This document shows positions 1-64,000 of a DNA stretch of 64,000 bases, piece after piece (within the stretch, counting starts at the first letter, position 1; every line of letters begins with the position of its first letter). The DNA is taken from assembly GCA_035699205.1 (NCBI GenBank), contig DASSBA010000011.1, positions 1,339-65,338 of the forward strand. The letters run 5' to 3'. Below the pieces are notes generated by a model. That model saw only the letters and a list, made by a program, of their open reading frames with translations. It did no database searches and was not told the DNA's origin. Source of the DNA: Gemmatimonadales bacterium (GTDB lineage: Bacteria > Gemmatimonadota > Gemmatimonadetes > Gemmatimonadales > GWC2-71-9). The position numbers and the translations under genes were made by a program.

Positions 1-441
1 CAGGTCGATGACGTAATCGCGTTCGCGGTCCTCGGGTCGTCCCGTCCACCCGAACCAGTACAGCGGCGCGCCGAACAGCAGGGCCACGTCGGGATGGGCC
101 TCGAGGATCGCAACCTGGCGCTCGAGCTTGTCCGGCAGCCAGACGTCGTCCGCGTCGAGCAGGGCGAGGTAGTCGCCCCGTGCATGCTGCAGGCCCAGAT
201 TGCGGGACGCACTCATCCCCCGGTTGCGATGGCCCGGGTGTTCCAGGTAGCGCACGCGGTGCGGCTCCCGTTCGGCGTACCCGCGCGCGAGCGCGCTGCC
301 GCCGTCGGCGGAGCCGTCATCGATCAGCAACAGCTCCCAGTGCGAATAGGTCTGCGCGAAGATGCTTCGGATGGCCTCGTCCAGAAAGCGCTCGGCGTCC
401 AGAAAGATCACGACGACCGAGACCAGCGGCGTCGCGCTCAC
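1..441 (-). CDS. Glycosyltransferase family 2 (GT-A), first 147 codons; the gene runs off the left edge
   Basis: Own minus-strand translation from GTG at 439-441: VSATPLVSVVIFLDAERFLDEAIRSIFAQTYSHWELLLIDDGSADG...YLALLDADDVWLPDKL (GT2 N-terminal and DxD-type signature). GGAG lies about 8 nt upstream. Not in the ORF track because it is truncated. Confidence 0.8.
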   Translation of the reverse strand, partial: MSATPLVSVVVIFLDAERFLDEAIRSIFAQTYSHWELLLIDDGSADGGSALARGYAEREPHRVRYLEHPGHRNRGMSASRNLGLQHARGDYLALLDADDVWLPDKLERQVAILEAHPDVALLFGAPLYWFGWTGRPEDRERDYVIDL

Positions 442-846
442 GGGCCCTTCTCCGCGTGCGATCCAGCGGGCATCGGCGTCGGCGTGGACGGGCTTAACTC
501 CATGTTGGTCGCAGGAACGACGTGGCGGCGGCAGCTGGCGGTCCGTGGTCCGGTGTCCCCCGCCGAAGCGTCCGCCGCCGAGGAGCAGGAAGCATACCAT
601 GCATGGCCCCGCCCGGGGCGGCCCGCGGCCAGGGTGGTCCGGTGGACCGCCCCAGGTCGCGCAGGGACAATCCGTTAGCCCGAGGGCCGCCGTCCCGCCG
701 ACAGCGACTCGCGGCGGGTGGCCGGTAGCGCGCGCGGGGCGGCGGCGGGGCCGCGTAGATCGCCTCGATCCGCCGACATTTCTGCGCTGTTGCGCTGGAA
801 CAGCATATGCACCCGGGGCGGCCTCCGACAACCTCCAGCGGAGCTC

Positions 847-2109
847 ATGAACGGACGCGCCACGATCTGGTCGCCTACGACGCCGCTGCGCTACATGGCG
901 CAGTTGGACGCGCTCCGCGCGATCGCCGCCGGCATGGTGCTCCTCTACCACTTCTGGCGGCCGGTCCGCGAATACGTGCACCTGGGCGGGATCGGCGTGC
1001 GGGTGTTTTTCGTGCTCAGCGGCTTTCTCATCACCGGCATCCTGCTGCGGTCCAGGCAACTGGTGGAGGCCAGGGAGACGCACACCGGGGCGGCGCTCCG
1101 CCGGTTCTACGTCCGCCGTGTGCTGCGGATCTTTCCGCTCTACTATCTCGCGCTGGTGATCGCGTGGTTCGGTCACGTATCAGGCGCACGGGAGGGAATG
1201 GCCTGGCACGCCGCGTATTTATCCAATGTCCATTTCTTTTTCGAGAACGCGGTACACCACGGTCAGTGGGGCGGCTATGTCGGCCACTTCTGGTCGCTCG
1301 CGGTGGAGGAACAATTCTATCTTTTGTGGCCCTGGGTCGTCTTCTTCGCGCGCCGGCAATGGCTCCCCGGTATCGCGCTGGGCATGGCTGCCGTGGGGCC
1401 CCTCTTTCGTCTCGTGGTCACCGCGATCACCGGCAATGACCTCGCGCCGATCCTCCTGCCCGGCTGCATCGACTCGCTCGCCCTCGGCGCCTATCTGGCG
1501 ATGACCGTCGCCCCCGGCTTCGAATCGCACCCGCTCGTGCGTCCGATCGGGCCGGCTGCACTGTGGAGTGGAGTCCTGCTGTTCGGCGCACACCAGGCCG
1601 CCGTGCACACCGGCGGGCTCTGGCTGTTCCGGGCCGTGTCCTTCGACCTCGCGGTGGCTCTCGCGGGCGTGTGGCTGGTGGCTCGTGCCTCGCAGGGCTT
1701 CGGTGGGGTCGCCGGACGAGTCCTGGAGCTCGGACCGCTCCGGTACCTGGGGACGATCAGCTACGGAATCTACGTCTACCATCGGATGCTGCCCGATCTT
1801 CTCCCGCGAGCGGCACGCCGCCTGGGCTACGCCGACCTGCTGGCGCCCCTGGGCGATCAGACCGTCCCCTACGTCATCTTCTACACCGCGGCGTCGGTGG
1901 CCCTGGCCGCGGTATCCTGGCATTGCTTCGAAGGGCCGATCAATCGGCTGAAGTCGCGGCTCGAAGACCCGCCGCCGCGGCTGGCGCGGACCGGGTCGCA
2001 CGTGGTCCCGGACTCGGGGAGCCGGTACCTTTCGCCGGCCAGCCCATCCGGAACCGCCCGCCGGAATGACCCTGATGACTCCCGGCCGGACGCGGTCGCG
2101 CGTTCCTGA
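847..2109 (+). CDS. Acyltransferase family 3 (membrane O-acyltransferase for glycans)
   Basis: Track ORF 718-2109 trimmed to ATG 847. Motifs: QLDALRAIAAGMVLLYHF, VRVFFVLSGFLITGILL, FWSLAVEEQFYLLWP, multiple TM segments. ATG 895 is an alternative start. Confidence 0.85.
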   Translation: MNGRATIWSPTTPLRYMAQLDALRAIAAGMVLLYHFWRPVREYVHLGGIGVRVFFVLSGFLITGILLRSRQLVEARETHTGAALRRFYVRRVLRIFPLYYLALVIAWFGHVSGAREGMAWHAAYLSNVHFFFENAVHHGQWGGYVGHFWSLAVEEQFYLLWPWVVFFARRQWLPGIALGMAAVGPLFRLVVTAITGNDLAPILLPGCIDSLALGAYLAMTVAPGFESHPLVRPIGPAALWSGVLLFGAHQAAVHTGGLWLFRAVSFDLAVALAGVWLVARASQGFGGVAGRVLELGPLRYLGTISYGIYVYHRMLPDLLPRAARRLGYADLLAPLGDQTVPYVIFYTAASVALAAVSWHCFEGPINRLKSRLEDPPPRLARTGSHVVPDSGSRYLSPASPSGTARRNDPDDSRPDAVARS

Positions 2110-2116
2110 GGCCCGA

Positions 2117-3292
2117 ATGTCCCGGATACTTCTCATCGCGCCCGTGCCGACCCACCCCAGTGCGACGGGCGCCAGCGCGCGCGTGCGTCACATGGCGGAC
2201 GGCCTGCTGTCGCTGGGACACGAGGTGCACTTCCTGTATCTCCAGCAGACGCTCCGGGACTCCAGCCGCGTCATGCAGCGGCACTGGAACGATCGCCTGC
2301 ATGTGTTTCACAGTCTGTCGCCGGCGAGTTTCGCCGGCCGCGGCCGGCGGAAGCTGGTGCGGGTGCTGGGCAAGACGTTCCACCTGAATCTTCCGGTGGA
2401 CAGCTACTTCGATCCGGGAGCCGCCCGCTACCTGCGGAGCCTGCTGGGCGGCGGCGACTTCGACGCGGCGATCGTGTCCTACATCTTCTATTCCAGGCTG
2501 CTCGAGTCCGTGCCGGGCTCCGTGCGCAAGCTCATCGATACGCACGACGTCTTCTCGGACCGCTATCGGCTCTACCGGGAGCACGGCCAGGCCAACGAGT
2601 TCTTCTCGACCGGGAAGTCGGAGGAAGGGAAAGCGCTCGATCGGGCCGACACGGTCGTGGCGATACAGGAGTGGGATGCGAGTCATTTCCGTTCGCTGAC
2701 CACCCGCTCGGTCGCCGTGGTCGGGCATCTCGCGCCCATGGTCGCTGCCGCGCCGGCGGCGGCCGGTCCCGACCGCGCGCCTGCCATTCTGTTCGTCGGC
2801 GGCCCGATGGGCATCAACGTGCACGGCGTGACCTGGTTCATCGATCAGGTGCTCCCGGGCGTGCGCCGCCGCGTGCCGGGTGCCCATCTGTGGCTGGTCG
2901 GCGGTATCGGCGGCCGGCTCCGCCGCGAGACGCCGGGCGTGCAGCGTTTCGGTTTCGTCGACGCGCTGGAGGATTTCTACCGGCGCGCCGCGGTCGTGAT
3001 CAATCCCCAGCAGTTCGGAACCGGGCTCAGCATCAAGTCCGTCGACGCGCTGCTGCGGGCGCGGCCCCTGGTGACGACCGCCTCCGGCGCCCGCGGATTG
3101 GAGGATGGCGCGGGCGCCGCGTTCATGCAGGCGGGATCGGCCGAGGAGTTCGGTGACCTGGTGGTCGGGTTGCTGCGGGACCCGGGGGAGGCGGCGGCGC
3201 TGGCCGGCCGTGCCGCGGAATTCGCTCGCGCCTATCATCGGCGCAACCTGCAGGCCCTGGATCAGGTGGTCACTGCGCCCGCGGACCGATGA
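2117..3292 (+). CDS. GT-B fold glycosyltransferase (GT4/GT1-like)
   Basis: Track ORF 2066-3292 trimmed to ATG 2117 (MSRILLIAPVPTHPSATGASARV...). The C-terminal half has FGTGLSIKSVDALLRARPLVTT, typical of the Glycos_transf_1 nucleotide-sugar binding region. Confidence 0.7.
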   Translation: MSRILLIAPVPTHPSATGASARVRHMADGLLSLGHEVHFLYLQQTLRDSSRVMQRHWNDRLHVFHSLSPASFAGRGRRKLVRVLGKTFHLNLPVDSYFDPGAARYLRSLLGGGDFDAAIVSYIFYSRLLESVPGSVRKLIDTHDVFSDRYRLYREHGQANEFFSTGKSEEGKALDRADTVVAIQEWDASHFRSLTTRSVAVVGHLAPMVAAAPAAAGPDRAPAILFVGGPMGINVHGVTWFIDQVLPGVRRRVPGAHLWLVGGIGGRLRRETPGVQRFGFVDALEDFYRRAAVVINPQQFGTGLSIKSVDALLRARPLVTTASGARGLEDGAGAAFMQAGSAEEFGDLVVGLLRDPGEAAALAGRAAEFARAYHRRNLQALDQVVTAPADR

Positions 3293-4416
3293 TGCGCCGC
3301 GTCGTCCACTACGTCGACAGCCACGAGTTCGGGGGCAGCGAGGAGGCTGCACTGCACCTCATGGCGGCCCTGGACCGTGGACGCTGGGAGCCGGTGCTCC
3401 TGCATCATCCCGACCCCGGGGTCGCGCGCCTGGTGGAAGCTGCCGCGGATCTCGGCATTCGCACCCAGGCCGTGCCTCGGCTGGCCCCGCGGGATCGCCT
3501 GGCCGGCACGGCCCGGCTCTGGCGGGCGGTGCGGGCCGAGCGGCCGGCCATTTTTCACGCCCACCTGAGCTGGCCGTTCGCCTGCAAGCACGGGACGCTC
3601 GCCGCCTGGCTCGCGGGTGTGCCGGCACTCGTGGGGACCGCTCAGCTCTACCTCCCGCCGGACGGCACCCGGCAGCCGCGCCTGCTCCTTGGGCTGTTCC
3701 GCCGGATCATCGCCGTGTCCGAGGAGGTGAAGGCCCGCTACGCGCGGGAGCTCCGCGTCCCGGTGCGGAAGCTCGCCGTCGTGCGGAACGCGATCAAGGT
3801 GCCGCCGGCCGGACAGGCGGGCGATCCGGCGCTGCGTGGGGCACTCGTCCGCGGCCGGCCGGACTTCGTCGTGCTCACGGCGGCGCGCCTTCACCCCCAG
3901 AAGGGCCACACGTACCTCCTGTCCGCGGCCGCGCAGGTCCCGGATGCGACATTCGTCTTCGCCGGCGACGGCCCGCTCCGCTCCGCGCTCGAGGCGCAGG
4001 CGCGGGAGCTCGGCATCGCGGATCGGTGCGTCTTCCTCGGGCAGCGCGCGGACGTGCCCGGTCTCCTGGCGGCGGCCGATCTCGTGGTGCTGCCGTCGCT
4101 CTTCGAGGGCCTGCCCGTTTCGGTGCTCGAGGCGATGGCCGCCCAACGGCCGGTCGTGGCCACGGCGATCGGCGGCACCGATGAGGCCGTCACCGCCGAC
4201 CAGACGGGTCTGCTCGTCCCGCCGCGCGATCCCGGCGCCCTGGCGGCGGCCATCCGCCGTCTCCAGGACGACCCCGCGCTTGCCCGCCGCCTCGCCGCAG
4301 CCGGTCGCGAGCGCGTCGAGCGGGAATTCGCCTCCGACGGGACGGCCCTGAGCGTCATGCGGATCTACGATGAGGTGATGGCCGAGCTCCGGAGCGGCGA
4401 TGCCCGCGGGGTCTGA
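3289..4416 (+). CDS. Glycosyltransferase family 4 (GT-B)
   Basis: 375 aa. Motifs: GGSEEAALHL, LTAARLHPQKGHTYLL, LPSLFEGLPVSVLEAMAAQRPVVATAIGGTDEAV (EX7E-type motif). 4-nt overlap with the upstream gene. Confidence 0.87.
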   Translation: MMRRVVHYVDSHEFGGSEEAALHLMAALDRGRWEPVLLHHPDPGVARLVEAAADLGIRTQAVPRLAPRDRLAGTARLWRAVRAERPAIFHAHLSWPFACKHGTLAAWLAGVPALVGTAQLYLPPDGTRQPRLLLGLFRRIIAVSEEVKARYARELRVPVRKLAVVRNAIKVPPAGQAGDPALRGALVRGRPDFVVLTAARLHPQKGHTYLLSAAAQVPDATFVFAGDGPLRSALEAQARELGIADRCVFLGQRADVPGLLAAADLVVLPSLFEGLPVSVLEAMAAQRPVVATAIGGTDEAVTADQTGLLVPPRDPGALAAAIRRLQDDPALARRLAAAGRERVEREFASDGTALSVMRIYDEVMAELRSGDARGV

Positions 4417-5962
4417 GACCCCGGAGCAGGAGCGCAATGCGCGGCTGCGGCGGGCCGACTGGCGCTTCCTCCTCCCCTCGCCGCGCCCGGCCCGCGCCCT
4501 GTGCCGCGGCACCGGCGCCCTGGCGGACGCCGTGGCGAGCATCGCCGGCGAGGTGGTCATGGAAAGCCCGGGCCGAGACTGTGACCTTGCGGTGGCGGAG
4601 AACCCCGACGTGAGGACGCTGGCCGAGCTTCGGGCTGCGCTGCGGGCCGGCGGCACCTGCTACACGGAGTGGCACCCGCGATTCGGCAGTGCACGCCGGG
4701 TGGCGCGCGCGCTCCACGCCGCGGGCTTCCAGGACGTCGCGTGCTACCGCCGCTGGCCTGCCTCCGCCGACCTGCCGGTGTTCTGGATCCCGGTGGACTC
4801 GCCGGGGGCAGCGGCGTACGTGCGCTCGCGGGGATGGTTGCGCGGCGGCCGGATGCGACGGCTGCTCGCCGGAGGCCGGCGGCTCGCGCACGACCTCCTC
4901 CGGGCCCGGTTCGGACGGCCGGTCTGCGCGATCGCGCGCTGCTCCGAGGCTCCCCAGCCCGGCGGGTCCCCGGCCGAGTGGCTCCGGAAGGGCTGGACGG
5001 AGTGGGGGCTGGGCACCGAGCCCGGCCGGCTCTCCACGCTGCTGGTGACCGGTGGGCCGCGCAGCGTCAGCAAGGTCGTGCTCCTGGCGTTCGCCGAGCC
5101 GAGCCCGCTTCCCGTGGCGGCCATCAAGGCACCGCGGGTGGACGAGGCCGCCGGCGGGATTCGCCGCGAGGGGGACGCGCTCGCGGGCCTGGCCGCCCGC
5201 CGGCCCGGCGGACTTCCAGGGGTTCCCCGGCTGCTCGCGCAGCGCGAGACCGACGGCGTGCCGCTGATCGGCGAGACCGCGCTCGTGGGGCGTCCCCTGG
5301 AGAGCCTGCTCACGCCCCGCAGCCTCGGTGCGTGGTCAACGAAGGTCGCCGACTGGCTCGCCGCGATCGCGGAGGGAGCGGCCGTGCTACCCGCAAGCCA
5401 CTGGCGCGAGCGGATCGTCGAACCGGCCGTGTGCCGGTTCGCGGAAGCGTTCGGCGGGGTGGTGGACCGGGGGCTGCTCCGGGAGGGCGACGCCGTCGTG
5501 CGGGGAATCGGCGCGCTTCCGGCCGTGCCCGAGCAGCGGGACTTCGGCCCCTGGAACGTGCTGGCGACCCGGACGGGCGAGATCGCGGTGCTGGACTGGG
5601 AATCGGCCGAGCTGGACGGAGTGCCCACACTGGACCTGCTGTATTACCTCGCCTACGCGACGTTCAGCGTGGATCGCGCGCGGGACCGGGGGAGCCGGAT
5701 CGCCTCCTTTCGCCGGTCGCTCGACCCCTCGACCGCGGCCGGCGCCGTCCGCCGCGACTGCCTCGCGCGCTATCTCGGCGCCCTCGGGCTCGACTCGGCG
5801 CAACTCGCGCCACTCCGCGCGCTCGTGTGGCTGATCCACGCGCAGTCGGATGTCCGCCACGCCGCCGCAGACGCCGGCGGGCCGCCGCCCGCCGCGGCCC
5901 TCGCCCGGAGCCTGTTCCTGGCGCTCTGGGCGGAGGAGGTACGCCACATCGCCCGCGGGTGA
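4400..5962 (+). CDS. Two-domain protein: degenerate class-I methyltransferase-like N-terminus plus APH/protein-kinase-like fold C-terminus (WbdD-like candidate)
   Basis: 520 aa. The N-terminal DLAVAENPDVRTLAELRAALRAGGTCY resembles the MTase post-II/III region. The C-terminal PEQRDFGPWNVLATRTGEIAVLDWESAE is an APH/kinase catalytic-loop-like D-x4-N ... D motif. The gene overlaps the preceding GT4 by 17 nt. Confidence 0.55.
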   Translation: MPAGSETPEQERNARLRRADWRFLLPSPRPARALCRGTGALADAVASIAGEVVMESPGRDCDLAVAENPDVRTLAELRAALRAGGTCYTEWHPRFGSARRVARALHAAGFQDVACYRRWPASADLPVFWIPVDSPGAAAYVRSRGWLRGGRMRRLLAGGRRLAHDLLRARFGRPVCAIARCSEAPQPGGSPAEWLRKGWTEWGLGTEPGRLSTLLVTGGPRSVSKVVLLAFAEPSPLPVAAIKAPRVDEAAGGIRREGDALAGLAARRPGGLPGVPRLLAQRETDGVPLIGETALVGRPLESLLTPRSLGAWSTKVADWLAAIAEGAAVLPASHWRERIVEPAVCRFAEAFGGVVDRGLLREGDAVVRGIGALPAVPEQRDFGPWNVLATRTGEIAVLDWESAELDGVPTLDLLYYLAYATFSVDRARDRGSRIASFRRSLDPSTAAGAVRRDCLARYLGALGLDSAQLAPLRALVWLIHAQSDVRHAAADAGGPPPAAALARSLFLALWAEEVRHIARG

Positions 5963-5980
5963 CCCGGTTGATGAGGCGCC

Positions 5981-6008
5981 CGGATTCCGGCGTTTGCACG
6001 GGAATCCG
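5981..6008. terminator. Short hairpin in the convergent spacer between the kinase-like gene and wzt
   Basis: CGGATTCC (5981-5988) pairs with GGAATCCG (6001-6008) around a 12-nt loop. No clear U-tract. Confidence 0.35.
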
Positions 6009-6064
6009 TAACGTGAATTCACCACGGAGGCACGGGAAACACGGAGAAGATGGAGCCAAGCTCG

Positions 6065-7315
6065 TCAGTCGGCGTCCACCAGCTCGAGCCGGCAGGTGAC
6101 CAGGCCATCGTCGGTCGGCGCGCGTCCCAGTCCCGGCACCTGCAGCGCGACCACCTCGACCTCGGGTCCGGTCGGGATGAAGTCGTAGACGGCACCGAGT
6201 GGTCCGGCCAGCCAGAATCCCAGCCTGTACACGCCGGGATTGAGATGCAGCTCCGGAATCCGGAGCCTGAGCTGGTGGGTGCCCGCGTCCAGCCGCAACG
6301 TGCGCCCGACCGCGACCGTGTCGGCGTTCACGAGCTTGGTACCCTGCATGTCGTAGAGCGTCACGGCCAGGCTGGGAATGGTGCACGCGGCCGCGGTCTC
6401 GACGGTGAGGCCCACCATGAGCGGCCCGTCCGGGTACGGCTGGCCGCCGGCGGCCCCATCCTCGCACCAGTAGCGCGCCTGAACCACTCGGGCCGTGCCG
6501 CTGCCGGTGCGCTCGACGTTCGAAAGATCGATCCAGGCGCCGGCGGACGACGGCGCCTCGGCCCGCGCGAGATACTGCGCCACGATGGCCGGCGTGGCGC
6601 CGGCGGCCACGGAACGCCCCCGCTCGAGCAGCACCGCCCGGGTACACAGCCGCTGCACCGCGTCCATGTTGTGGCTCACGAAGAGCACCGTCCGGCCATC
6701 GCTCCGGGCGACGTCCTGCATCCGGCCCAGGCACTTCTTCTGGAATTCCGCATCTCCCACCGCGAGCACCTCGTCCACGATCAGCACCTCGGGCTCGAGG
6801 TGGGCGGCCACGGCGAAGGCCAGCCGCACCTGCATGCCGCTGGAGTAGCGCTTCACGGGAGTATCGAGGAACTGCCCCACGTCGGCGAACGCTACGATCT
6901 CGTCGAACTTGCGGTCGATCTCCGTCTTTCGCATGCCGAGGATCGCCCCGCTCATGTAGACGTTTTCGCGGCCGGTGAGCTCGGAGTGGAAGCCGGTGCC
7001 CGCCTCGAGCAGCGAGCCGACCCGGCCCTCGATCTGGGCCCAGCCCTCGGTCGGCGCGACGATGCGCGAGAGGATCTTGAGAAACGTGCTCTTCCCGGCG
7101 CCGTTGCCGCCGATGACCCCCACGACTTCGCCGCGCTGGATCTCGAGCGATACATCGCGCAGCGCCCAGACCGCGGTGTCGTCGGCCGAGCCGCGGCGGC
7201 GGAACGGCGCGCGCGCCAGCTCGGCCAGGTCTTCGCGCAGGGTCCGCCGGCCCCGGACCTGGCCGATCTGGTATCGTTTGCCCAGGCGTTCGGCCCGGAT
7301 GACCGTGTGGCCCAC
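6065..7315 (-). CDS. wzt: Polysaccharide ABC exporter ATP-binding protein with extended C-terminal (Wzt_C-like) domain
   Basis: 416 aa. Walker A GGNGAGKST, signature YSSGMQVRLAFA, Walker B LIVDEVLAVGD, followed by a roughly 170-aa beta-rich C-terminal extension (RYWCEDGAAGGQPYPDGPLMVGLTVE...). Confidence 0.9.
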   Translation of the reverse strand: MGHTVIRAERLGKRYQIGQVRGRRTLREDLAELARAPFRRRGSADDTAVWALRDVSLEIQRGEVVGVIGGNGAGKSTFLKILSRIVAPTEGWAQIEGRVGSLLEAGTGFHSELTGRENVYMSGAILGMRKTEIDRKFDEIVAFADVGQFLDTPVKRYSSGMQVRLAFAVAAHLEPEVLIVDEVLAVGDAEFQKKCLGRMQDVARSDGRTVLFVSHNMDAVQRLCTRAVLLERGRSVAAGATPAIVAQYLARAEAPSSAGAWIDLSNVERTGSGTARVVQARYWCEDGAAGGQPYPDGPLMVGLTVETAAACTIPSLAVTLYDMQGTKLVNADTVAVGRTLRLDAGTHQLRLRIPELHLNPGVYRLGFWLAGPLGAVYDFIPTGPEVEVVALQVPGLGRAPTDDGLVTCRLELVDAD

Positions 7316-7318
7316 CGC

Positions 7319-8185
7319 TCAGACCACGTCAGCGAACGTGCGTTCCATTCGCCGGAAGAAGTACAGCCCCGCCGTGAACAGGATGGCGACGGCGGCGGCG
7401 CCGGCCGCCAGTTCGGCCCCGGGCGCGCGGGCCGCCGGGGCGATCATCCAGCGAAAGCCGTCCACCACGCCGACCATGGGATTGAGCCCGTACAGCGGCC
7501 GCCACCGCTCCGGCACGAGCGTGCTCGAATACGCCACCGGCGTGGCGAAGAGCCAGATCTGCACCAGGAACGGAATCACGTGTCGCACATCCCGGTAGCG
7601 CACGTTGAGCGCCGCGAGCCAGAGCGCGGGCGCGAGTGCGCAGGCAGCCGCGAGCACGGCCAACCCGGGTGCCGCGAGCAGCCGCGGGGTCGGCGCGATG
7701 CCGTACCAGGCGAGTACCGCGAGCAGCAGGACGAACGAGATCGCGAGATCCACCAGCCCCGCGATCACCGCCGCGAGCGGGAGCAGCAGCCGCGGAAAAT
7801 AGACCTTGGTCAGGAGCTGCTGCTGATCCACCAGGCTGTTGCCGGCCTGCGCCAGCGCGTTCGCGAAGTAGGTCCACGGAACCAGCGCGGCCAGCGCGAA
7901 CACCGGGTACGGCATGCCGTCGGAACCGAGCCGCGCGAGCCGGCCGAAGACCACGCTGAAGACCGCCATCGCGAGCAGCGGCTGCAGGACCGCCCACGTC
8001 GCGCCCAGGACGGTCTGCTTGTAACGCAGCTTGAGACTGCGGAGGACCAGGAAATAGAGCAGCTCGTGCGCGCCCGCGAACTCGCGCAGGTCGAGTGGCG
8101 CCCAGCCTTTCGGCGGGCGGATCGAGATCACGGACGCCGGAGCGGGCTGGGGCATCTCGCGAAGATAATCCGCCGCCGGGCTCAT
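7319..8185 (-). CDS. wzm: ABC-2 type polysaccharide exporter permease
   Basis: C-terminal 288 codons of track ORF 7319-9790, starting at MSPAADYLREM. Motifs: ELLYFLVLRSLKLRYKQTVLGATWAVLQPLL, six predicted TM segments. The upstream part of the track ORF is a shadow extension. Confidence 0.87.
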   Translation of the reverse strand: MSPAADYLREMPQPAPASVISIRPPKGWAPLDLREFAGAHELLYFLVLRSLKLRYKQTVLGATWAVLQPLLAMAVFSVVFGRLARLGSDGMPYPVFALAALVPWTYFANALAQAGNSLVDQQQLLTKVYFPRLLLPLAAVIAGLVDLAISFVLLLAVLAWYGIAPTPRLLAAPGLAVLAAACALAPALWLAALNVRYRDVRHVIPFLVQIWLFATPVAYSSTLVPERWRPLYGLNPMVGVVDGFRWMIAPAARAPGAELAAGAAAVAILFTAGLYFFRRMERTFADVV

Positions 8186-9810
8186 CGGGCGGGCTCCTGT
8201 GCGTCGGGAAAGAAGGTCGCGCCGCTCGCCGGTCCGAAATAGTGCACCTCGGCCCTGGACAACGGAAAGGTGTCGCGCCCCAGCGGCCGGGCGTTCAGCC
8301 GGAGCCACGGCTCGAGCGAATCGGTCGCGCCGAGATTGTGGACCGTGGCCACCGCCACCCGGCGCCGCCCGCGCAACAGCCGCTCGACATCCGCCGGCAC
8401 CTTCCGGGTCCCGAGCTGTGTAACCCACGACGCGAGCGGGAGGTCGCGTTCCAGGTACCGCGCCAAGCCGACTACGCCGGACGGAGTGGAGCGGACGAGC
8501 ACCACGTCGCCGGGCTGCGTCCAGGCCTGCAGCCGGGCCGCGATCTCCGGGTACGGCTCCCAGGGCCGAGCGGCCCGGCTCCCGCCGGCCGTCGCCCAGG
8601 CACCCGGGAGCCAGGCGAGCAGAATCGTGCTCAGCAATACGAGGTGGATCGCCGGGGGAAGCCGGCTCAGCCCGAGCGCGACCAGCAGCATGGCGGCGGG
8701 GAGACCGGGCAGTACGTAGCGGGGGACGTCGCTGGTGGTGGTGTGGCGAAGGAGATCGAAGACGAGCGGCCCGGTGCACGTCGCGGCGAGCCATCCCCAG
8801 AGCAGGAGCGGACCGCGGGAGAAGAGGCGGCGTCCCTGACCCCGGAGCGCGATCCATCCGGCCAGCAGCAGCAGCACCAGGGCGACGACACGATCGGCCC
8901 GGCGCCAGCCGTCCAGCAGGCTGACCCCCGACAACAGGCCTCCGGCCAGGGCGATCGGCCGGCCCAGGGCGTGGCGCCACGGCAACCCCCCGTCGAGCCA
9001 GTCGCCCGTCACCCGCCAGCGCGCGAGGCTCGCGGGCACCTGCAGGTACCACGGCAGGACGGCGAGCAGCGTGATCGCCGCCAGCACCGCCGCCCGCCGA
9101 CGACCGGCCGGCGCTGCGCCGAGCCACAGCCAGGCGACGCAGGCCAGCCACACGAACGCGAAGAAGTAGTGGGTGAGCAGGCCCGCCGCGCCGGCCAGCA
9201 CCCACAGCGTGGCGTTCCAGCGTCGGCCGCCGGCCGCCAGCCGGACCGTCAGCCAGGCCAGGGCGAGCCCCAGGCACCAGACCAGCGAGTACATCCTGCC
9301 ATCGGTCGAGTAGAAGCACGCGACCGGCGAGAACGCGAACAGCAGGCACGCCGACCAGGCCACACCGCGCCCGCCCAGCTCGCGGCCCAGCAGCCACAGC
9401 AGCGGCAGCGCCAGCACCGACCACCACACGGAGAACATCCGCAGGGCGGTGTCCCCGGTGCCGAACGCGCGGCTCCACGAATTCAGGAGCAGGTAGTACA
9501 ATGGCGGGCTGGTGTCGGACAGCAGGACCGCCCGGACGACGCGTCCGGGGCCGGCCGCGGGCGTCTCCGCCTCGGCATACCGCCGGAAGACCACCGGTGG
9601 CTGCGCCTCGCGGGGCTGGACGAAGTCGCCGGACCTCGCGTCGGCCGCGGCGGCCGGGTGCTCCAGGCTGTGCCCGGTCGCCATCGCCAGGGAGAAGATC
9701 TCGTCCGCCCAGAGCCCGGGCCGCGCGGCCCCCCTGAGCCGGAGCGCCGTGGCCGCAAGCACGAGGATCACCGCGGCGAGCACCAGCCACGGCGACCGTC
9801 CGGCGGTCAC
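8182..9810 (-). CDS. GT-C fold glycosyltransferase (family 39 / ArnT-PMT-like)
   Basis: C-terminal 542 codons of track ORF 8182-11016 from GTG 9810 (GTGA overlap with the upstream stop). WADEIFSLAMA (DE motif in the first periplasmic loop), many TM segments, soluble C-terminal domain. Confidence 0.8.
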   Translation of the reverse strand: MTAGRSPWLVLAAVILVLAATALRLRGAARPGLWADEIFSLAMATGHSLEHPAAAADARSGDFVQPREAQPPVVFRRYAEAETPAAGPGRVVRAVLLSDTSPPLYYLLLNSWSRAFGTGDTALRMFSVWWSVLALPLLWLLGRELGGRGVAWSACLLFAFSPVACFYSTDGRMYSLVWCLGLALAWLTVRLAAGGRRWNATLWVLAGAAGLLTHYFFAFVWLACVAWLWLGAAPAGRRRAAVLAAITLLAVLPWYLQVPASLARWRVTGDWLDGGLPWRHALGRPIALAGGLLSGVSLLDGWRRADRVVALVLLLLAGWIALRGQGRRLFSRGPLLLWGWLAATCTGPLVFDLLRHTTTSDVPRYVLPGLPAAMLLVALGLSRLPPAIHLVLLSTILLAWLPGAWATAGGSRAARPWEPYPEIAARLQAWTQPGDVVLVRSTPSGVVGLARYLERDLPLASWVTQLGTRKVPADVERLLRGRRRVAVATVHNLGATDSLEPWLRLNARPLGRDTFPLSRAEVHYFGPASGATFFPDAQEPAR

Positions 9811-10964
9811 CTGGCGTCCTGGGACCGGCTCATCGACATGGCGGAGATGAACAGCGACGAGAACAGGGTGCTGCACCCGATGATGACCAGCGTGGCCGCG
9901 AACGATGCCCATTCGGGATGGGGCAGGGGCAGCAGGTCGGAACGCAGCCACTCCACCACGATGGCCACCAGAATCGCGCCGCCGCCGGCGATGAGGCCGG
10001 CGCCCAGCAGCAGGCCGGTCTCGAGCTTGAAGCGGCGATAGAACGCCGCCAGCGCCCGGTTGTCCCGATCGAACCGGCGGCTCCACGAGTAGGTCTTGGT
10101 GTGGAGGCCGAGACTCAGGATCTCGAAGCCGACGACGCTGAAGATCGTCGCGAACACGGCCGTGACGCCGGCCGCCGGCCGCCCGCCGAACCGCACCAGG
10201 CCCAGCAGCACCGCCAGGTGCACGAGCAGGCCAAGGGCGAGCAGGGTGGCGCCCGGCGCGAGGAAGAGCTTGTTCGGCGAATACAGCAGCATCATGCGGA
10301 GGCTGCGCCAGCCGTCGCGGAAGGTCCGCAGCTTCGACTCGCCCTTGCGCGGGGCCAGGACGATGGGGATCTCCTTCACCCGGAGGCCCGCGAGACCGGC
10401 GTTGATCGCGAGCTCCAGGTTGAATTCCATGCCGGGACTCACCGGCCGGATGACATCGTACGTCTCCCGGGCGAACGCCCGGAAGCCGCAATAGACATCG
10501 GTGTACCGGGTGCCGAACAGCAGGTTGAGGATCCGGGTGAGCGCCGGATTGCCGAAGTATCGGTGCAGCGCGGTGATGTGCGCGTCGCCGCCACCGAGGT
10601 AGCGGCTGCCGGTGACGAACTGGTGCGCTTCCCGGTCGAGCGCGGCGACGAACTCGGGGATCATCTCGAAGTCGTAGGTGTCGTCCGCATCCCCCATCAC
10701 CAGATATCGGCCGCGCGCGCTGGCGAATCCCTTGAGGTAGGCGTTGCCGTATCCGCGCAGCGGCTGGTGCACGACCCGCGCGCCCATTGCTTCGGCGATC
10801 GTCACCGAGGCGTCGGTGGAGCCGTTGTCGCACACGACGATCTCGCCGTCGATGGCCGCCGCGGCGAAGGTCCGCTGAATCTTTCGGATGCAGGGACCGA
10901 TCGCCGCCTCCTCGTTGAGGCACGGCATCACGACCGAGACCAGCGGCTCCCCGCTCACTCCCAT
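9807..10964 (-). CDS. GT2 polyprenyl-phosphate glycosyltransferase type (ArnC/GtrB/DPM1-like) with C-terminal TM helices
   Basis: Track ORF 9807-11186 trimmed to MGVSGEPLVSVVMPCLNEE. Motifs: VCDNGSTDAS, LVMGDADDTYD, then 4 TM segments. Confidence 0.85.
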   Translation of the reverse strand: MGVSGEPLVSVVMPCLNEEAAIGPCIRKIQRTFAAAAIDGEIVVCDNGSTDASVTIAEAMGARVVHQPLRGYGNAYLKGFASARGRYLVMGDADDTYDFEMIPEFVAALDREAHQFVTGSRYLGGGDAHITALHRYFGNPALTRILNLLFGTRYTDVYCGFRAFARETYDVIRPVSPGMEFNLELAINAGLAGLRVKEIPIVLAPRKGESKLRTFRDGWRSLRMMLLYSPNKLFLAPGATLLALGLLVHLAVLLGLVRFGGRPAAGVTAVFATIFSVVGFEILSLGLHTKTYSWSRRFDRDNRALAAFYRRFKLETGLLLGAGLIAGGGAILVAIVVEWLRSDLLPLPHPEWASFAATLVIIGCSTLFSSLFISAMSMSRSQDAR

Positions 10965-11938
10965 CGCGGCCGCGCCTCGGCGGCGCCCGCACCGAACCGC
11001 AACCAGCGGATGCCACCCGCGACGAGCCCGGCCGAGTAGGCCATCCGGGCGGCCAGGATCGCCGGCAGCATCAGGAGCGGCTCGAGTATTCGCGCCCGCG
11101 TCCAGCACCACAGGATGTAGCCGGTGCTCCCGAGCGCGAGGGGGAGACTCGCGGCCACGAGCAGGGCCGGGTAGCGATAGACCCATGCCAGGCGTGCCGC
11201 GCCCGTCGGGGCCTTGCTCTCGATGGCGCTGAAGCCCCAGCGGTAGTTGCGGCGGAGGAGATTGCGGAAGCCGGGACGGTTGTAGTGGTGGACGATCGCC
11301 CGGGGGTCGAATACGATGCGCCCGCCCTGGCGGCGGATGTCCGATTGCCAGGCGAGCTCCTCGTGGGCATAGGCCACCGGCTGCTGTTCGGTGAACCCAG
11401 GCGTCCGGGCGAACGCTGCCCGGCGGACACTGACGTTGCCGGGCGGATGATTCGGGACATCGCCCCCCCGACGGCGCGAGTGCACGTGATACCAGCCGCA
11501 GTAGTAGTCGCAGCGTGCCATTGCCGGGAGTCCGGGCGGCAGGTCCAGCGCGCCGCCCACGACCTCCGCGCCGGACTCGTGGCCTTCCAGAAGGCGCGCG
11601 AGCCAGCCGTCCGCGGGCAGGCAGTCGGCGTCGAGAAAGACGAGCGGGTCTCCCCGCGCGGCGAGCGCGCCGCGGTTCCGAGCCGCCGCCGGATTGCCGC
11701 CGCCGGGCCGGGCGCCCAGCTCGACCACCCGCGCGCCCGCCGCTCGCGCGACGTCGGCGGTGTCGTCCGTGGAACCATCGTCCACCAACACGACTTCGGC
11801 GGACCAGCCGGCGGGAGACTGCTGTCGTACGGTGTGAATCAGGTGGGTGATCGTCTTCGACTCGTTGCGGGCCGGCACGATGATCGAAACGGTCCGCTCT
11901 GCCCTGCCGGCGCCACGCTCAGCGTCGGGTGATGGCAT
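10955..11938 (-). CDS. Glycosyltransferase family 2
   Basis: 327 aa. Motifs: VSIIVPARNE, VLVDDGSTDDTADVA, LVFLDADCLPADGWL. Confidence 0.85.
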   Translation of the reverse strand: MPSPDAERGAGRAERTVSIIVPARNESKTITHLIHTVRQQSPAGWSAEVVLVDDGSTDDTADVARAAGARVVELGARPGGGNPAAARNRGALAARGDPLVFLDADCLPADGWLARLLEGHESGAEVVGGALDLPPGLPAMARCDYYCGWYHVHSRRRGGDVPNHPPGNVSVRRAAFARTPGFTEQQPVAYAHEELAWQSDIRRQGGRIVFDPRAIVHHYNRPGFRNLLRRNYRWGFSAIESKAPTGAARLAWVYRYPALLVAASLPLALGSTGYILWCWTRARILEPLLMLPAILAARMAYSAGLVAGGIRWLRFGAGAAEARPRWE

Positions 11939-13166
11939 GCCGCTCCACCTCCCGGTAGAGGCCCTCGACGGAATCCACGAACCTGCCCCAGCCGAAATGC
12001 AGCTTGGCGTACCCGCGGGCGGCAGACGACAGCCGCCGTCCGAGTCCCGGATCGCCCAGGATGGTCAGGATGCCGCCGGCGAGCGCGTCGGTCCGCGGCG
12101 CGACGAGGACCGCGCGGTCCTCCGAGAGGACCGTGCGATGGGTCGGGATGTCGGTGGCGACGATAGGACGGCCCGCGGCCAGGTAGTCGAAGATCTTGAG
12201 CGGCAGGTTCCCGCCGTATGCCCGCGGCGAGACCAGCACGTCGGCCAGCGCCAGGTACGTCGCCATCTCGGCGCGCGGTTGCCGGTCCACGATCCTCAGT
12301 GCGCCCGACTCGACCAGCGGCTCGGCGCCGGCGTGCGCGACGAGGCCGTTGGCGCGGTCCGCGCCGACGAACACGAACGTGGCGCCGGGCACCTGCGCGC
12401 GCACGGCCGGGATCGCGGCGATGAGCTCGGGCAACCCCTGATACGACTCGAACGTCCCGCTGTAGAGCACCACGGGGGCGCCCCCGGTGAGACCCAGGCC
12501 CGCTCGCAGCGACCGTACCGCATCCGGACTCGCATCGGCGGGAGCGCTCGGGTAGTGCCATTCGCGGACCGGAACTTCGGGAACCATGCCGCGGACCCGT
12601 TCGGCCAGGCCGGCGCTCGTAACCACCAGAGTCGACCGCCGCAGCAGCCAGCGCTCCATGGCATTCAGCGCGTCACGGGCCAGTGGCCAACCGAGCGGGC
12701 CCAGCCGCGTGAGCTGCTCCGCGAGGCTCGACTGCATGTCGTACAGCAGGGGGATCCCGTGCCGGTCCGCGAGGAGGGCGGCAGGAAAGGCCGCCTCCTC
12801 GACTGCGTGGATGCAGGCGTAGCGCTCGCGGGCGAGCCGTTGCACGAGCGCAACGGTCAGCGGCACGTCCAGCATGACCTTCCGAAGCGAGAAGCCGATC
12901 GGAATGGCGCGAAATCCGAACGGATTGGCGGAGCGGAAGATACGCAGGCGAGGGGCGGCCACGTCGGAGCCGATCGGGAAGGTGAGGAGATCGGCGGGGC
13001 GCCCGAGCTCCGCGAGCGCCTGCAGGACCTGCCACACCGCGATCGGGGTGCCCCGGTCCTCATAAAACGGCTGCGGGGCCACCACGAGAACGCGGCCGAC
13101 CCGCTGCTTCTCCGCCCGTCGACGGCTGGCTTCGGCTCCGCTTCCAATGGCCTCGAAGTGCGGCAT
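11919..13166 (-). CDS. Glycosyltransferase family 4 (first gene of the minus-strand glycan operon)
   Basis: Track ORF 11919-13355 trimmed to MPHFEAIG (GAGGAG RBS just upstream). Motifs: VLVVAPQPFYEDRGTPIAV, LVSPRAYGGNLPLKIFDYLAAGRPIVATDI. Confidence 0.85.
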   Translation of the reverse strand: MPHFEAIGSGAEASRRRAEKQRVGRVLVVAPQPFYEDRGTPIAVWQVLQALAELGRPADLLTFPIGSDVAAPRLRIFRSANPFGFRAIPIGFSLRKVMLDVPLTVALVQRLARERYACIHAVEEAAFPAALLADRHGIPLLYDMQSSLAEQLTRLGPLGWPLARDALNAMERWLLRRSTLVVTSAGLAERVRGMVPEVPVREWHYPSAPADASPDAVRSLRAGLGLTGGAPVVLYSGTFESYQGLPELIAAIPAVRAQVPGATFVFVGADRANGLVAHAGAEPLVESGALRIVDRQPRAEMATYLALADVLVSPRAYGGNLPLKIFDYLAAGRPIVATDIPTHRTVLSEDRAVLVAPRTDALAGGILTILGDPGLGRRLSSAARGYAKLHFGWGRFVDSVEGLYREVERHAITRR

Positions 13167-13377
13167 GGGCTCCTCTAGAGCCGCAGTGGGCGCCATTCGG
13201 ACGTCGTGTTGGGTCACGCCGCGCTCCGGGTCAGTCAAACGTGTTTCAGTGAATGACTTAGACCAACCATGGAACACCAACGCCTCCGCGGCGCCGAGGA
13301 ACAAGCTCTTGGAGTATAGCCGGGCCGTGCGAAGGCTCTGTGATTCGGGTCGCACGAGGCAGCAAGATCCTTGCCCA

Positions 13378-14076
13378 TCACACCCGGGAGGATGGGCACA
13401 GGTCGGACAGCGTGCACGCCTCGCACCGAGGCCGCCGCGCGATGCAGACCTGACGCCCGTGGAAGATCAACAGGTGGGAGAGCAGGGCCCAATGGTCCCG
13501 CGGGAACAGGGGCATCAGGTCCTGCTCGATCTTGAGCGGGTCCGAATGGCGTGTGAGACCGAGCAGTCGGCTCAGCCGCGCGACGTGGGTGTCGACCGTG
13601 ATCCCCGCGTTGATGCCGAATGCGTTGCCGAGGACGACGTTCGCGGTCTTCCGGCCGACCCCCGGGAGACCGAGCAGCTCCGCCATGGTCCGCGGCACCT
13701 GGCCGCCGTAGTCGGCGACGAGGGCCTGGGCCATGCCGATCAGGCTCCTGGTCTTGTTGCGGAAAAAGCCGGTGGACTGGATGATCGCCTCGACCTCGGC
13801 CGGCCTGGCGCGCGCCAGCGCCTCGGGCGTGGGATAGTGCTCGAACAGCACCGGCGTGACGAGGTTGACCCTCGCGTCGGTGCATTGCGCCGAGAGGATC
13901 GTGGCGCAGAGCAGCTCGAAGGCATCGCGGTGCTCCAGCGCGCAGTGGGCGTCGGGGTACGCGGCCAGCAGCCGCGTGAGGAGCTCGGGCGCACGCGCCG
14001 CCGCGTCACGGGTGCGCCGGGCCGGGAACCCACCCGTCCGGCGCCGCTCGGCGGCGGCGGATTGCTTCGCCTTCAT
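13378..14076 (-). CDS. nth: Endonuclease III (DNA glycosylase/AP lyase)
   Basis: Starts at MKAKQS in track ORF 13378-15003. HhH-GPD LLGLPGVGRKTANVVLGNAF, catalytic D in VDTHVARL, terminal 4Fe-4S cluster C-x6-C-x2-C-x5-C (CIARRPRCEACTLSDLC). Confidence 0.92.
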   Translation of the reverse strand: MKAKQSAAAERRRTGGFPARRTRDAAARAPELLTRLLAAYPDAHCALEHRDAFELLCATILSAQCTDARVNLVTPVLFEHYPTPEALARARPAEVEAIIQSTGFFRNKTRSLIGMAQALVADYGGQVPRTMAELLGLPGVGRKTANVVLGNAFGINAGITVDTHVARLSRLLGLTRHSDPLKIEQDLMPLFPRDHWALLSHLLIFHGRQVCIARRPRCEACTLSDLCPSSRV

Positions 14077-15821
14077 CCGTGCTTCCGGCGCGCCGCGTGC
14101 GCCAGGAATGTCTCGACCGGCAGCGTGTTCAGAATGTCGTGGGGCCCCAGCCAGCCCTTCCGCGCGATGCCTACGCCATACTCGACGTTCGCGATCCCTC
14201 CCACGCTGTGCGCGTCCGCGCCGATCGAGATGGCCGCGCCGCGGTCGCGGGCGCCGCGCAGCACGCGCCAGTCGAGATCGAGGCGGTGCGGGTCGGCGTT
14301 GATCTCGAGCGCCACACCGGTGGCCGCGGCCTTCTCGATGACCGCGTCGAGCTCGAGGCCGTAGGGATCGCGCGAGAGGAGCAGCCGGCCGGTCGGATGC
14401 CCGATGATCGTGAGATGGGGATTGTCCATCGCCGCGAGCATCCGCGCGGTCATCTCGCGCTCGCCCATGTTGAAGCGGCTGTGCACCGAGGCGATCACGA
14501 AGTCGAGCCGGGCGAGTACCGCCTCGTCGAAGTCGATGCGGCCGTCCTGCAGGATGTCGGCTTCCACGCTCTTGAGCACCCGGATGCCGTGGAGGCGCGC
14601 GTTGAGTTCGTCGATTTCGTCCGACTGCCGGGCCAGGTCGTCCGGCTTGAGCCCGCCGGCGTACGCCGCCGCCTGGCTGTGATCGGTGATGCCGACGTAC
14701 TCGTAGCCCGCCGCCCGGCACGCGAGTGCCAGCTCCTCGACCGAGTTCGAGCCGTCGGAGTACCGGGTGTGGCAGTGGAGGAAACCACGGAGGTTCTCGC
14801 GCTCGAGCAGCCGGGGCAGCGCGTGATGCGCCGCCGCCTCGATCTCGCCCTGGCCCTCGCGCAGCTCGGGCGGAATGAAGTCGAGACCCAGGGTCGCATA
14901 GAAGCCGGCCTCGCCGGGAGTGGCGACGAACTCGCTGCCGTGCCACAGCGCCGCGCCCGTCAGGGTGAAGTCGCGCGACGCCGCGTGGGCCCCGAGCTCG
15001 CACAGGTGGCGCTCGCTTCCCGTGGCCTGCACCAGGACCGCGCCGGTATTGACCGGGGTGGTCACCACGATCTGCGCGCTCGCCCCGCCGGCGAACCGGA
15101 GGGTCATCCGCCGGTCGTCCTGGCCGGCGAATTCGTGAATGCCGGGCAACTGGCTCAGCCGCCGGAACAGCTCGGCCGGTGGTACCGCGGCCACGATCAC
15201 GATGACGATGTCACGCACCACCTCGACCCGGCGCCGGACCTCGCCCGCGACCACCGCCTGGAGCACGCCGGGAAGCCGCTCCAGCGCGGCCCGGAGTCCC
15301 TCCGCCTCGTCGGCGGCATGGTGGGAGAGCCGGAAGGCACTCGCCTGCCGGAGGAATGCGATGGCCTTGAGGATGTTCTCGGAGGTCTTGGGGCCGAAGC
15401 GCGGGAGCCGCGCGAGCCGCCCGTCGAGCGCGGCGGCCTCGAGCTCGGGGACCGAGTCGATGTCGAGCACCTCGTGGATCTGCCGGATCTTGGCGATGCC
15501 GAGCCCCGAGATGGCGAGCATCTCGACCAGGCCGGGCGGAATCTGCTCGCGCAGCTCCTCGAGCATGCTCGCCCGGCCGGTGGCGACGATCTCGGAGACG
15601 ATCTGGAGGGTCGCGGGGCCCACGCCCTTGGCCGCCGCCAGGCTGCCGTCGTCCAGCCCGTCGCGGAGATCACCCGGAAAGCTGCCGACGGCCCGTGCCG
15701 CCGTCCGGAAGGCGCGGATGCGGAACGGGTTCTCGCCCTTGAGCTCGAGGAAGGCGGCGATCTGCTCCAGCACCTGCGCGACCGCCTTCTTGTCCATGAA
15801 ACTTCGAACCGCGTCCGTCAT
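14073..15821 (-). CDS. polX: DNA polymerase X family with C-terminal PHP phosphoesterase domain
   Basis: Track ORF 14073-16262 trimmed to MTDAVRS. Motifs: NPFRIRAFRTAARAV, HhH GVGPATLQIV and ISGLGIAKIRQI, PHP FLHCHTRYSDG ... GITDHS ... ASVH. ATGA overlap with nth. Confidence 0.9.
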   Translation of the reverse strand: MTDAVRSFMDKKAVAQVLEQIAAFLELKGENPFRIRAFRTAARAVGSFPGDLRDGLDDGSLAAAKGVGPATLQIVSEIVATGRASMLEELREQIPPGLVEMLAISGLGIAKIRQIHEVLDIDSVPELEAAALDGRLARLPRFGPKTSENILKAIAFLRQASAFRLSHHAADEAEGLRAALERLPGVLQAVVAGEVRRRVEVVRDIVIVIVAAVPPAELFRRLSQLPGIHEFAGQDDRRMTLRFAGGASAQIVVTTPVNTGAVLVQATGSERHLCELGAHAASRDFTLTGAALWHGSEFVATPGEAGFYATLGLDFIPPELREGQGEIEAAAHHALPRLLERENLRGFLHCHTRYSDGSNSVEELALACRAAGYEYVGITDHSQAAAYAGGLKPDDLARQSDEIDELNARLHGIRVLKSVEADILQDGRIDFDEAVLARLDFVIASVHSRFNMGEREMTARMLAAMDNPHLTIIGHPTGRLLLSRDPYGLELDAVIEKAAATGVALEINADPHRLDLDWRVLRGARDRGAAISIGADAHSVGGIANVEYGVGIARKGWLGPHDILNTLPVETFLAHAARRKHG

Positions 15822-16486
15822 CTTGGCGCGACCGACAGCTCGCCGGCGAGCGCCCGGGTACGCCAGCCGAGCTCGAGCAGCTCCTCGGCGCCGACGAGGG
15901 AGTACAGCCCCGCGGCCGCTCCGCCGGCGAGCACGGGTGAGAAGAGCGGCGTTCCATCGGGCCGCTCCAGATCGCGAGGGCGGGGGCCGGCGGTCTCGAC
16001 CGCGCTGAAGCCGTCCCGATCGGGGCGGAGACCGAAGATGCCCAGCACGCGGAGGTCGCCGCCGGCACTGTGCACGAAGCACCCATCCATCGGCTCCGCC
16101 GCCTGGGCGTCGATCACCCGGGCCCACACGTGACGCTCGAGGAGTTGCACGTAGTAGGCGCGCGGCGCCTCGTCGGCGACGGGTCCCGGCCAGTCCGGCG
16201 AGTCGAGCAACGCCGAGAGCCGGTCGCCCGTGAGCGCCAGGGTGGGCGTGCCGACCTCCCACAGGAGGTACGCGTGATGCGCGAGGGCCACGAGCTGGTC
16301 CATCCCCTCGCCCAGCCCCTCCGCCGGCCGGAGGTCATGCAGCAGTTGCACGACCTCCGGTACGACCAGGAAGGCGTCGCGGTCGGTCGGGTCGCGCCCA
16401 TCGCGCTCCAGGGCGGTCCGGACGCTGGGGAAGACGGTCTCGGCGGTGCGAGCGAAGACGAGGTCGAAGGGGGTGGGTCGGGTCAT
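15818..16486 (-). CDS. Hypothetical protein, translationally coupled to polX
   Basis: 222-aa ORF in a coding-like frame. 4-nt overlap with the polX start. I recognise no motif. Confidence 0.55.
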   Translation of the reverse strand: MTRPTPFDLVFARTAETVFPSVRTALERDGRDPTDRDAFLVVPEVVQLLHDLRPAEGLGEGMDQLVALAHHAYLLWEVGTPTLALTGDRLSALLDSPDWPGPVADEAPRAYYVQLLERHVWARVIDAQAAEPMDGCFVHSAGGDLRVLGIFGLRPDRDGFSAVETAGPRPRDLERPDGTPLFSPVLAGGAAAGLYSLVGAEELLELGWRTRALAGELSVAPR

Positions 16487-16534
16487 GTCGGAAGATAGCA
16501 GCCTGGGGGGTAAGGCCAGGGTCCTCCCCGAGGC

Positions 16535-17350
16535 TCACAAAAAGCCGCCTACGGTGCTCCGAAACTCTTCGAACGCCTCTACATACGGCACATGCCCGCA
16601 GCGGGGGATCGAATGGAACCTCGCGCCGATCAGCTCGGCCGTCACCCGGGCGGCCTCGATCGGAATCGGGTCCTCCGCACCATGCACCACGAGCGCCGGC
16701 ACGCCCCGCAGCGCCGGCAGCCGGGGGCGGAGGTCGTAGTCGCCCAGGCTGTGCCAGACTTCCTGCTGGGTGCGGCCGGCGACCCGGAAGGGCGTGAGGT
16801 CGCGCGCCCGCGAGTGGTCGAAGAAGTAGGGAGCCACCGAGAGCTCGAACATCCGCCGCTGGAACGCCGCCGGCTCGCGCTCGCGGAGCCCGCTTTCCCG
16901 AAGCAGCCGGCGCTCCTCCTGGAGTGCCGGATCCAGGTTGCGCCGCGCGAAGGCGGCCTCGAACCGTTCGCGGGCGGCGCGCCAGGTGGGTGCGGGGGAC
17001 ACGAGCGCGAGCCGCCCGACCCGTTCCGGATGCTCGAGCGCGTAGAGCAGCGCGAGGAGTCCGCCCCACGAATAGCCGGCGATCGTCAGCCGGTCGAATC
17101 CCCAGTAGGCGCGGAGCGCCTCGAGGTCCCCGACCTGCTCCCTCCAGCCCACCGGAACGTCCCGCGCTACCGGCGAACGCCCGCCGCCGCGCTGATCGTA
17201 GTAGACGAGCTCGCGCCCGTGGGCCAGCGCGTCGAAGCCGGGGAGGAGGTACTCGTGGTCCGCCCCGGGGCCGCCGTGGAGCACCACCACCGGCGGTCCC
17301 TGTCCGATCCGGCGGACGAGGAGCTCGACGCCAGCGACAGGCACGAGCAT
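16535..17350 (-). CDS. Alpha/beta hydrolase (proline iminopeptidase-like)
   Basis: Track ORF trimmed to MLVPVAG. Motifs: VVVLHGGPGADHEY, nucleophile elbow GYSWGG, C-terminal CGHVPYVE. Confidence 0.85.
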   Translation of the reverse strand: MLVPVAGVELLVRRIGQGPPVVVLHGGPGADHEYLLPGFDALAHGRELVYYDQRGGGRSPVARDVPVGWREQVGDLEALRAYWGFDRLTIAGYSWGGLLALLYALEHPERVGRLALVSPAPTWRAARERFEAAFARRNLDPALQEERRLLRESGLREREPAAFQRRMFELSVAPYFFDHSRARDLTPFRVAGRTQQEVWHSLGDYDLRPRLPALRGVPALVVHGAEDPIPIEAARVTAELIGARFHSIPRCGHVPYVEAFEEFRSTVGGFL

Positions 17351-17382
17351 CTCACGCGCGGCCCGTGGTTCGAGCACGCCCG

Positions 17383-17838
17383 TCAGAGCAGCACGGCCAG
17401 CGCGTCCGCCACCTTCCGGACCGCCGCCTCCTCGTCGGGCGTGAAGGGGTCGGGAACGTCGCTGTCGATATCGATCTGCCCCAGGAGCATGGCGCCACGC
17501 CGGATGAGCACCACGAGCTCGGAGCGGGTCCACGTGTTGCACGCGAGATAGTTCGCAATGGAGTGAACGTCGGGCACGTTCTGGTCGAGCCCGGTCGCCA
17601 CGGCTGTTCCGCAGACGCCGTGACCCACCGGGATGCGGGTGTGCTCGGTTTCGCGCCCGGCGAACGCCTCGAGCACCAGCTCGTCCCCATGCAGCATGTA
17701 CAGGTAGACGGAGGTGTAGGGCGCCCCGGCGGCCCGGATCCGCTCGGCCGCGAGCGTGAGGAGCTCCGCGCGGCCCGCGTCCCGGGCGAAGGCGCCCCGG
17801 AGCGCCGCGACCACGCGATCGGCGTCGAGGATGGGCAT
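17383..17838 (-). CDS. GAF domain protein (free Met-R-sulfoxide reductase/YebR-like)
   Basis: 151 aa. Motifs: IPVGHGVCGTAVATG, IANYLACN, LLGQIDIDSD, typical of single-domain GAF proteins. Confidence 0.78.
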   Translation of the reverse strand: MPILDADRVVAALRGAFARDAGRAELLTLAAERIRAAGAPYTSVYLYMLHGDELVLEAFAGRETEHTRIPVGHGVCGTAVATGLDQNVPDVHSIANYLACNTWTRSELVVLIRRGAMLLGQIDIDSDVPDPFTPDEEAAVRKVADALAVLL

Positions 17839-17840
17839 GC

Positions 17841-19145
17841 TCAGCCTCCGCGGGCGCCGAGGGTGGCGCGAAGCGTGGTGACCGCGTTGCCGCGCCGCAC
17901 CACGATGCTCACCGTGTCGCCCGGCTGGTGGCTCCGCAGCGCATCGGTCATGGCCTGCAGGTCGGGTACGTTCATGTCCCCGATTTTCGTGATGATGTCG
18001 TCGCCCCGGAGCCCGGCCTGCTCCGCCGGGCTCCCGGCGCGCACGCCCAGCAGGCGAACGCCGCCCGGACTGTCCGTCATGTCGGGCACTGTGCCGAGAT
18101 AGGCGCCGTACCCCGCGCTCGACGAGGCGCGGGGCGCGAGCGAGGTTGGGGTCGCGACCACCGGGGTCAGCGGCCGGGGGCGGTTGGCCAGTGCGGTGAT
18201 CAGGCCGGTCGTGAAAGCCGCCACCTGCTCGAAACCCCGGACGTTGATCTTTTCCCAGTCGTCGGTGGTCCGGTGGTAGTCCTCGTGCAGGTCGGTGAAG
18301 AAGTGCAGCACGGGCAAGCCCGCGGCATAGAATGACGACTGATCGCTGGGGCCATAGCCGTCGCCCTGAGCCCTGAGGTCGAGCCCTGCGTGCCAGTTGA
18401 GCGAGTCGAGCAGGGCCGGGAACTCCCGGGCGGTGCGCGAGCCGTAGACGATCAGCCGCCTCTGCCTCAGACGCCCGACCATGTCGAGATTGATCATGGC
18501 CAGGGTGGTGGAGAGAGGATAGACCGGGTGCTTCACGTAGTACGAGGAGCCGAGCAGGCCCAGCTCTTCCCCGCTGAACGCGATGAACACCACGGTGCGC
18601 GCGGGGGGCGTGGAGTCCAGCCGGGCGGCAATCTCGATCAGCATCGCCGCGCCCGAGGCGTTGTCGTCGGCGCCGTTGTGCACCTTCCCGGTGCTGTCGG
18701 GATCGAGGCTCCCGAAGCCGCCGAGGCCCAGGTGGTCATAGTGCGCGCCGACGATCACGGCCTCGTTCCGAAGTACGGGGTCCCGGCCCGGCAGCACCCC
18801 GATCACGTTGCGGCCCGTGAGCCCCGCGACATGGGCGTGCTGCGCGACCGGCGCGTCGCGTTCCACGGTGAACGTCTGGAACCAGCCACCTGCCGCGGGC
18901 TGGAGCCCGATCGCCCCGAACCGCCGTGCCAGGTAGGCCGCCGCGGTGTCGGCGCCGGGGCTCCCGGTGAGTCGTCCGGCCAGGCCGGGGTCGCTCAGGA
19001 ACTTGATGTCGTCGATGGGCAGGACCCGCGGACGGACCGGCGGCGGGACCTCCCGCGGCAGGGTCCCGAACTGCGCGTCCAGGCGCGGCGCCATGAGCAG
19101 GGCGACCAGGGTGAGCAGAGCAACGGATGAGAGTCGTGCCGGCAT
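17841..19145 (-). CDS. Secreted M28 family aminopeptidase with C-terminal PDZ domain
   Basis: Track ORF trimmed to MPARLSSVALLTLVALLMAP (signal peptide). Motifs: VIVGAHYDHLG, GADDNASGAAMLIEIA, FIAFSGEELGLLGS. The C-terminal GVRAGSPAEQAGLRGDDIITKIGD is a PDZ domain. Confidence 0.85.
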   Translation of the reverse strand: MPARLSSVALLTLVALLMAPRLDAQFGTLPREVPPPVRPRVLPIDDIKFLSDPGLAGRLTGSPGADTAAAYLARRFGAIGLQPAAGGWFQTFTVERDAPVAQHAHVAGLTGRNVIGVLPGRDPVLRNEAVIVGAHYDHLGLGGFGSLDPDSTGKVHNGADDNASGAAMLIEIAARLDSTPPARTVVFIAFSGEELGLLGSSYYVKHPVYPLSTTLAMINLDMVGRLRQRRLIVYGSRTAREFPALLDSLNWHAGLDLRAQGDGYGPSDQSSFYAAGLPVLHFFTDLHEDYHRTTDDWEKINVRGFEQVAAFTTGLITALANRPRPLTPVVATPTSLAPRASSSAGYGAYLGTVPDMTDSPGGVRLLGVRAGSPAEQAGLRGDDIITKIGDMNVPDLQAMTDALRSHQPGDTVSIVVRRGNAVTTLRATLGARGG

Positions 19146-19168
19146 ACGCCCGAAGAATAGTACCGGAC

Positions 19169-20239
19169 TCAGCGCGGCACGAAATCCGTATCGGGCGCGA
19201 GTCGCCGCGCGAACGCCGCCAGCAGCCGCGCCGTGCGGTCGAGGTCCTCGATTGCGACCATTTCGTTGGGGCTGTGCATGTATCGGTTGGGCACCGACAC
19301 GAGCGCCGTGGCCACGCCGCGGTGGGCATTGAAGATGGCCTCGGCGTCGGTGTGGGTGTCGCGCGAGGCGGCCTCGATGGCGTAGGGGATCTGCTCCGCC
19401 TCCGCCGCTTCGGCCAGGCGCTCGAATACGATCTCGCTGACCGACGCCCCGCGCGAGAGCACCGGCCCGCCGCCGAGTCGGTAGTCGCCGTGGCGCCGCT
19501 TGTCGATCCCCGGATAGTCGGTCGCGTGGGTCACGTCCACCACGATCGCCACGTCGGGCTCCAGCGTCGCCGCCGACGAGCGCGCCCCCCCACCCGTCGC
19601 GGCGATTTCCTCCCGGGTCGTCGCGACAGCAGTCACCGCGGCGGCAGGGTGGGCGCCGTCCGCCAGTTGCCGCAGTGCCTCGAGCACCACGAAGGCGCCG
19701 ATGCGGTTGTCGATGCACCGGCTGACGAGCCGGCCGTTGGGGAACTCCAGCACCCCTGCCGCCAGCACTCCCGGGTCACCGATCCGGAGCCGGCGTTCCG
19801 CTTCGGCGCGGCTGGTGGCTCCCACGTCGATCCAGAGCTCCTCCACCTTGGAGACCTTTTCCCGGTCCTCCTTTTCCATCAGGTGGACGGCCTTCTTGCC
19901 GACGACGCCCGCCACCGGCCCCTCGCGACCCAGCAGCCGCACCCGCTGGCCCACGAACACCTGATGATCCCAGCCGCCGATCGGGTCGAAGCTGACATAG
20001 CCCTCGTCGTCGATGTGGCTCACCATGATCCCGATCTCGTCGATGTGGCCGGCGAACATCACCCGTGGCCGGCCGTCGCCGTTGAGCGTGGCGAACGAGT
20101 TGCCGGCCACGTCGGCGCGCACGCCGTCCGCGAACCGCTCGGCCTCCGTCCGCCACACCCGCGCGGGAGCGGCTTCGAACGCGGAGGGACCGGGCGTGTC
20201 GAGCAGGGACTTGAGAAATGCCAGCGATTCGGGTGTCAT
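19169..20239 (-). CDS. M42 family peptidase (FrvX/glutamyl aminopeptidase-like)
   Basis: 356 aa. Motifs: LLDTPGPSAFE, MFAGHIDEIGIMVSHIDDEGY, CIDNRIGAFVV, HSPNEMV. Confidence 0.9.
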   Translation of the reverse strand: MTPESLAFLKSLLDTPGPSAFEAAPARVWRTEAERFADGVRADVAGNSFATLNGDGRPRVMFAGHIDEIGIMVSHIDDEGYVSFDPIGGWDHQVFVGQRVRLLGREGPVAGVVGKKAVHLMEKEDREKVSKVEELWIDVGATSRAEAERRLRIGDPGVLAAGVLEFPNGRLVSRCIDNRIGAFVVLEALRQLADGAHPAAAVTAVATTREEIAATGGGARSSAATLEPDVAIVVDVTHATDYPGIDKRRHGDYRLGGGPVLSRGASVSEIVFERLAEAAEAEQIPYAIEAASRDTHTDAEAIFNAHRGVATALVSVPNRYMHSPNEMVAIEDLDRTARLLAAFARRLAPDTDFVPR

Positions 20240-20308
20240 CTCGGTGGGGGTTGGGGAGCGCCAAAGGTCGCGTACCGGAGGCTCGAAGTCCAGCCGCCGA
20301 CTGCCACC

Positions 20309-20731
20309 TCAGCGCTCGGCCAGCCGGCTCGGCCGGTAGCTGGCGAAGAACAGCAGGCCGATGAACGGCGCGAGCAGCGTCCGGAAGTCACGGGTGAGAG
20401 TGTAGGCGATGACGCCGAGCAGTGTCGGCGCCTCGACGAGGGCCCAGATGACCACCACCCGGCCGAGATTCGATTGCCACCATTCGTCCGTCGGCGCGCC
20501 CCGGCGCGGCCCCGGCAGCCGGGCCGCGCTGAACATGGCGGCCCCGAACAGCGTGGCGCTCACGAGCGCGAGGCCGATGTAGAGCACTCGCCGATCCGGC
20601 AGCGCCTCGGCCGGCAGGGAGTGATCGCGGAGCGCCCACGCCAGCGCCCCGAAGGCGAGAATGCCCATGACCAGTGCGCCATATATGATGCGTGCGTGGA
20701 TCGAGGGCGAGCCCTGCGTCGTCGGCGGCAT
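20309..20731 (-). CDS. Hypothetical membrane protein (4 predicted TM)
   Basis: 140-aa ORF with hydrophobic segments, located directly downstream of the OPT gene. Confidence 0.5.
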   Translation of the reverse strand: MPPTTQGSPSIHARIIYGALVMGILAFGALAWALRDHSLPAEALPDRRVLYIGLALVSATLFGAAMFSAARLPGPRRGAPTDEWWQSNLGRVVVIWALVEAPTLLGVIAYTLTRDFRTLLAPFIGLLFFASYRPSRLAER

Positions 20732-20734
20732 CGC

Positions 20735-22936
20735 TCAGCGCCGCGCGACGCGGTAGAGCACCGCCGCCATGGCGGCGAACGCCGCGAGCGCGACGAGATC
20801 GTACTGGGCGACGGGGCCGAGCGCGGTCTCGAGGCCGGCCGCGTGCGCCAGATAGTCCGCCGCCGCGACGTGTGCCGCGTCCGCCTGCCGCACCAGCGCC
20901 GCCGCGATCCCCGCCACCGCGATGCCCGCCAGCGCCCCGCCGGCAATGAGTCCGCTGGCGAACAGCACGCCGGGTCCGGACTCGACCTCGGCGATGGACC
21001 GCTCGGCGCCGCGGGCGTTCCGCTCCATCAGCCAGCGCACCGCGCCGCCCGCGAACATCGCCGACGAGGTCGAGATCGGGAGGTACACCCCGACCGCGAT
21101 GGGGAGCGACTGGAGGCCCATGAGCTCGATGGCCAGCGTGAGGAAGACCCCGATCAGCACCAGCCCCCAGGGAAGCTTCCGGGTCAGGATCCCGTCGGTG
21201 ACGAGCGCCATGATCGTCGCCTTGGGCGAGTCGAGCTTGGTGATCGGCCGCCCGTCGATCTCGCGCACCCGTCCGCCGATGCCGGGGTCCACGAGATAGG
21301 CGACCTCGCGCGTCGCGGGATCGATCAGGTACTTGCCCGGCTGCACGCCCTCGACCGGCAGGTTCACGCGCACTACCTCCCACTCCCTGCCGTCGTGCCG
21401 CATCCGCTCGCCGAGCGCGGTGACCGAGCGGCCCACCGCCTCCGGCGGCGAGGCCTGCAGCGCGACGCCGGGATGCCGCTCCGGCAGGATCGTGGTGTAG
21501 GTCTGGTTGAGCAGCGTGAGCGTCCAGCCGATGACCAGGGCCGACGTCACCGCGCCGACCATGATCGCGAGCTGCTGGCGACGCGGGGTCGCCCCCACGA
21601 GGAAGCCGGTCTTGAGGTCCTGGCTGGTGGCGCCCGCGTTCCCCGCCGCCACCGCGATGACCGCCGCGATGGAGATGGCGCCCACCCGGTGGTCCACGCC
21701 GGTCCAGCCGATGAGCAGGAAGATGGCCGCCGTGCCGATCAGCGCCGCGATGGTCATCCCCGAGATCGGGTTCGCGCTCGAGCCGATCTCGCCGGTGATG
21801 CGCGAGGAGACCACCACGAAGAAGAAGCCGAACAGGATGATGAGCACGGCGCCGAGCAGGTTCACGGCGAGCTGGGGCAGCACCGTCAGGAACAGCGCGA
21901 GGGCGACGGCGCCCGCCACCGTCACCCACACCGGCAGATCGAGGTCGGTGCGGAGCCGCGCCGCCCGCTCGCCGATGCTGCCCCGGAGGTCCTGGAACCC
22001 GGAGCGGAACGCGGCGACGATGGTGGGGAGCGCCCGGATCAGCGCGATGATCCCCGCCGTGGCCACCGCCCCCGCGCCGATGTAGAACACGAAGTTGGCC
22101 CGGACCTCGTTCGGGCTCATGTCGGCGATGAGCTTGGTCTCGGCGAAGATCGGTTGGGTGAGCCCGCTGCCGAAGAGCTTGATGGCGGGGATGAGCACCA
22201 GGTAGGCGAGACAGCCGCCGGAGAAGAGGTAGCCGGCGATTCGCGGGCCGATGATGTACCCCACGCCCAGCAGCTCCGGCGAGACCTCCGCCGAGATCGA
22301 CGCCCCCTTGTACGAGGTCGACACCCAGCCCGGATACTCCTTCCAGGCCTTGAGCCCCGACATCAGGAACTTGTAGGCAAACGCCAGCCCGAACGCCTGG
22401 AACAGCAGGCGTGCCTGGAGTCCGCCCTTCTCGCCGGCCACGAGGACCTCGGCGCAGGCGGTGCCCTCCGGATACGTCAGCCGGCCGTGCTCCTTCACGA
22501 TGAGCGCCCGGCGGAGCGGAATCATCATCAGGATGCCCAGCAGGCCGCCCACCACCGCGATCACCGCCACCTTGCCCACGCTCAGGTCGTAGCCCATGAG
22601 CAGGATGGCGGGAAGCGTGAACACGATGCCCGCAGCGATCGACTCGCCGGCGGAGCCGGTGGTCTGGACGATGTTGTTCTCCAGGATCGTCGAGCGGCCG
22701 AGGGTCCGGAAGAATGCCACCGAGAGCACCGCGATCGGGATCGACGCGGAGACCGTGAGGCCGATCTTGAGCGCCAGGTACACGCTCGAGGCGGCGAAGA
22801 CGATGCCGAGAATGGCGCCAAGGATGAGGGCGCGGAGGGTCAGCTCGGCGGGTGATTGGGACGGCGGGACAAACGGCTGGAACCCCGGACTCTCGGCGGA
22901 GCCGTCCGGTGGCAGCGGTCGGGTCTGAGTCGCCAT
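20735..22936 (-). CDS. Oligopeptide transporter, OPT family
   Basis: 733 aa. Motifs: ELTLRALILGAILGIVFAASSVYLALKIGLTVSASIPIAVLS, NNIVQTTGSAGESIAAG, GEIGSSANPISGMT. The long antisense track ORFs here are shadows. Confidence 0.9.
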   Translation of the reverse strand: MATQTRPLPPDGSAESPGFQPFVPPSQSPAELTLRALILGAILGIVFAASSVYLALKIGLTVSASIPIAVLSVAFFRTLGRSTILENNIVQTTGSAGESIAAGIVFTLPAILLMGYDLSVGKVAVIAVVGGLLGILMMIPLRRALIVKEHGRLTYPEGTACAEVLVAGEKGGLQARLLFQAFGLAFAYKFLMSGLKAWKEYPGWVSTSYKGASISAEVSPELLGVGYIIGPRIAGYLFSGGCLAYLVLIPAIKLFGSGLTQPIFAETKLIADMSPNEVRANFVFYIGAGAVATAGIIALIRALPTIVAAFRSGFQDLRGSIGERAARLRTDLDLPVWVTVAGAVALALFLTVLPQLAVNLLGAVLIILFGFFFVVVSSRITGEIGSSANPISGMTIAALIGTAAIFLLIGWTGVDHRVGAISIAAVIAVAAGNAGATSQDLKTGFLVGATPRRQQLAIMVGAVTSALVIGWTLTLLNQTYTTILPERHPGVALQASPPEAVGRSVTALGERMRHDGREWEVVRVNLPVEGVQPGKYLIDPATREVAYLVDPGIGGRVREIDGRPITKLDSPKATIMALVTDGILTRKLPWGLVLIGVFLTLAIELMGLQSLPIAVGVYLPISTSSAMFAGGAVRWLMERNARGAERSIAEVESGPGVLFASGLIAGGALAGIAVAGIAAALVRQADAAHVAAADYLAHAAGLETALGPVAQYDLVALAAFAAMAAVLYRVARR

Positions 22937-23202
22937 GCAACTCCTCGGGAGCGTGTCGCCTGCTGCGGACTCAGGAAGGTACGGACGGGAAACGAGCGCG
23001 TCCAGCGCCGGTCGACGTCGGTGAGCGTCGGGCCTGGAGACAACCCCGCCAAGCGCAGCAACTTACATGCGTGCCCGTCCCTCGCCCAATCGCGCGCACG
23101 AGAGCCCCGTGACTGCGCTCACCGCGCCGGTTCACGTCGCGGTGTACTCTCGTGACTCGCAGCCCCGTGACAGGAACCCACTCGAACTGCCGGGAGGCCG
23201 TC

Positions 23203-23352
23203 ATGCTGTGGACCATCTTCATCATCCTGCTGGTGCTCTGGCTGCTGGGCATGGTGTCGTCCTATACCCTCGGCGGCTTCATCCACGTGTTGCTGGTCGT
23301 CGCGATCGTCATCGCGCTCATCCAGTTGATCCAGGGCAGGAGGGTCGTGTGA
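23203..23352 (+). CDS. Small membrane protein, lmo0937-like family
   Basis: 49 aa MLWTIFIILLVLWLLGMVSSYTLGGFIHVLLVVAIVIALIQLIQGRRVV. This matches my memory of the lmo0937-type two-helix miniproteins. Confidence 0.65.
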   Translation: MLWTIFIILLVLWLLGMVSSYTLGGFIHVLLVVAIVIALIQLIQGRRVV

Positions 23353-23570
23353 AGCCTGCCGGCATCGTGGGCATCGTGCTGATCCTGCTCGGCATCGCCG
23401 GACTGGCGTTCGGCGGCTTCTCCTTCACCCACAAGGAGAAGGTGCTCGATCTCGGACCGATCGAGGCCAGCGCGGACAAGAAGGAATCGCTGCCGATTCC
23501 GCCGATCCTCGGCGCGCTGGCGATCGTCGGCGGTGTGGTGCTGGTGGCCGTGAGCGCGCGCCGGGCCTGA
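23349..23570 (+). CDS. Small two-TM membrane protein
   Basis: GTG 23349 overlaps the previous stop (GTGA). Sequence: VKPAGIVGIVLILLGIAGLAFGGFSFTHKEKVLDLGPIEASADKKESLPIPPILGALAIVGGVVLVAVSARRA. Confidence 0.55.
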   Translation: MKPAGIVGIVLILLGIAGLAFGGFSFTHKEKVLDLGPIEASADKKESLPIPPILGALAIVGGVVLVAVSARRA

Positions 23571-23575
23571 GCTGA

Positions 23576-23610
23576 CCACCTCATCCCGAGCGCGGCTCGG
23601 GATGAGGTGG
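23576..23610. repeat. Perfect 16-bp stem / 3-nt loop hairpin (REP-like or terminator) sharing a 13-nt core with the GIY-YIG inverted repeats
   Basis: CCACCTCATCCCGAGC gcg GCTCGGGATGAGGTGG, 6 nt after the stop at 23570. TCATCCCGAGCGC is identical to 61937-61949. Confidence 0.8.
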
Positions 23611-23742
23611 GTTCCCTACGAATCGTCGCTGCTCCCCCACGCAGAACCAGCCGGCTCCTCGCATCGTTCACTGGACGGCGCGGCATGCCCGCCGCCGCCG
23701 GAGGCTGGCGTCCATCGGCCATGCCATGCATAAGTAGGAGAC

Positions 23743-24393
23743 ATGCCCCACTCCGTGCCTCCCCGCCCGGGTGATGCCGCTCCGCCGGACGGCGCGCCAG
23801 GCAGTGGCCGCAGGCTCACCCTTGCGGCCGAGGCCTCGCTCCGCCGCCGGCTGGTCGCGCGCGACGAGCAGGCGCTCGTGGAGCTGATCGAGGTGGCCAG
23901 CCCGTGGCTCCTGGGCCTCACCCAATCCATGTTGAGCGATCCGGACGAAGCGGAGGAGGTCGTGCTGGAGGTGTTCGCCACGGCATGGAATCGGACCGGC
24001 AGTCTGGGCGATGAGCACGAGAGCCTGCTGCCCTGGCTGCTCCGGATCGCGCGGAATCGTGCGATCGACCGGCTCCGGCGCCGGCGCCGCTGGCGGCTCA
24101 AGCTGGCACGCGCGGACGCCTACGGCGAGCTGACACCCACGCAGGTGCGCCCGGTCGAGGTGGATGAAGCCGGACGCCCGGGCTGGCATGTGCACCAATC
24201 GGTTCACGCGGCGCTTGCGGCGCTGCCCGATGAGCAGCGCGAGGCGGTGCGGCTGGCCTATTTCCGCGGGCTCACCCACTCCGAGATCGCGCGCGAGCTC
24301 GGCATCCCGGTGGGTACGGTCAAGACCCGGCTTCGTCTCGCATTCGGGAAGCTCAGGGCCTCGCTCGCGCCGATCAAGGACTGGGTCCTGTGA
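23743..24393 (+). CDS. ECF-type RNA polymerase sigma-70 factor
   Basis: Region 2 WLLRIARNRAIDRLRRR and region 4 LPDEQREAVRLAYFRGLTHSEIARELGIPVGTVKTRL. The start may be later than 23743. Confidence 0.9.
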   Translation: MPHSVPPRPGDAAPPDGAPGSGRRLTLAAEASLRRRLVARDEQALVELIEVASPWLLGLTQSMLSDPDEAEEVVLEVFATAWNRTGSLGDEHESLLPWLLRIARNRAIDRLRRRRRWRLKLARADAYGELTPTQVRPVEVDEAGRPGWHVHQSVHAALAALPDEQREAVRLAYFRGLTHSEIARELGIPVGTVKTRLRLAFGKLRASLAPIKDWVL

Positions 24394-25115
24394 CCGCCCA
24401 CGACTGGTACGTCGAGAATCGCGCCGCCTATCTCGCCCGAAGCCTCGAGCCGGGCGAAGAACGCACGTTCCGGGATCACCTGGTGCGCTGCGACGAATGC
24501 GCGCGCGAGCTCGCCCGGCTGGAACGGGAGCTCGCGTGGCTGCCGATGGGAGTGGCGCCGGCGGCGCCCGCGCCGGGACTCGCGAGGCGGATGGCGGGAG
24601 AGATCCTGGACCGTCCGAGCCGGTGGCGGCGCCGCGTGCCGCTGGCCGCCGCCGCGGCGGTGACGCTGGTGGCCGCCGGCATGGCGCTGTCCGGTCGGAG
24701 CGAACGCCATGATCTGCGGGCACTGCTGACGGCGCGCGAGAACCAGCTCGCGGCGCTGCAGGACACGCTGTCGGTGCTCCGCCGCGCCCACCAGGTACTG
24801 CAGACGCGCATCTCGATGGATGGTCACCAGGGCGGACTGCTGATCTTCCAGGATGGGGTGTCGCACCGCTGGTGCGTCATCGTGCACGGTCTGCCGCCCG
24901 CGCCGGCCGGCAGTGTCTACCAGTTCTGGTTCATCACCGAAACCGGTATGGTCCGCTCGGCCGAGGTCAACGCCGACACGCAACGGCCCGCCTTCATGAC
25001 GCTGCCGATGCCGGGCGTCTCGGCGCCCGTCATGGGCGCGGCGCTCACGGTGGAGCCGGTGGTGAATCGCTCGAGTGAGCCCGAGGGGGTGACGCTGGCG
25101 CACCTGGTGTTCTAG
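24390..25115 (+). CDS. Anti-sigma factor (zf-HC2 N-terminus, RskA-like C-terminal domain)
   Basis: ATGA overlap with the sigma gene. HLVRCDECARE zinc-finger motif, one TM segment (VPLAAAAAVTLVAAGMAL), and the C-terminal GSVYQFWFI...ALTVEP typical of RskA. Confidence 0.8.
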   Translation: MTAHDWYVENRAAYLARSLEPGEERTFRDHLVRCDECARELARLERELAWLPMGVAPAAPAPGLARRMAGEILDRPSRWRRRVPLAAAAAVTLVAAGMALSGRSERHDLRALLTARENQLAALQDTLSVLRRAHQVLQTRISMDGHQGGLLIFQDGVSHRWCVIVHGLPPAPAGSVYQFWFITETGMVRSAEVNADTQRPAFMTLPMPGVSAPVMGAALTVEPVVNRSSEPEGVTLAHLVF

Positions 25116-25145
25116 GGGGGTCCGGCCTGGTCATCCGGATGCAGC

Positions 25146-26735
25146 CTAGTGTGTCGCCCCGCCCTCCGTCGAGTCCGGCTCCCTCGCGGCCGCCACCGGG
25201 GTGTCCGGTTCCGCGGTGACCGCCGGCGAGAACGATGGCACCGGCGTTTCCTCGCCACCGAGCTGCACCGGCGGCTGCGCTTCCACGGTATCGCTGGGGA
25301 TCACGACCCCGTTGGCCCCCAGGTCGCGGAAGAGCTTCCACTGTGCTTGGCGGGCGGCCCATGGCCGGGAGCCGTTGTACATGAGCGCGACCAGCAGCGT
25401 GCCCTCCGGCCGGCCGAGATAGCCGACGACCGTGGACACCTGGCCGAGGGTCCCGGTCTTGGCGCGGACGACGCCCTCCCCCGGGAAGCCGCTGTTGAGG
25501 CGATACAGCGTGCCGGTGCCGTTGGCCGGCAGCAGCATCGGGAAGTTGCGCCCCGCAGGGGTATTGGGAAACCGGGCCAGGTAGGTGACGAAGGTCTGCG
25601 GAGCGACCCGGTCGTCGTACGAAAGCCCGCTCCCGTCCACGAGGTAAACCCCATCGGCCGAGCCCACCACCTGGCGCACGTGCTCGGTGAGCAGCGCCGG
25701 CGCGTGATCGCGGCCGCCGGCCCACTGCAGCAGCAGCTCGGCCCCCAGATTGAGGCTGCGCCGGTTGATATCGCTCGCCAGCGAATCGAGCGGCGGCGAC
25801 GAGACCTCCGCCAGGATCTGGGGGCCGCCGGTGGGGGGCGGTCCGATGAAGGGTGAGGGATTCCACACGATCCCGGCGCGCTTGAGCGCGCTGGCCCACA
25901 CGGCGCTCAGCACGGCGCGGGGATCGCGAGTGGTGGCGGTGAGCCGGCGCGGCGCCGCGCGGACGCCGATGGTCCCGGCTACCACCCAGCCACCGTCCCG
26001 GCGACTCCGCAGCACCAGCCGGGACCGGCGGCCGGCGCGGGTGGTGGCCGTGACGCTCACCCTGGAGCCGATCCCCTCCGGCGCGGTCTCGATGATTTTC
26101 GCGCGCCGGCCCGCGCGGCTTCCCGGCTGCACCGTGACCCAGATGACGTTCTCGTGCAGCGTCAGCGGCCCGACGAGCGGGGCGAAGATCCGGCCCTGGT
26201 GCCGCGGCGACCAGACGGCGGGATAGAGCGCATTGGCGGGACCGTTGGCACTCTGGAGTTGCAGCGGGCCGGTGAGCTTGCGGACCCCGGAGCCGGCCAG
26301 CTGCAGGGCCAGGTCATACAGCGTCGGGCCGGAGCCGCCGGCCCCTAACGATGGATCGCCGTTCACCTCCAGCGCCCAGCTCCCGATCCATTCGCCACTG
26401 GCCGCGTCGAGAGACCCCACGCCCACCACGCGCGTGGGCCGCCGCGCCGTGCCGCCCAGGACGCTTCGGGCGAACCCCGTGGTGAACAGCTTCACGGTGG
26501 AGGCCGGCATCAGCGGCTGATCGGGGTTGACGCTCCACAGCATCCGGCCCGACTCGTCCGCCACCGCGATCCCCCACTGGCCCGGTGCCGAATGGCTCGT
26601 GCGCTGGTACCAGGCGTCGAGCCGCCCGATCAACCAGGGCGCGTCAGTTTGCGCCAGCAGCGGTGCCGCGGTGACCTGCAGACAGGCCAGCAGTGCCCAG
26701 GACCGGGTGTGGCGGCGGAACGACGAAAGGGGCAC
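25146..26735 (-). CDS. dacB: D-alanyl-D-alanine carboxypeptidase/endopeptidase (PBP4, peptidase S13)
   Basis: Motifs: PASTVKLFT (SxxK), VDGSGLS (SxN-like), RAKTGTL (KTG). The start is set at GTG 26735 to give a normal signal peptide; the track start is 26816. Confidence 0.83.
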   Translation of the reverse strand: MPLSSFRRHTRSWALLACLQVTAAPLLAQTDAPWLIGRLDAWYQRTSHSAPGQWGIAVADESGRMLWSVNPDQPLMPASTVKLFTTGFARSVLGGTARRPTRVVGVGSLDAASGEWIGSWALEVNGDPSLGAGGSGPTLYDLALQLAGSGVRKLTGPLQLQSANGPANALYPAVWSPRHQGRIFAPLVGPLTLHENVIWVTVQPGSRAGRRAKIIETAPEGIGSRVSVTATTRAGRRSRLVLRSRRDGGWVVAGTIGVRAAPRRLTATTRDPRAVLSAVWASALKRAGIVWNPSPFIGPPPTGGPQILAEVSSPPLDSLASDINRRSLNLGAELLLQWAGGRDHAPALLTEHVRQVVGSADGVYLVDGSGLSYDDRVAPQTFVTYLARFPNTPAGRNFPMLLPANGTGTLYRLNSGFPGEGVVRAKTGTLGQVSTVVGYLGRPEGTLLVALMYNGSRPWAARQAQWKLFRDLGANGVVIPSDTVEAQPPVQLGGEETPVPSFSPAVTAEPDTPVAAAREPDSTEGGATH

Positions 26736-26937
26736 GAGGCATCCGGAAAATGGTGAGACGTCCTGACACGAGCGGCCGAAAGTATCGCCCGGGGCGGCTG
26801 CGCCTGTCAAGTGCATAAAGCCATGGTCAACATCGATTTACCCGCGATTGCCCGGCCATGGCGCAGGGCCCGGTGGCCCCGGCCGGACCGAGCAAGCGCG
26901 TGCAAGTCCCGCGCCCTCCTCACCCGCTGGCCGCTGA

Positions 26938-28101
26938 TTACTTGAGCAGGGTCTTCGCGATCGTCTGCAGCTGCATGTTGCTCGTGCCCTCGTAGATCGT
27001 CCCGATCTTGGCATCGCGATAGTACTTCTCCGCCGGGTACTCCGTGGAGTATCCGTAACCGCCGAACAGCTCGAGACAGTTGGACGTGGTGCGATCGGCC
27101 ACCTGTGAGCTGAACAGCTTGGCCATCGCGGCCTGTGCGGCGAACGGCTGCCCCGCGTCCTTGAGGCGCGCCGCGTTGTAGACCATCAGCCGCGCGGCCT
27201 CGAGGTCCGTGGCCATCTGCGCAAGCTGGAATTGCACGCCCTGGAATTCCGCCACCGGCTTGCCGAACTGCCGGCGCTCCTTCACGTACGCGGTGGCCGC
27301 CTCGAGGGCGCCGGTGCCCACGCCGATCATCTGCGCCCCGATCCCGATGCGGCCCTCGTTCAGTGTCTCGATGGCGATCCTGTATCCCTGCCCGACCGGC
27401 CCGAGCACATTGGCCGCCGGCACCCGGCACTGCTCCAGAATCAGCTCGGTGGTGCTCGACGCCCGGATGCCGAGCTTCGTCTCCTTCTTCCCCACCGAAA
27501 AGCCGGGAAAACCGCGCTCGACCACGAACGCCGTGATCCCCTTGTAACCCTTCGAGGCGTCGGCGTTGGCGAACACGATGAAGACTCCCGCCTCGGCGCC
27601 GTTGGTGATCCAGAACTTCCGGCCGGTGAGCTCCCAGCCCTCCGCGGTCCGCTCCGCGCGCGTCTCGAGCGCGAAGGCGTCGCTTCCGCTCCCCGGCTCC
27701 GACAGCGCGAAGGCGCCGAGCAGGCCGGTGGTGAGCCGCGGGAAGTAGCGGCGCTGCTGCTCGTCGTTGCCCCAGCGGATGAGCGCATTGTTGACCAGGG
27801 TGTTGTGCACGTCCACGTAGATGGCGGCGGAGGCATCCACCCGCGCGAGCTCCTCGATGGCCAGCACCGCCATGAAGATGCTGCCGCCGGCCCCGCCGAA
27901 CTGCTCCGGCACTTCGATGCCCATGAGGCCGAGCTCGAAGAACCGCGGGATCAGCTCGGGGCGGAACTGGGCCGCCTCGTCCATCGCCTGGACGTGCGGG
28001 CGCACCTCGGCCTCGGCGAACTCACGGACCGCGTCGCGGAACATGTTTTCTTCGTCGGACAGAGTGGTGAGGGCGGGCGCGGCGGTGCGGAGGTCCTGCA
28101 T
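26938..28101 (-). CDS. Acyl-CoA dehydrogenase (short/branched-chain type)
   Basis: Track ORF trimmed to MQDLRT. Motifs: GAFALSEPGSGSDA, KFWITNG, QCLELFGGYGYSTEYPAEKYYRDAKIGTIYEGTSNMQ. Confidence 0.92.
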   Translation of the reverse strand: MQDLRTAAPALTTLSDEENMFRDAVREFAEAEVRPHVQAMDEAAQFRPELIPRFFELGLMGIEVPEQFGGAGGSIFMAVLAIEELARVDASAAIYVDVHNTLVNNALIRWGNDEQQRRYFPRLTTGLLGAFALSEPGSGSDAFALETRAERTAEGWELTGRKFWITNGAEAGVFIVFANADASKGYKGITAFVVERGFPGFSVGKKETKLGIRASSTTELILEQCRVPAANVLGPVGQGYRIAIETLNEGRIGIGAQMIGVGTGALEAATAYVKERRQFGKPVAEFQGVQFQLAQMATDLEAARLMVYNAARLKDAGQPFAAQAAMAKLFSSQVADRTTSNCLELFGGYGYSTEYPAEKYYRDAKIGTIYEGTSNMQLQTIAKTLLK

Positions 28102-28135
28102 GGACTGGGACTCCGAAAGAGGTCGGCAGCGATCC

Positions 28136-30016
28136 TCAGGTGCCGGGAGTATACCCCCGGCTCGCGACCGGTTCAATCGGCGCCGCCGCCAGCACATCGA
28201 GCGCCACGGGCACCCGGCCAAGCGGCGCCGACACCTGCGCCCCCTGTACCCGCTCGGCGACCGCTTCGAGCATTTCGCGTGAGATGCGCACGCCTTCGGC
28301 CAGCGCCGCCTCCTTGCCGCCCGCGCTCGCGGCCCGCATCCGCTGCAGGATCACGTCCGGAACCGAGACGCCTGGCACCTCGTTCGCCAGGAATTCCGCG
28401 TTCCGCACCGAGACGAGCGGCCAGATGCCCGCGATGATCGGGATCCGGAAGTTCTCGACCCGCTCGAGGAATCGGTCGAGCTGGACCAGGTCGAACACCG
28501 GCTGGGTGATCGCGTACTCGGCCCCGGCCTCGACCTTGTAGGCGAACCGCTTGAGCTCGCGCTCCAGGTCCGGCGCGGCGGGGTTCACCCCGACGCCGAT
28601 CACGAAGCGGGTCGGCTCGCCGATGGGGTTGCCGCCGGGATCGAGCCCGTGGTTGAGCCGGCTCACCAGGTTGGTCAGCCCGATACTGTCGATGTCGAAG
28701 ACCGCCGTGGCTTCCGGATAGGGACCCATCTTGGGCGGGTCGCCCGTGATGATGAGCAGGTTCCGCACGCCGGCCGCCGCGGCGCCGAGCAGGTCAGAGA
28801 GCATCCCCAGCAGGTTGCGGTCGCGACAGGCATAGTGCACCACCGCCTCCAGTCCCACCTCGCGCTGGATCATGAGCGCGGAGAGCAGCGCGCCCATCCG
28901 GCTCTGCGCGCGGGGACCGTCGGGCACGTTCACCGCGTCCACGCCGGCGGCCTTGAGCTGCCGGACCTGCTCGAACATCGGGGTCGGATCGACGCCTTTC
29001 GGCGGCACGATCTCGACCGTGGTGACGAAGCGCCCCTCCGCCAGCTTGGCGCCGAGCCGCGACCGCGTGGCGAGCGGCACCGGGTCGACCGCGACCGCCG
29101 GAGCCGGGGCCGGGGTCGTTCCCATTTCGAACGCGTGCCGCGGCGAAACGCTCTGCACGAAGCCCACCATCGCCCGGATGTGATCGGGCGTGGTGCCGCA
29201 GCAGCCGCCGACGAACCGCGCGCCCGCCTCGACCATGCGCCGGGCGTAGCTTGCCATGTACTCGGGCGACGCCATGTAGATCTTGCGGTCGCCGACCTCG
29301 CGCGGGAGGCCCGCGTTCGGCTGCGCGCTGATCGGCAGGCTCACGACCCGCGCGAGCTTCTCCACCGCCTCCAGCACGCCGTGCGGCCCGACCGAGCAGT
29401 TCACGCCCACGATGTCCACGCCCATCGCCGCGAGCTCGGGGCCGAACGCCACGGGATCGGTGCCGTAGTGGGTCTTCCCGTCGGTCCCGACCGTCATCTG
29501 GGCGATGATGGGGAGGTCGGACAGCCCGCGGATCGCTTCCACGGCCGCTCCCAGCTCGGCCACGTCGCTGAAGGTCTCGAGGATGAACCCGTCCACCCCC
29601 CCCTCGAGCAGCCCGCAGGCCTGGCGGCGGAAGGCGGCGCGCGCCTCGTCCAGCGAGAGTTCGCCGAACGGCTCGATCCGGACGCCGAGCGGGCCGACGG
29701 CGCCGGCGACCGCGGCCCGCGCCCCGGCCGCCTCCCGTGCGAGGACCGCGGCGGCGGCATTGATCCGCTCGGTGTCTCCGGCCAGGCCGCACGTCGCCAG
29801 CTTGAGCGGGTTGGCGCCGAAGGTGTTGGTTTCCAGCAGCTCGGCGCCGGCGCGGACGTACTCGCGATGGATGTCGCGCACGAGATCCGGCTGCCGGAGG
29901 TTCAGCTCGTCGTAGCAGACGTTGAGGAACACGCCCCGGCCATACAGCATGGTGCCCATGGCCCCGTCCACCACGTGGACGCGGCCGTCGCCGAGGAGGT
30001 CGCGCAGGGTGGGCAT
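28136..30016 (-). CDS. Bifunctional homocysteine S-methyltransferase / 5,10-methylenetetrahydrofolate reductase (YitJ-like)
   Basis: 626 aa. The N-terminal Hcy-binding domain has VVDGAMGTMLY, ETNTFGAN and [11 protein letters not shown]. The C-terminal MTHFR domain has VEIVPPKG, YACRDRN and LIITGDPP. Confidence 0.9.
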   Translation of the reverse strand: MPTLRDLLGDGRVHVVDGAMGTMLYGRGVFLNVCYDELNLRQPDLVRDIHREYVRAGAELLETNTFGANPLKLATCGLAGDTERINAAAAVLAREAAGARAAVAGAVGPLGVRIEPFGELSLDEARAAFRRQACGLLEGGVDGFILETFSDVAELGAAVEAIRGLSDLPIIAQMTVGTDGKTHYGTDPVAFGPELAAMGVDIVGVNCSVGPHGVLEAVEKLARVVSLPISAQPNAGLPREVGDRKIYMASPEYMASYARRMVEAGARFVGGCCGTTPDHIRAMVGFVQSVSPRHAFEMGTTPAPAPAVAVDPVPLATRSRLGAKLAEGRFVTTVEIVPPKGVDPTPMFEQVRQLKAAGVDAVNVPDGPRAQSRMGALLSALMIQREVGLEAVVHYACRDRNLLGMLSDLLGAAAAGVRNLLIITGDPPKMGPYPEATAVFDIDSIGLTNLVSRLNHGLDPGGNPIGEPTRFVIGVGVNPAAPDLERELKRFAYKVEAGAEYAITQPVFDLVQLDRFLERVENFRIPIIAGIWPLVSVRNAEFLANEVPGVSVPDVILQRMRAASAGGKEAALAEGVRISREMLEAVAERVQGAQVSAPLGRVPVALDVLAAAPIEPVASRGYTPGT

Positions 30017-30017
30017 C

Positions 30018-33764
<3,747 letters not shown>

Positions 33765-33780
33765 GGGAACGCTCCGGGAC

Positions 33781-33813
33781 GAAAAAGCCCCTGAAGCCAA
33801 AACGCCTCAGGGG
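33781..33813 (-). terminator. Intrinsic terminator/attenuator in the metH leader
   Basis: Minus-strand RNA CCCCUGAGGC-GUUUUG-GCUUCAGGGG followed by CUUUUUC, ending about 17 nt before the metH start codon. Confidence 0.65.
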
Positions 33814-33927
33814 TGCGTTTTAGCGGTTTTTAACGTGGCCGCAAGCAGCGCAAATCGCCACGACTCAGTTGTCCGACTTCCGCAACTTAATGCGATCGCT
33901 CGCACCGGGCCACTTGCGGGGGCCAGG
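33814..33927 (-). promoter_or_regulatory. Structured metH leader, candidate SAM-responsive riboswitch aptamer (class uncertain, SAM-II-like pseudoknot suspected)
   Basis: Stem CGUGGC/GCCACG (33857-33862 with 33834-33839) encloses a U-rich loop GAUUUGCGCUGCUUGCG and is followed by UUAAAAACCGCUAAAACGC. AAAACGC can alternatively pair with GCGUUUU in the terminator. Confidence 0.4.
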
Positions 33928-34209
33928 TCACAGCTGGAGGCGCCGGAAGGCCGCCTCCGGCGTGAGCCCGTGCACCGCGACCAGCTTGGAGCGCCCCGCC
34001 GCACCCCGGTCGAGCCGTACCGCCGAACGCGGCACCTCCAGCAGCTCCGCCAGGAAGCGCACGAGCGCCTCGTTGGCGGCGCCACCCACCGGAGGCGCGG
34101 CCAACCGCACCTTGAGCGCGTCCCCGTGCCGCCCCGCGAGCTCGGTGCGCGAGGCCCCCGGCTGCACGTGCACCCGCAGCAGGATGCCGGTCCGCGTCGC
34201 CTGGATCAG
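33928..34209 (-). CDS. yggU: DUF167 / YggU family protein
   Basis: ILLRVHVQPGASRTELAGRHGDALKVRLAAPPVGGAANEALVRFLAELLEVPRSAVRLDRGAAGRSKLV matches the YggU pattern. The only in-frame start near the expected N-terminus is CTG 34209 (CTGA overlap with the yggT stop), so the start is uncertain. Confidence 0.7.
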   Translation of the reverse strand: MIQATRTGILLRVHVQPGASRTELAGRHGDALKVRLAAPPVGGAANEALVRFLAELLEVPRSAVRLDRGAAGRSKLVAVHGLTPEAAFRRLQL

Positions 34210-34781
34210 AGCAGCGACAGGACGAAGCTGCGGGCCAGGCTGAGCACCAGCCAGGCCACCAGCGGGCTGAAGTCGATCATGCCGAGCGGTGGCAGGATCC
34301 GCCGGATCGGATCGACGATCCAGTCGGTGAGCACCATGACCACGCGCATCCAGCGATGGTAGGGCGAGATCCCGAACCATGACGCGATGACCCGCACGAT
34401 CACCGCGATCATGACCACGGTGAAGAGCCCACCCACGGCGAACCGGAGCCACGCGCGCGACCCCGCTGCCGCGAGGTAGCGGAACGTGACCGCGAACCCG
34501 GCGAGCCAGTGCACCAGGGTGAGCAGGAGCAGACCGCCGGCGATCACGATGCCCAGGAGCCAGAGCGGCGCGTCCTGTGGATTGCCGCCCGCGCGCAGGA
34601 TACGGCGCTCGAGCGGCAGCAGCACCGGATCGCTCGCCCGGCGCATGAAGCGCGGCCAGACGCCGAACGGCGTGATCCGCCGGCTTCGCACCAGCCAATG
34701 GGTAAGCGCCACGACCGACGCACAGGCAAGCGCCAGCACGATGGCGCTTCGGGTGATCAGATCGATCGTGGCGAAGATCAT
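34206..34781 (-). CDS. yggT: YggT family membrane protein (two YGGT repeats)
   Basis: 191 aa. The motif W...DP.L.PLRR.LP is repeated (DPVLLPLERRIL and DPIRRILPPLGMIDFSPLVAWLVL). Confidence 0.8.
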   Translation of the reverse strand: MIFATIDLITRSAIVLALACASVVALTHWLVRSRRITPFGVWPRFMRRASDPVLLPLERRILRAGGNPQDAPLWLLGIVIAGGLLLLTLVHWLAGFAVTFRYLAAAGSRAWLRFAVGGLFTVVMIAVIVRVIASWFGISPYHRWMRVVMVLTDWIVDPIRRILPPLGMIDFSPLVAWLVLSLARSFVLSLL

Positions 34782-34797
34782 GGGTGGGAAGGAAGGG

Positions 34798-35250
34798 TCA
34801 GCGGCCGGCCGCGCCCACCCGCATGGGCCGCTGCGCGCCCGAGCGGGTCGTGCACATGAGCGTGAACCGCCCGCCGTTCAGTGCCGCTTCCTCGAGGATC
34901 CCGCCGTCGCCGCGGCAGGAGGTGATATCGCGGGAGTCGGTCCGGCGGAATGCCACGGTCACGACCGGCTCCCGGGCAATGTTGACCAGGCGCCGCACGG
35001 TGGCGGGGGTGAGGCTGTCGATGCCCATCTGGCGGAAGGAGGCGGCGGGACGCCCCTGATGGGACCCCCGGTAGTCGACGGCGCGATCCACCAGCTCGAA
35101 GACTTCGTGCCCCAGCGTCTCCGCCTCATCCTGGTCGCGCGGCAGGTCGGCCCGGACCTCGTTCCGCTCGGGCCGGGCCGCGTCCCTGGCGCCGCACGCC
35201 AGCAGGAGCGCCAACGCCAGCACGGTTCCGGCCGTGGCCCCGGGCCTCAT
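34798..35250 (-). CDS. Hypothetical lipoprotein
   Basis: 150 aa with lipobox LALALLLAC. ATGA overlap with the desaturase stop. Confidence 0.6.
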   Translation of the reverse strand: MRPGATAGTVLALALLLACGARDAARPERNEVRADLPRDQDEAETLGHEVFELVDRAVDYRGSHQGRPAASFRQMGIDSLTPATVRRLVNIAREPVVTVAFRRTDSRDITSCRGDGGILEEAALNGGRFTLMCTTRSGAQRPMRVGAAGR

Positions 35251-36224
35251 TCCATCGCGAATTCACGGTTGAACACGACCTCGAAGCTGAACGTCTTGGC
35301 GCGGCTCCGGGTCTCCATGATCTCGGCGATGCGCTTGAGCCTCGCCGGGATACCCATGATCTTCTCCTGGGCGATCCGGCCCATCTCGTTGAGTCCCTGG
35401 ATGCCCTCGATCTTCCAGTAGCGGATCTGCTCCTGCACGATCCGCAGGTAGTCGCGCGGGCCGTAGATGCCGGCTCGGCGGATCACGTCGGCCAGCTCCT
35501 TGAACCCCGGCATCGTGACCCCGGGCATGTCGATGGCCGGCAGGATGAAGGACGCCGAGTGCAGCGCGTTGTTGGGGTCGCGCTGGAGGATCAGCTCGAA
35601 TACGCTCCGGTAGAACGCGTAGTGCCGCGCCTCGTCCTTGGCGACGTGGCTCAGCACTCCGGACAGGCGTGGCTCGTACTCGCCGACGATCCGGCCGGTC
35701 TCGGCGTGCGAGAACTGGGTGGCCCGCTCCTGCACCGTGGTGTAGGCGAAGACCCGGTAGGGGTCCTTGTCCCACTCGGGGTGGAAGCCGCGCCGGAGAT
35801 ACTCGAACTGCATTTCCTCGATCTTGCGCTGGTCGAAGAGCCGGGTGTCCCGGCAGTAGTCGTGCAGCACCTGGCCGTGGCGGTCCTCCTCGGCGGTCCA
35901 GAGGTTGTTCCACGCGCGCCAGTGGCTGTCGTCCCCCAGGTACACCGCGAGGAGGCGATGGAAGTGAGGCAATCCCTCCTCGGTCAGCATGTTGAGCGCG
36001 AGCGCCGCCCGGACCGGGTCCGGGATGCCGTCGGCCTGATCCCGCAGCGTGCGGACGAATTCGTCCGGGCAGCTCTGCGGCTCCGGCGCCAGCAGGTCCG
36101 ACGGGAACCAGAGCTCGCGCTTGCGCTCGTGGTTCTCCCTGAGCTCGCGCACCGGCTCCTCGAGATCCTTGAGCACTTCGATCTTGTGGGCCAGCTCGCG
36201 CTCCGTGTCGGTGGCAATTCCCAT
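35247..36224 (-). CDS. Soluble acyl-ACP desaturase (di-iron, DesA1/DesA2-like)
   Basis: 325 aa. Motifs: NMLTEEGLPHFH, WTAEEDRHG (EExxH), ERATQFSH and the second DEARH di-iron motif. Confidence 0.88.
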   Translation of the reverse strand: MGIATDTERELAHKIEVLKDLEEPVRELRENHERKRELWFPSDLLAPEPQSCPDEFVRTLRDQADGIPDPVRAALALNMLTEEGLPHFHRLLAVYLGDDSHWRAWNNLWTAEEDRHGQVLHDYCRDTRLFDQRKIEEMQFEYLRRGFHPEWDKDPYRVFAYTTVQERATQFSHAETGRIVGEYEPRLSGVLSHVAKDEARHYAFYRSVFELILQRDPNNALHSASFILPAIDMPGVTMPGFKELADVIRRAGIYGPRDYLRIVQEQIRYWKIEGIQGLNEMGRIAQEKIMGIPARLKRIAEIMETRSRAKTFSFEVVFNREFAME

Positions 36225-36260
36225 GAGGTTCCTTTATGGTGGACTTGCGCCTACGCACGA

Positions 36261-36298
36261 TAAAACGACCGGCCACTGTAACATACAGTGGCCGGTCG
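36261..36298 (-). terminator. Rho-independent terminator after the GNAT gene
   Basis: Minus-strand CGACCGGCCACTGT-loop-ACAGTGGCCGGTCG (14-15 bp perfect stem) followed by TTTTAT. Confidence 0.75.
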
Positions 36299-36321
36299 CA
36301 CCCGCGCCAATGCCGCGGCGG

Positions 36322-36753
36322 TCATTCCCCGGGGCTGATCCGCTTCTCCATCAGCGCCCAGGAGCGATGCCCTATGTAATCATCCCGCTGGAAGATACGG
36401 TCCCAGCCGAAGGCGGCGAGAAGACCCTCGGAGCGCTGGTCGTCGGTCCAGAACTCGGCCACGTGACCGCCGGCCTCGGCCGCGCGCTCCTCGAAGGCGG
36501 CCAGCAGCCGGTGCGCGTGGCCTCGATGCCGCTCCTGCGGCAGCACCACCACATCCACCAGGTGCGCCACCCCGCCCCGGAGCCAGTACCGCAAGCCGCC
36601 GATCCAGTCGCCGATCTCGTTGCTGAGAATGAGGTAGTGCTCATCGAGGGGTCCGGCGGCACCGGTGGGGCCGTCCTCCTGCTCGAGCAGCTCGGAGAAC
36701 CAGGCCGCGAAGTCCTCGTCCTGACCCATCTCTCGAATAGTGAGCTCGCTCAC
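36322..36753 (-). CDS. GNAT family N-acetyltransferase
   Basis: LVDVVVLPQERHRGHAHRLLAAFEERAAEAGGHV (acetyl-CoA binding Q/RxxGxG/A-like). The start is set at GTG 36753; ATG 36729 is an alternative. Confidence 0.7.
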   Translation of the reverse strand: MSELTIREMGQDEDFAAWFSELLEQEDGPTGAAGPLDEHYLILSNEIGDWIGGLRYWLRGGVAHLVDVVVLPQERHRGHAHRLLAAFEERAAEAGGHVAEFWTDDQRSEGLLAAFGWDRIFQRDDYIGHRSWALMEKRISPGE

Positions 36754-36923
36754 GTGGCCACCCGCCTTCCCGTTGATTGCCCCACCACATCGCAACAGTA
36801 ATGCCAACCGAACCGTTCCCGCCCGTGAACGTGGTCACGGTCGCCCGCGCTTGCCCCCGCTGGCCAGTGGTCTAGCTTGCACGATGCCGGGCGGATGCCG
36901 CCCGCGTCAGCCATGGAGGCAAC

Positions 36924-37391
36924 ATGTCCCAGCCCGCAACCGAGCCGGCGGCCGAGGAGCGGCACGCGGTGGTGCGGTGCGCCGTCTGCGCGACGGCCAA
37001 CCGGATCGATCTCGGCAGGTTGGCGCAAGGGCCCAGGTGCGCGAAGTGCCACCGGCCCATCCTGCTCGACCGGCCGGTCAAGGCGACCGAGGCGGATTTC
37101 GACCAGTCGCTGCAGGGCACCACCGTTCCGGTGCTCGTGGACTTCTATGCGGACTGGTGCGGCCCCTGTCATATGATGGCGCCGACGCTCGACGAGTTCG
37201 CCGCGCGCCACGCCGGCGCGGTCCTGGTGCTCAAACTGGACACCGAGGTGAATCCCACGGTGGCGTCACGGTTCGCGATCCGCGGCATTCCCACGCTCAT
37301 CGTATTCCAGGACGGCAAGGAACGCGGACGCCACGTCGGGGTGGCCGATCTCAAGCGCCTGGAATCCCTGGCCGGCGTGCCCGCGGGCTGA
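36924..37391 (+). CDS. trxC: Thioredoxin 2 type (N-terminal zinc finger plus WCGPC)
   Basis: CAVCATANR...CAKCHRP double CxxC, then DFYADWCGPCHMMAP and RGIPTLIVF. Confidence 0.9.
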   Translation: MSQPATEPAAEERHAVVRCAVCATANRIDLGRLAQGPRCAKCHRPILLDRPVKATEADFDQSLQGTTVPVLVDFYADWCGPCHMMAPTLDEFAARHAGAVLVLKLDTEVNPTVASRFAIRGIPTLIVFQDGKERGRHVGVADLKRLESLAGVPAG

Positions 37392-37397
37392 GTCCGG

Positions 37398-38771
37398 TCA
37401 CTGCAGCCCCGTCGCCACCGCCGCGCCGATCCCGAGGGCGGCGAGGAGGGCCAGCGCGCCCACGACCGGCGCCGTGAACCGGATCCACTCCTCGTACCGC
37501 ACGCCGCTCGCCGCCAGCATGGCCATGAGGGCGCCGTTCGTCGGGGTGACCAGCTCACACAGCCCGGCCCCATACTGATAGGCCAGCACCGTCACCTGGC
37601 GGGACAGGCCGATCAGGTCCGAGAGCGGAACCAGCAGCGGCATCGTGAGGACCGCCTGGCCGCTCGTGCTGGGCACCGGCAGATGGACCAGCGAGTGGAC
37701 CGCCATCATGCCCAGCGCGGAGAGCGTCGTCGGCAGGGCGGCGATCGGCGTGAACAGCCCGTGGACGATCGTGTCGACGATGTGCCCTTCATCGAGGACG
37801 ATGTAGATCCCCCGGGCGAACCCGATGAGCAGGCCGGCAAAAGCCATGGAGCGGAAGCCTTCGACGTAGCCCTCCGCGGTTCCTCCCAGCCCGAGTCCGC
37901 CCACCAGCCCCGCCGCCACACCCATCAGAAAGAACAGAGCGGAGAGCTGGTCGAAGTCCCACCCGTAGCCCGTCACCCCGATCACGAATACGATGAAGGT
38001 GACGACCACGATTCCGAGCACCACCATCTGCCGCCAGCCGGCCGACGCCCCCTCGGCACCAGCGGGGTCGGGAGGCTCGGGCGCGGTACGGGTCCGCCGC
38101 GCGAAACGCATCGTGCCCGCGATCCAGCCGAGCCAGGCCAGCACCAGAAAAACCGACCTGAACTCCCAGCCGCTCAGGAGCGTCACTCCCGCCACCTTCT
38201 GCGCGATCCCCACCTGGAACGGGTTGATCGGGCTGAACGAGGCGCCGACGGCGGACACGCCCAGACTCATGGCGACCGCGGTGAGCGCGTTGAAGCCGAG
38301 CCGGCGAGTGAGCAGGAGGAGCACGGGGACGAAGGCGATCAGCTCTTCCTGCATCTGGACCAGGATGCCTCCCCACCCGAAGACGAATCCGACGATGGGG
38401 ATGACCCAGATGCCGCGCCCCGCGAGCCGGCGGACCAGCCAGTTCACGAGGTCGCCCAGGGCGCCGGTCCGCTCCACGACCGCGAATGCCCCGCCGACGA
38501 GGAAGACATAGAAAATGACCGAAGCCGCATCGCTCATCCCCTTGGGAATGGCGACCAGCGCGTCGAATCCGTCCACCGGACTCGCCGCGACGGCGTGATA
38601 AGTGCCGGCGACGACCACCTGGCGGCCGGCGGCCGGGTCCTCCCGCCGCTCGTACTCGCCGGCGGGCAGCAGCCAGGTGAGGACGGCTGCCGCCGCTACG
38701 CAGAGGACGAGCAGGGTCAGAGGATGTGGAAAGCGGAGTCGCGGCGCGTCCACCGCGGCGCGGGCGCTCAC
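37398..38771 (-). CDS. YfcC/DcuC-family membrane transporter
   Basis: Track ORF trimmed to GTG 38771. IFYVFLVGGAFAVVERTGALG, MQEELIAFVPVLLLL and SFSPINPF resemble YfcC-type carriers; about 12 TM segments. Confidence 0.78.
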   Translation of the reverse strand: MSARAAVDAPRLRFPHPLTLLVLCVAAAAVLTWLLPAGEYERREDPAAGRQVVVAGTYHAVAASPVDGFDALVAIPKGMSDAASVIFYVFLVGGAFAVVERTGALGDLVNWLVRRLAGRGIWVIPIVGFVFGWGGILVQMQEELIAFVPVLLLLTRRLGFNALTAVAMSLGVSAVGASFSPINPFQVGIAQKVAGVTLLSGWEFRSVFLVLAWLGWIAGTMRFARRTRTAPEPPDPAGAEGASAGWRQMVVLGIVVVTFIVFVIGVTGYGWDFDQLSALFFLMGVAAGLVGGLGLGGTAEGYVEGFRSMAFAGLLIGFARGIYIVLDEGHIVDTIVHGLFTPIAALPTTLSALGMMAVHSLVHLPVPSTSGQAVLTMPLLVPLSDLIGLSRQVTVLAYQYGAGLCELVTPTNGALMAMLAASGVRYEEWIRFTAPVVGALALLAALGIGAAVATGLQ

Positions 38772-39040
38772 AGCGTGCGGCAGTGGCGGCTGACCGGCGG
38801 AATCCGGTCGCAGGCGATCCGGTCGTTCATCGACCCGGCGAGCGGCCCGCACGCGGCGGTCTGCGCCTCCCGGGCCGCGGCTTCCTCCGACGCGCCCGAC
38901 GCCGTGCCGCTGCCCCGTCTGCCCTCGAACTCGACCGCCACCGAGCACTCCACCTGCTGGCTGGACAGCGTGGACCACAGCAGGAACGCGACGAATGCCA
39001 GGACCACGAGGAGCGTGATGTTCCGAGTGCGCGGAGTCAT
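38768..39040 (-). CDS. Small membrane-anchored/secreted Cys-containing protein
   Basis: 90 aa MTPRTRNITLLVVLAFVAFLLWSTL... with 4 Cys. Its TGA overlaps the GTG of the transporter (GTGA). Confidence 0.45.
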   Translation of the reverse strand: MTPRTRNITLLVVLAFVAFLLWSTLSSQQVECSVAVEFEGRRGSGTASGASEEAAAREAQTAACGPLAGSMNDRIACDRIPPVSRHCRTL

Positions 39041-39127
39041 ACCGGGTGGAACCTCCGGACGAGGTGCGCTGTTCACGAGGGCGTAGCGCGGCCGCGGACG
39101 GCCGCCGCCCGGCACGGGAGGACTCGA

Positions 39128-39376
39128 ATGGAATGTCCAGAGGTCGTCGATCGACTCTGGGAATATCTTGACGGCGAGCTCGCAGCGAAAGAGGCCGATG
39201 CCGTCGGCCGGCACCTCGCAGGATGTGCCGGCTGCCTGCCCCGCTACCGACGCGACCGTGCCTTCCTCGCGCTGATCGTTCGCAGCCTCGGCGCCGGGGG
39301 TCCGGCTCCCTCCCGGCTTCACGTCGCTGTCCGTGCGCGCCTCGCCGACTCCGTTGCAGATCTCCGCAAACGTTGA
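39128..39376 (+). CDS. RsrA-like zinc-binding anti-sigma factor (ZAS), no adjacent sigma factor
   Basis: 82 aa MECPEVVDRLWEYLDGELAAKEADAVGRHLAGCAGCLPRY. The H-x3-C-x2-C motif plus an N-terminal Cys aligns with the S. coelicolor RsrA pattern (from memory). Confidence 0.7.
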   Translation: MECPEVVDRLWEYLDGELAAKEADAVGRHLAGCAGCLPRYRRDRAFLALIVRSLGAGGPAPSRLHVAVRARLADSVADLRKR

Positions 39377-39508
39377 ACAAGACGCCTGACCCCCTCCGCT
39401 CGGCACCCCGCCCGAATCCCGTAGAGTCCCGCGCGTATTGAGTTTACCGGCCCGCTCACCGGCGGGTCTGCCTCTTGCACATGGGCAGGCACTCCGACCG
39501 GGTGACGC

Positions 39509-39904
39509 ATGCCACACTCCTTTCTCGTGATCGACGACTCGAAGCTGCATCACCAGATGTACCGGCTGATCTTCTCGCGCGGCGCGCTGGCGGGCAGCAC
39601 CGTCCACTACGCCACCAACGGGCGGGAGGGCTACGGGCTGCTGGCCGCGCACCCCGAGCTCGCACTCGTGCTGCTCGACCTGAACATGCCCGAGATGAAC
39701 GGCCTCGAGGTGCTCGAGCGGCGCCGAGCGGAGGCGCTGCACCTGCACGTACCCATCGTGCTCGTCACGACGGAGGGCAGCGCGGAGGATGAGGCCCGCG
39801 GCCGGAGCGCGGGCGCCTGGGAGTACCTCCGGAAGCCCTTCCAGCCGGCCGACGTCGAGCGCCTGGTGATGCGGGCGCTCGCGCACGCCGCCCCCACGAC
39901 GTGA
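39509..39904 (+). CDS. cheY: Single-domain response regulator (CheY-like)
   Basis: LVIDDS, LVLLDLNMPEMNG, VTTEG, YLRKPF: all REC active-site positions are present. Confidence 0.9.
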   Translation: MPHSFLVIDDSKLHHQMYRLIFSRGALAGSTVHYATNGREGYGLLAAHPELALVLLDLNMPEMNGLEVLERRRAEALHLHVPIVLVTTEGSAEDEARGRSAGAWEYLRKPFQPADVERLVMRALAHAAPTT

Positions 39905-39905
39905 C

Positions 39906-41558
39906 GTGAGCCCCGACGAGAACCCCTTCGGCGAGCTGCTCCAGGACTACGTCCTCGAGTGTCTCCCGCTGGCCGAGCAGGTGACGGACACGTTCGTGGA
40001 GCTGGAGCGGTCCTGGCGCGATGGCGATCCGGCGGAGGAGCTCCTCGGCTCGCTGCCCGGGCGGCTGCACACGGTCAAGGGGAATTCGGCGATGATGGGC
40101 CTGGTACCGGCCCAGGAAACCGCCCACGCGCTCGAGGATGCGTGCGGGCTGCTGCGGCGGAGTCCGGACCGGCGGACCGACGCGGCGGCGGCGCTGCTGG
40201 TGGCGGGCGGCAGCCTGCTGGTGGATCTGGTGCGCAACGCCTCGCCCGAGCTCGACCCGGCACCGGCCGCGCGCTACGTCGAGCGGGTGCGACGGTGGAT
40301 GGAGGCCGGGGGCCAGCCGGCGGCGGAGACCCAGCCCGAGCGCCGGCGATCGGACCGGCGGGCCGGCGGCGAGACCGAGCGGGTGGACAGCGTGGTCCGG
40401 ATCGACTTCCGGCGGCTCGATGCGCTGCTCGAGGTGCTCGGCGAAGGGCTGATCCAGCACTCGGCGCTCGGCGAGGCCTATCGCCGGATCGCCCGGCGGA
40501 CCGGCGCGTGCGAGGAGCTGGACCGGCTGGACCAGACGATCCTGGCGCTCCAGAAGACCCTCAAGCGCCTCGAGTCCACGCTGATGGAGACGCGCCTCCT
40601 TCCCATCGCGACGGTGTTCGGCCGGTTTCCCCGCATGGTGCGCGATACGGCGCAGGCCGAGGGCAAGCGCGTGCGGCTGATCCAGTCGGGCGGGGACACG
40701 CCGCTCGACAAGGCGGTACTGGACCGCCTGAGCGAGCCGCTCCTGCACCTGGTGACCAACGCGATCGTGCACGGGATGGAAGCGCCCGAGGCGCGCCGTC
40801 GCGCCGGCAAGCCGGAGGAGGGCACCGTACGGCTCGATGCGGCTCCGCAGGCCGGGCGGGTGGTCATCCGCGTGACGGACGACGGTCGGGGCCTCGACGA
40901 GAAGGCGATTCGCAAGAAGGCCGAGGCGCTGGGGCAGGAGCTGCGCGACGGCGACGTCGTCCCGCTCCGGAGCTTGATCTTTCTGCCGGGCCTCTCGACC
41001 GCGGACCAGGTATCCAGGCTGGCGGGGCGGGGCGTCGGTCTCGACGTGGTCGCCGGCGCCATCCACGCTCTCGGCGGCACGATCGACGTGGAGACCGAGC
41101 CGGGCAGGGGGACGGCATTCACGCTCAGCCTGCCGGTCACGCTCGCGATCGTCCGCTCGCTCATCGTCGAGATCGATCATGAGCGCTTCGCCCTGCCGCT
41201 GGCGCACGTGGCCGAGACGGTGCGAGCCCAGCCCGAGACGATCCGCGAGATCAACCACCGGGGGGTGACGCAGTGGCGCGGGGACCTGATCCACGTGGCC
41301 GACGGCGGTACGGTGCTCGGCACCGCCGCCGGCCGTGGGGCTCCGCGCCGGTTCTACGTGGTGATGGCCGCCGGGGGCAAGCGCCAGGCGCTGCTGGTGG
41401 ACCGGCTGGTGGGCCACCAGGACGTGGTGGTGAAGGGGCTCGACCCCGCGCTGGGCCGCCCCGACGTGGTCTCGGGCACCACGATCCTGGGCGATGGCCG
41501 GGTGGCCTGCATTCTGGACTCGGTCCGCATTCTCGAGGGAGGGCGCCGTGCCGGTTGA
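39906..41558 (+). CDS. cheA: Chemotaxis histidine kinase CheA (P1-P3-P4-P5, no obvious P2)
   Basis: Hpt RLHTVKGNSAMMG, HATPase LLHLVTNAIVHG, DDGRGLD, GRGVGLDVV, and a C-terminal CheW-like domain. Confidence 0.92.
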   Translation: MSPDENPFGELLQDYVLECLPLAEQVTDTFVELERSWRDGDPAEELLGSLPGRLHTVKGNSAMMGLVPAQETAHALEDACGLLRRSPDRRTDAAAALLVAGGSLLVDLVRNASPELDPAPAARYVERVRRWMEAGGQPAAETQPERRRSDRRAGGETERVDSVVRIDFRRLDALLEVLGEGLIQHSALGEAYRRIARRTGACEELDRLDQTILALQKTLKRLESTLMETRLLPIATVFGRFPRMVRDTAQAEGKRVRLIQSGGDTPLDKAVLDRLSEPLLHLVTNAIVHGMEAPEARRRAGKPEEGTVRLDAAPQAGRVVIRVTDDGRGLDEKAIRKKAEALGQELRDGDVVPLRSLIFLPGLSTADQVSRLAGRGVGLDVVAGAIHALGGTIDVETEPGRGTAFTLSLPVTLAIVRSLIVEIDHERFALPLAHVAETVRAQPETIREINHRGVTQWRGDLIHVADGGTVLGTAAGRGAPRRFYVVMAAGGKRQALLVDRLVGHQDVVVKGLDPALGRPDVVSGTTILGDGRVACILDSVRILEGGRRAG

Positions 41559-42069
41559 GCAACGCGAGATCCGCGAGCACCTGCTCGGCTTCGCCGACGC
41601 GATGGAGGCTCGGGCGGCCACCCAGACGGCGCCGGCGCCCGGTCCCGAGCTGCACCTGCTCACCTTCGCGCTCGACCGGGAGGAGTTCGGCATCCCGGTG
41701 ACGCAGGTGCGCGAGGTGATCCGCGTCTCCGACATCACCCGGGTGCCGCAGGCGCCGACGCACGTGCGCGGCGTGGCCAACCTGCGCGGCCGCATCCTGG
41801 CGGTGGTCGAGCTGCGCTCCCGCCTCGGTCTGCCGGCGGTCGAGCTGACGTCGCGGTCGCGCGTGGTAGTGGTGGAGGTCCGCGGCCGGGTGCTGGGCCT
41901 CCTGGTGGATGCGGTCTCGCAGGTGACCAAGGTGCCCGAGGCGAGCGTCGTGCCGGCGCCGGACGAGGTCGTCTCCGCCGACGCCGGTTACCTCACCGGC
42001 GTGGCCCGCTGGCAATCCAGGCTGATCATTCTCCTCGACCTCGACAAGGCGCTCCTGCCGAGCGAGTAG
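41548..42069 (+). CDS. cheW: CheW coupling protein
   Basis: GTG 41548 overlaps the cheA end. Motifs: [39 protein letters not shown]. Confidence 0.88.
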
Positions 42070-42091
42070 CTCTCACGACGGACGGACGACC

Positions 42092-43567
42092 ATGACCCGC
42101 TTCGCGCAGATCATCAAGGATTGGACGATCCGACGGAAGATCCTCACCGGCTTCGGGGTGGTGCTGGCCCTGACGGCGCTGCTGGGCTGGCGCGCCATGG
42201 ACGCCCTGGCGCGAATGAGCCGGCTCGGTGCCGGCGACTTCGCGGCCGCCGAGCAGATCGTCCAGGACTCGCGCACCGCGATCCTGATGCTGCTCGGGAT
42301 CACCATCGGACTGGGGCTGATGCTGGCCCTGGCGCTGGCGCGGCTCATCGCCGATCCGCTCACGAACCTCCGCGTCCTGGCCGAGCAGGTGTCGAAGGGC
42401 AACCTCACCGCCGACATCCGGAGCCAGTCGCGCGACGAAATCGGCTGGCTCGAGCACTCCATGCGGCAGATGGTCAAGAACCTGCGCGACATCGCGGGCC
42501 AGATCGCGGTGTCGTCGCGGACGGTCGCGACCTCCGCCGAGGAGATCTCGGCCAGCTCGACCCAGATGGCCAAGGGCGCCGAGATGCAGAGCAGCTCGAC
42601 CGAGGAGACCTCCTCGACCATGGTCGAGATCGCCTCGCAGATGCAGCACCTGGCCCGGAGCGCCGAGGCGCTGGCAGCCAATGTCGACCAGACCTCCGCC
42701 TCGATCCAGGAGATGAGCGCCACGCTGGCGCACACCGCGCAGAACGGCGAGGTGCTGCTCGGTGCGGTCGAGCGCGCCACCGGCACGCTCACCACTATGA
42801 TCGAGAACGTCGGCGCGATCGCCGCCCGAGTGCACCAGGTGGACGAGGTGAGCCAGCAGTCGGTCGAGGACACCCGCCGGAACGGCGAGCGGCTGCAGGA
42901 GGCGATCGGCTCCATCGGCGAGCGGTCGGACGAGATCGGGAAGATCGTCAAGGTCATCGAGGGCATCGCCGACCAGACCAACCTGCTGGCGCTGAACGCC
43001 GCCATCGAGGCGGCGCGGGCGGGCGAGGCGGGGAAGGGGTTCGCCGTCGTGGCGGACGAGGTGCGCCGGCTGGCCGAACGCTCGGTGCAGGCCACCCAGG
43101 AGATCGGCACCGTCATCGAGACCGTGCAGAAGGACACCCATCACGCCGTGGCCCTGATGGGACACGTGCTCGCGGGGATCGTCGATTCCATCGGCAAGAC
43201 CTCGACGCTCGTGGCCGACGCCGCCCGCGCCGCCGACGCGCAGGCCGCCGACGCCCGGGCCGTGCTGGGCACGGTGGGCGAGATGGCCACGCTCGCGCGG
43301 CACATCGCAGGCTCCATCAACGAGAACGCGGCGGGGGCGCAGGAAATCAGCGCGGCCGCGCAGAAGATGAACCAGCTCACCCACCAGATGTCGGAAGCCG
43401 TGACCGAGCAACGCCGCGGCGGCGAGATGGTGGTCAAGGCGGTCGAGGCGATCGCCGTCGTGTCCCGGCAGAACCTGGTGGCCGTCGAGCAGATGACCGG
43501 CGCCGCCAAGAGTCTGGCCGGCGAGTCCGAGGCGCTGAAGCAGCGCGTGGCCGTCTTCCAGGTCTGA
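42092..43567 (+). CDS. Methyl-accepting chemotaxis protein with minimal periplasmic loop and HAMP
   Basis: Two TM segments separated by about 35 aa, HAMP, and the highly conserved signalling tip [40 protein letters not shown]. Confidence 0.93.
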
Positions 43568-43574
43568 GGTCCGG

Positions 43575-45560
43575 ATGAGCACTCCAGCCGAACGACTGGC
43601 CGCGCTCGACGCGGCCGTACGCGGGCCCGAGCGGGAGCGCGCGATACTCCTGGCGCTCGAGGACGAGGCGATCCCGGTGCGGGAGCGTGCCATCCGCCTG
43701 GCCGCGCGGTACGTCGAGCCGGCGGTGCTCGGCGCCATGGTGGCCGACGGCGAGAACGCGGCGCGCCGGAACGCGGGCCTGAGCGCGCTCGAGCGCCAGG
43801 GTCCCTACGCCGTGCCCCACCTGACCGTGATGCTGGGGGCCGAGGATCCCGAGCTGGTCATGTTCGCGCTGCAGAGCCTGGCCCGGATCGGGTACACCGC
43901 GGCGGGCCGCTCGATCCTGCCGCTGCTCCATCACGCCGATACGAACGTGGCCCAGTCCGCGATCGAGGCGGTCGGCCAGCTCCGGACCCGCGAGGCGGTG
44001 CCCGAACTGATCAAGCTGGTGGACGGGGAGCTGTGGCTGCAGCTCGCGGCGATCAACGCGCTGGGCGAGATCGGAGCACCCGAGGCGGTGCAGCCGCTCA
44101 TGTCGCTGGTGCCCGACTCGGTCCTGGCCGAGCCGGCGGTGCAGGCGCTCCGGAGCATCGCGGCGCCTGAGTCGCTCGAGCGGCTGCTGAGCCTGCTTCC
44201 GGAGGTGCGGGAGCGGGCGCTGCGCGATCCGCTGCTGCTGGCGGTCGCCGTCGTGGTCGATTTCCACCCCGACCCCGTGCCCGTCCTGGCCCGGGCCGGG
44301 GCGGAGCTCGCGGCCTCCGCGGAGCTCACGGCGTATCTCGCCCAGGCGCTCGTCGCGCGGCCGGCGGAGGACGACGGGGACGGCGAAGCCGACAGCCTGC
44401 AGCGCGCCGCCGCCACGCTCGTCGCCGCCGCGGGCATCGAGCAGCTCGAGCCGGCCCTGCTCGCCCGGCTCGCCACCGATCCCGACGCCGTCTGGCTCGA
44501 AGGGCTCTTCCGGCGGTTCCCCGACGCGCTCGCGGCGCACCGGCCCCGCCTGCTGGGACACCCCGACCCCGACGTCCGCAGCGGGGCGCTCCGCGCCGGC
44601 CGGTTCGAAGAGCACGAGCTGCCCGAGCTGTTCGAGCACCTCGAGGACACGCACGCCCACGTGCGCGCCGCGGCGTGCTACGCGATGGGCCGGCTCGAGC
44701 TCGACACGACCGCGCCGCTTCTGGCCGAACGTCTCCGGCGCGGGGAGCCCGTGGAGCAGGCGGCCGCGGCCCAGGCGCTCGGCCGGCTCTCCGCGGAGGC
44801 GCTGGCCGATCTCGAGAGCTGCCTCCGACCGGATGCCGATGCCGCGGTGCTGGTGCTCGCGCTCGAGGTGCTGGCCGCCCGCCCGGTCGCGGCGTTCGAG
44901 GCGCGGGTGCTCCAGCTGGCCGAGGACCGACGGGCGCCGGTGCGGCGGGCGGGGCTCCGGGCCGCCGCGCGCGTCGCGGCCGGCCGCGCCGACGTGCTGC
45001 TGCTCCGCGCCCTCGCCGACCGGGACCAGGCTACCCAGGTGGACGCGCTCGAGCTGCTGGTGGCGCGCGGCGGCGAGAAGTCGGTGGCGGTGCTCGTGGC
45101 CCTGCTGGGAACGGCCGACTCGCTCCGGTTCCATGTGATCCGCGCGCTGGGGCACTGCCGCGCCCAGTCGGCCGCGGCCAAGCTGCGGGACCTGCTGCCC
45201 GAGTGCGGACCGCACGAGCAGCTCCAGATCGTCACCGCGCTCGTCCGCATCGCCCCGCCGTGGATCGGCGCCTTCCTGCGGGAGCGGCTGGGCGACGGCG
45301 AAGTCGAAATGCGCCGCATGGCCGCGCAGGGACTGGCCGACCTGGCCGAGGAGCACGAGCTGCCGGTCCTGCTTCCGCTGGCCGAGGACGCGGACTGGAG
45401 CATCCGCAACGAGGCGGCCCGCGGGCTCGGGCGGCTGGCCAAGCCGGTCACGCGGCAGGTCCTCCTGGCGCTCGCCCGCGACGTCGAGCCGGTCGTGGCC
45501 GCCACCGCGCGCGCGGCGCTCGAACGGCTGCAGCCCGAGGCCATCCGGATCCCGGCGTGA
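43575..45560 (+). CDS. HEAT-repeat (PBS-lyase-like) protein embedded in the che cluster
   Basis: 661 aa of repeated D..VR..A..ALG.L....A...L helix pairs (for example DTNVAQSAIEAVGQL, DWSIRNEAARGLGRL). Confidence 0.8.
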   Translation: MSTPAERLAALDAAVRGPERERAILLALEDEAIPVRERAIRLAARYVEPAVLGAMVADGENAARRNAGLSALERQGPYAVPHLTVMLGAEDPELVMFALQSLARIGYTAAGRSILPLLHHADTNVAQSAIEAVGQLRTREAVPELIKLVDGELWLQLAAINALGEIGAPEAVQPLMSLVPDSVLAEPAVQALRSIAAPESLERLLSLLPEVRERALRDPLLLAVAVVVDFHPDPVPVLARAGAELAASAELTAYLAQALVARPAEDDGDGEADSLQRAAATLVAAAGIEQLEPALLARLATDPDAVWLEGLFRRFPDALAAHRPRLLGHPDPDVRSGALRAGRFEEHELPELFEHLEDTHAHVRAAACYAMGRLELDTTAPLLAERLRRGEPVEQAAAAQALGRLSAEALADLESCLRPDADAAVLVLALEVLAARPVAAFEARVLQLAEDRRAPVRRAGLRAAARVAAGRADVLLLRALADRDQATQVDALELLVARGGEKSVAVLVALLGTADSLRFHVIRALGHCRAQSAAAKLRDLLPECGPHEQLQIVTALVRIAPPWIGAFLRERLGDGEVEMRRMAAQGLADLAEEHELPVLLPLAEDADWSIRNEAARGLGRLAKPVTRQVLLALARDVEPVVAATARAALERLQPEAIRIPA

Positions 45561-46390
45561 CCGGTTTCGATCAGGCCGAAATCAAGCTTCTGACGGACCT
45601 CATCCAGGAGCGGTTCGGGCTGATGTTCAGCGGCATCCGGCTGGAGATTCTGGAGTCCCGGCTTCGGCCGCGGCTCCGCGAGCTCCGCCTCGCCACCCTT
45701 CGCGAGTACTACCAGTATCTCCGCTTCCATCCCGACCGGGAGCGCGAATTCGCCCGGCTGCCCGCGATGGTGACGAACAACGAGACCTATTTCTTCCGCG
45801 AGACCCACCAGTTCGACCTGCTCATCCGCCACGTGATCCCCGAGCGCCGGCCCCTGCTCCGGGGCCGGCCGCTGCGGCTGCTCTCGGCCGGCTGCTCGTC
45901 GGGCGAGGAGCCCTACTCGCTCTCCATCGCGCTGCACAACGCGGCGCTGCCGCTGGCGGGCCTGCCCTGGGAGATCGACGCGTGCGACCTCAACCCGGAG
46001 CGGATCGGCCGGGCGCACGAGGCGCTCTACGCGGACAGCTCGCTCCGCGCGTGCGACGAGGATGCCCGCCGCCGCTACTTCACGCAGGAACCCGGCGGAT
46101 TCCGCCTGAAGGATCGGTACCGCCGGGGAGTGCGCTTCTTCCACACCAACCTGCTCGCGCCCAACGGCGCGCTCGGCTGGGCCATCTACGACGCCATCCT
46201 CTGCCGCAACCTGCTCATCTATTTCAGCGAGGAGGCGTTCGCCGACGCCATCCGCCTGTTCGCCCGCTGTCTCGCGCCCGGCGGCTACCTGTTCCTGGGG
46301 CACTCCGAATCGCTGCTCGACCGCAAGTCCCCGTTCGCCCCCGCGATGCTGGGTGGCGCGGTGGTCTACCGGAAGCTGGAGGCGGCGTGA
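45557..46390 (+). CDS. cheR: Chemotaxis protein methyltransferase CheR
   Basis: GTGA overlap with the HEAT gene. Motifs: NETYFFRE, LRLLSAGCSSGEEPYSLSI, ILCRNLLIYF. Confidence 0.92.
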   Translation: MTGFDQAEIKLLTDLIQERFGLMFSGIRLEILESRLRPRLRELRLATLREYYQYLRFHPDREREFARLPAMVTNNETYFFRETHQFDLLIRHVIPERRPLLRGRPLRLLSAGCSSGEEPYSLSIALHNAALPLAGLPWEIDACDLNPERIGRAHEALYADSSLRACDEDARRRYFTQEPGGFRLKDRYRRGVRFFHTNLLAPNGALGWAIYDAILCRNLLIYFSEEAFADAIRLFARCLAPGGYLFLGHSESLLDRKSPFAPAMLGGAVVYRKLEAA

Positions 46391-47460
46391 CCCGGGTCTT
46401 TCTGGTGGACGACTCGGCGTTCGTCCGCCGGGCGCTGACCCGGGTGCTGGCGCTCGAACCCGCGTTCCGGGTCGTGGGCGAGGCCGCCGGCGGCGCGGAG
46501 GCGCTGGCGAAGATCCCGGCGGCCGATCCCGATCTGGTGACGCTCGACGTGGAGATGCCCGGCATGGACGGGCTGCAGGTGCTGCCGGCTCTGCTCCGCT
46601 GGAAGCCGTCGCTCAAGGTGCTGATGCTCTCCGCCCACACGCGGGACGGCGCGGAGGCCACGGTGGCGGCGCTTGCCGCGGGTGCGGTGGACTTCATCGA
46701 CAAGACCACGTTCAACGTGATGGACCTGGAGTATCTGCGCCGCGAAGTGGTGGACCGGCTCCGGGCGCTCGCGCCGGTCGCGAGGTCGCACGGATCACCC
46801 GCGGCCGTGCCGGCCGCCGCTCCATCCGGCCCGCCGGAGACCGACCTGGCGCGCTGCGAGCTCTGCGTGATCGGCGCATCCACCGGCGGTCCGGCGGCGG
46901 TGCAGCGCATCCTGCAGGCGCTGCCGGCCGGATTCCCGCTTCCCGTGGTGGTGGTGCAGCACATGCCGATCGGGTTCACGCGCCCGTTCGCGCAGCGGCT
47001 GGCCTCCCTGAGCCGCGTGCGCGTGGCCGAGGCGGAGGACGGCGCGCGGCTGGTCCGCGGCACGGCGCTCATCGCGCCGGCGGGACAGCATCTGCGCGTC
47101 TCGCCCAATCTGGCGGTGGTGCTGGCGACGGAGCCGAGCGACGCCAAGCATATCCCCAGCGTGGACGTGACGATGCGGAGCGCTGCCCGCTCGCGGCCGG
47201 GCAAGGTGCTCGGGGTGCTGCTCACCGGGATGGGGGAAGACGGCGCCGAGGGGATGGTGACGATCCGGGCGGGCGGCGGACTGACGATCGCGGAGAGCGA
47301 GTCGAGCTGCGTGGTCTACGGGATGCCGCGCGCGGCGGTGCAGCGGGGTGGCGCGGGATGGGTGCTACCCCTGCCCGAGATCGCCGAGCTGCTGGCAGGG
47401 CTCGGGGCGCCGGGCGGTCAGCGGCCGCTGCCCACTGAATCCCCGATCCAGCGCAGGTAG
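46387..47460 (+). CDS. cheB: Chemotaxis response regulator protein-glutamate methylesterase CheB
   Basis: GTGA overlap with cheR. REC (VFLVDDS, VTLDVEMPGMDG) plus the esterase domain (VIGASTGGP, VVVVQHMP, LTGMGEDG). Confidence 0.92.
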   Translation: MTRVFLVDDSAFVRRALTRVLALEPAFRVVGEAAGGAEALAKIPAADPDLVTLDVEMPGMDGLQVLPALLRWKPSLKVLMLSAHTRDGAEATVAALAAGAVDFIDKTTFNVMDLEYLRREVVDRLRALAPVARSHGSPAAVPAAAPSGPPETDLARCELCVIGASTGGPAAVQRILQALPAGFPLPVVVVQHMPIGFTRPFAQRLASLSRVRVAEAEDGARLVRGTALIAPAGQHLRVSPNLAVVLATEPSDAKHIPSVDVTMRSAARSRPGKVLGVLLTGMGEDGAEGMVTIRAGGGLTIAESESSCVVYGMPRAAVQRGGAGWVLPLPEIAELLAGLGAPGGQRPLPTESPIQRR

Positions 47461-47753
47461 TCCGGGTCGCCGTCCAGGAACGGCACGGCGATGATCTCGG
47501 GGACCTCGTAGGGGTGCAGTTCACGGATGCGGGCGCGGAGCCCCGGCACGCGGGCGAGCGTGGTCTTCAGCTGACAGGACCACTCGGTCGCGCGCTCGAT
47601 CTTTCCCTGCCAGCGGTAGGTGCTCTCCACCGGGCCCGCGATCTGGGCGCAGGCGGCCCAGCCCTCGTCGACCAGGGTTGCGGCGAGCCGATCGGCGGCG
47701 GCGCGGTCGGGGAGGGTGGTGGTGAGCTGGCAGCAGGTGGGTGGGTTGGGCAC
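47418..47753 (-). CDS. cutA: Divalent-cation tolerance protein CutA
   Basis: 111 aa. Motifs: LVDEGWAACAQI, STYRWQGKIE, HPYEVPEIIAVP. Confidence 0.9.
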   Translation of the reverse strand: MPNPPTCCQLTTTLPDRAAADRLAATLVDEGWAACAQIAGPVESTYRWQGKIERATEWSCQLKTTLARVPGLRARIRELHPYEVPEIIAVPFLDGDPDYLRWIGDSVGSGR

Positions 47754-47814
47754 GACGGCGGCTCCCAGGCGGCGGCCAGGTGGATATATTGGTGACTCGC
47801 GAATCCGAAGCGCT

Positions 47815-48177
47815 TCAGCGCGTGGCCGCCGGCGCGCTTATCCCGGGTGTCTCCGCGGCGGTCTTCCCGTCGTCGATCGGCGGCACGCCGGCCCGCCAGC
47901 CGCTCTTGAACTGCACGGTGAGCCGGTAGCCGAGCGGATCGGCATGGATGTCGGCGACATCCGGAAGCGTCCGCGCGTAGGCCATCGCCGAGTCGGCCTG
48001 GCCGGCCCGCGCGAACTCGCGGCCGATGGCCACCACTTCGGCCTGCTCCTTGCCATAGCGGGCGAACTGGTCCGCCGGTACGAGACCGTCCTGTGAACTG
48101 ATCGGGGACTCGTACTTGTAGTCGCGACAGGACACGAGCGTCAGCAGCACCAACCACACCCCGAAGCGTCGGCTCAT
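47815..48177 (-). CDS. Hypothetical lipoprotein
   Basis: Track ORF trimmed to MSRRFGVWLVLLTLVSC (lipobox). Confidence 0.55.
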   Translation of the reverse strand: MSRRFGVWLVLLTLVSCRDYKYESPISSQDGLVPADQFARYGKEQAEVVAIGREFARAGQADSAMAYARTLPDVADIHADPLGYRLTVQFKSGWRAGVPPIDDGKTAAETPGISAPAATR

Positions 48178-48241
48178 CTGGCTCCTCTGGGCTGAGATCG
48201 CGGAACACCGTTCGACCGAAGGTAACCACGGAGGGCGTTCC

Positions 48242-48991
48242 ATGCGATCGAGGTTGCTGCTGCTCGGCCTGCTGGCCGTGGCTCGGCCGGGGTCCGCCGG
48301 TGCGCAGGTCCTGGACTCCGCCGCCGCCGACGCGGTCCAGCCGACCCCCGCGACCATCCGCTGGTGGCACGGCGCCGCCGCGCTCGGCGGGCTGTCGGCG
48401 CTCATGCTGCTCGACCGCCCCATGCAGCGCTTCTCCCGGCACAACAGCGGCACCGGCGCGGACAACGTGGCCGCCACCGTGCGCCATTTCGGCCAGCCCG
48501 AGGTTTACGGCAGCGTCACCCTCGGGCTCGTGGGAGTCGGGTTGCTGGCTCACCGCCCGGAAGTCGCCCGGGCGGGCGGACGGTTGGGTGCCTCCCTGCT
48601 GCTGGCGGGCGCGACGGTCCAGGTGGGCAAGGTACTCATGGGGCGGCCGCGCCCGGAGCAGAGCCTCGACGCCGACGGCTACGTTCCGTTCTCCGGTCAG
48701 GTGGCGATGCCGTCGGGGCACAGCGCGGCCGCGTTTGCCCTGGCCACTTCCCTCGCCGACGACATCCACCGCCCCTGGGCCACCGTCGGACTCTACGGGA
48801 TGGCCACGGCGGTCGCGTGGTCCAGGGTCAACGACAACCGGCATTGGCTGACGGACGTGGCGGCGGGGGCGCTGGTGGGGATCACCTCGGCTAAGCTGGC
48901 GTCGGGCCGGTGGCGGATTTTCCACCTGAGATTTCCGTCCGCCATCGTCGGACCCGCGGGCGCGGGACTGGGCTGGTCCGCGGAGTTCTGA
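48242..48991 (+). CDS. PAP2 family phosphatase (signal peptide, membrane)
   Basis: KVLMGRPRP, PSGHS and SRVNDNRHWLTDV are the three acid-phosphatase motifs. Confidence 0.87.
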   Translation: MRSRLLLLGLLAVARPGSAGAQVLDSAAADAVQPTPATIRWWHGAAALGGLSALMLLDRPMQRFSRHNSGTGADNVAATVRHFGQPEVYGSVTLGLVGVGLLAHRPEVARAGGRLGASLLLAGATVQVGKVLMGRPRPEQSLDADGYVPFSGQVAMPSGHSAAAFALATSLADDIHRPWATVGLYGMATAVAWSRVNDNRHWLTDVAAGALVGITSAKLASGRWRIFHLRFPSAIVGPAGAGLGWSAEF

Positions 48992-49021
48992 CGATCGGGC
49001 CCGCTGGTACGCACCAGGCGA

Positions 49022-49399
49022 TCAGTCACCCATGGCGACGAACACGGTCATGAAGGTGACGACGCCAAGTGCCAGCGGAATCCCGAGGTAGTTCTCGAGT
49101 CGTCCCTCGCCACTGTCCCCCGACCGATCCACGAAATAGGCGACTACCACCCCGGCAGCGGCACCGGCCAGAAAACCGAGCCCGGCGGTTCCGAGGCGGG
49201 AGCGGTGCGGCCGGCTGATAGTGTCCCCGGCGATGCCCCATGCGCCGGACGGCCGCTGCGGAGCGGCCGCCGCCTGATCGGACGGCCGGAGTGCCGCCCG
49301 GGCCGCCACCGCCGACGGATCGATCCGCAATCCCTGCCCGTGGAGCGGCGCGGATGCGGCGATGGTGAGTCCGGAGAGCAGCAGCCAATGCCTGTACAT
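49022..49399 (-). CDS. Hypothetical secreted/membrane protein
   Basis: Track ORF trimmed to MYRHWLLLSGLTIAASAPLHG (signal peptide), with two C-terminal TM segments. Confidence 0.5.
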   Translation of the reverse strand: MYRHWLLLSGLTIAASAPLHGQGLRIDPSAVAARAALRPSDQAAAAPQRPSGAWGIAGDTISRPHRSRLGTAGLGFLAGAAAGVVVAYFVDRSGDSGEGRLENYLGIPLALGVVTFMTVFVAMGD

Positions 49400-49588
49400 G
49401 TTCCCCCTCCCCGGTAGTCGCATTCGTGACCCACGACAGCAGCTGGAGCATGTGGCAGAGCGAGCGATAGTATGCCGCCGTGCGGTTGGTATTGGCAAGC
49501 AGGGCGGCGCTTCCGAACCGACGATCCGCCAGGACATTTGCCCATCCTCTCCGTTATTTTTCCATCCTCCCCGAGCCCGGACGTCCTC

Positions 49589-51217
49589 ATGAGCGGTGTC
49601 GCCAACATTCCCCGTCCCCACAACGAGCCGGTCCTGAGCTACGCGCCCGGCACCGCCGAGCGGGCCGCGCTCAAGGGCGCGCTCACCGCGGTCGGGAGCG
49701 AGCGGCCCGAGATCCCGGCCGTGGTGGGCGGGCGCGAAATCCGGGGCGGTGTCCCCCGGAACGTCGTCTCGCCCCATTGTCATGCGCGCGTGCTGGCCAA
49801 GCTGCACCAGGCCGACAGCGCCACCATCGATGCCGCCGTTGCCTCCGCCGTCGAGGCCCAGCGCGATTGGGGGCAGTGGCGATTCGAGGACCGCGCGGCG
49901 GTGTTCCTCAAGGCCGCCGACCTGCTGGCCGGCGTCTGGCGGCAGCGGCTCAACGCGGCCACCATGCTGGGCCAGAGCAAGACCGCCTTCCAGGCGGAGA
50001 TCGACAGCGCATGCGAGCTCATCGACTTCCTCCGGTTCAACGTGCACTACGCCGAGCGGATCTACGCGGAGCAGCCCGACTCGGCGCCGGGCACGTGGAA
50101 CCGGCTCGATCACCGGCCGCTCGAGGGGTTCGTGTACGCCATCACCCCGTTCAACTTCACCGCGATCGGCGGCAACCTGCCGACCGCGCCGGCGCTCATG
50201 GGCAACGCGGTAGTGTGGAAGCCGGCGCACTCGGCGGCGCTCAGCAACTGGCATTTCTACCGGCTGCTGGAGGAGGCGGGACTCCCGCCGGGGGTCATCA
50301 ACTTCCTGCCGGGCGACGCGGTCGAGGTAAGCCGGAAGCTGCTCGCGCACCCGGAATTCGCCGGGATCCACTTCACCGGCTCGACCGCGGTGTTCCGGAG
50401 CCTGTGGCAGACGATCGGCGACAACCTCGAGCGCTATCGCGCCTACCCGCGGATCGTGGGTGAGACCGGCGGCAAGGACTTCATCGTGGCGCACGCGAGC
50501 GCCGACGTGGACGCGCTGGCCGTGGGCATGGTGCGCGGCGCGTACGAGTACCAGGGCCAGAAATGCAGCGCCGCCTCCCGCGCCTACATCCCCGATTCGC
50601 TCTGGCCGGCGGTGCGCGACCGGGTGGTCGGGATGATCGACGATATCCGGATGGGCGATGTGGCCGATTTCCGGAACTTCATGGGCGCCGTCATCGACGA
50701 CCGCGCGTTCGCGCGGCTGCGGGAGCACCTGGAGCGGGCCAAACACGATCCGGGCGTGCGGGTGCTCGCGGGCGGCGGGACGGACGACAGCGTCGGATAC
50801 TTCGTGCAGCCGACGCTGCTCGAGGCGGAAGACCCGGCCTACCGCCTCATGTGCGAGGAGATCTTCGGGCCGGTCCTGACAGTGCACGTGTACCCCGCAG
50901 CCAGGTGGACCGAGACGCTGGCGCTGGTGGACCGGACGAGCCCCTACGCGCTGACTGGCGCCGTGTTCGGTCGTGACCGCGCCGCCCTGGCCGAGGCGGA
51001 CCGTGCCCTGCGGAATTCGGCCGGCAACTTCTACATCAACGACAAGCCGACCGGCGCGGTGGTGGGTCAGCAGCCGTTCGGCGGCGCCCGCGCGAGCGGG
51101 ACCAACGACAAGGCCGGCTCGGTGCTCAACCTGGTGCGCTGGGTCTCGCCCCGGAGTATCAAGGAGACGCTGGTGCCGCCCAAGGAGTACCGCTACCCGT
51201 TCATGGCGGAGGCGTGA
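49589..51217 (+). CDS. L-glutamate gamma-semialdehyde (1-pyrroline-5-carboxylate) dehydrogenase
   Basis: Track ORF trimmed to MSGVANIPRPHNEPVLSYAPGT. Motifs: FTGSTAVF, GETGGKDF, QKCSAASR, EEIFGPVL. 542 aa, typical for monofunctional P5CDH. Confidence 0.92.
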   Translation: MSGVANIPRPHNEPVLSYAPGTAERAALKGALTAVGSERPEIPAVVGGREIRGGVPRNVVSPHCHARVLAKLHQADSATIDAAVASAVEAQRDWGQWRFEDRAAVFLKAADLLAGVWRQRLNAATMLGQSKTAFQAEIDSACELIDFLRFNVHYAERIYAEQPDSAPGTWNRLDHRPLEGFVYAITPFNFTAIGGNLPTAPALMGNAVVWKPAHSAALSNWHFYRLLEEAGLPPGVINFLPGDAVEVSRKLLAHPEFAGIHFTGSTAVFRSLWQTIGDNLERYRAYPRIVGETGGKDFIVAHASADVDALAVGMVRGAYEYQGQKCSAASRAYIPDSLWPAVRDRVVGMIDDIRMGDVADFRNFMGAVIDDRAFARLREHLERAKHDPGVRVLAGGGTDDSVGYFVQPTLLEAEDPAYRLMCEEIFGPVLTVHVYPAARWTETLALVDRTSPYALTGAVFGRDRAALAEADRALRNSAGNFYINDKPTGAVVGQQPFGGARASGTNDKAGSVLNLVRWVSPRSIKETLVPPKEYRYPFMAEA

Positions 51218-51235
51218 GCGCGGCTGCTGCTTCGG

Positions 51236-51340
51236 TCACCCGCTCTCGGCGGGAGCCAGTTCCCGCGCCGCGTTCCGCAGCCAGCGGATGTTGAACTCCT
51301 CGGCTTCGTAGGCCCGGATGTGGTTCTCGCCGCGGCTCAT
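51236..51340 (-). CDS. Possible 34-aa small protein
   Basis: MSRGENHIRAYEAEEFNIRWLRNAARELAPAESG. 31 of 34 codons end in G/C (my count), which is a coding-like bias. The rest of track ORF 51236-51664 is antisense shadow. Confidence 0.3.
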   Translation of the reverse strand: MSRGENHIRAYEAEEFNIRWLRNAARELAPAESG

Positions 51341-51412
51341 GTTGCACGATGGTGAATCGGGGCTGGGGTGCGTCCGTCGGTGGCGCTGCGCGGAGAAAGT
51401 TCTTCGCCGCGA

Positions 51413-51452
51413 GGCGGCCGGCGGCCGGCGGCCGGCGGCCCCGGCCCCGGCC
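51413..51452. repeat. Simple-sequence repeat (GGCGGCC)x4 then (CCGGCC)x2
   Basis: Read directly from the sequence; it lies 16-55 nt upstream of the ATG at 51468. Confidence 0.9.
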
Positions 51453-51467
51453 CGGAGCGAGCGCGCA

Positions 51468-52283
51468 ATGCCCCCGCTCAGGGTGACCCTCTGGCTCTGC
51501 GCCCTCCTCGCGGTGCCGCTCGACGCCGCCGCGCAGGGCGGGAGCGCTCCGCCCGCCACATTCCGGTACACAGCCACCCAGCTCGACTGCAGCGCCTTCG
51601 AGGAGCATTCCCGTGCCCAGCTCGATGGCCAGACGGGAACCCGCCTGCGGCGCGAGACGCTCACCCGTCACGGGCTGTGGCGCCTGCGCGCGCGGCCGGC
51701 CGGGCGGGCGGTCCAGGTCGAGGCGTGGTACGACTCGCTCGCGCTGAAGAGGGAGAGCGCCGAGGGCACGCTGACGCCCGATACCGACGGGCTGCTCGGC
51801 GGGCGTTATCGGGGAACGCTGTCCGCCACCGGCAAGTATACGGCCCGGGCGCGGCCGTTCATCCCCGACGAGGTGGCGGAGGTCGCGGAGCTCAGTGGCG
51901 CGATGGAGGACCTGCTCCCGCCGCTGCCGCCGGTCGCGCTCGCGGTGGGTCAGCGCTGGTCCGACTCCAGCGGGCTCGAGCTCGAGCGGTTGCCCGACAG
52001 CACGGCGGGACGGCGGGTGATCCGACGTCTCGCGCTCCGCGCGCGCAGCCAAACGAGCCAGGCCACCGTGCGAGGGGACACGATCACGCTCCCGGCGCGC
52101 CAGACCACCATCGAGGAGGGTCAGGTGGATTGGGATCCGACCCAGGGGCTCGTGCGCCGCGATCGTCACATCGTGGTGGAGACCACGGTTCCCGCCGGGG
52201 GGCCACTGCGGCAGCCGCTGCGCTCGCGGCTGGAGCAGGACATCGCGCTGGTGCGGGGACGGGAGGGGTGCGGTGGGCGGTAA
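51468..52283 (+). CDS. Hypothetical secreted protein
   Basis: Track ORF trimmed to MPPLRVTLWLCALLAVPLDAAAQ (signal peptide). No motif recognised. Confidence 0.55.
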   Translation: MPPLRVTLWLCALLAVPLDAAAQGGSAPPATFRYTATQLDCSAFEEHSRAQLDGQTGTRLRRETLTRHGLWRLRARPAGRAVQVEAWYDSLALKRESAEGTLTPDTDGLLGGRYRGTLSATGKYTARARPFIPDEVAEVAELSGAMEDLLPPLPPVALAVGQRWSDSSGLELERLPDSTAGRRVIRRLALRARSQTSQATVRGDTITLPARQTTIEEGQVDWDPTQGLVRRDRHIVVETTVPAGGPLRQPLRSRLEQDIALVRGREGCGGR

Positions 52284-52370
52284 GAGGTAAGAGGCGAAAT
52301 GTGATGATGCCGCGTCCGACGCCGTTTCTTCGCGCCTGCGCCACCGCCCCCGCTCACCGCTCACCGCTCA
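52270..52370. repeat. Inverted heptamer-array element (GCGGTGG GCGGTAA GAGGTAA GAGGCGA ... CCGCCC CCGCTCA x3) spanning a convergent gene junction
   Basis: Left array 52270-52297, 46-nt spacer, right array 52344-70. The same architecture flanks the GIY-YIG cassette at 61793-62358. Both neighbouring stop codons lie inside the arrays. Confidence 0.8.
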
Positions 52371-53142
52371 CAGCCTCCCGCTTTCCTCCCACAAACCGCT
52401 GCTCCGGATCGAACAGGAGCGCCGTCAGCGCGAACGCCAGCAGCATCGCGGCGATCAGCGCGAGCAGGTTCGTCTCCACGGTGAACTCGGACGGCTGGCC
52501 GAAGGCGCGCCGCATGAGGTCGACCTGGTAGGTGACCGGGTTGACCCGCGCGATGAGCCGGAGCGGGGCGGGCATTCCAGCGGTGGGGTAGAGTGCGCCG
52601 CTCACGAAGAGAAGGGGAAAGAGCACGATGTTGATGACCCCGGCGAAGTTCTCCACCGATCGGAGTCGGGAAGCCACCAGGAGGCCGAGCAGGGCGCTGA
52701 CCGCGGACCCCAGTATGAGCACGCCAAAGGCCGCCGTCCACTGTCCGAGCGTCACGGGGAGGATGAAGCCCGCGCAGACCAGCACCACACCCCCCTGGAC
52801 ACTGCCCACCAGCGCCGCGGCGATCGCGCGGCCGGTGAGCACCGCGGGAACTCCGGCCGGGCTCGCGAGCATGAGCCGGAGCATGCCGAACTCGCGGTCG
52901 TACACGGTGCCGATGGCGGTGAGCATGGCGCCGAAGAGAGACGCCATCACGACGATTCCGGGGAACACGAACTGGTAGTACGGCAGCCCGCCCTCGAGCC
53001 GGGCGATGGCATTGTATCCGGTCCCTACCAGCAGCAGCCACATGAACGGGCGGACCAGCCCGCCCAGGAAGCGGCTCGTCTGCCGCGTGGTGCGGGCCAG
53101 GTCACGCGCGACGATGCCGTAGACGGCGCTCCCGGCACTCAC
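52354..53142 (-). CDS. ABC-2 type exporter permease
   Basis: 262 aa with 6 TM segments and a LVRPFMWLLLVG start typical of the ABC-2 family. ATGA-type overlap with the ATPase gene. Confidence 0.85.
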   Translation of the reverse strand: MSAGSAVYGIVARDLARTTRQTSRFLGGLVRPFMWLLLVGTGYNAIARLEGGLPYYQFVFPGIVVMASLFGAMLTAIGTVYDREFGMLRLMLASPAGVPAVLTGRAIAAALVGSVQGGVVLVCAGFILPVTLGQWTAAFGVLILGSAVSALLGLLVASRLRSVENFAGVINIVLFPLLFVSGALYPTAGMPAPLRLIARVNPVTYQVDLMRRAFGQPSEFTVETNLLALIAAMLLAFALTALLFDPEQRFVGGKREAVSGER

Positions 53143-54065
53143 GCGACGCCGTCCCGGGTGCGGGCGAAGTAGGCGTCCTCGAGGGTCGCCGGCCGGAGCG
53201 CCAGCCGCTCGATGCCAGGCGCGGAGCCCGCGAGCTCGACGACCGGCTCCCGCGGGCCGCGGATTCCTACGGCATACCCGTGCTCGGTCCGGAGCACGGT
53301 GGCCGTGGCGCCGAGCCCTCGAAGCGCGCGCACCAGCCGCTCGGCACCGGAGCCCTCGATTTCGGCGACCTCGGCGCCGACCGCGGCCCGGAGCGCGGCC
53401 GGTGTGTCATTGGCCACCGCGTGCCCGCGCGAGAGCAGCACCACGCGGTCGGCCGGCTCGGCTTCGGCGAGATAGTGGGTAGAGAAGAGGACCGTGGTCC
53501 CGTGCTCGCGCCGCTCGGCGGCGAGGATCCGCCAGATCAGCTCGCGGTGCTCGGGGTCGAGGCCCACGGTGGGCTCGTCGAGGATGAGGAGGTCGGGCCG
53601 GTGCAGCGTGGCGCGGGCGATGTCCGCCAGGCGGCGCCATCCGCCCGAGAGCTGGCGCGCCGGCTGCCTCGCGCGCGGGCCCAGCCCGGCACGATCGATC
53701 GCCGCCGACACCGCGGCCCGTAGCCCGCGGCCGCCGAGGCCGGCGAGCCGCCCGGCGAACCGGAGGTTCTCCTCGACGGTGAGGAGACCGTCCACGCTGG
53801 TCTCCTGGAAGACGAGCCCGAGCCGGCGCCGGACGGCCCGGCGCTCGCGCACCACGTCATGGCCGAAGATGCGGGCGCCGCCGCGAGTGGGAGCGAGGAG
53901 GGTGGCGAGGAGGAGCATCGCCGTCGTCTTGCCCGCGCCGTTGGGTCCGAGCAGGCCGACCAGCGCGCCTGGGGGCACATCAAGCCTGAGCGCGTCGAGG
54001 GCCCGGACGCCGTCGTAATCGCGTCCGAGCCCGTCGGTGTGGATCGCCGGCGCGTCCGCGCTCAC
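53139..54065 (-). CDS. ABC transporter ATP-binding protein (DrrA/ABC-2 type)
   Basis: Walker [10 protein letters not shown], signature LSGGWRRL, Walker [12 protein letters not shown]. Its GTG start overlaps the pqqE stop (GTGA). Confidence 0.92.
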
Positions 54066-55153
54066 GCGTGCTGGGGCTCGACCGTCACGTGGCGGTAGGC
54101 GTACTCGTCGGCGCCCGCGTGTTCCTGCAGCGCCTCGTCGATCAGGTGCCGGTTCGGTCCCAGCGTGCAGACCGGGTCGGTGTTGGCGGCGTCGCCGGTG
54201 AGCGCCATCGCCTGGCAGCGGCAGCCGCCATAGTCGACCGCCTTCCTCGGGCAGCTGCGGCAGGGCTCCTTCATCCAGGAGTCACCGCGGAATGCGTTGA
54301 AGGCGGGGGATTCCCGCCAGATCCAATCGATCGAGTGCTCCCGGACGCTCGGCAGCTCGAGCGATGGGATGGCGTACGCTCCGTGGCACGGGAGCGCCTT
54401 CCCGTCGGGCGAGACGACGATGTAGAACCGGCCCCAGCCGCCGTAGCACGCCTTGGGATATTCCTCGAAGTAATCGGGGAGCACGAAGAGCATCTGCATC
54501 CGGCCCTTGTAGCGCTGGATCCGCTCCTCGGCGATCTCCTTGGCCCGGAGGACCTGCTCGCGCCGCGGCATCAGGGCGGCGCGGTTCCGTAGTCCCCAGC
54601 CGTAGTACTGCGTGTTGGCCAGCTCCAGCCGGTCGGCGCCGTAGCTCGCGGCCAGGTCGATGATCTCTCCGATCCGGTCGAGGTTGGCCCGGTGGAGCAC
54701 CACGTTGAGCGAGAAGGCGAACCCCAGCTCCTTCACCAGCGCGATCGCGGCCTGCTTCTGCTTGACCGAGCTCACCCCGGCGATCCGCTCCGCCGACTGC
54801 GGATCCGAGTCCTGCAGCGAGATCTGCACGTGCTCGAGCCCCGCGTCCCGGAGCCCCTCGGCCCGCCTGCGGGTGAGGCCGAGCCCGGACGTGACGAGCG
54901 TCGAGTAGAGCCCGAGCCCACGGGCATGCGCCGCCAGCTCCTCGAGGTCCTTCCGGATCATCGGCTCGCCACCGGAGAGGCCGAGCTGCAGGACACCCAG
55001 CTCGCGCGCCTGGGTGAAGACGCGCTTCCACTCGTCCGTGCCGATTTCGCTCTCCGCACGGAGCAGGTCGAGCGGGTTGGAGCAGTACGGACAGTGCAGC
55101 GGGCAGCGATGGGTCAGCTCCGCCAGCAGCGTGGTCGGACGTTCGTTGGTCAT
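54062..55153 (-). CDS. pqqE: PQQ biosynthesis radical-SAM protein PqqE
   Basis: LLAELTHRCPLHCPYCSNP (CxxxCxxC) and the SPASM C-terminal cysteines CRSCPRKAVDYGGCRCQA. Confidence 0.95.
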   Translation of the reverse strand: MTNERPTTLLAELTHRCPLHCPYCSNPLDLLRAESEIGTDEWKRVFTQARELGVLQLGLSGGEPMIRKDLEELAAHARGLGLYSTLVTSGLGLTRRRAEGLRDAGLEHVQISLQDSDPQSAERIAGVSSVKQKQAAIALVKELGFAFSLNVVLHRANLDRIGEIIDLAASYGADRLELANTQYYGWGLRNRAALMPRREQVLRAKEIAEERIQRYKGRMQMLFVLPDYFEEYPKACYGGWGRFYIVVSPDGKALPCHGAYAIPSLELPSVREHSIDWIWRESPAFNAFRGDSWMKEPCRSCPRKAVDYGGCRCQAMALTGDAANTDPVCTLGPNRHLIDEALQEHAGADEYAYRHVTVEPQHA

Positions 55154-55416
55154 TGAATCAGCTCCCTCTCCGCCAGGCGCGACAGGTATTCGGTCACGTC
55201 GTCGGTGACATCGGTCCGGTAGCGCTCGCTCAGCTCGGCCGCGATCCGGGCCACGCTCCGCCTCCCGTCCACCAGCTCGAGGATCGCGCGGCCGGTCTCG
55301 TTCAGGAGCACGGCGCCCTCGGGATAGAGCAGTACGGGGCGCTGGCGGGCAGGATCGTAGTCGAGCCGGGCCAGCCGCCAGAGCCGCGGTACCGCGTCGA
55401 GCGGGATGGCCACCAT
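55150..55416 (-). CDS. pqqD: PQQ biosynthesis peptide chaperone PqqD
   Basis: Last 88 codons of track ORF 55150-55887. Motifs: RQRPVLLYPEGAVLLNETGRAILELVDGRRSV, ERYRTDVTDDVTEYL. Confidence 0.85.
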   Translation of the reverse strand: MVAIPLDAVPRLWRLARLDYDPARQRPVLLYPEGAVLLNETGRAILELVDGRRSVARIAAELSERYRTDVTDDVTEYLSRLAERELIQ

Positions 55417-56168
55417 CACTCCTCCCGATAGGCGTTGTGGATGGTGTCGATCATGGCCCACAGCATCTCGAGCTTGTAGGCGAGCGCTTCGAACACCTTC
55501 TGCTGGCGCTCGGGGGTGGTGGCCCACGCCCGCACGATCCGGAGTCCGTGGTTGACGTCGCGCGGCGCCTGCACCAGTCGGCTCTTGAAGTAGTCGAGCG
55601 CCTCGGGCGGAATCCACGGGTAGTGCACCGGGAACGATTCGATGCGCTCCTGGTGGATCCGGGGCGCGAACAGCTCGGTCAGGGACGAGGCACACGCCTC
55701 CTGCCACGAATGGTTCCGGCAGAAGGTCACGTACGACTCGCAGATCAGCCGCACCGCCGGCAGGACGTGGCGCTCGTCCTCCATCTCCTCGCGCGGGACG
55801 CCGAGTGCCACACCGAGCCGGATCCAGAGCTCGATCCCCCCGCCGCCCGGCGTCGTACCGTCGTGATCGATGATCCGCTGGATCCATTCGCGCCGGACGG
55901 CCGGGTCGGGGCAGTTGGACAGAATCGCCGCGTCCTTGCGCGGCACCACGCGCTGGTAGGCCAGCCGGTTGGCCGCCCAGCCCTGGAACTGCCGCTGCGA
56001 CAGCTTGCCCGCGTACATGAGCTGGTGAAACGGGTGCTGCACGTAGTACGAACCGTGAAACGAGCGGAGGGCCGCCTCGAGCTCCGGCGGGCCCAGCGGG
56101 CGATCGAGCACCGGGACTGGCGGCCGCGGCGGCGTGGCGAGTTGCGCAGCGGCGAATGTGGTCGTCAT
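55416..56168 (-). CDS. pqqC: Pyrroloquinoline-quinone synthase PqqC
   Basis: Track ORF trimmed to MTTTFAAAQ (250 aa). Motifs: YYVQHPFHQLMYAGKL, RIIDHDG, LDYFKSRL. Confidence 0.95.
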   Translation of the reverse strand: MTTTFAAAQLATPPRPPVPVLDRPLGPPELEAALRSFHGSYYVQHPFHQLMYAGKLSQRQFQGWAANRLAYQRVVPRKDAAILSNCPDPAVRREWIQRIIDHDGTTPGGGGIELWIRLGVALGVPREEMEDERHVLPAVRLICESYVTFCRNHSWQEACASSLTELFAPRIHQERIESFPVHYPWIPPEALDYFKSRLVQAPRDVNHGLRIVRAWATTPERQQKVFEALAYKLEMLWAMIDTIHNAYREE

Positions 56169-56175
56169 GGCCTGA

Positions 56176-57084
56176 TCAGAGAGTGAACCGCATGCCGTCG
56201 GCGCCGACCCGGAGGCCGGCCTCCTCGACGCGGGCGCGCTCGGGCGAGTCCTCGAGCAGCATGGGGTTGGTGTTGTTGATGTGGGTGTAGACCCGGTGCC
56301 GCGCCGGCAGCGCCCGGAGCCGCTCGAGGCTGCCACCCGGGCCGGACACCGGCAGGTGGTCCATCTCCCGGGCGGTCCGCTCGCCGATGCCGAGACCAAT
56401 CAGCTCGTCGTCGGTCCAGAAGGTCCCGTCGAAGAGCACCAGGTCGGCCGGCGCGAGCCGGGTGAGCAGTCCGTCATCGAGCCCGCCGCAGCCGGGGACG
56501 AACGCACAAGCGCCACCGGTGTGTTGGTCCTGGACGATCAGCCCGACGGTGTGGCCCGGGCGCTCCTCGCTGGCGAACCGAGGGGGCCCGGCCGGCACCG
56601 GGAAGCCGGTGACCCGGAGTCCGCTCGGGGTGCCATCGGCGTAGCAGAGGCCGAGCGGGCGACCGGGCTGGAGCTCGTGGAAGCGCACCTCCGCGAAGGC
56701 GCGGGTGACGGCCAGGATGCGGGAATCGTCGTCCAGGATGCGGCGGACCGCGTCGGTGGCCGCCACCTGGAGGCGCCGCGCCTCGCGCAGGAGCATGATG
56801 CCGACGGTGTGGTCCAGCTCGGCGTCGGTCAGCACGATTCCGTCCACCGGCACGTGACGCATCCCGGCCGGCGCGGGGGCCGGCAGGCGGGTGAGCTGGT
56901 CGCGGACGTCAGGCGACGCGTTGAGCAGGAACCAGCGCGCACCGTCCGCGCTCACGGCTGCGGACGACTGGCTGCGCGGGACGGCCCGACGGGGATCGGA
57001 TCTCGCGACACGGCACGGAGGGCACCAGCAGTTCCATTGGGGGAATCCCCCGCCGGCAGCGGTACCGAGGAGTATGACTTGCAC
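56176..57084 (-). CDS. pqqB: PQQ biosynthesis protein PqqB (metallo-beta-lactamase fold)
   Basis: MQVILLGTAAGGGFPQWNCWCPPC..., LTDAELDH, YTHINNTNP. Confidence 0.92.
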   Translation of the reverse strand: MQVILLGTAAGGGFPQWNCWCPPCRVARSDPRRAVPRSQSSAAVSADGARWFLLNASPDVRDQLTRLPAPAPAGMRHVPVDGIVLTDAELDHTVGIMLLREARRLQVAATDAVRRILDDDSRILAVTRAFAEVRFHELQPGRPLGLCYADGTPSGLRVTGFPVPAGPPRFASEERPGHTVGLIVQDQHTGGACAFVPGCGGLDDGLLTRLAPADLVLFDGTFWTDDELIGLGIGERTAREMDHLPVSGPGGSLERLRALPARHRVYTHINNTNPMLLEDSPERARVEEAGLRVGADGMRFTL

Positions 57085-57094
57085 CCTGGAAAGA

Positions 57095-57124
57095 TCGAGG
57101 GGCCCGCTTTCGCGAGCCCCTCGA
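57095..57124 (-). terminator. pqqA-pqqB intercistronic stem-loop (partial terminator/processing hairpin)
   Basis: TCGAGGGGC ... GCCCCTCGA (9-bp stem, with an inner CGC/GCG extension), followed on the minus strand by TCTTTCC. Confidence 0.55.
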
Positions 57125-57139
57125 AATCAGTGCTTCGCC

Positions 57140-57214
57140 TTAAAGCGTGGCGACGTAGGCGGTGACTTCCATCGTGACGGCCACCACTTCGGCTTCGGGC
57201 TTGGTCCACTTCAT
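57140..57214 (-). CDS. pqqA: PQQ precursor peptide PqqA
   Basis: 24 aa MKWTKPEAEVVAVTMEVTAYVATL with the E-x3-Y crosslink motif (EVTAY). AGGAGG lies 6 nt upstream. Only the tail of track ORF 57140-57469 is real. Confidence 0.87.
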   Translation of the reverse strand: MKWTKPEAEVVAVTMEVTAYVATL

Positions 57215-57434
57215 GGTGATCCTCCTGAGGTGTGATGAGGCGGGCCGGACTGGCCCCGTGGCAGTGGGTGGGAACACCCAGCCGGATCGCTGAGGGACCC
57301 GACGATACCCGCTCATATGCAGACCACGTGCCCGAATGCGATCGGCCTGGGAGGAGAGCTGCAAACTGCTGGCGGTGTAAGGGTTAATGGGGTCGGGATG
57401 GAGAGGATTGCACGGCCGGCGAGCAGGCGCCGCC

Positions 57435-57468
57435 TGGGTGAGGTCACCCAGCTGGGTGACCTCACCCA
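57435..57468. repeat. 34-bp perfect palindrome between the nirK stop and the pqqA promoter region
   Basis: TGGGTGAGGTCACCCAG|CTGGGTGACCTCACCCA. I verified base by base that it is self-complementary. It starts 8 nt after the nirK stop. Confidence 0.9.
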
Positions 57469-57475
57469 AGGCACT

Positions 57476-58501
57476 TCAGTGCGACGCCATCAGCGCGGGG
57501 CTGCCGACCTGGATCACGCCGACCGCGCCCTTATCGGCATCGGCGAAGGCGTGGGTGACGAAGGCGTAGTTGCCCTGGCCGCTCTGGCCTTCCCTGAACT
57601 CGAGCTCCATCACCGCGCCACCGCCGGTCGGGATCGTGTAGGTCTGCACGCCATCGATCACCTGGCTCACATTGCCGCCGGGGTAGACCCGGTCGAAGAT
57701 GTTGCCGACCACGTGGAAGTCGCTCCGAATGTTGGGCCCGGCGTTCATCACGAACAGACGCACGCGGTCGCCGACGTCCACCTTGAGCGGGGCATCCTTG
57801 TACTGAAATGCCCGGCCGTTGAACACTACGTAGGTGGGCGTGGCGCGCTGCATCGCGGCCCAGTCGCCTTCCTTCAGCGTACTGTCGCTCACCGAGCCCC
57901 TGGGGTAGAAGTCGCTCTGCACCAGCACGAACTCCTTGTCCGCCTTCGTGGGCCAGCCGCCGCGGGGGTCCACGATGATCGGCAGGTACATCCCCTGCGC
58001 GATGTGCATCAGGACCGGCGGCGTGCCGCAGTGCACCATGAAGACGCCGGCGGTGGTGGCTTCGAACTCGAACTGCAGGCTGTCGCCGGGGACGATCGAC
58101 TTCATCGCGTGGTCCATCGGGATCCTCGCGGCATGGAAGTCGATCGAGTGCACCATGTCCCTGGCCTCGTTCACGAGCGTGATCTTCACCCGGTCGCCCT
58201 GGCGCACGCGGAGCACGGGACCCGGCACCGTATGACCGAAGGTCCAGCCGGTATACCGCACGCCCTTGGAGATCTCGATCGTCTCGTGGGTCATAGGGAT
58301 ACGAAATTCCTTGATCGCCGCGTGCGACACGGGCTTGAGCCGCGCGTCATAGGCTGGTGCCGTCGCGGTGCGGACCGCGTCGAAATCGACGCGATCGATC
58401 GTGGGGGGCAGTCCGGCACCGGTGGTCAGGACCGCGGCTCCGACCAGGCCGAGGGTGGTGGCGGTCGCCAGGGTCAGCTTTCTCTTCGTCGCGCTCAGCA
58501 T
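57476..58501 (-). CDS. nirK: Copper-containing nitrite reductase (NirK-type two-domain cupredoxin)
   Basis: HSIDFH (T1/T2 Cu His pair) and HCGTPPVLMHIAQGM (His-Cys-x8-His-x4-Met) have the spacing of NirK. Signal peptide present. Confidence 0.85.
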   Translation of the reverse strand: MLSATKRKLTLATATTLGLVGAAVLTTGAGLPPTIDRVDFDAVRTATAPAYDARLKPVSHAAIKEFRIPMTHETIEISKGVRYTGWTFGHTVPGPVLRVRQGDRVKITLVNEARDMVHSIDFHAARIPMDHAMKSIVPGDSLQFEFEATTAGVFMVHCGTPPVLMHIAQGMYLPIIVDPRGGWPTKADKEFVLVQSDFYPRGSVSDSTLKEGDWAAMQRATPTYVVFNGRAFQYKDAPLKVDVGDRVRLFVMNAGPNIRSDFHVVGNIFDRVYPGGNVSQVIDGVQTYTIPTGGGAVMELEFREGQSGQGNYAFVTHAFADADKGAVGVIQVGSPALMASH

Positions 58502-58653
58502 GTTCGGTATCCTCGGGTCCGTTCGTACACCTGCCGCCGTCGTATCGCGGGGCTCATCGGAACGGGTAGAGGATAGCGATCAGGCGCCTAAAGAATTGGT
58601 AAAGAAGGGTTAAGCAATCTTCATGTCGAGGTGATGATTAGGGGGCTGGATGG

Positions 58654-58848
58654 GATCGTGGCGGTATTCACCACGAAGGCACGAAGGCCACGTCGGACAC
58701 GGAGGGCTCCCATTCCGGGAGGGCACCTTGGACCCGGACAACACCAACAACCTGGTGGTGGCTCCGCATCCCGATGGACTCCGTGCGCCGAGCCCACTTC
58801 GTGAACCTTCGTGCCCTTCGTGCCTTCGTGGTAAATGCAGCCACGATC
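58654..58848. repeat. 195-bp element with 34-bp imperfect terminal inverted repeats built from CACGAAG/CTTCGTG units (MITE/REP-like or structured RNA)
   Basis: The left arm GATCGTGGCGGTATTCACCACGAAGGCACGAAGG (58654-87) matches the reverse complement of 58815-48 at 31/34 positions. Inner pairing CACGGAG/CTCCGTG. Four CTTCGTG copies on the right, two CACGAAG on the left. Confidence 0.8.
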
Positions 58849-58891
58849 TCAACCAACGATCTCGATCGAGGCGCCGGCTACCGCGGCGTTT

Positions 58892-60319
58892 CTACGCCTG
58901 AATCCCGTACTTCTTGAGCCGGTACCGCAGCGTGTCCCGGCTGATCCCGAGCCGCTGCGCCGCGCGGGTCTGGTTGCCCTCGGACTCCCGGAGCGCCTGC
59001 TCGATCAGCGCCCGCTCCCACGCCTCCAGGTCCACGCCCGACGGTGGCAGCCCGGGCGTGTCTCGTGCGACCGGGCCGGCAGGCGCCGGCGCCCCCGCGG
59101 GAACGGCGGCCGGCGGCTCCAGACCCGAGGCGCTCGGGGTGAGGTTGCCGAGCGAGAGGTGCTCCACGTCGAGTACCGGCCCGCGGCTCCAGAGCACCGC
59201 CCGCTCGATCACGTGGCTCAGCTCCCGTACGTTGCCCGGCCAGGGATAACCGAGGAGCAGCTCACGCGCGCGCTCGTTTACCTGCCGGACCTGCTTTCCG
59301 TACTTCGCGTTATACCGCTGCAGGTAATGCTCGGCCAGGAGGAGCACGTCGGCGCCGCGCTCCCGGAGCGGGGGCAGCTCCAGGATGATCACCGCCAGCC
59401 GGAAATAGAGGTCCCGGCGGAACTGCTCCCGCTGCGTCTCGCGCTCGAGGTCGCGGTTGGTGGCGGCCAGGATGCGCACGTCGATCTGCCGGTCGCGGAT
59501 CCCGCCGACCCGGCGCACGGTGCGTTCCTCGACCGCCTTGAGCAGCTTGCCCTGGAGGGCCAGCTCGAGGTCGCCGACCTCGTCCAGAAAGAGGAACCCG
59601 CCGTCCGCCGCCTCGAACAGGCCCATGCGCGATTCCTTGGCGTCGGTGAACGCGCCGCGCTCGTGCCCGAACAGCTCCGCCTCCATGAGGGTGGCCGGCA
59701 GGGCCGTGCAGTTGACTTCGATGAACGGCTTCCCCGCGCGCGAGCTGGCCGCATGGATGGTGCGCGCCACCAGTCCCTTGCCGGTGCCGGTCTCGCCGGT
59801 GATCAGCACCGGCGGCGTCTCCTCGAGCCCCGCGATCTGCCGCGCCTGGTCCAGCACCGCCAGCATCGCGGGCGACTCGCCGATCACGCCGGCGAGCGAG
59901 TCGTTCCGCGCGGCGTCCCGGCGCCGGTAATAGCTCAGCTCCTGCTTGAGCTTCGAGTTCTCCCGGGCGCGGTCGGCCAGGAGCTTCAGCTCCTCGAGGT
60001 CCACCGGCTTCTTGAGGTAGTCGAACGCGCCGAGCTTCACCGCTTCGACCGCGCCCTCGATGGTGCCGTGGGCGGTCATGATGATCACCGGGATGGCGGG
60101 ATCGAACTCGCGGATCCGGCGCAGCAGCTCGATGCCGTCCATGCCGGGGAGCCGGACATCGCAGAAGATCACGTCCGGGCGCATCGTCTCGAGCAGCCGG
60201 AGCGCCTGCTCGGCATCCCCCGCCACCTCGGCCTCGTAGCCGGATTCGGACAGGAATGCCTTGATCGCCCGGGCGAGGGTGCGCTCGTCGTCCACGACCA
60301 GCACGGTGGCGGCGCTCAC
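58892..60319 (-). CDS. Sigma-54-dependent response regulator (NtrC family: REC-AAA+-Fis HTH)
   Basis: Track ORF trimmed to GTG 60319 (GTGA overlap with the kinase). Motifs: VLVVDDE, DVRLPGMDG, GETGTGKG, GAFTDA (GAFTGA variant), FLDEVG, C-terminal RAAQRLGISRDTLRYRLKKYG. Confidence 0.93.
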   Translation of the reverse strand: MSAATVLVVDDERTLARAIKAFLSESGYEAEVAGDAEQALRLLETMRPDVIFCDVRLPGMDGIELLRRIREFDPAIPVIIMTAHGTIEGAVEAVKLGAFDYLKKPVDLEELKLLADRARENSKLKQELSYYRRRDAARNDSLAGVIGESPAMLAVLDQARQIAGLEETPPVLITGETGTGKGLVARTIHAASSRAGKPFIEVNCTALPATLMEAELFGHERGAFTDAKESRMGLFEAADGGFLFLDEVGDLELALQGKLLKAVEERTVRRVGGIRDRQIDVRILAATNRDLERETQREQFRRDLYFRLAVIILELPPLRERGADVLLLAEHYLQRYNAKYGKQVRQVNERARELLLGYPWPGNVRELSHVIERAVLWSRGPVLDVEHLSLGNLTPSASGLEPPAAVPAGAPAPAGPVARDTPGLPPSGVDLEAWERALIEQALRESEGNQTRAAQRLGISRDTLRYRLKKYGIQA

Positions 60320-61770
60320 GCGGCGGGCTCCGCCGGCAACCGTACGCGTACGCTGGTGCCGTCGCCCGGGCGGCTCACGATCTCGAGCCGGCCGCCGTTC
60401 TGCTCGACGTACCGTTTCGCGATGGCGAGCCCCAGCCCCGTGCCCTCCTGCCGAGTGGTGAAGAACGGCTCGCACACGGAGGGCAACACCTGCTCGGGGA
60501 TGCCGCCGCCGGTGTCGCTCACCTCGACCACCACGTCGGCCGGGCCGGTTCCGTCGGCGACGAAGGCACCGATCCCGAGCCGTCCGCCCGACGGCATGGC
60601 ATCGAGCGCGTTGGAGACGATTTCCAGCATCGCCTGCTCGAGCTGCATCGGGTCCACCCGCACCTGCGGCAGCGAGGCGGGAACGGTCAGCTCGAGCTGC
60701 ACGCCCTGGTCGCGGATCGGCTGGGCCACGGCGGGGAGGAGGTCCTCGATCAGCCGCGGCAGGCTTTCGGACACCGGATGGAACGGGGCCGGGCGGCTGA
60801 AGCTGAGCAGGTGGGTGATGCGTCGGTCGAGCCGGTCCACCTCCTCGATGATGGCGTCGAGATGCTCGGTGGCGGACGGCGAGGCCGGGTGCCGGCGCAC
60901 CAGCTGCGCGGCGGCCCGCAGGCTGGCCAGCGGGTTACGGAGGCCGTGGGCGACCGCGGCCGACATCTCGCCGATCGACGCCAGCTTCTCCGCCTGCACC
61001 AGCTGCTCCCGCGACTCCCGGAGCTGCCGGGTCATGCTGGCGAGCGCGCGGGCGACGTCGCCGATCTCACCGCTCGAGCTCACCTGGATCGGATGGTCCA
61101 GGTCGCCGGCACCCACGGCCGCCATCGCCCGCGTCAGCTCGCTCACCGGACGGGCCAGGCTTCGCGAGATGAGCCACGAGGCCGCGAGTCCGGCGAGCAG
61201 CGCCAGGACGATGATCGCAACCAGCGTGCGCCCCTCCGCGCGGAGGATCTCTTCCAGCCGGCCGTAGGCACCGCGCACGCTGGACTCCCGGGCGCGACGG
61301 TAGATCTCGCGATTGAGCTGGGTGAGCGCGGGCTGCAGCCGTCCCTTGAGCTCGCGCTGGGCCAGCCGGTAGGCGGTCTCCCGCTGGCCCGCATCGGCGA
61401 GGCGGAACACGCTGTCGGCCACGGCGACGATCTGCCGCTGGATCTGCGCCACTCCGTCGGCCAGCGGGGCCTCCTCCGGGCGAAGCTCGTTCCGCCACCG
61501 GGCCTGCCAGTAGTCCACGACCTCGCCCGTGAGGCGGAACTCCTCGCGCGCGGTATCGTCGAGGCCGCTCAGGTAGCGCCAGACCAGCTCGTTCTGGTCG
61601 AACATGGCGGTCTCGAGCTCGGCATAGGTGCGGGTCCGGGCCATGCTCTCCCCGAGCGCGCTCAGCGCCCGCCGTTCGAGCGCATTACTGCGAATGGCCT
61701 CCGCGCCGACCAGCAGCGCGGGCAGGGCCATGAGGGAGAAGCCGAAGAGGAGCTTGCGCTGGAAGGTCAC
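60316..61770 (-). CDS. Sensor histidine kinase (periplasmic helical sensor, HAMP, HisKA, HATPase)
   Basis: Two TM segments, HAMP, H-box SAAVAHGLRNPL, N-box SNALDAM, G-boxes DTGGGI and GTGLGLAI. Confidence 0.9.
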   Translation of the reverse strand: MTFQRKLLFGFSLMALPALLVGAEAIRSNALERRALSALGESMARTRTYAELETAMFDQNELVWRYLSGLDDTAREEFRLTGEVVDYWQARWRNELRPEEAPLADGVAQIQRQIVAVADSVFRLADAGQRETAYRLAQRELKGRLQPALTQLNREIYRRARESSVRGAYGRLEEILRAEGRTLVAIIVLALLAGLAASWLISRSLARPVSELTRAMAAVGAGDLDHPIQVSSSGEIGDVARALASMTRQLRESREQLVQAEKLASIGEMSAAVAHGLRNPLASLRAAAQLVRRHPASPSATEHLDAIIEEVDRLDRRITHLLSFSRPAPFHPVSESLPRLIEDLLPAVAQPIRDQGVQLELTVPASLPQVRVDPMQLEQAMLEIVSNALDAMPSGGRLGIGAFVADGTGPADVVVEVSDTGGGIPEQVLPSVCEPFFTTRQEGTGLGLAIAKRYVEQNGGRLEIVSRPGDGTSVRVRLPAEPAA

Positions 61771-61792
61771 CGGGGAAAGATACGGGCGAGAC

Positions 61793-61827
61793 GCGGTAAG
61801 CGGTAAGCGGTAAGCGGTGAGCGGCAG
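61793..61827. repeat. Heptamer array GCGGTAA x3, GCGGTGA, GCGGCAG
   Basis: Read directly from the sequence. It is the reverse complement of the array at 62324-62358. Confidence 0.9.
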
Positions 61828-61830
61828 CGG

Positions 61831-61930
61831 GTGCTGGCCGCGGTGCGCCGGTGCTGGCCGCGGTGCGCCGGTGCTGGTCGCGGTGCGCCGGTGCTGGTCG
61901 CGGTGCGCCGGTGCTGGCCGCGGTGCGCCG
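61831..61930. repeat. Five head-to-tail copies of a 20-bp unit GTGCTGGCCGCGGTGCGCCG
   Basis: Copies at 61831, 61851, 61871, 61891 and 61911. Copies 3 and 4 carry GGTC instead of GGCC. There are no spacers. Confidence 0.95.
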
Positions 61931-61932
61931 GT

Positions 61933-62304
61933 ACTGTCATCCCGAGCGCAGCGAGGGATCTTGCTCGCATGCGCTCCGACCGCGGCTTCTTCGTGTACAT
62001 CCTCAGCAGTACGTCACGAGTCCTCTATACAGGCGTCACATCCGACCTCATCCGGCGAATGCACGAGCATCGTGAGGGAGCCATTTCCGGATTCACCCGC
62101 AGGTACGCCGTGCATCGGCTGGTATTCTTCGAGCGCACGCCGAACGTGGCCGCCGCAGTTGCGCGTGAGCGGGAAATCAAAGGCTGGACGAGGGCGAAGA
62201 AGGTCCGCTTGATCGAGTCGGCCAACGCGGGCTGGATAGATCTGGCCGCGGATTGGTTCGAGGCATTCCCCGAGTAGATCCCTCGCTGCGCTCGGGATGA
62301 CAGT
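61933..62304 (+). mobile_element. Candidate selfish cassette: GIY-YIG nuclease gene bracketed by a perfect 29-bp inverted repeat
   Basis: IR-L ACTGTCATCCCGAGCGCAGCGAGGGATCT (61933-61961) is the exact reverse complement of 62276-62304. Mobility is inferred from architecture only. Confidence 0.4.
61969..62277 (+). CDS. Small stand-alone GIY-YIG nuclease family protein (YhbQ/UPF0213-like)
   Basis: Track ORF 61831-62277 trimmed to MRSDRGFFVYILSSTSRVLYTGVTSDLIRRMHEHREG...RLVFFERTPNVAAAVAREREIKGWTRAKK. GFFVYIL...LYTGVT is the GIY-x10-YIG-type motif, with a conserved R and E downstream. Confidence 0.85.
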   Translation: MRSDRGFFVYILSSTSRVLYTGVTSDLIRRMHEHREGAISGFTRRYAVHRLVFFERTPNVAAAVAREREIKGWTRAKKVRLIESANAGWIDLAADWFEAFPE

Positions 62305-62323
62305 TGACAGTTCCCAAGTACCT

Positions 62324-62358
62324 CCGCCCACCGCTCACCGCTCACCGCTCACCGCTCA
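62324..62358. repeat. Heptamer array CCGCCCA, CCGCTCA x4
   Basis: Read directly from the sequence; it ends 5 nt before the MFS stop codon. Confidence 0.9.
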
Positions 62359-62363
62359 CCGCG

Positions 62364-63947
62364 TCAGTGCGCCGCCGCACCTCCGCGGATCTTCCCGGTC
62401 CGGAACAGCACCAGCAGCGGCAGCGCGGCGGCGAAGGTGATGCCCATGGTGAGGAAGACCTTCTCGAACGCCACCATCGAGGACTGCTGGCGGAGGGTGG
62501 CCTCGAGCAGGGCGTGGGCTTTCTGCTGCGCCTCGGCGAGGGTGCCGCCGAGCGCGAGCAGGCGGCGCGTGGCCTGCTCCAGCCAGTCCAATGCCGCCGG
62601 GTTCGACGGCGCGAGGTGCGGCAGCAGCGCCTCGCGGCTCTGCTCGCCGAACCGGCTGAGCAGGGTGGCGGTGACCGCAATGCCGAAGCTGCCGCCGAGC
62701 TGGCGCGAGAGGTTGAAGAGCCCGGTGCCCTGCGCGAGCTGGTCCGGCCGGAGGTCGGCCACCGCGACACCGGTGAGCGGCACGAAGATGAAGCCGAGCC
62801 CCACGCCGCGGAGGACCATCGGCCAGAACAGGTCGGCCATCCCGGTATCGGTGGTGAAGTGGAAGTGCAGCCACATGGACCAGAAGAAGAGCAGCACGCC
62901 GATGGTGATGAGCACTCGCGCGTCCACTCGCTGGCCGAGGCGGCCCATCGCGGCCATGGTGATCGCGGCCGCGATCGCCCCGGGCAGGATGACCTTGCCC
63001 GTGTCCCAGGCGCTGTAGCCCAGCAGGTTCTGCAGGAAGACCGGCAGCGCGAACACGCTGGCGTACAGCGCGAAGCCGAGCACGACGCCGAAGATGACGC
63101 CGCCGGCAAGCTGCCGGTTCCGGAGAATGCGCAGGTCCACGACCGGGTGCCGGGTCCGGAGCTCGTGCCAGACGAACGCCACCAGGCCGAGGCCGGCGAG
63201 CACCGCCTCCACCACGATCTCGCGCGACTGGAACCAATCCTTGCTCTCGCCCCGCTCGAGCAGGATCTGCAGGGAGCCGATGCCTACGATCAGGAGCGCC
63301 AGTCCCGGCCAGTCCATGCCGGTGCGCGCCACCGCATGGCCGGGCTCGGGCACGCTGCGCCACGTCATCACGGCGGCCACGAGGCCGAGCGGCACGTTGA
63401 TGTAGAAGATCCAGGGCCAGGAGTAGTTGTCGGTGATCCAGCCGCCGAGCGTGGGCCCGAGGGTCGGCCCGACCATGACGCCCATGCCGAAGATGGCCAT
63501 CGCCTTGGCCCGCTCCTGCAGGGGGAACACGTCGAACAGGATCGCCTGTGCCGTGCTGATCAGCGCGCCGCCACCGATCCCCTGGATCACGCGCCAGAAC
63601 ACCAGCCCTTCGAGCGAGCGGGCCGCCCCGCAGCAGAACGATGCCAGGGTGAACAGGAGGATCGAGCCGGTGTAGTAGTTCCGCCGGCCCAGCCGGTCGG
63701 AGAACCAGCTCGTGAGCGGGAGCACGATCACGTTGGCCACGATGTAGCCGGTGCTCACCCAGGCGACCTCGTCGAGCGTGGCCCCCAGATTTCCCATCAT
63801 GTGCGGAATGGCGACGTTGACGATGCTGGTGTCCACCAGCTCGAGCACGCTGGCCAGCGTCACGGCAAAGGCGATCAGGTAGCGCGAGCGGTAGATCTGC
63901 TCGCGGCTCCGCGGCCGGGGCAGCGCGGGCAGCGCCAGGGTCGTCAT
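62364..63947 (-). CDS. emrB: MFS drug efflux transporter, DHA2 (EmrB/QacA, 14-TMS) family
   Basis: 527 aa. Motifs: LDTSIVNVAIPHM, LTSWFSDRLGRR (motif A), RVIQGIGGGALI. Confidence 0.92.
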   Translation of the reverse strand: MTTLALPALPRPRSREQIYRSRYLIAFAVTLASVLELVDTSIVNVAIPHMMGNLGATLDEVAWVSTGYIVANVIVLPLTSWFSDRLGRRNYYTGSILLFTLASFCCGAARSLEGLVFWRVIQGIGGGALISTAQAILFDVFPLQERAKAMAIFGMGVMVGPTLGPTLGGWITDNYSWPWIFYINVPLGLVAAVMTWRSVPEPGHAVARTGMDWPGLALLIVGIGSLQILLERGESKDWFQSREIVVEAVLAGLGLVAFVWHELRTRHPVVDLRILRNRQLAGGVIFGVVLGFALYASVFALPVFLQNLLGYSAWDTGKVILPGAIAAAITMAAMGRLGQRVDARVLITIGVLLFFWSMWLHFHFTTDTGMADLFWPMVLRGVGLGFIFVPLTGVAVADLRPDQLAQGTGLFNLSRQLGGSFGIAVTATLLSRFGEQSREALLPHLAPSNPAALDWLEQATRRLLALGGTLAEAQQKAHALLEATLRQQSSMVAFEKVFLTMGITFAAALPLLVLFRTGKIRGGAAAH

Positions 63948-63958
63948 GAACGGCGCGC

Positions 63959-64000
63959 TCAGTCGGTGGTGATCGTCACGTCCACGGACATCCCCGGCCG
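63959..64000 (-). CDS. C-terminal 13 codons of a probable HlyD/EmrA-type membrane fusion protein (gene continues beyond the right edge)
   Basis: Minus-strand translation RPGMSVDVTITTD-stop, a typical HlyD-family C-terminus located upstream of emrB. Confidence 0.45.
   Translation of the reverse strand, partial: RPGMSVDVTITTD

Follow-up and report, generated by a model that had tools for sequence, protein, structure and literature searches.

An Ssn-like GIY-YIG nuclease gene between inverted tagged hairpins in a Gemmatimonadales genome: a probable IS-like cassette

Identity of the locus

The stretch of Gemmatimonadales DNA analyzed here (64,000 nucleotides of contig DASSBA010000011.1, hereafter the window) encodes, between the genes for a histidine kinase (HK) and an MFS transporter, a 102-amino acid GIY-YIG nuclease that in all likelihood belongs to the Ssn family, with the inverted repeats that enclose the gene being its cognate, Ssn-related hairpin motifs. 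With the same high confidence, the entire SRM-ssn-SRM unit can be considered to behave as a discrete IS-like cassette. Six lines of observation carry this reading: the homology of the protein, the anatomy of the hairpin arms, covariation in their stem, their dispersal, their association with the gene and the presence/absence polymorphism of the unit.

The Ssn family was defined by Chenal et al. [quoted passage not shown] The ssn genes are typically flanked by the repeats (at least one cognate repeat for 71% of the genes and repeats on both sides for 42%), and the NTS-ssnA-NTS arrangement has been likened to IS200/IS605 and REP/RAYT (PMC11893778). This architecture having been published in 2025, the suggestion of the first-pass annotation, which was made from the sequence alone, that a REP-associated GIY-YIG system had not been described no longer holds: the locus is most likely a further Ssn member rather than a new kind of system. 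Its features are listed in Table 1. Among the properties that set it apart from the published set are the host, Gemmatimonadales being absent from the main text of PMC11893778, and the copy number of the repeat, which is very low in the window, unlike the hundreds of copies in Neisseria.

Table 1. Features of the ssn-like locus and related elements in the window.
Feature	Position	Strand	Remarks
Histidine kinase (HK) gene	60316-61770	-	neighbor
MFS transporter gene	62364-63947	-	neighbor
ssn-like gene	61969-62277	+	single-domain GIY-YIG nuclease, 102 aa; Pfam PF01541
IR-L	61933-61961	+	SRM/NTS-like hairpin arm
IR-L, tag	61935-61938		TGTC
IR-L, 5' stem half	61939-61943		ATCCC
IR-L, apical part			GA-GC-GCA-GC-GA, between the stem halves
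IR-L, 3' stem half	61955-61959		GGGAT, pairs with ATCCC
IR-L, base after the palindrome	61960		C
IR-R	62276-62304	-	same arm inverted, tag facing outward
Tandem duplication	62298-62311	+	TGACAGT-TGACAGT, outer edge of IR-R
Left heptamer array	61793-61824	+	GCGGTAA/GCGGTGA x4.6; one half of a host palindromic hairpin
Right heptamer array	62324-62362	+	CCGCTCA x5.6; other half of the palindrome, adjoins the MFS stop codon
20-bp tandem repeat	61830-61936	+	GGTGCTGGCCGCGGTGCGCC, x5.3; left side only
Segment reduced to 22 nt in L214	61775-62350	.	BLASTN; cassette plus expanded flanking arrays
Core insert	about 61935-62317		between GGTAC (61930-61934) and GTACC (62318-62322); GGTACC in the relative
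Palindrome	23576-23610	.	CCACCTCATCCCGAGCGCGGCTCGGGATGAGGTGG, perfect; exact 13-mer of the arms; CCTC tag as in the L002 arms

The nuclease

Residues 8-78 of the protein match the GIY-YIG family PF01541 (E = 8e-13), and no other Pfam family was detected in the same search. In pairwise comparison, the protein is 48% identical to the SsnA orthologue of Neisseria gonorrhoeae (E = 9e-30, 89 bits), and this orthologue (L210), which is encoded inside an NTS/dRS3 array, was also recovered by tblastn in a 7.3-Gb database with an E-value of 3e-18. With L210 taken as the proxy for N. meningitidis SsnA, the similarity falls within the threshold of the Ssn paper (E < 1e-10), as do the size and domain composition within the range of the family (approximately 90-110 amino acids, no extra DNA-binding domain). 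The predicted catalytic residues are Y10, Y20, R30, H34, E67 and N86; among these, Y10, Y20 and E67 align to Y6, Y17 and E64 of the gonococcal orthologue, the residues whose mutation abolishes cleavage by SsnA (PMC11893778), and these three together with R30 and H34 are invariant columns in the alignment of 20 homologues. The first-pass assignment of the reading frame to the GIY-YIG nucleases is borne out by the Pfam match and by these residues alike.

An AF2 model of the protein (pLDDT 86.7) consists of one compact domain with the GIY-YIG fold, and its closest PDB structures are 1zg2 and Slx1. The core fold is shared with UPF0213/YhbQ-type proteins (BH0048, PDB 1zg2; EF2693, PDB 1ywl) and with Slx1, whereas the sequence similarity to BH0048 (E = 3e-7, 34 bits) is far weaker than that to SsnA, a difference in score that bears indirectly on the placement in cd10448 rather than in another GIY-YIG subfamily. 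Slx1 differs in its additional RING domain and in its substrate, branched double-stranded DNA, and to our knowledge neither this protein nor those of the UPF0213/YhbQ type are bracketed by cognate hairpins. The 102-amino acid protein has no match in NCBIfam, PADLOC or PHROGs and accordingly is absent from the PADLOC and PHROGs catalogues of defence and phage proteins. Each new pair of an Ssn enzyme and its hairpin is potentially useful as a reagent that cuts ssDNA at defined sites.

The hairpin arms

The two 29-nt arms are 100% complementary and 314 nt apart. Between IR-L and the ATG there are 7 nt, and IR-R shares 2 nt with the TAG stop codon; each arm contains its own ATCCC/GGGAT stem, and the only Shine-Dalgarno (SD)-like run, GAGGGA (61953-61958), is located inside IR-L, an arrangement in agreement with the first reading of the sequence. 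The distance of this run from the ATG is 10 nt. The 25-nt core of the arm was found at two sites only in the 64 kb, which are the arms themselves (expected number 0.00); a third exact copy of the 13-nt core TCATCCCGAGCGC is included in the perfect palindrome at 23576-23610, possibly the remnant of an arm dimer or a dimer that has collapsed. Two arms and one related palindrome are all that the dispersal of the repeat within the window amounts to, so that the REP-like amplification implied by the original comparison is not apparent in this stretch, and neither is a genome-wide population of repeats like the one to which Ssn owes its role in Neisseria.

The consensus of 191 arm copies has sharp edges and reads (T)GTC-ATCCY-GA-GC-GNA-GC-GA-RGGAT-C-T (as a plain string, GTCATCCYGAGCGNAGCGARGGAYC). 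In 184 of these copies the tag has its G, and in 182 the palindrome is followed by C, neither position being part of the search pattern by which the copies were collected; in the Ssn enzymes, these positions are critical both for cleavage and for binding (PMC11893778). The first position of the tag is T in 147 copies and C in 28. Positions 7 and 19 of the stem covary (T:A in 141 copies and C:G in 47, with 2 exceptions). By standard DNA parameters, a single arm of the window folds with -3.5 kcal/mol (z = +0.4), no better than shuffled sequences, compared with -8.9 (z = -3.2) for the Neisseria NTS; given this weak folding, the case for the stem rests on covariation and homology rather than on energy. 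Minihairpins of the d(GCGAAGC) type are exceptionally stable; such stability was considered for the arm and is not seen in these energies, the single arm being no more stable than the shuffles.

The arms of the window (TGTC-ATCCC...GGGAT-C) have the orientation of an SRM, with GTC on the 5' side and C immediately 3', and resemble the Ssn repeats in the (C/T)GTC tag, in the palindrome that starts with AT and is followed by C, and in the inverted placement of the oriented hairpins around the gene. Unlike the SRM, the stem of which is fully paired, they contain two tandem G.A mismatches and a GNA triloop. Because of the G.A mismatch positions, the published SRM string, HGTCWYN(0-2)YYVSBRHN(0-5)WNVSBRGN(0-2)RNCYNB, does not match either the window arms or their consensus, although the arms of Neisseria and Azospirillum conform to it, and it recovers 2 of the 80 loci of the clade that includes the window protein. 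The published motif definition hence misses a whole Ssn clade with arms of this type; the published 71% and 42% for repeat association probably are underestimates. A literature search with the arm sequence as a string returned nothing relevant.

From its sequence, the window-type arm fits the superfamily of CGTC/TGTC/CCTC-tagged REPs of Di Nocera, De Gregorio and Rocco (2013; PMC3733652) as defined in the text of that paper. There, the CGTC-tagged REPs form four families, mostly from Alphaproteobacteria, with stems of 8-9 bp and loops of 4-5 nt, and include dRS3 of Neisseria; an associated transposase was not found. The window-type arms share with these repeats the CGTC/TGTC/CCTC tag, the A-T pairs at the start of the stem, the short unpaired tail and the predominance of head-to-head dimers. 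PMC3733652 does not link these REPs to GIY-YIG genes and does not describe the arm variant of the window or its range of phyla, and it is not cited by the Ssn paper. The Ssn repeats are here tied to this older, enzyme-less superfamily, a link that is made neither in PMC11893778 nor in PMC3733652.

Tandem edge duplications that resemble TGACAGT-TGACAGT of the window IR-R are also seen in L204 and L206.

Distribution of the arms and association with the gene

The identical arm type flanks homologues of the gene at unrelated loci (L001, L002, L121, L123 and L205-L208), in L001, L002, L123, L205 and L208 on both sides, which substantiates the initial proposal of a stand-alone GIY-YIG nuclease associated with palindromic repeats in a REP/RAYT-like layout. 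In 80 metagenome loci, the density of tagged hairpins is 3.11 per kb within 220 nt of the gene, compared with 0.29 per kb farther away and 0.08 per kb in shuffled sequences. The homologues from A. lipoferum, S. meliloti and N. aromaticivorans each have their own CGTC- or CCTC-tagged flanking hairpins, and the A. lipoferum unit is located between sufB and sufC.

As with the Ssn repeats, the arm is also dispersed without the gene in other genomes, mostly in extragenic positions. At least 120 genome stretches, representing many phyla, contain it, with up to 5 copies per 8 kb, and the gene is found in 5 of 120 arm-bearing stretches among the matches listed. Among the close pairs of arms, 40 of 51 are head-to-head dimers with variable spacers of 10-100 nt. 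The window-type arm is conserved in many phyla, mostly as dimers without the gene. None of 110 arm-bearing stretches from viral contigs contains an ssn-like gene, and this set thus gives no indication that phages carry the cassette.

Filled and empty alleles

In the close relative L214, positions 292-1945 align with window positions 64000-62351 (BLASTN, 90.5% identity) and positions 1968-4923 with window positions 61774-58806 (88%), so that the flanks are collinear; the HK is 92% identical and the MFS transporter has 491 identical residues out of about 527. The HK-MFS spacer is 40 nt long in L214 versus 593 nt in the window, a difference of about 0.55 kb, which makes the cassette an insertion/deletion polymorphism. 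Including L214, the cassette is missing in five relatives, as expected if, as the first-pass annotation envisaged, its presence between HK and MFS varies. The polarity of the difference, gain or precise loss, is judged by parsimony over these five relatives. Such a clean pair of filled and empty alleles in close relatives is the type of evidence that is required to test movement of the unit, a question left by the authors of the Ssn paper (PMC11893778). Furthermore, the identical protein P0008 is encoded at two loci, the similarity between which stops exactly at the outer end of IR-R.

Across 77 head-to-head units, no target-site duplication was detected (duplications of at least 3 nt in 2.6% versus 2.1% in the control), and the GTAC repeat seen at the junction in the window thus does not characterize such units in general. 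A fixed position of the junction, 3 nt 5' of the tag, was also considered and does not hold, because the break between L205 and L206 is directly at the arm edge. Palindromic flanks of dimers are slightly enriched, with at least 4 complementary bases in 7.8% versus 0.9% in the control.

The heptamers and the 20-bp repeats outside the arms were recovered at x4.6, x5.6 and x5.3, the latter on the left only, as first reported. Together, the two heptamer arrays form a 35-nt inverted repeat (61790-61824 and 62331-62365, 91%), and the last 20-bp unit reaches into the outer edge of IR-L; the first half of the 20-bp repeat matches the single CGCGCACCGC in the empty allele, which also retains GGTGAGCGG of the heptamer palindrome. 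The view that the heptamers are a second layer of the cassette, which the arrays in L001 and L204 also suggested, was set aside as less probable: a comparable inverted heptamer array without a cassette is present at 52270-52376, relatives have other heptamer palindromes in the same HK-MFS spacer, and the empty allele retains the arrays in miniature. A separate host palindrome, with the cassette inserted at its center, is favored. The miniature of the flanking arrays in the empty allele can also be read as a deletion scar.

Proposed mechanism and expression

By homology with Neisseria SsnA, binding of the protein to the folded arm would require that the strand with the tag be single-stranded, as could occur in replication, repair, DNA uptake, conjugation or cruciform extrusion. 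The protein would read the GTC tag on the 5' side of the stem and the C on the 3' side, and would hydrolyze this strand at a point a few nucleotides away from the tag in the 5' direction. The original supposition that the nuclease acts on its repeats gains from the finding that a homologous enzyme binds and cuts next to such hairpins (PMC11893778); for the window protein, cleavage of ssDNA and the position of the cut are predictions by analogy. With the arms inverted and the tags facing outward, one cut per strand is predicted, in each case immediately beyond the end of the unit. The cassette would have lodged in the apex of an earlier heptamer hairpin between the MFS and HK genes; for the direction and mechanism of this insertion, as for self-regulation of the gene, we infer these steps from the features of the locus.

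The location of the only SD-like sequence in the 3' half of the left arm implies that expression should stay low, whether through folding of the arm, pairing of IR-L with IR-R in the mRNA or binding of the protein to DNA. In the predicted mRNA (MFE -183 kcal/mol, z = -4.3), IR-L pairs with IR-R and the SD sequence and start codon are buried. Scans of 61600-62500 for sigma-70 promoters and intrinsic terminators found none, and a permissive Rfam search of 61000-63000 yielded only a chance miRNA-like match inside the MFS gene and no known RNA family.

Evolutionary scenarios

Several scenarios for the origin of the arrangement are conceivable: (i) an autonomous IS-like element, (ii) a homing-type selfish gene, (iii) a housekeeping gene with a private regulatory structure. 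Under the first, which we regard as a genuine but rather doubtful possibility, the GIY-YIG enzyme itself mobilizes the cassette as an analogue of RAYT or of the IS200/IS605 TnpA, cutting the arms on ssDNA, moving or copying the cassette and multiplying the gene-less dimers. The filled and empty alleles, the occurrence of one identical gene at two loci whose similarity ends at the arm edge, the REPIN-like head-to-head pairs, the tandem duplications at the outer arm edges, where the cut is predicted, and the lack of target-site duplication, as in IS200/IS605 and REPINs, all are compatible with such an element, and the hypothesis was raised by the Ssn authors as well (PMC11893778). In common with REP/RAYT (REPtron) and IS200/IS605, a small nuclease gene lies between inverted hairpins, gene-less dimers resemble REPINs or BIMEs, and a folded ssDNA hairpin with an adjacent short tag would, by analogy, be recognized. 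Only the layout is REPtron-like, the enzyme being a hydrolytic GIY-YIG nuclease instead of an HUH/Y1 transposase and the tag (C/T)GTC instead of GTAG. The HUH/Y1 transposases form a covalent 5'-phosphotyrosine intermediate, whereas GIY-YIG enzymes are hydrolases for which we know of no covalent intermediate or strand-transfer chemistry. Further points against an autonomous element are that the predicted cuts are on opposite strands, the arms being inverted, unlike in single-strand peel-and-paste transposition, that the gene was inherited vertically at one locus through considerable divergence (L205/L208/L123), and that the copy number in the window is low; transposition is proposed from sequence comparison.

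A broader synthesis, slightly more doubtful still, would make the SRM-ssn-SRM units mobile IS-like elements that are driven by a hydrolytic GIY-YIG ssDNA nuclease, use a so far undescribed chemistry of transposition and enter the apices of single-stranded hairpins without duplicating the target. The G.A/GNA arm, which escapes the published string and is conserved in many phyla, would then mark a large unrecognized branch, and this branch would supply the missing enzyme of the CGTC/TGTC-tagged REP superfamily.

The homing scenario, in which the nuclease cuts gene-less arm or palindrome sites and repair copies the gene in, so that the repeats are the target and not the product, appears improbable. 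Free-standing GIY-YIG homing endonucleases exist, the gene is always located exactly between the arms of a head-to-head dimer, gene-less dimers are common, and at three Gemmatimonadales loci the cassette is centered in a palindrome of GCGGTGA-type heptamers. SsnA, however, does not cut double-stranded DNA (PMC11893778), so that repair would lack the double-strand break from which it starts; in addition, the arm homology is only about 27 bp, and the flanks of the dimers, despite the slight enrichment noted above, are generally non-palindromic.

Far less probable is a housekeeping UPF0213/YhbQ-like nuclease for which the inverted repeat is a private regulatory structure, a long-range hairpin gating expression, as the first-pass annotation offered as its alternative. 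The burial of the ribosome-binding site in the predicted transcript, which that annotation had also envisaged, stands, and the top match among solved structures is the UPF0213 protein BH0048, but the arms occur across many phyla, largely without the gene, the orthologous site lacks the gene in five relatives, and SsnA scores 89 bits versus 34 for BH0048. That the inverted repeat around the small reading frame arose by chance or from faulty assembly can practically be dismissed, with complementarity at 29 of 29 positions against 0.00 matches expected and the same architecture in independent assemblies from several sources.

Relationship to the Ssn nucleases

The superfamily of CGTC-tagged REPs, with TGTC or CCTC as occasional alternatives to that tag, was defined by Di Nocera et al. 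(2013; PMC3733652): the stems open with A-T pairs and have short tails after them, most of the repeats form head-to-head dimers, Neisseria dRS3 is among them, and they were described as "not associated to transposase genes". A longer form of dRS3, the NTS repeat CGTCATTCCCGCGMAVGCGGGAATCYRG, is bound and cut, as single-stranded DNA only and a few nucleotides upstream, by SsnA, a 94-aa single-domain GIY-YIG protein (CDD cd10448) whose cutting is abolished by Y6A, Y17A and E64A (Chenal et al., 2025; PMC11893778). In the same study, the 3 nt upstream of the palindrome were most important for cleavage and the C right after it for binding, transformation by DNA carrying the NTS rose about five-fold on knockout of ssnA, 71% of the ssnA homologues had one or more Ssn-related motifs (SRMs) nearby and 42% had them on both sides, and the NTS-ssnA-NTS layout was likened to IS200/IS605 and REP/RAYT. 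Our literature search found no later paper on the Ssn family and no other paper linking GIY-YIG proteins with extragenic palindromes.

The protein encoded between the arms in the window is 48% identical to the gonococcal ORF (E 9e-30), and its Y10, Y20 and E67 align with the SsnA residues tested by mutation; the match to UPF0213 BH0048 amounts to 34 bits only. Structural matches of the AF2 model (pLDDT 86.7) are BH0048, Slx1 and the N-terminal domain of UvrC. The published SRM string, one defining test of the family, has no match in the window arms and recovers just 2 of the 80 loci belonging to this protein's clade. We therefore filed the locus as a new putative Ssn member with a variant arm type. 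The first-pass annotation, which proposed a nuclease associated with its own palindromes, was essentially correct, but such a system has already been published (PMC11893778). The locus contributes in three ways: it reveals a variant class of arm that escapes the published motif, it connects to the orphan literature on CGTC-REPs, and it supplies paired filled and empty alleles with which mobility can be tested.

Matches to the SRM string do occur at 61762-61793 (minus strand), over the histidine kinase start codon and adjoining the cassette, and at 47211-47242; given that shuffles of the window yield 0-3 matches, both are probably due to chance.

Organization and predicted expression of the locus

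Features of the cassette and its surroundings in the window
Feature	Coordinates	Strand	Remark
HAMP/HisKA histidine kinase (HK)	60316-61770	-	neighbour
Heptamer array GCGGTAA x4.6	61793-61824		outside arms, left
20-bp tandem repeat x5.3	61830-61936		left side only
Perfect 29-bp inverted repeat (IR-L / IR-R)	61933-61961 / 62276-62304		encloses ORF
ORF, GIY-YIG domain protein	61969-62277		PF01541, E 8e-13
Heptamer array CCGCTCA x5.6	62324-62362		outside arms; inverted relative to GCGGTAA array
MFS transporter	62364-63947	-	neighbour

The arrangement reported in the first-pass annotation was borne out in its coordinates and spacing, as were the heptamer arrays and the left-side tandem repeats: the ATG lies 7 nt past the end of IR-L, the stop codon shares 2 nt with IR-R, and GAGGGA, the sole Shine-Dalgarno-like run, is inside IR-L. 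Burial of this run by pairing of the arms, also proposed there, is predicted by the RNA fold of 61925-62315 (MFE -183.1 kcal/mol, z -4.3), in which IR-L and IR-R are paired over their full length and the ATG is buried as well. A single arm folds into the expected hairpin, which is weak under standard DNA parameters. Neither a sigma-70-type promoter nor an intrinsic terminator was detected at the locus. Expression of the gene is likely to be low or conditional; autoregulation through binding of the protein to the arm is a speculation.

The gene and its arms at other loci

Protein search identified 247 relatives. The gene for one of these (P0004, 82% identical) has unrelated neighbours, yet identical arms at equal distances from the start and stop codons; another (P0075, 65% identical) is found in yet another gene context, with the same arm carrying a CCTC tag (locus L002). 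The architecture at P0002, P0008, P0016 and locus L123 is as in the window. In some homologues the reading frame continues across the right arm, which gives the protein a tail (IPRCARDDS or DPSLRSG, for example).

When metagenomes were scanned with 20 aligned homologues, 581 of 600 candidates were confirmed and 80 loci were returned. Under a strict arm consensus, arms are present on both sides in 17 of these and on one side in a further 18, and an unbiased inverted-repeat search revealed variant arms at most of the remaining loci, with the TGTCA start retained, covarying stems (ATTCC/GGAAT, ATTTC/GAAAT, ACCCT/AGGGT) and sometimes a larger apical part. A generic finder ("GTC tag + hairpin + C") gave 3.11 hits per kb within 220 nt of the gene, 0.29 farther away and 0.08 in shuffles. 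At one locus sampled twice (L208 and L209, identical in the gene and 260 nt upstream), the right arm in L209 is heavily mutated (ATGCCACGCATGGCGGGGGGTGACA), beginning precisely at the stop codon; either one arm has decayed at the strain level or the metagenome contig is chimeric.

When a plasmid collection that includes some chromosome-sized records was searched with tblastn, relatives were found in species known for CGTC repeats. The N. gonorrhoeae ORF, which has Y6, Y17 and E64, is situated in an array of NTS repeats, and the genes of S. meliloti and N. aromaticivorans have CCTC- or CGTC-tagged hairpins of their own on either side. On A. lipoferum 4B plasmid AZO_p3 (255375-255991), an ssn-like gene flanked by two head-to-head CGTC-hairpin dimers of CGTCATCCCCGCGAAGGCGGGGATCC is located between sufB and sufC; given that the suf operon is normally contiguous, this is likely a second insertion, in a cultured, fully sequenced strain.

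Filled and empty alleles

Among the abundant HK orthologues, whose source names put the organism in Gemmatimonadales, a close relative (L214; HK 92% identical, MFS with 491 identical residues of about 527) lacks the cassette: 40 nt, GGCTCGGTGAGCGGTACCGCGCACCGCTTATGTTTGTCCC, separate the MFS stop from the HK start, compared with 593 nt in the window, and BLASTN shows collinear flanks (88-90.5% identity) around a gap of 22 nt in the relative and 576 nt in the window. Four more relatives (HK 83-87% identical) also lack it, so the orthologous HK-MFS region, singled out for comparison at the first pass, displays an insertion polymorphism. Parsimony favours gain of the cassette in the lineage of the window. 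Precise loss that left the empty allele is a possible, less parsimonious explanation, given that this allele has single copies of units amplified in the window.

The position of the core insert corresponds to the middle of a small palindrome, GCGGTACCGC, and the window junctions read GGTAC / TGTCA...CCCAA / GTACC, which could mean either that the 4 bp GTAC were duplicated or that AC...GT was inserted flush at GGT^ACC. Because no target duplication was found across 77 head-to-head units elsewhere, we give the GTAC repeat no weight.

Arms as a dispersed repeat

The 25-nt arm core has no further copy in the window (0.00 expected). Recurrence of the arm elsewhere, raised in the first-pass annotation along with proximity to GIY-YIG genes, was found in other genomes: an exact scan for TCATCCYGAGCNNAGCGARGGA with one genome per species matched at least 120 stretches, with Acidobacteriota, Chloroflexota, Gemmatimonadota, Verrucomicrobiota, Bacteroidota, Bacillota, Patescibacteria, Planctomycetota, several proteobacterial classes and others among the matches listed. 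Of the 120 stretches listed, only 5 encode a relative of the protein. The 191 copies give a sharp-edged consensus, (T)GTC-ATCCY-GA-GC-GNA-GC-GA-RGGAT-C-T, with an unconstrained loop N and covarying stem positions 7 and 19 (T:A in 141, C:G in 47, two exceptions); among close pairs, 40 of 51 are head-to-head dimers with variable spacers of 10-100 nt. Conservation of the arm mirrors the mutational map of the published NTS, given that 184 of the 191 copies have the tag G and 182 the C that follows the palindrome, both positions being outside the search pattern. In viral contigs, the arm was found in 110 stretches and an ssn-like gene in none; one IMG/VR contig (L279, 9.4 kb) carries seven copies, all on the same strand.

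Just past the stop of ORF 23067-23570 (+), the window contains a perfect palindrome, CCACCTCATCCCGAGCGCGGCTCGGGATGAGGTGG (23576-23610), with the exact arm 13-mer TCATCCCGAGCGC and a CCTC tag like that of the L002 arms. It resembles a head-to-head fusion of two arm halves and, instead of an ordinary terminator, may be what remains of a dimer that collapsed or of a cassette that was deleted. Two other stretches have arms interrupted or truncated precisely at the apical loop: in L029 (~3850-3985) the GNA loop is replaced by an arm-like segment, CTTGTCCTGAGCGCAGCGAAGGAAGA, and in L047 (~395-450) a partial arm ending ...GAGC precedes a full arm.

Heptamer arrays and repeats at the arm edges

The heptamer arrays, initially taken for a second layer of the cassette, most probably belong to the host. 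Their assignment to the cassette is argued against by a similar inverted array, free of a cassette, at 52270-52376, by different heptamer palindromes (GGTCGTA / CGACCTA) in the same HK-upstream spacer of two relatives (L215, L217), and by a one-copy miniature retained in the empty allele. The cassette-free array (GCGGTGG GCGGTAA GAGGTAA ... CACCGCT CACCGCT CACAGC, with a spacer of ~55 nt) lies between convergent ORFs 51318-52283 (+) and 52354-53142 (-), and the 141-nt stretch 52255-52395 folds as single-stranded DNA at -34 kcal/mol (z -2.3). Heptamer palindromes of this kind seem to be an intergenic hairpin element typical of the lineage. The cassettes of the window, L001 (that of P0004) and L204 are all central in GCGGTGA-type arrays; these three loci hint that hairpin apices are preferred, as would fit a single-strand-specific enzyme.

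Short tandem duplications abut arms at their outer edges: TGACAGT x2 at 62298-62311 in the window, where the 20-bp repeat also runs into the outer edge of IR-L, and, just downstream of the gene, GATGACACC x2 in L206 (gene end 318), repeated TGACAGTTGC in L204 (786) and a 21-bp x5 array from a partial arm (CTCCCTCGCTGCGCGGCCTCG) in L205 (3309). Since Ssn would be expected to cut at the arm edges, these duplications might have arisen by repeated nick-and-repair.
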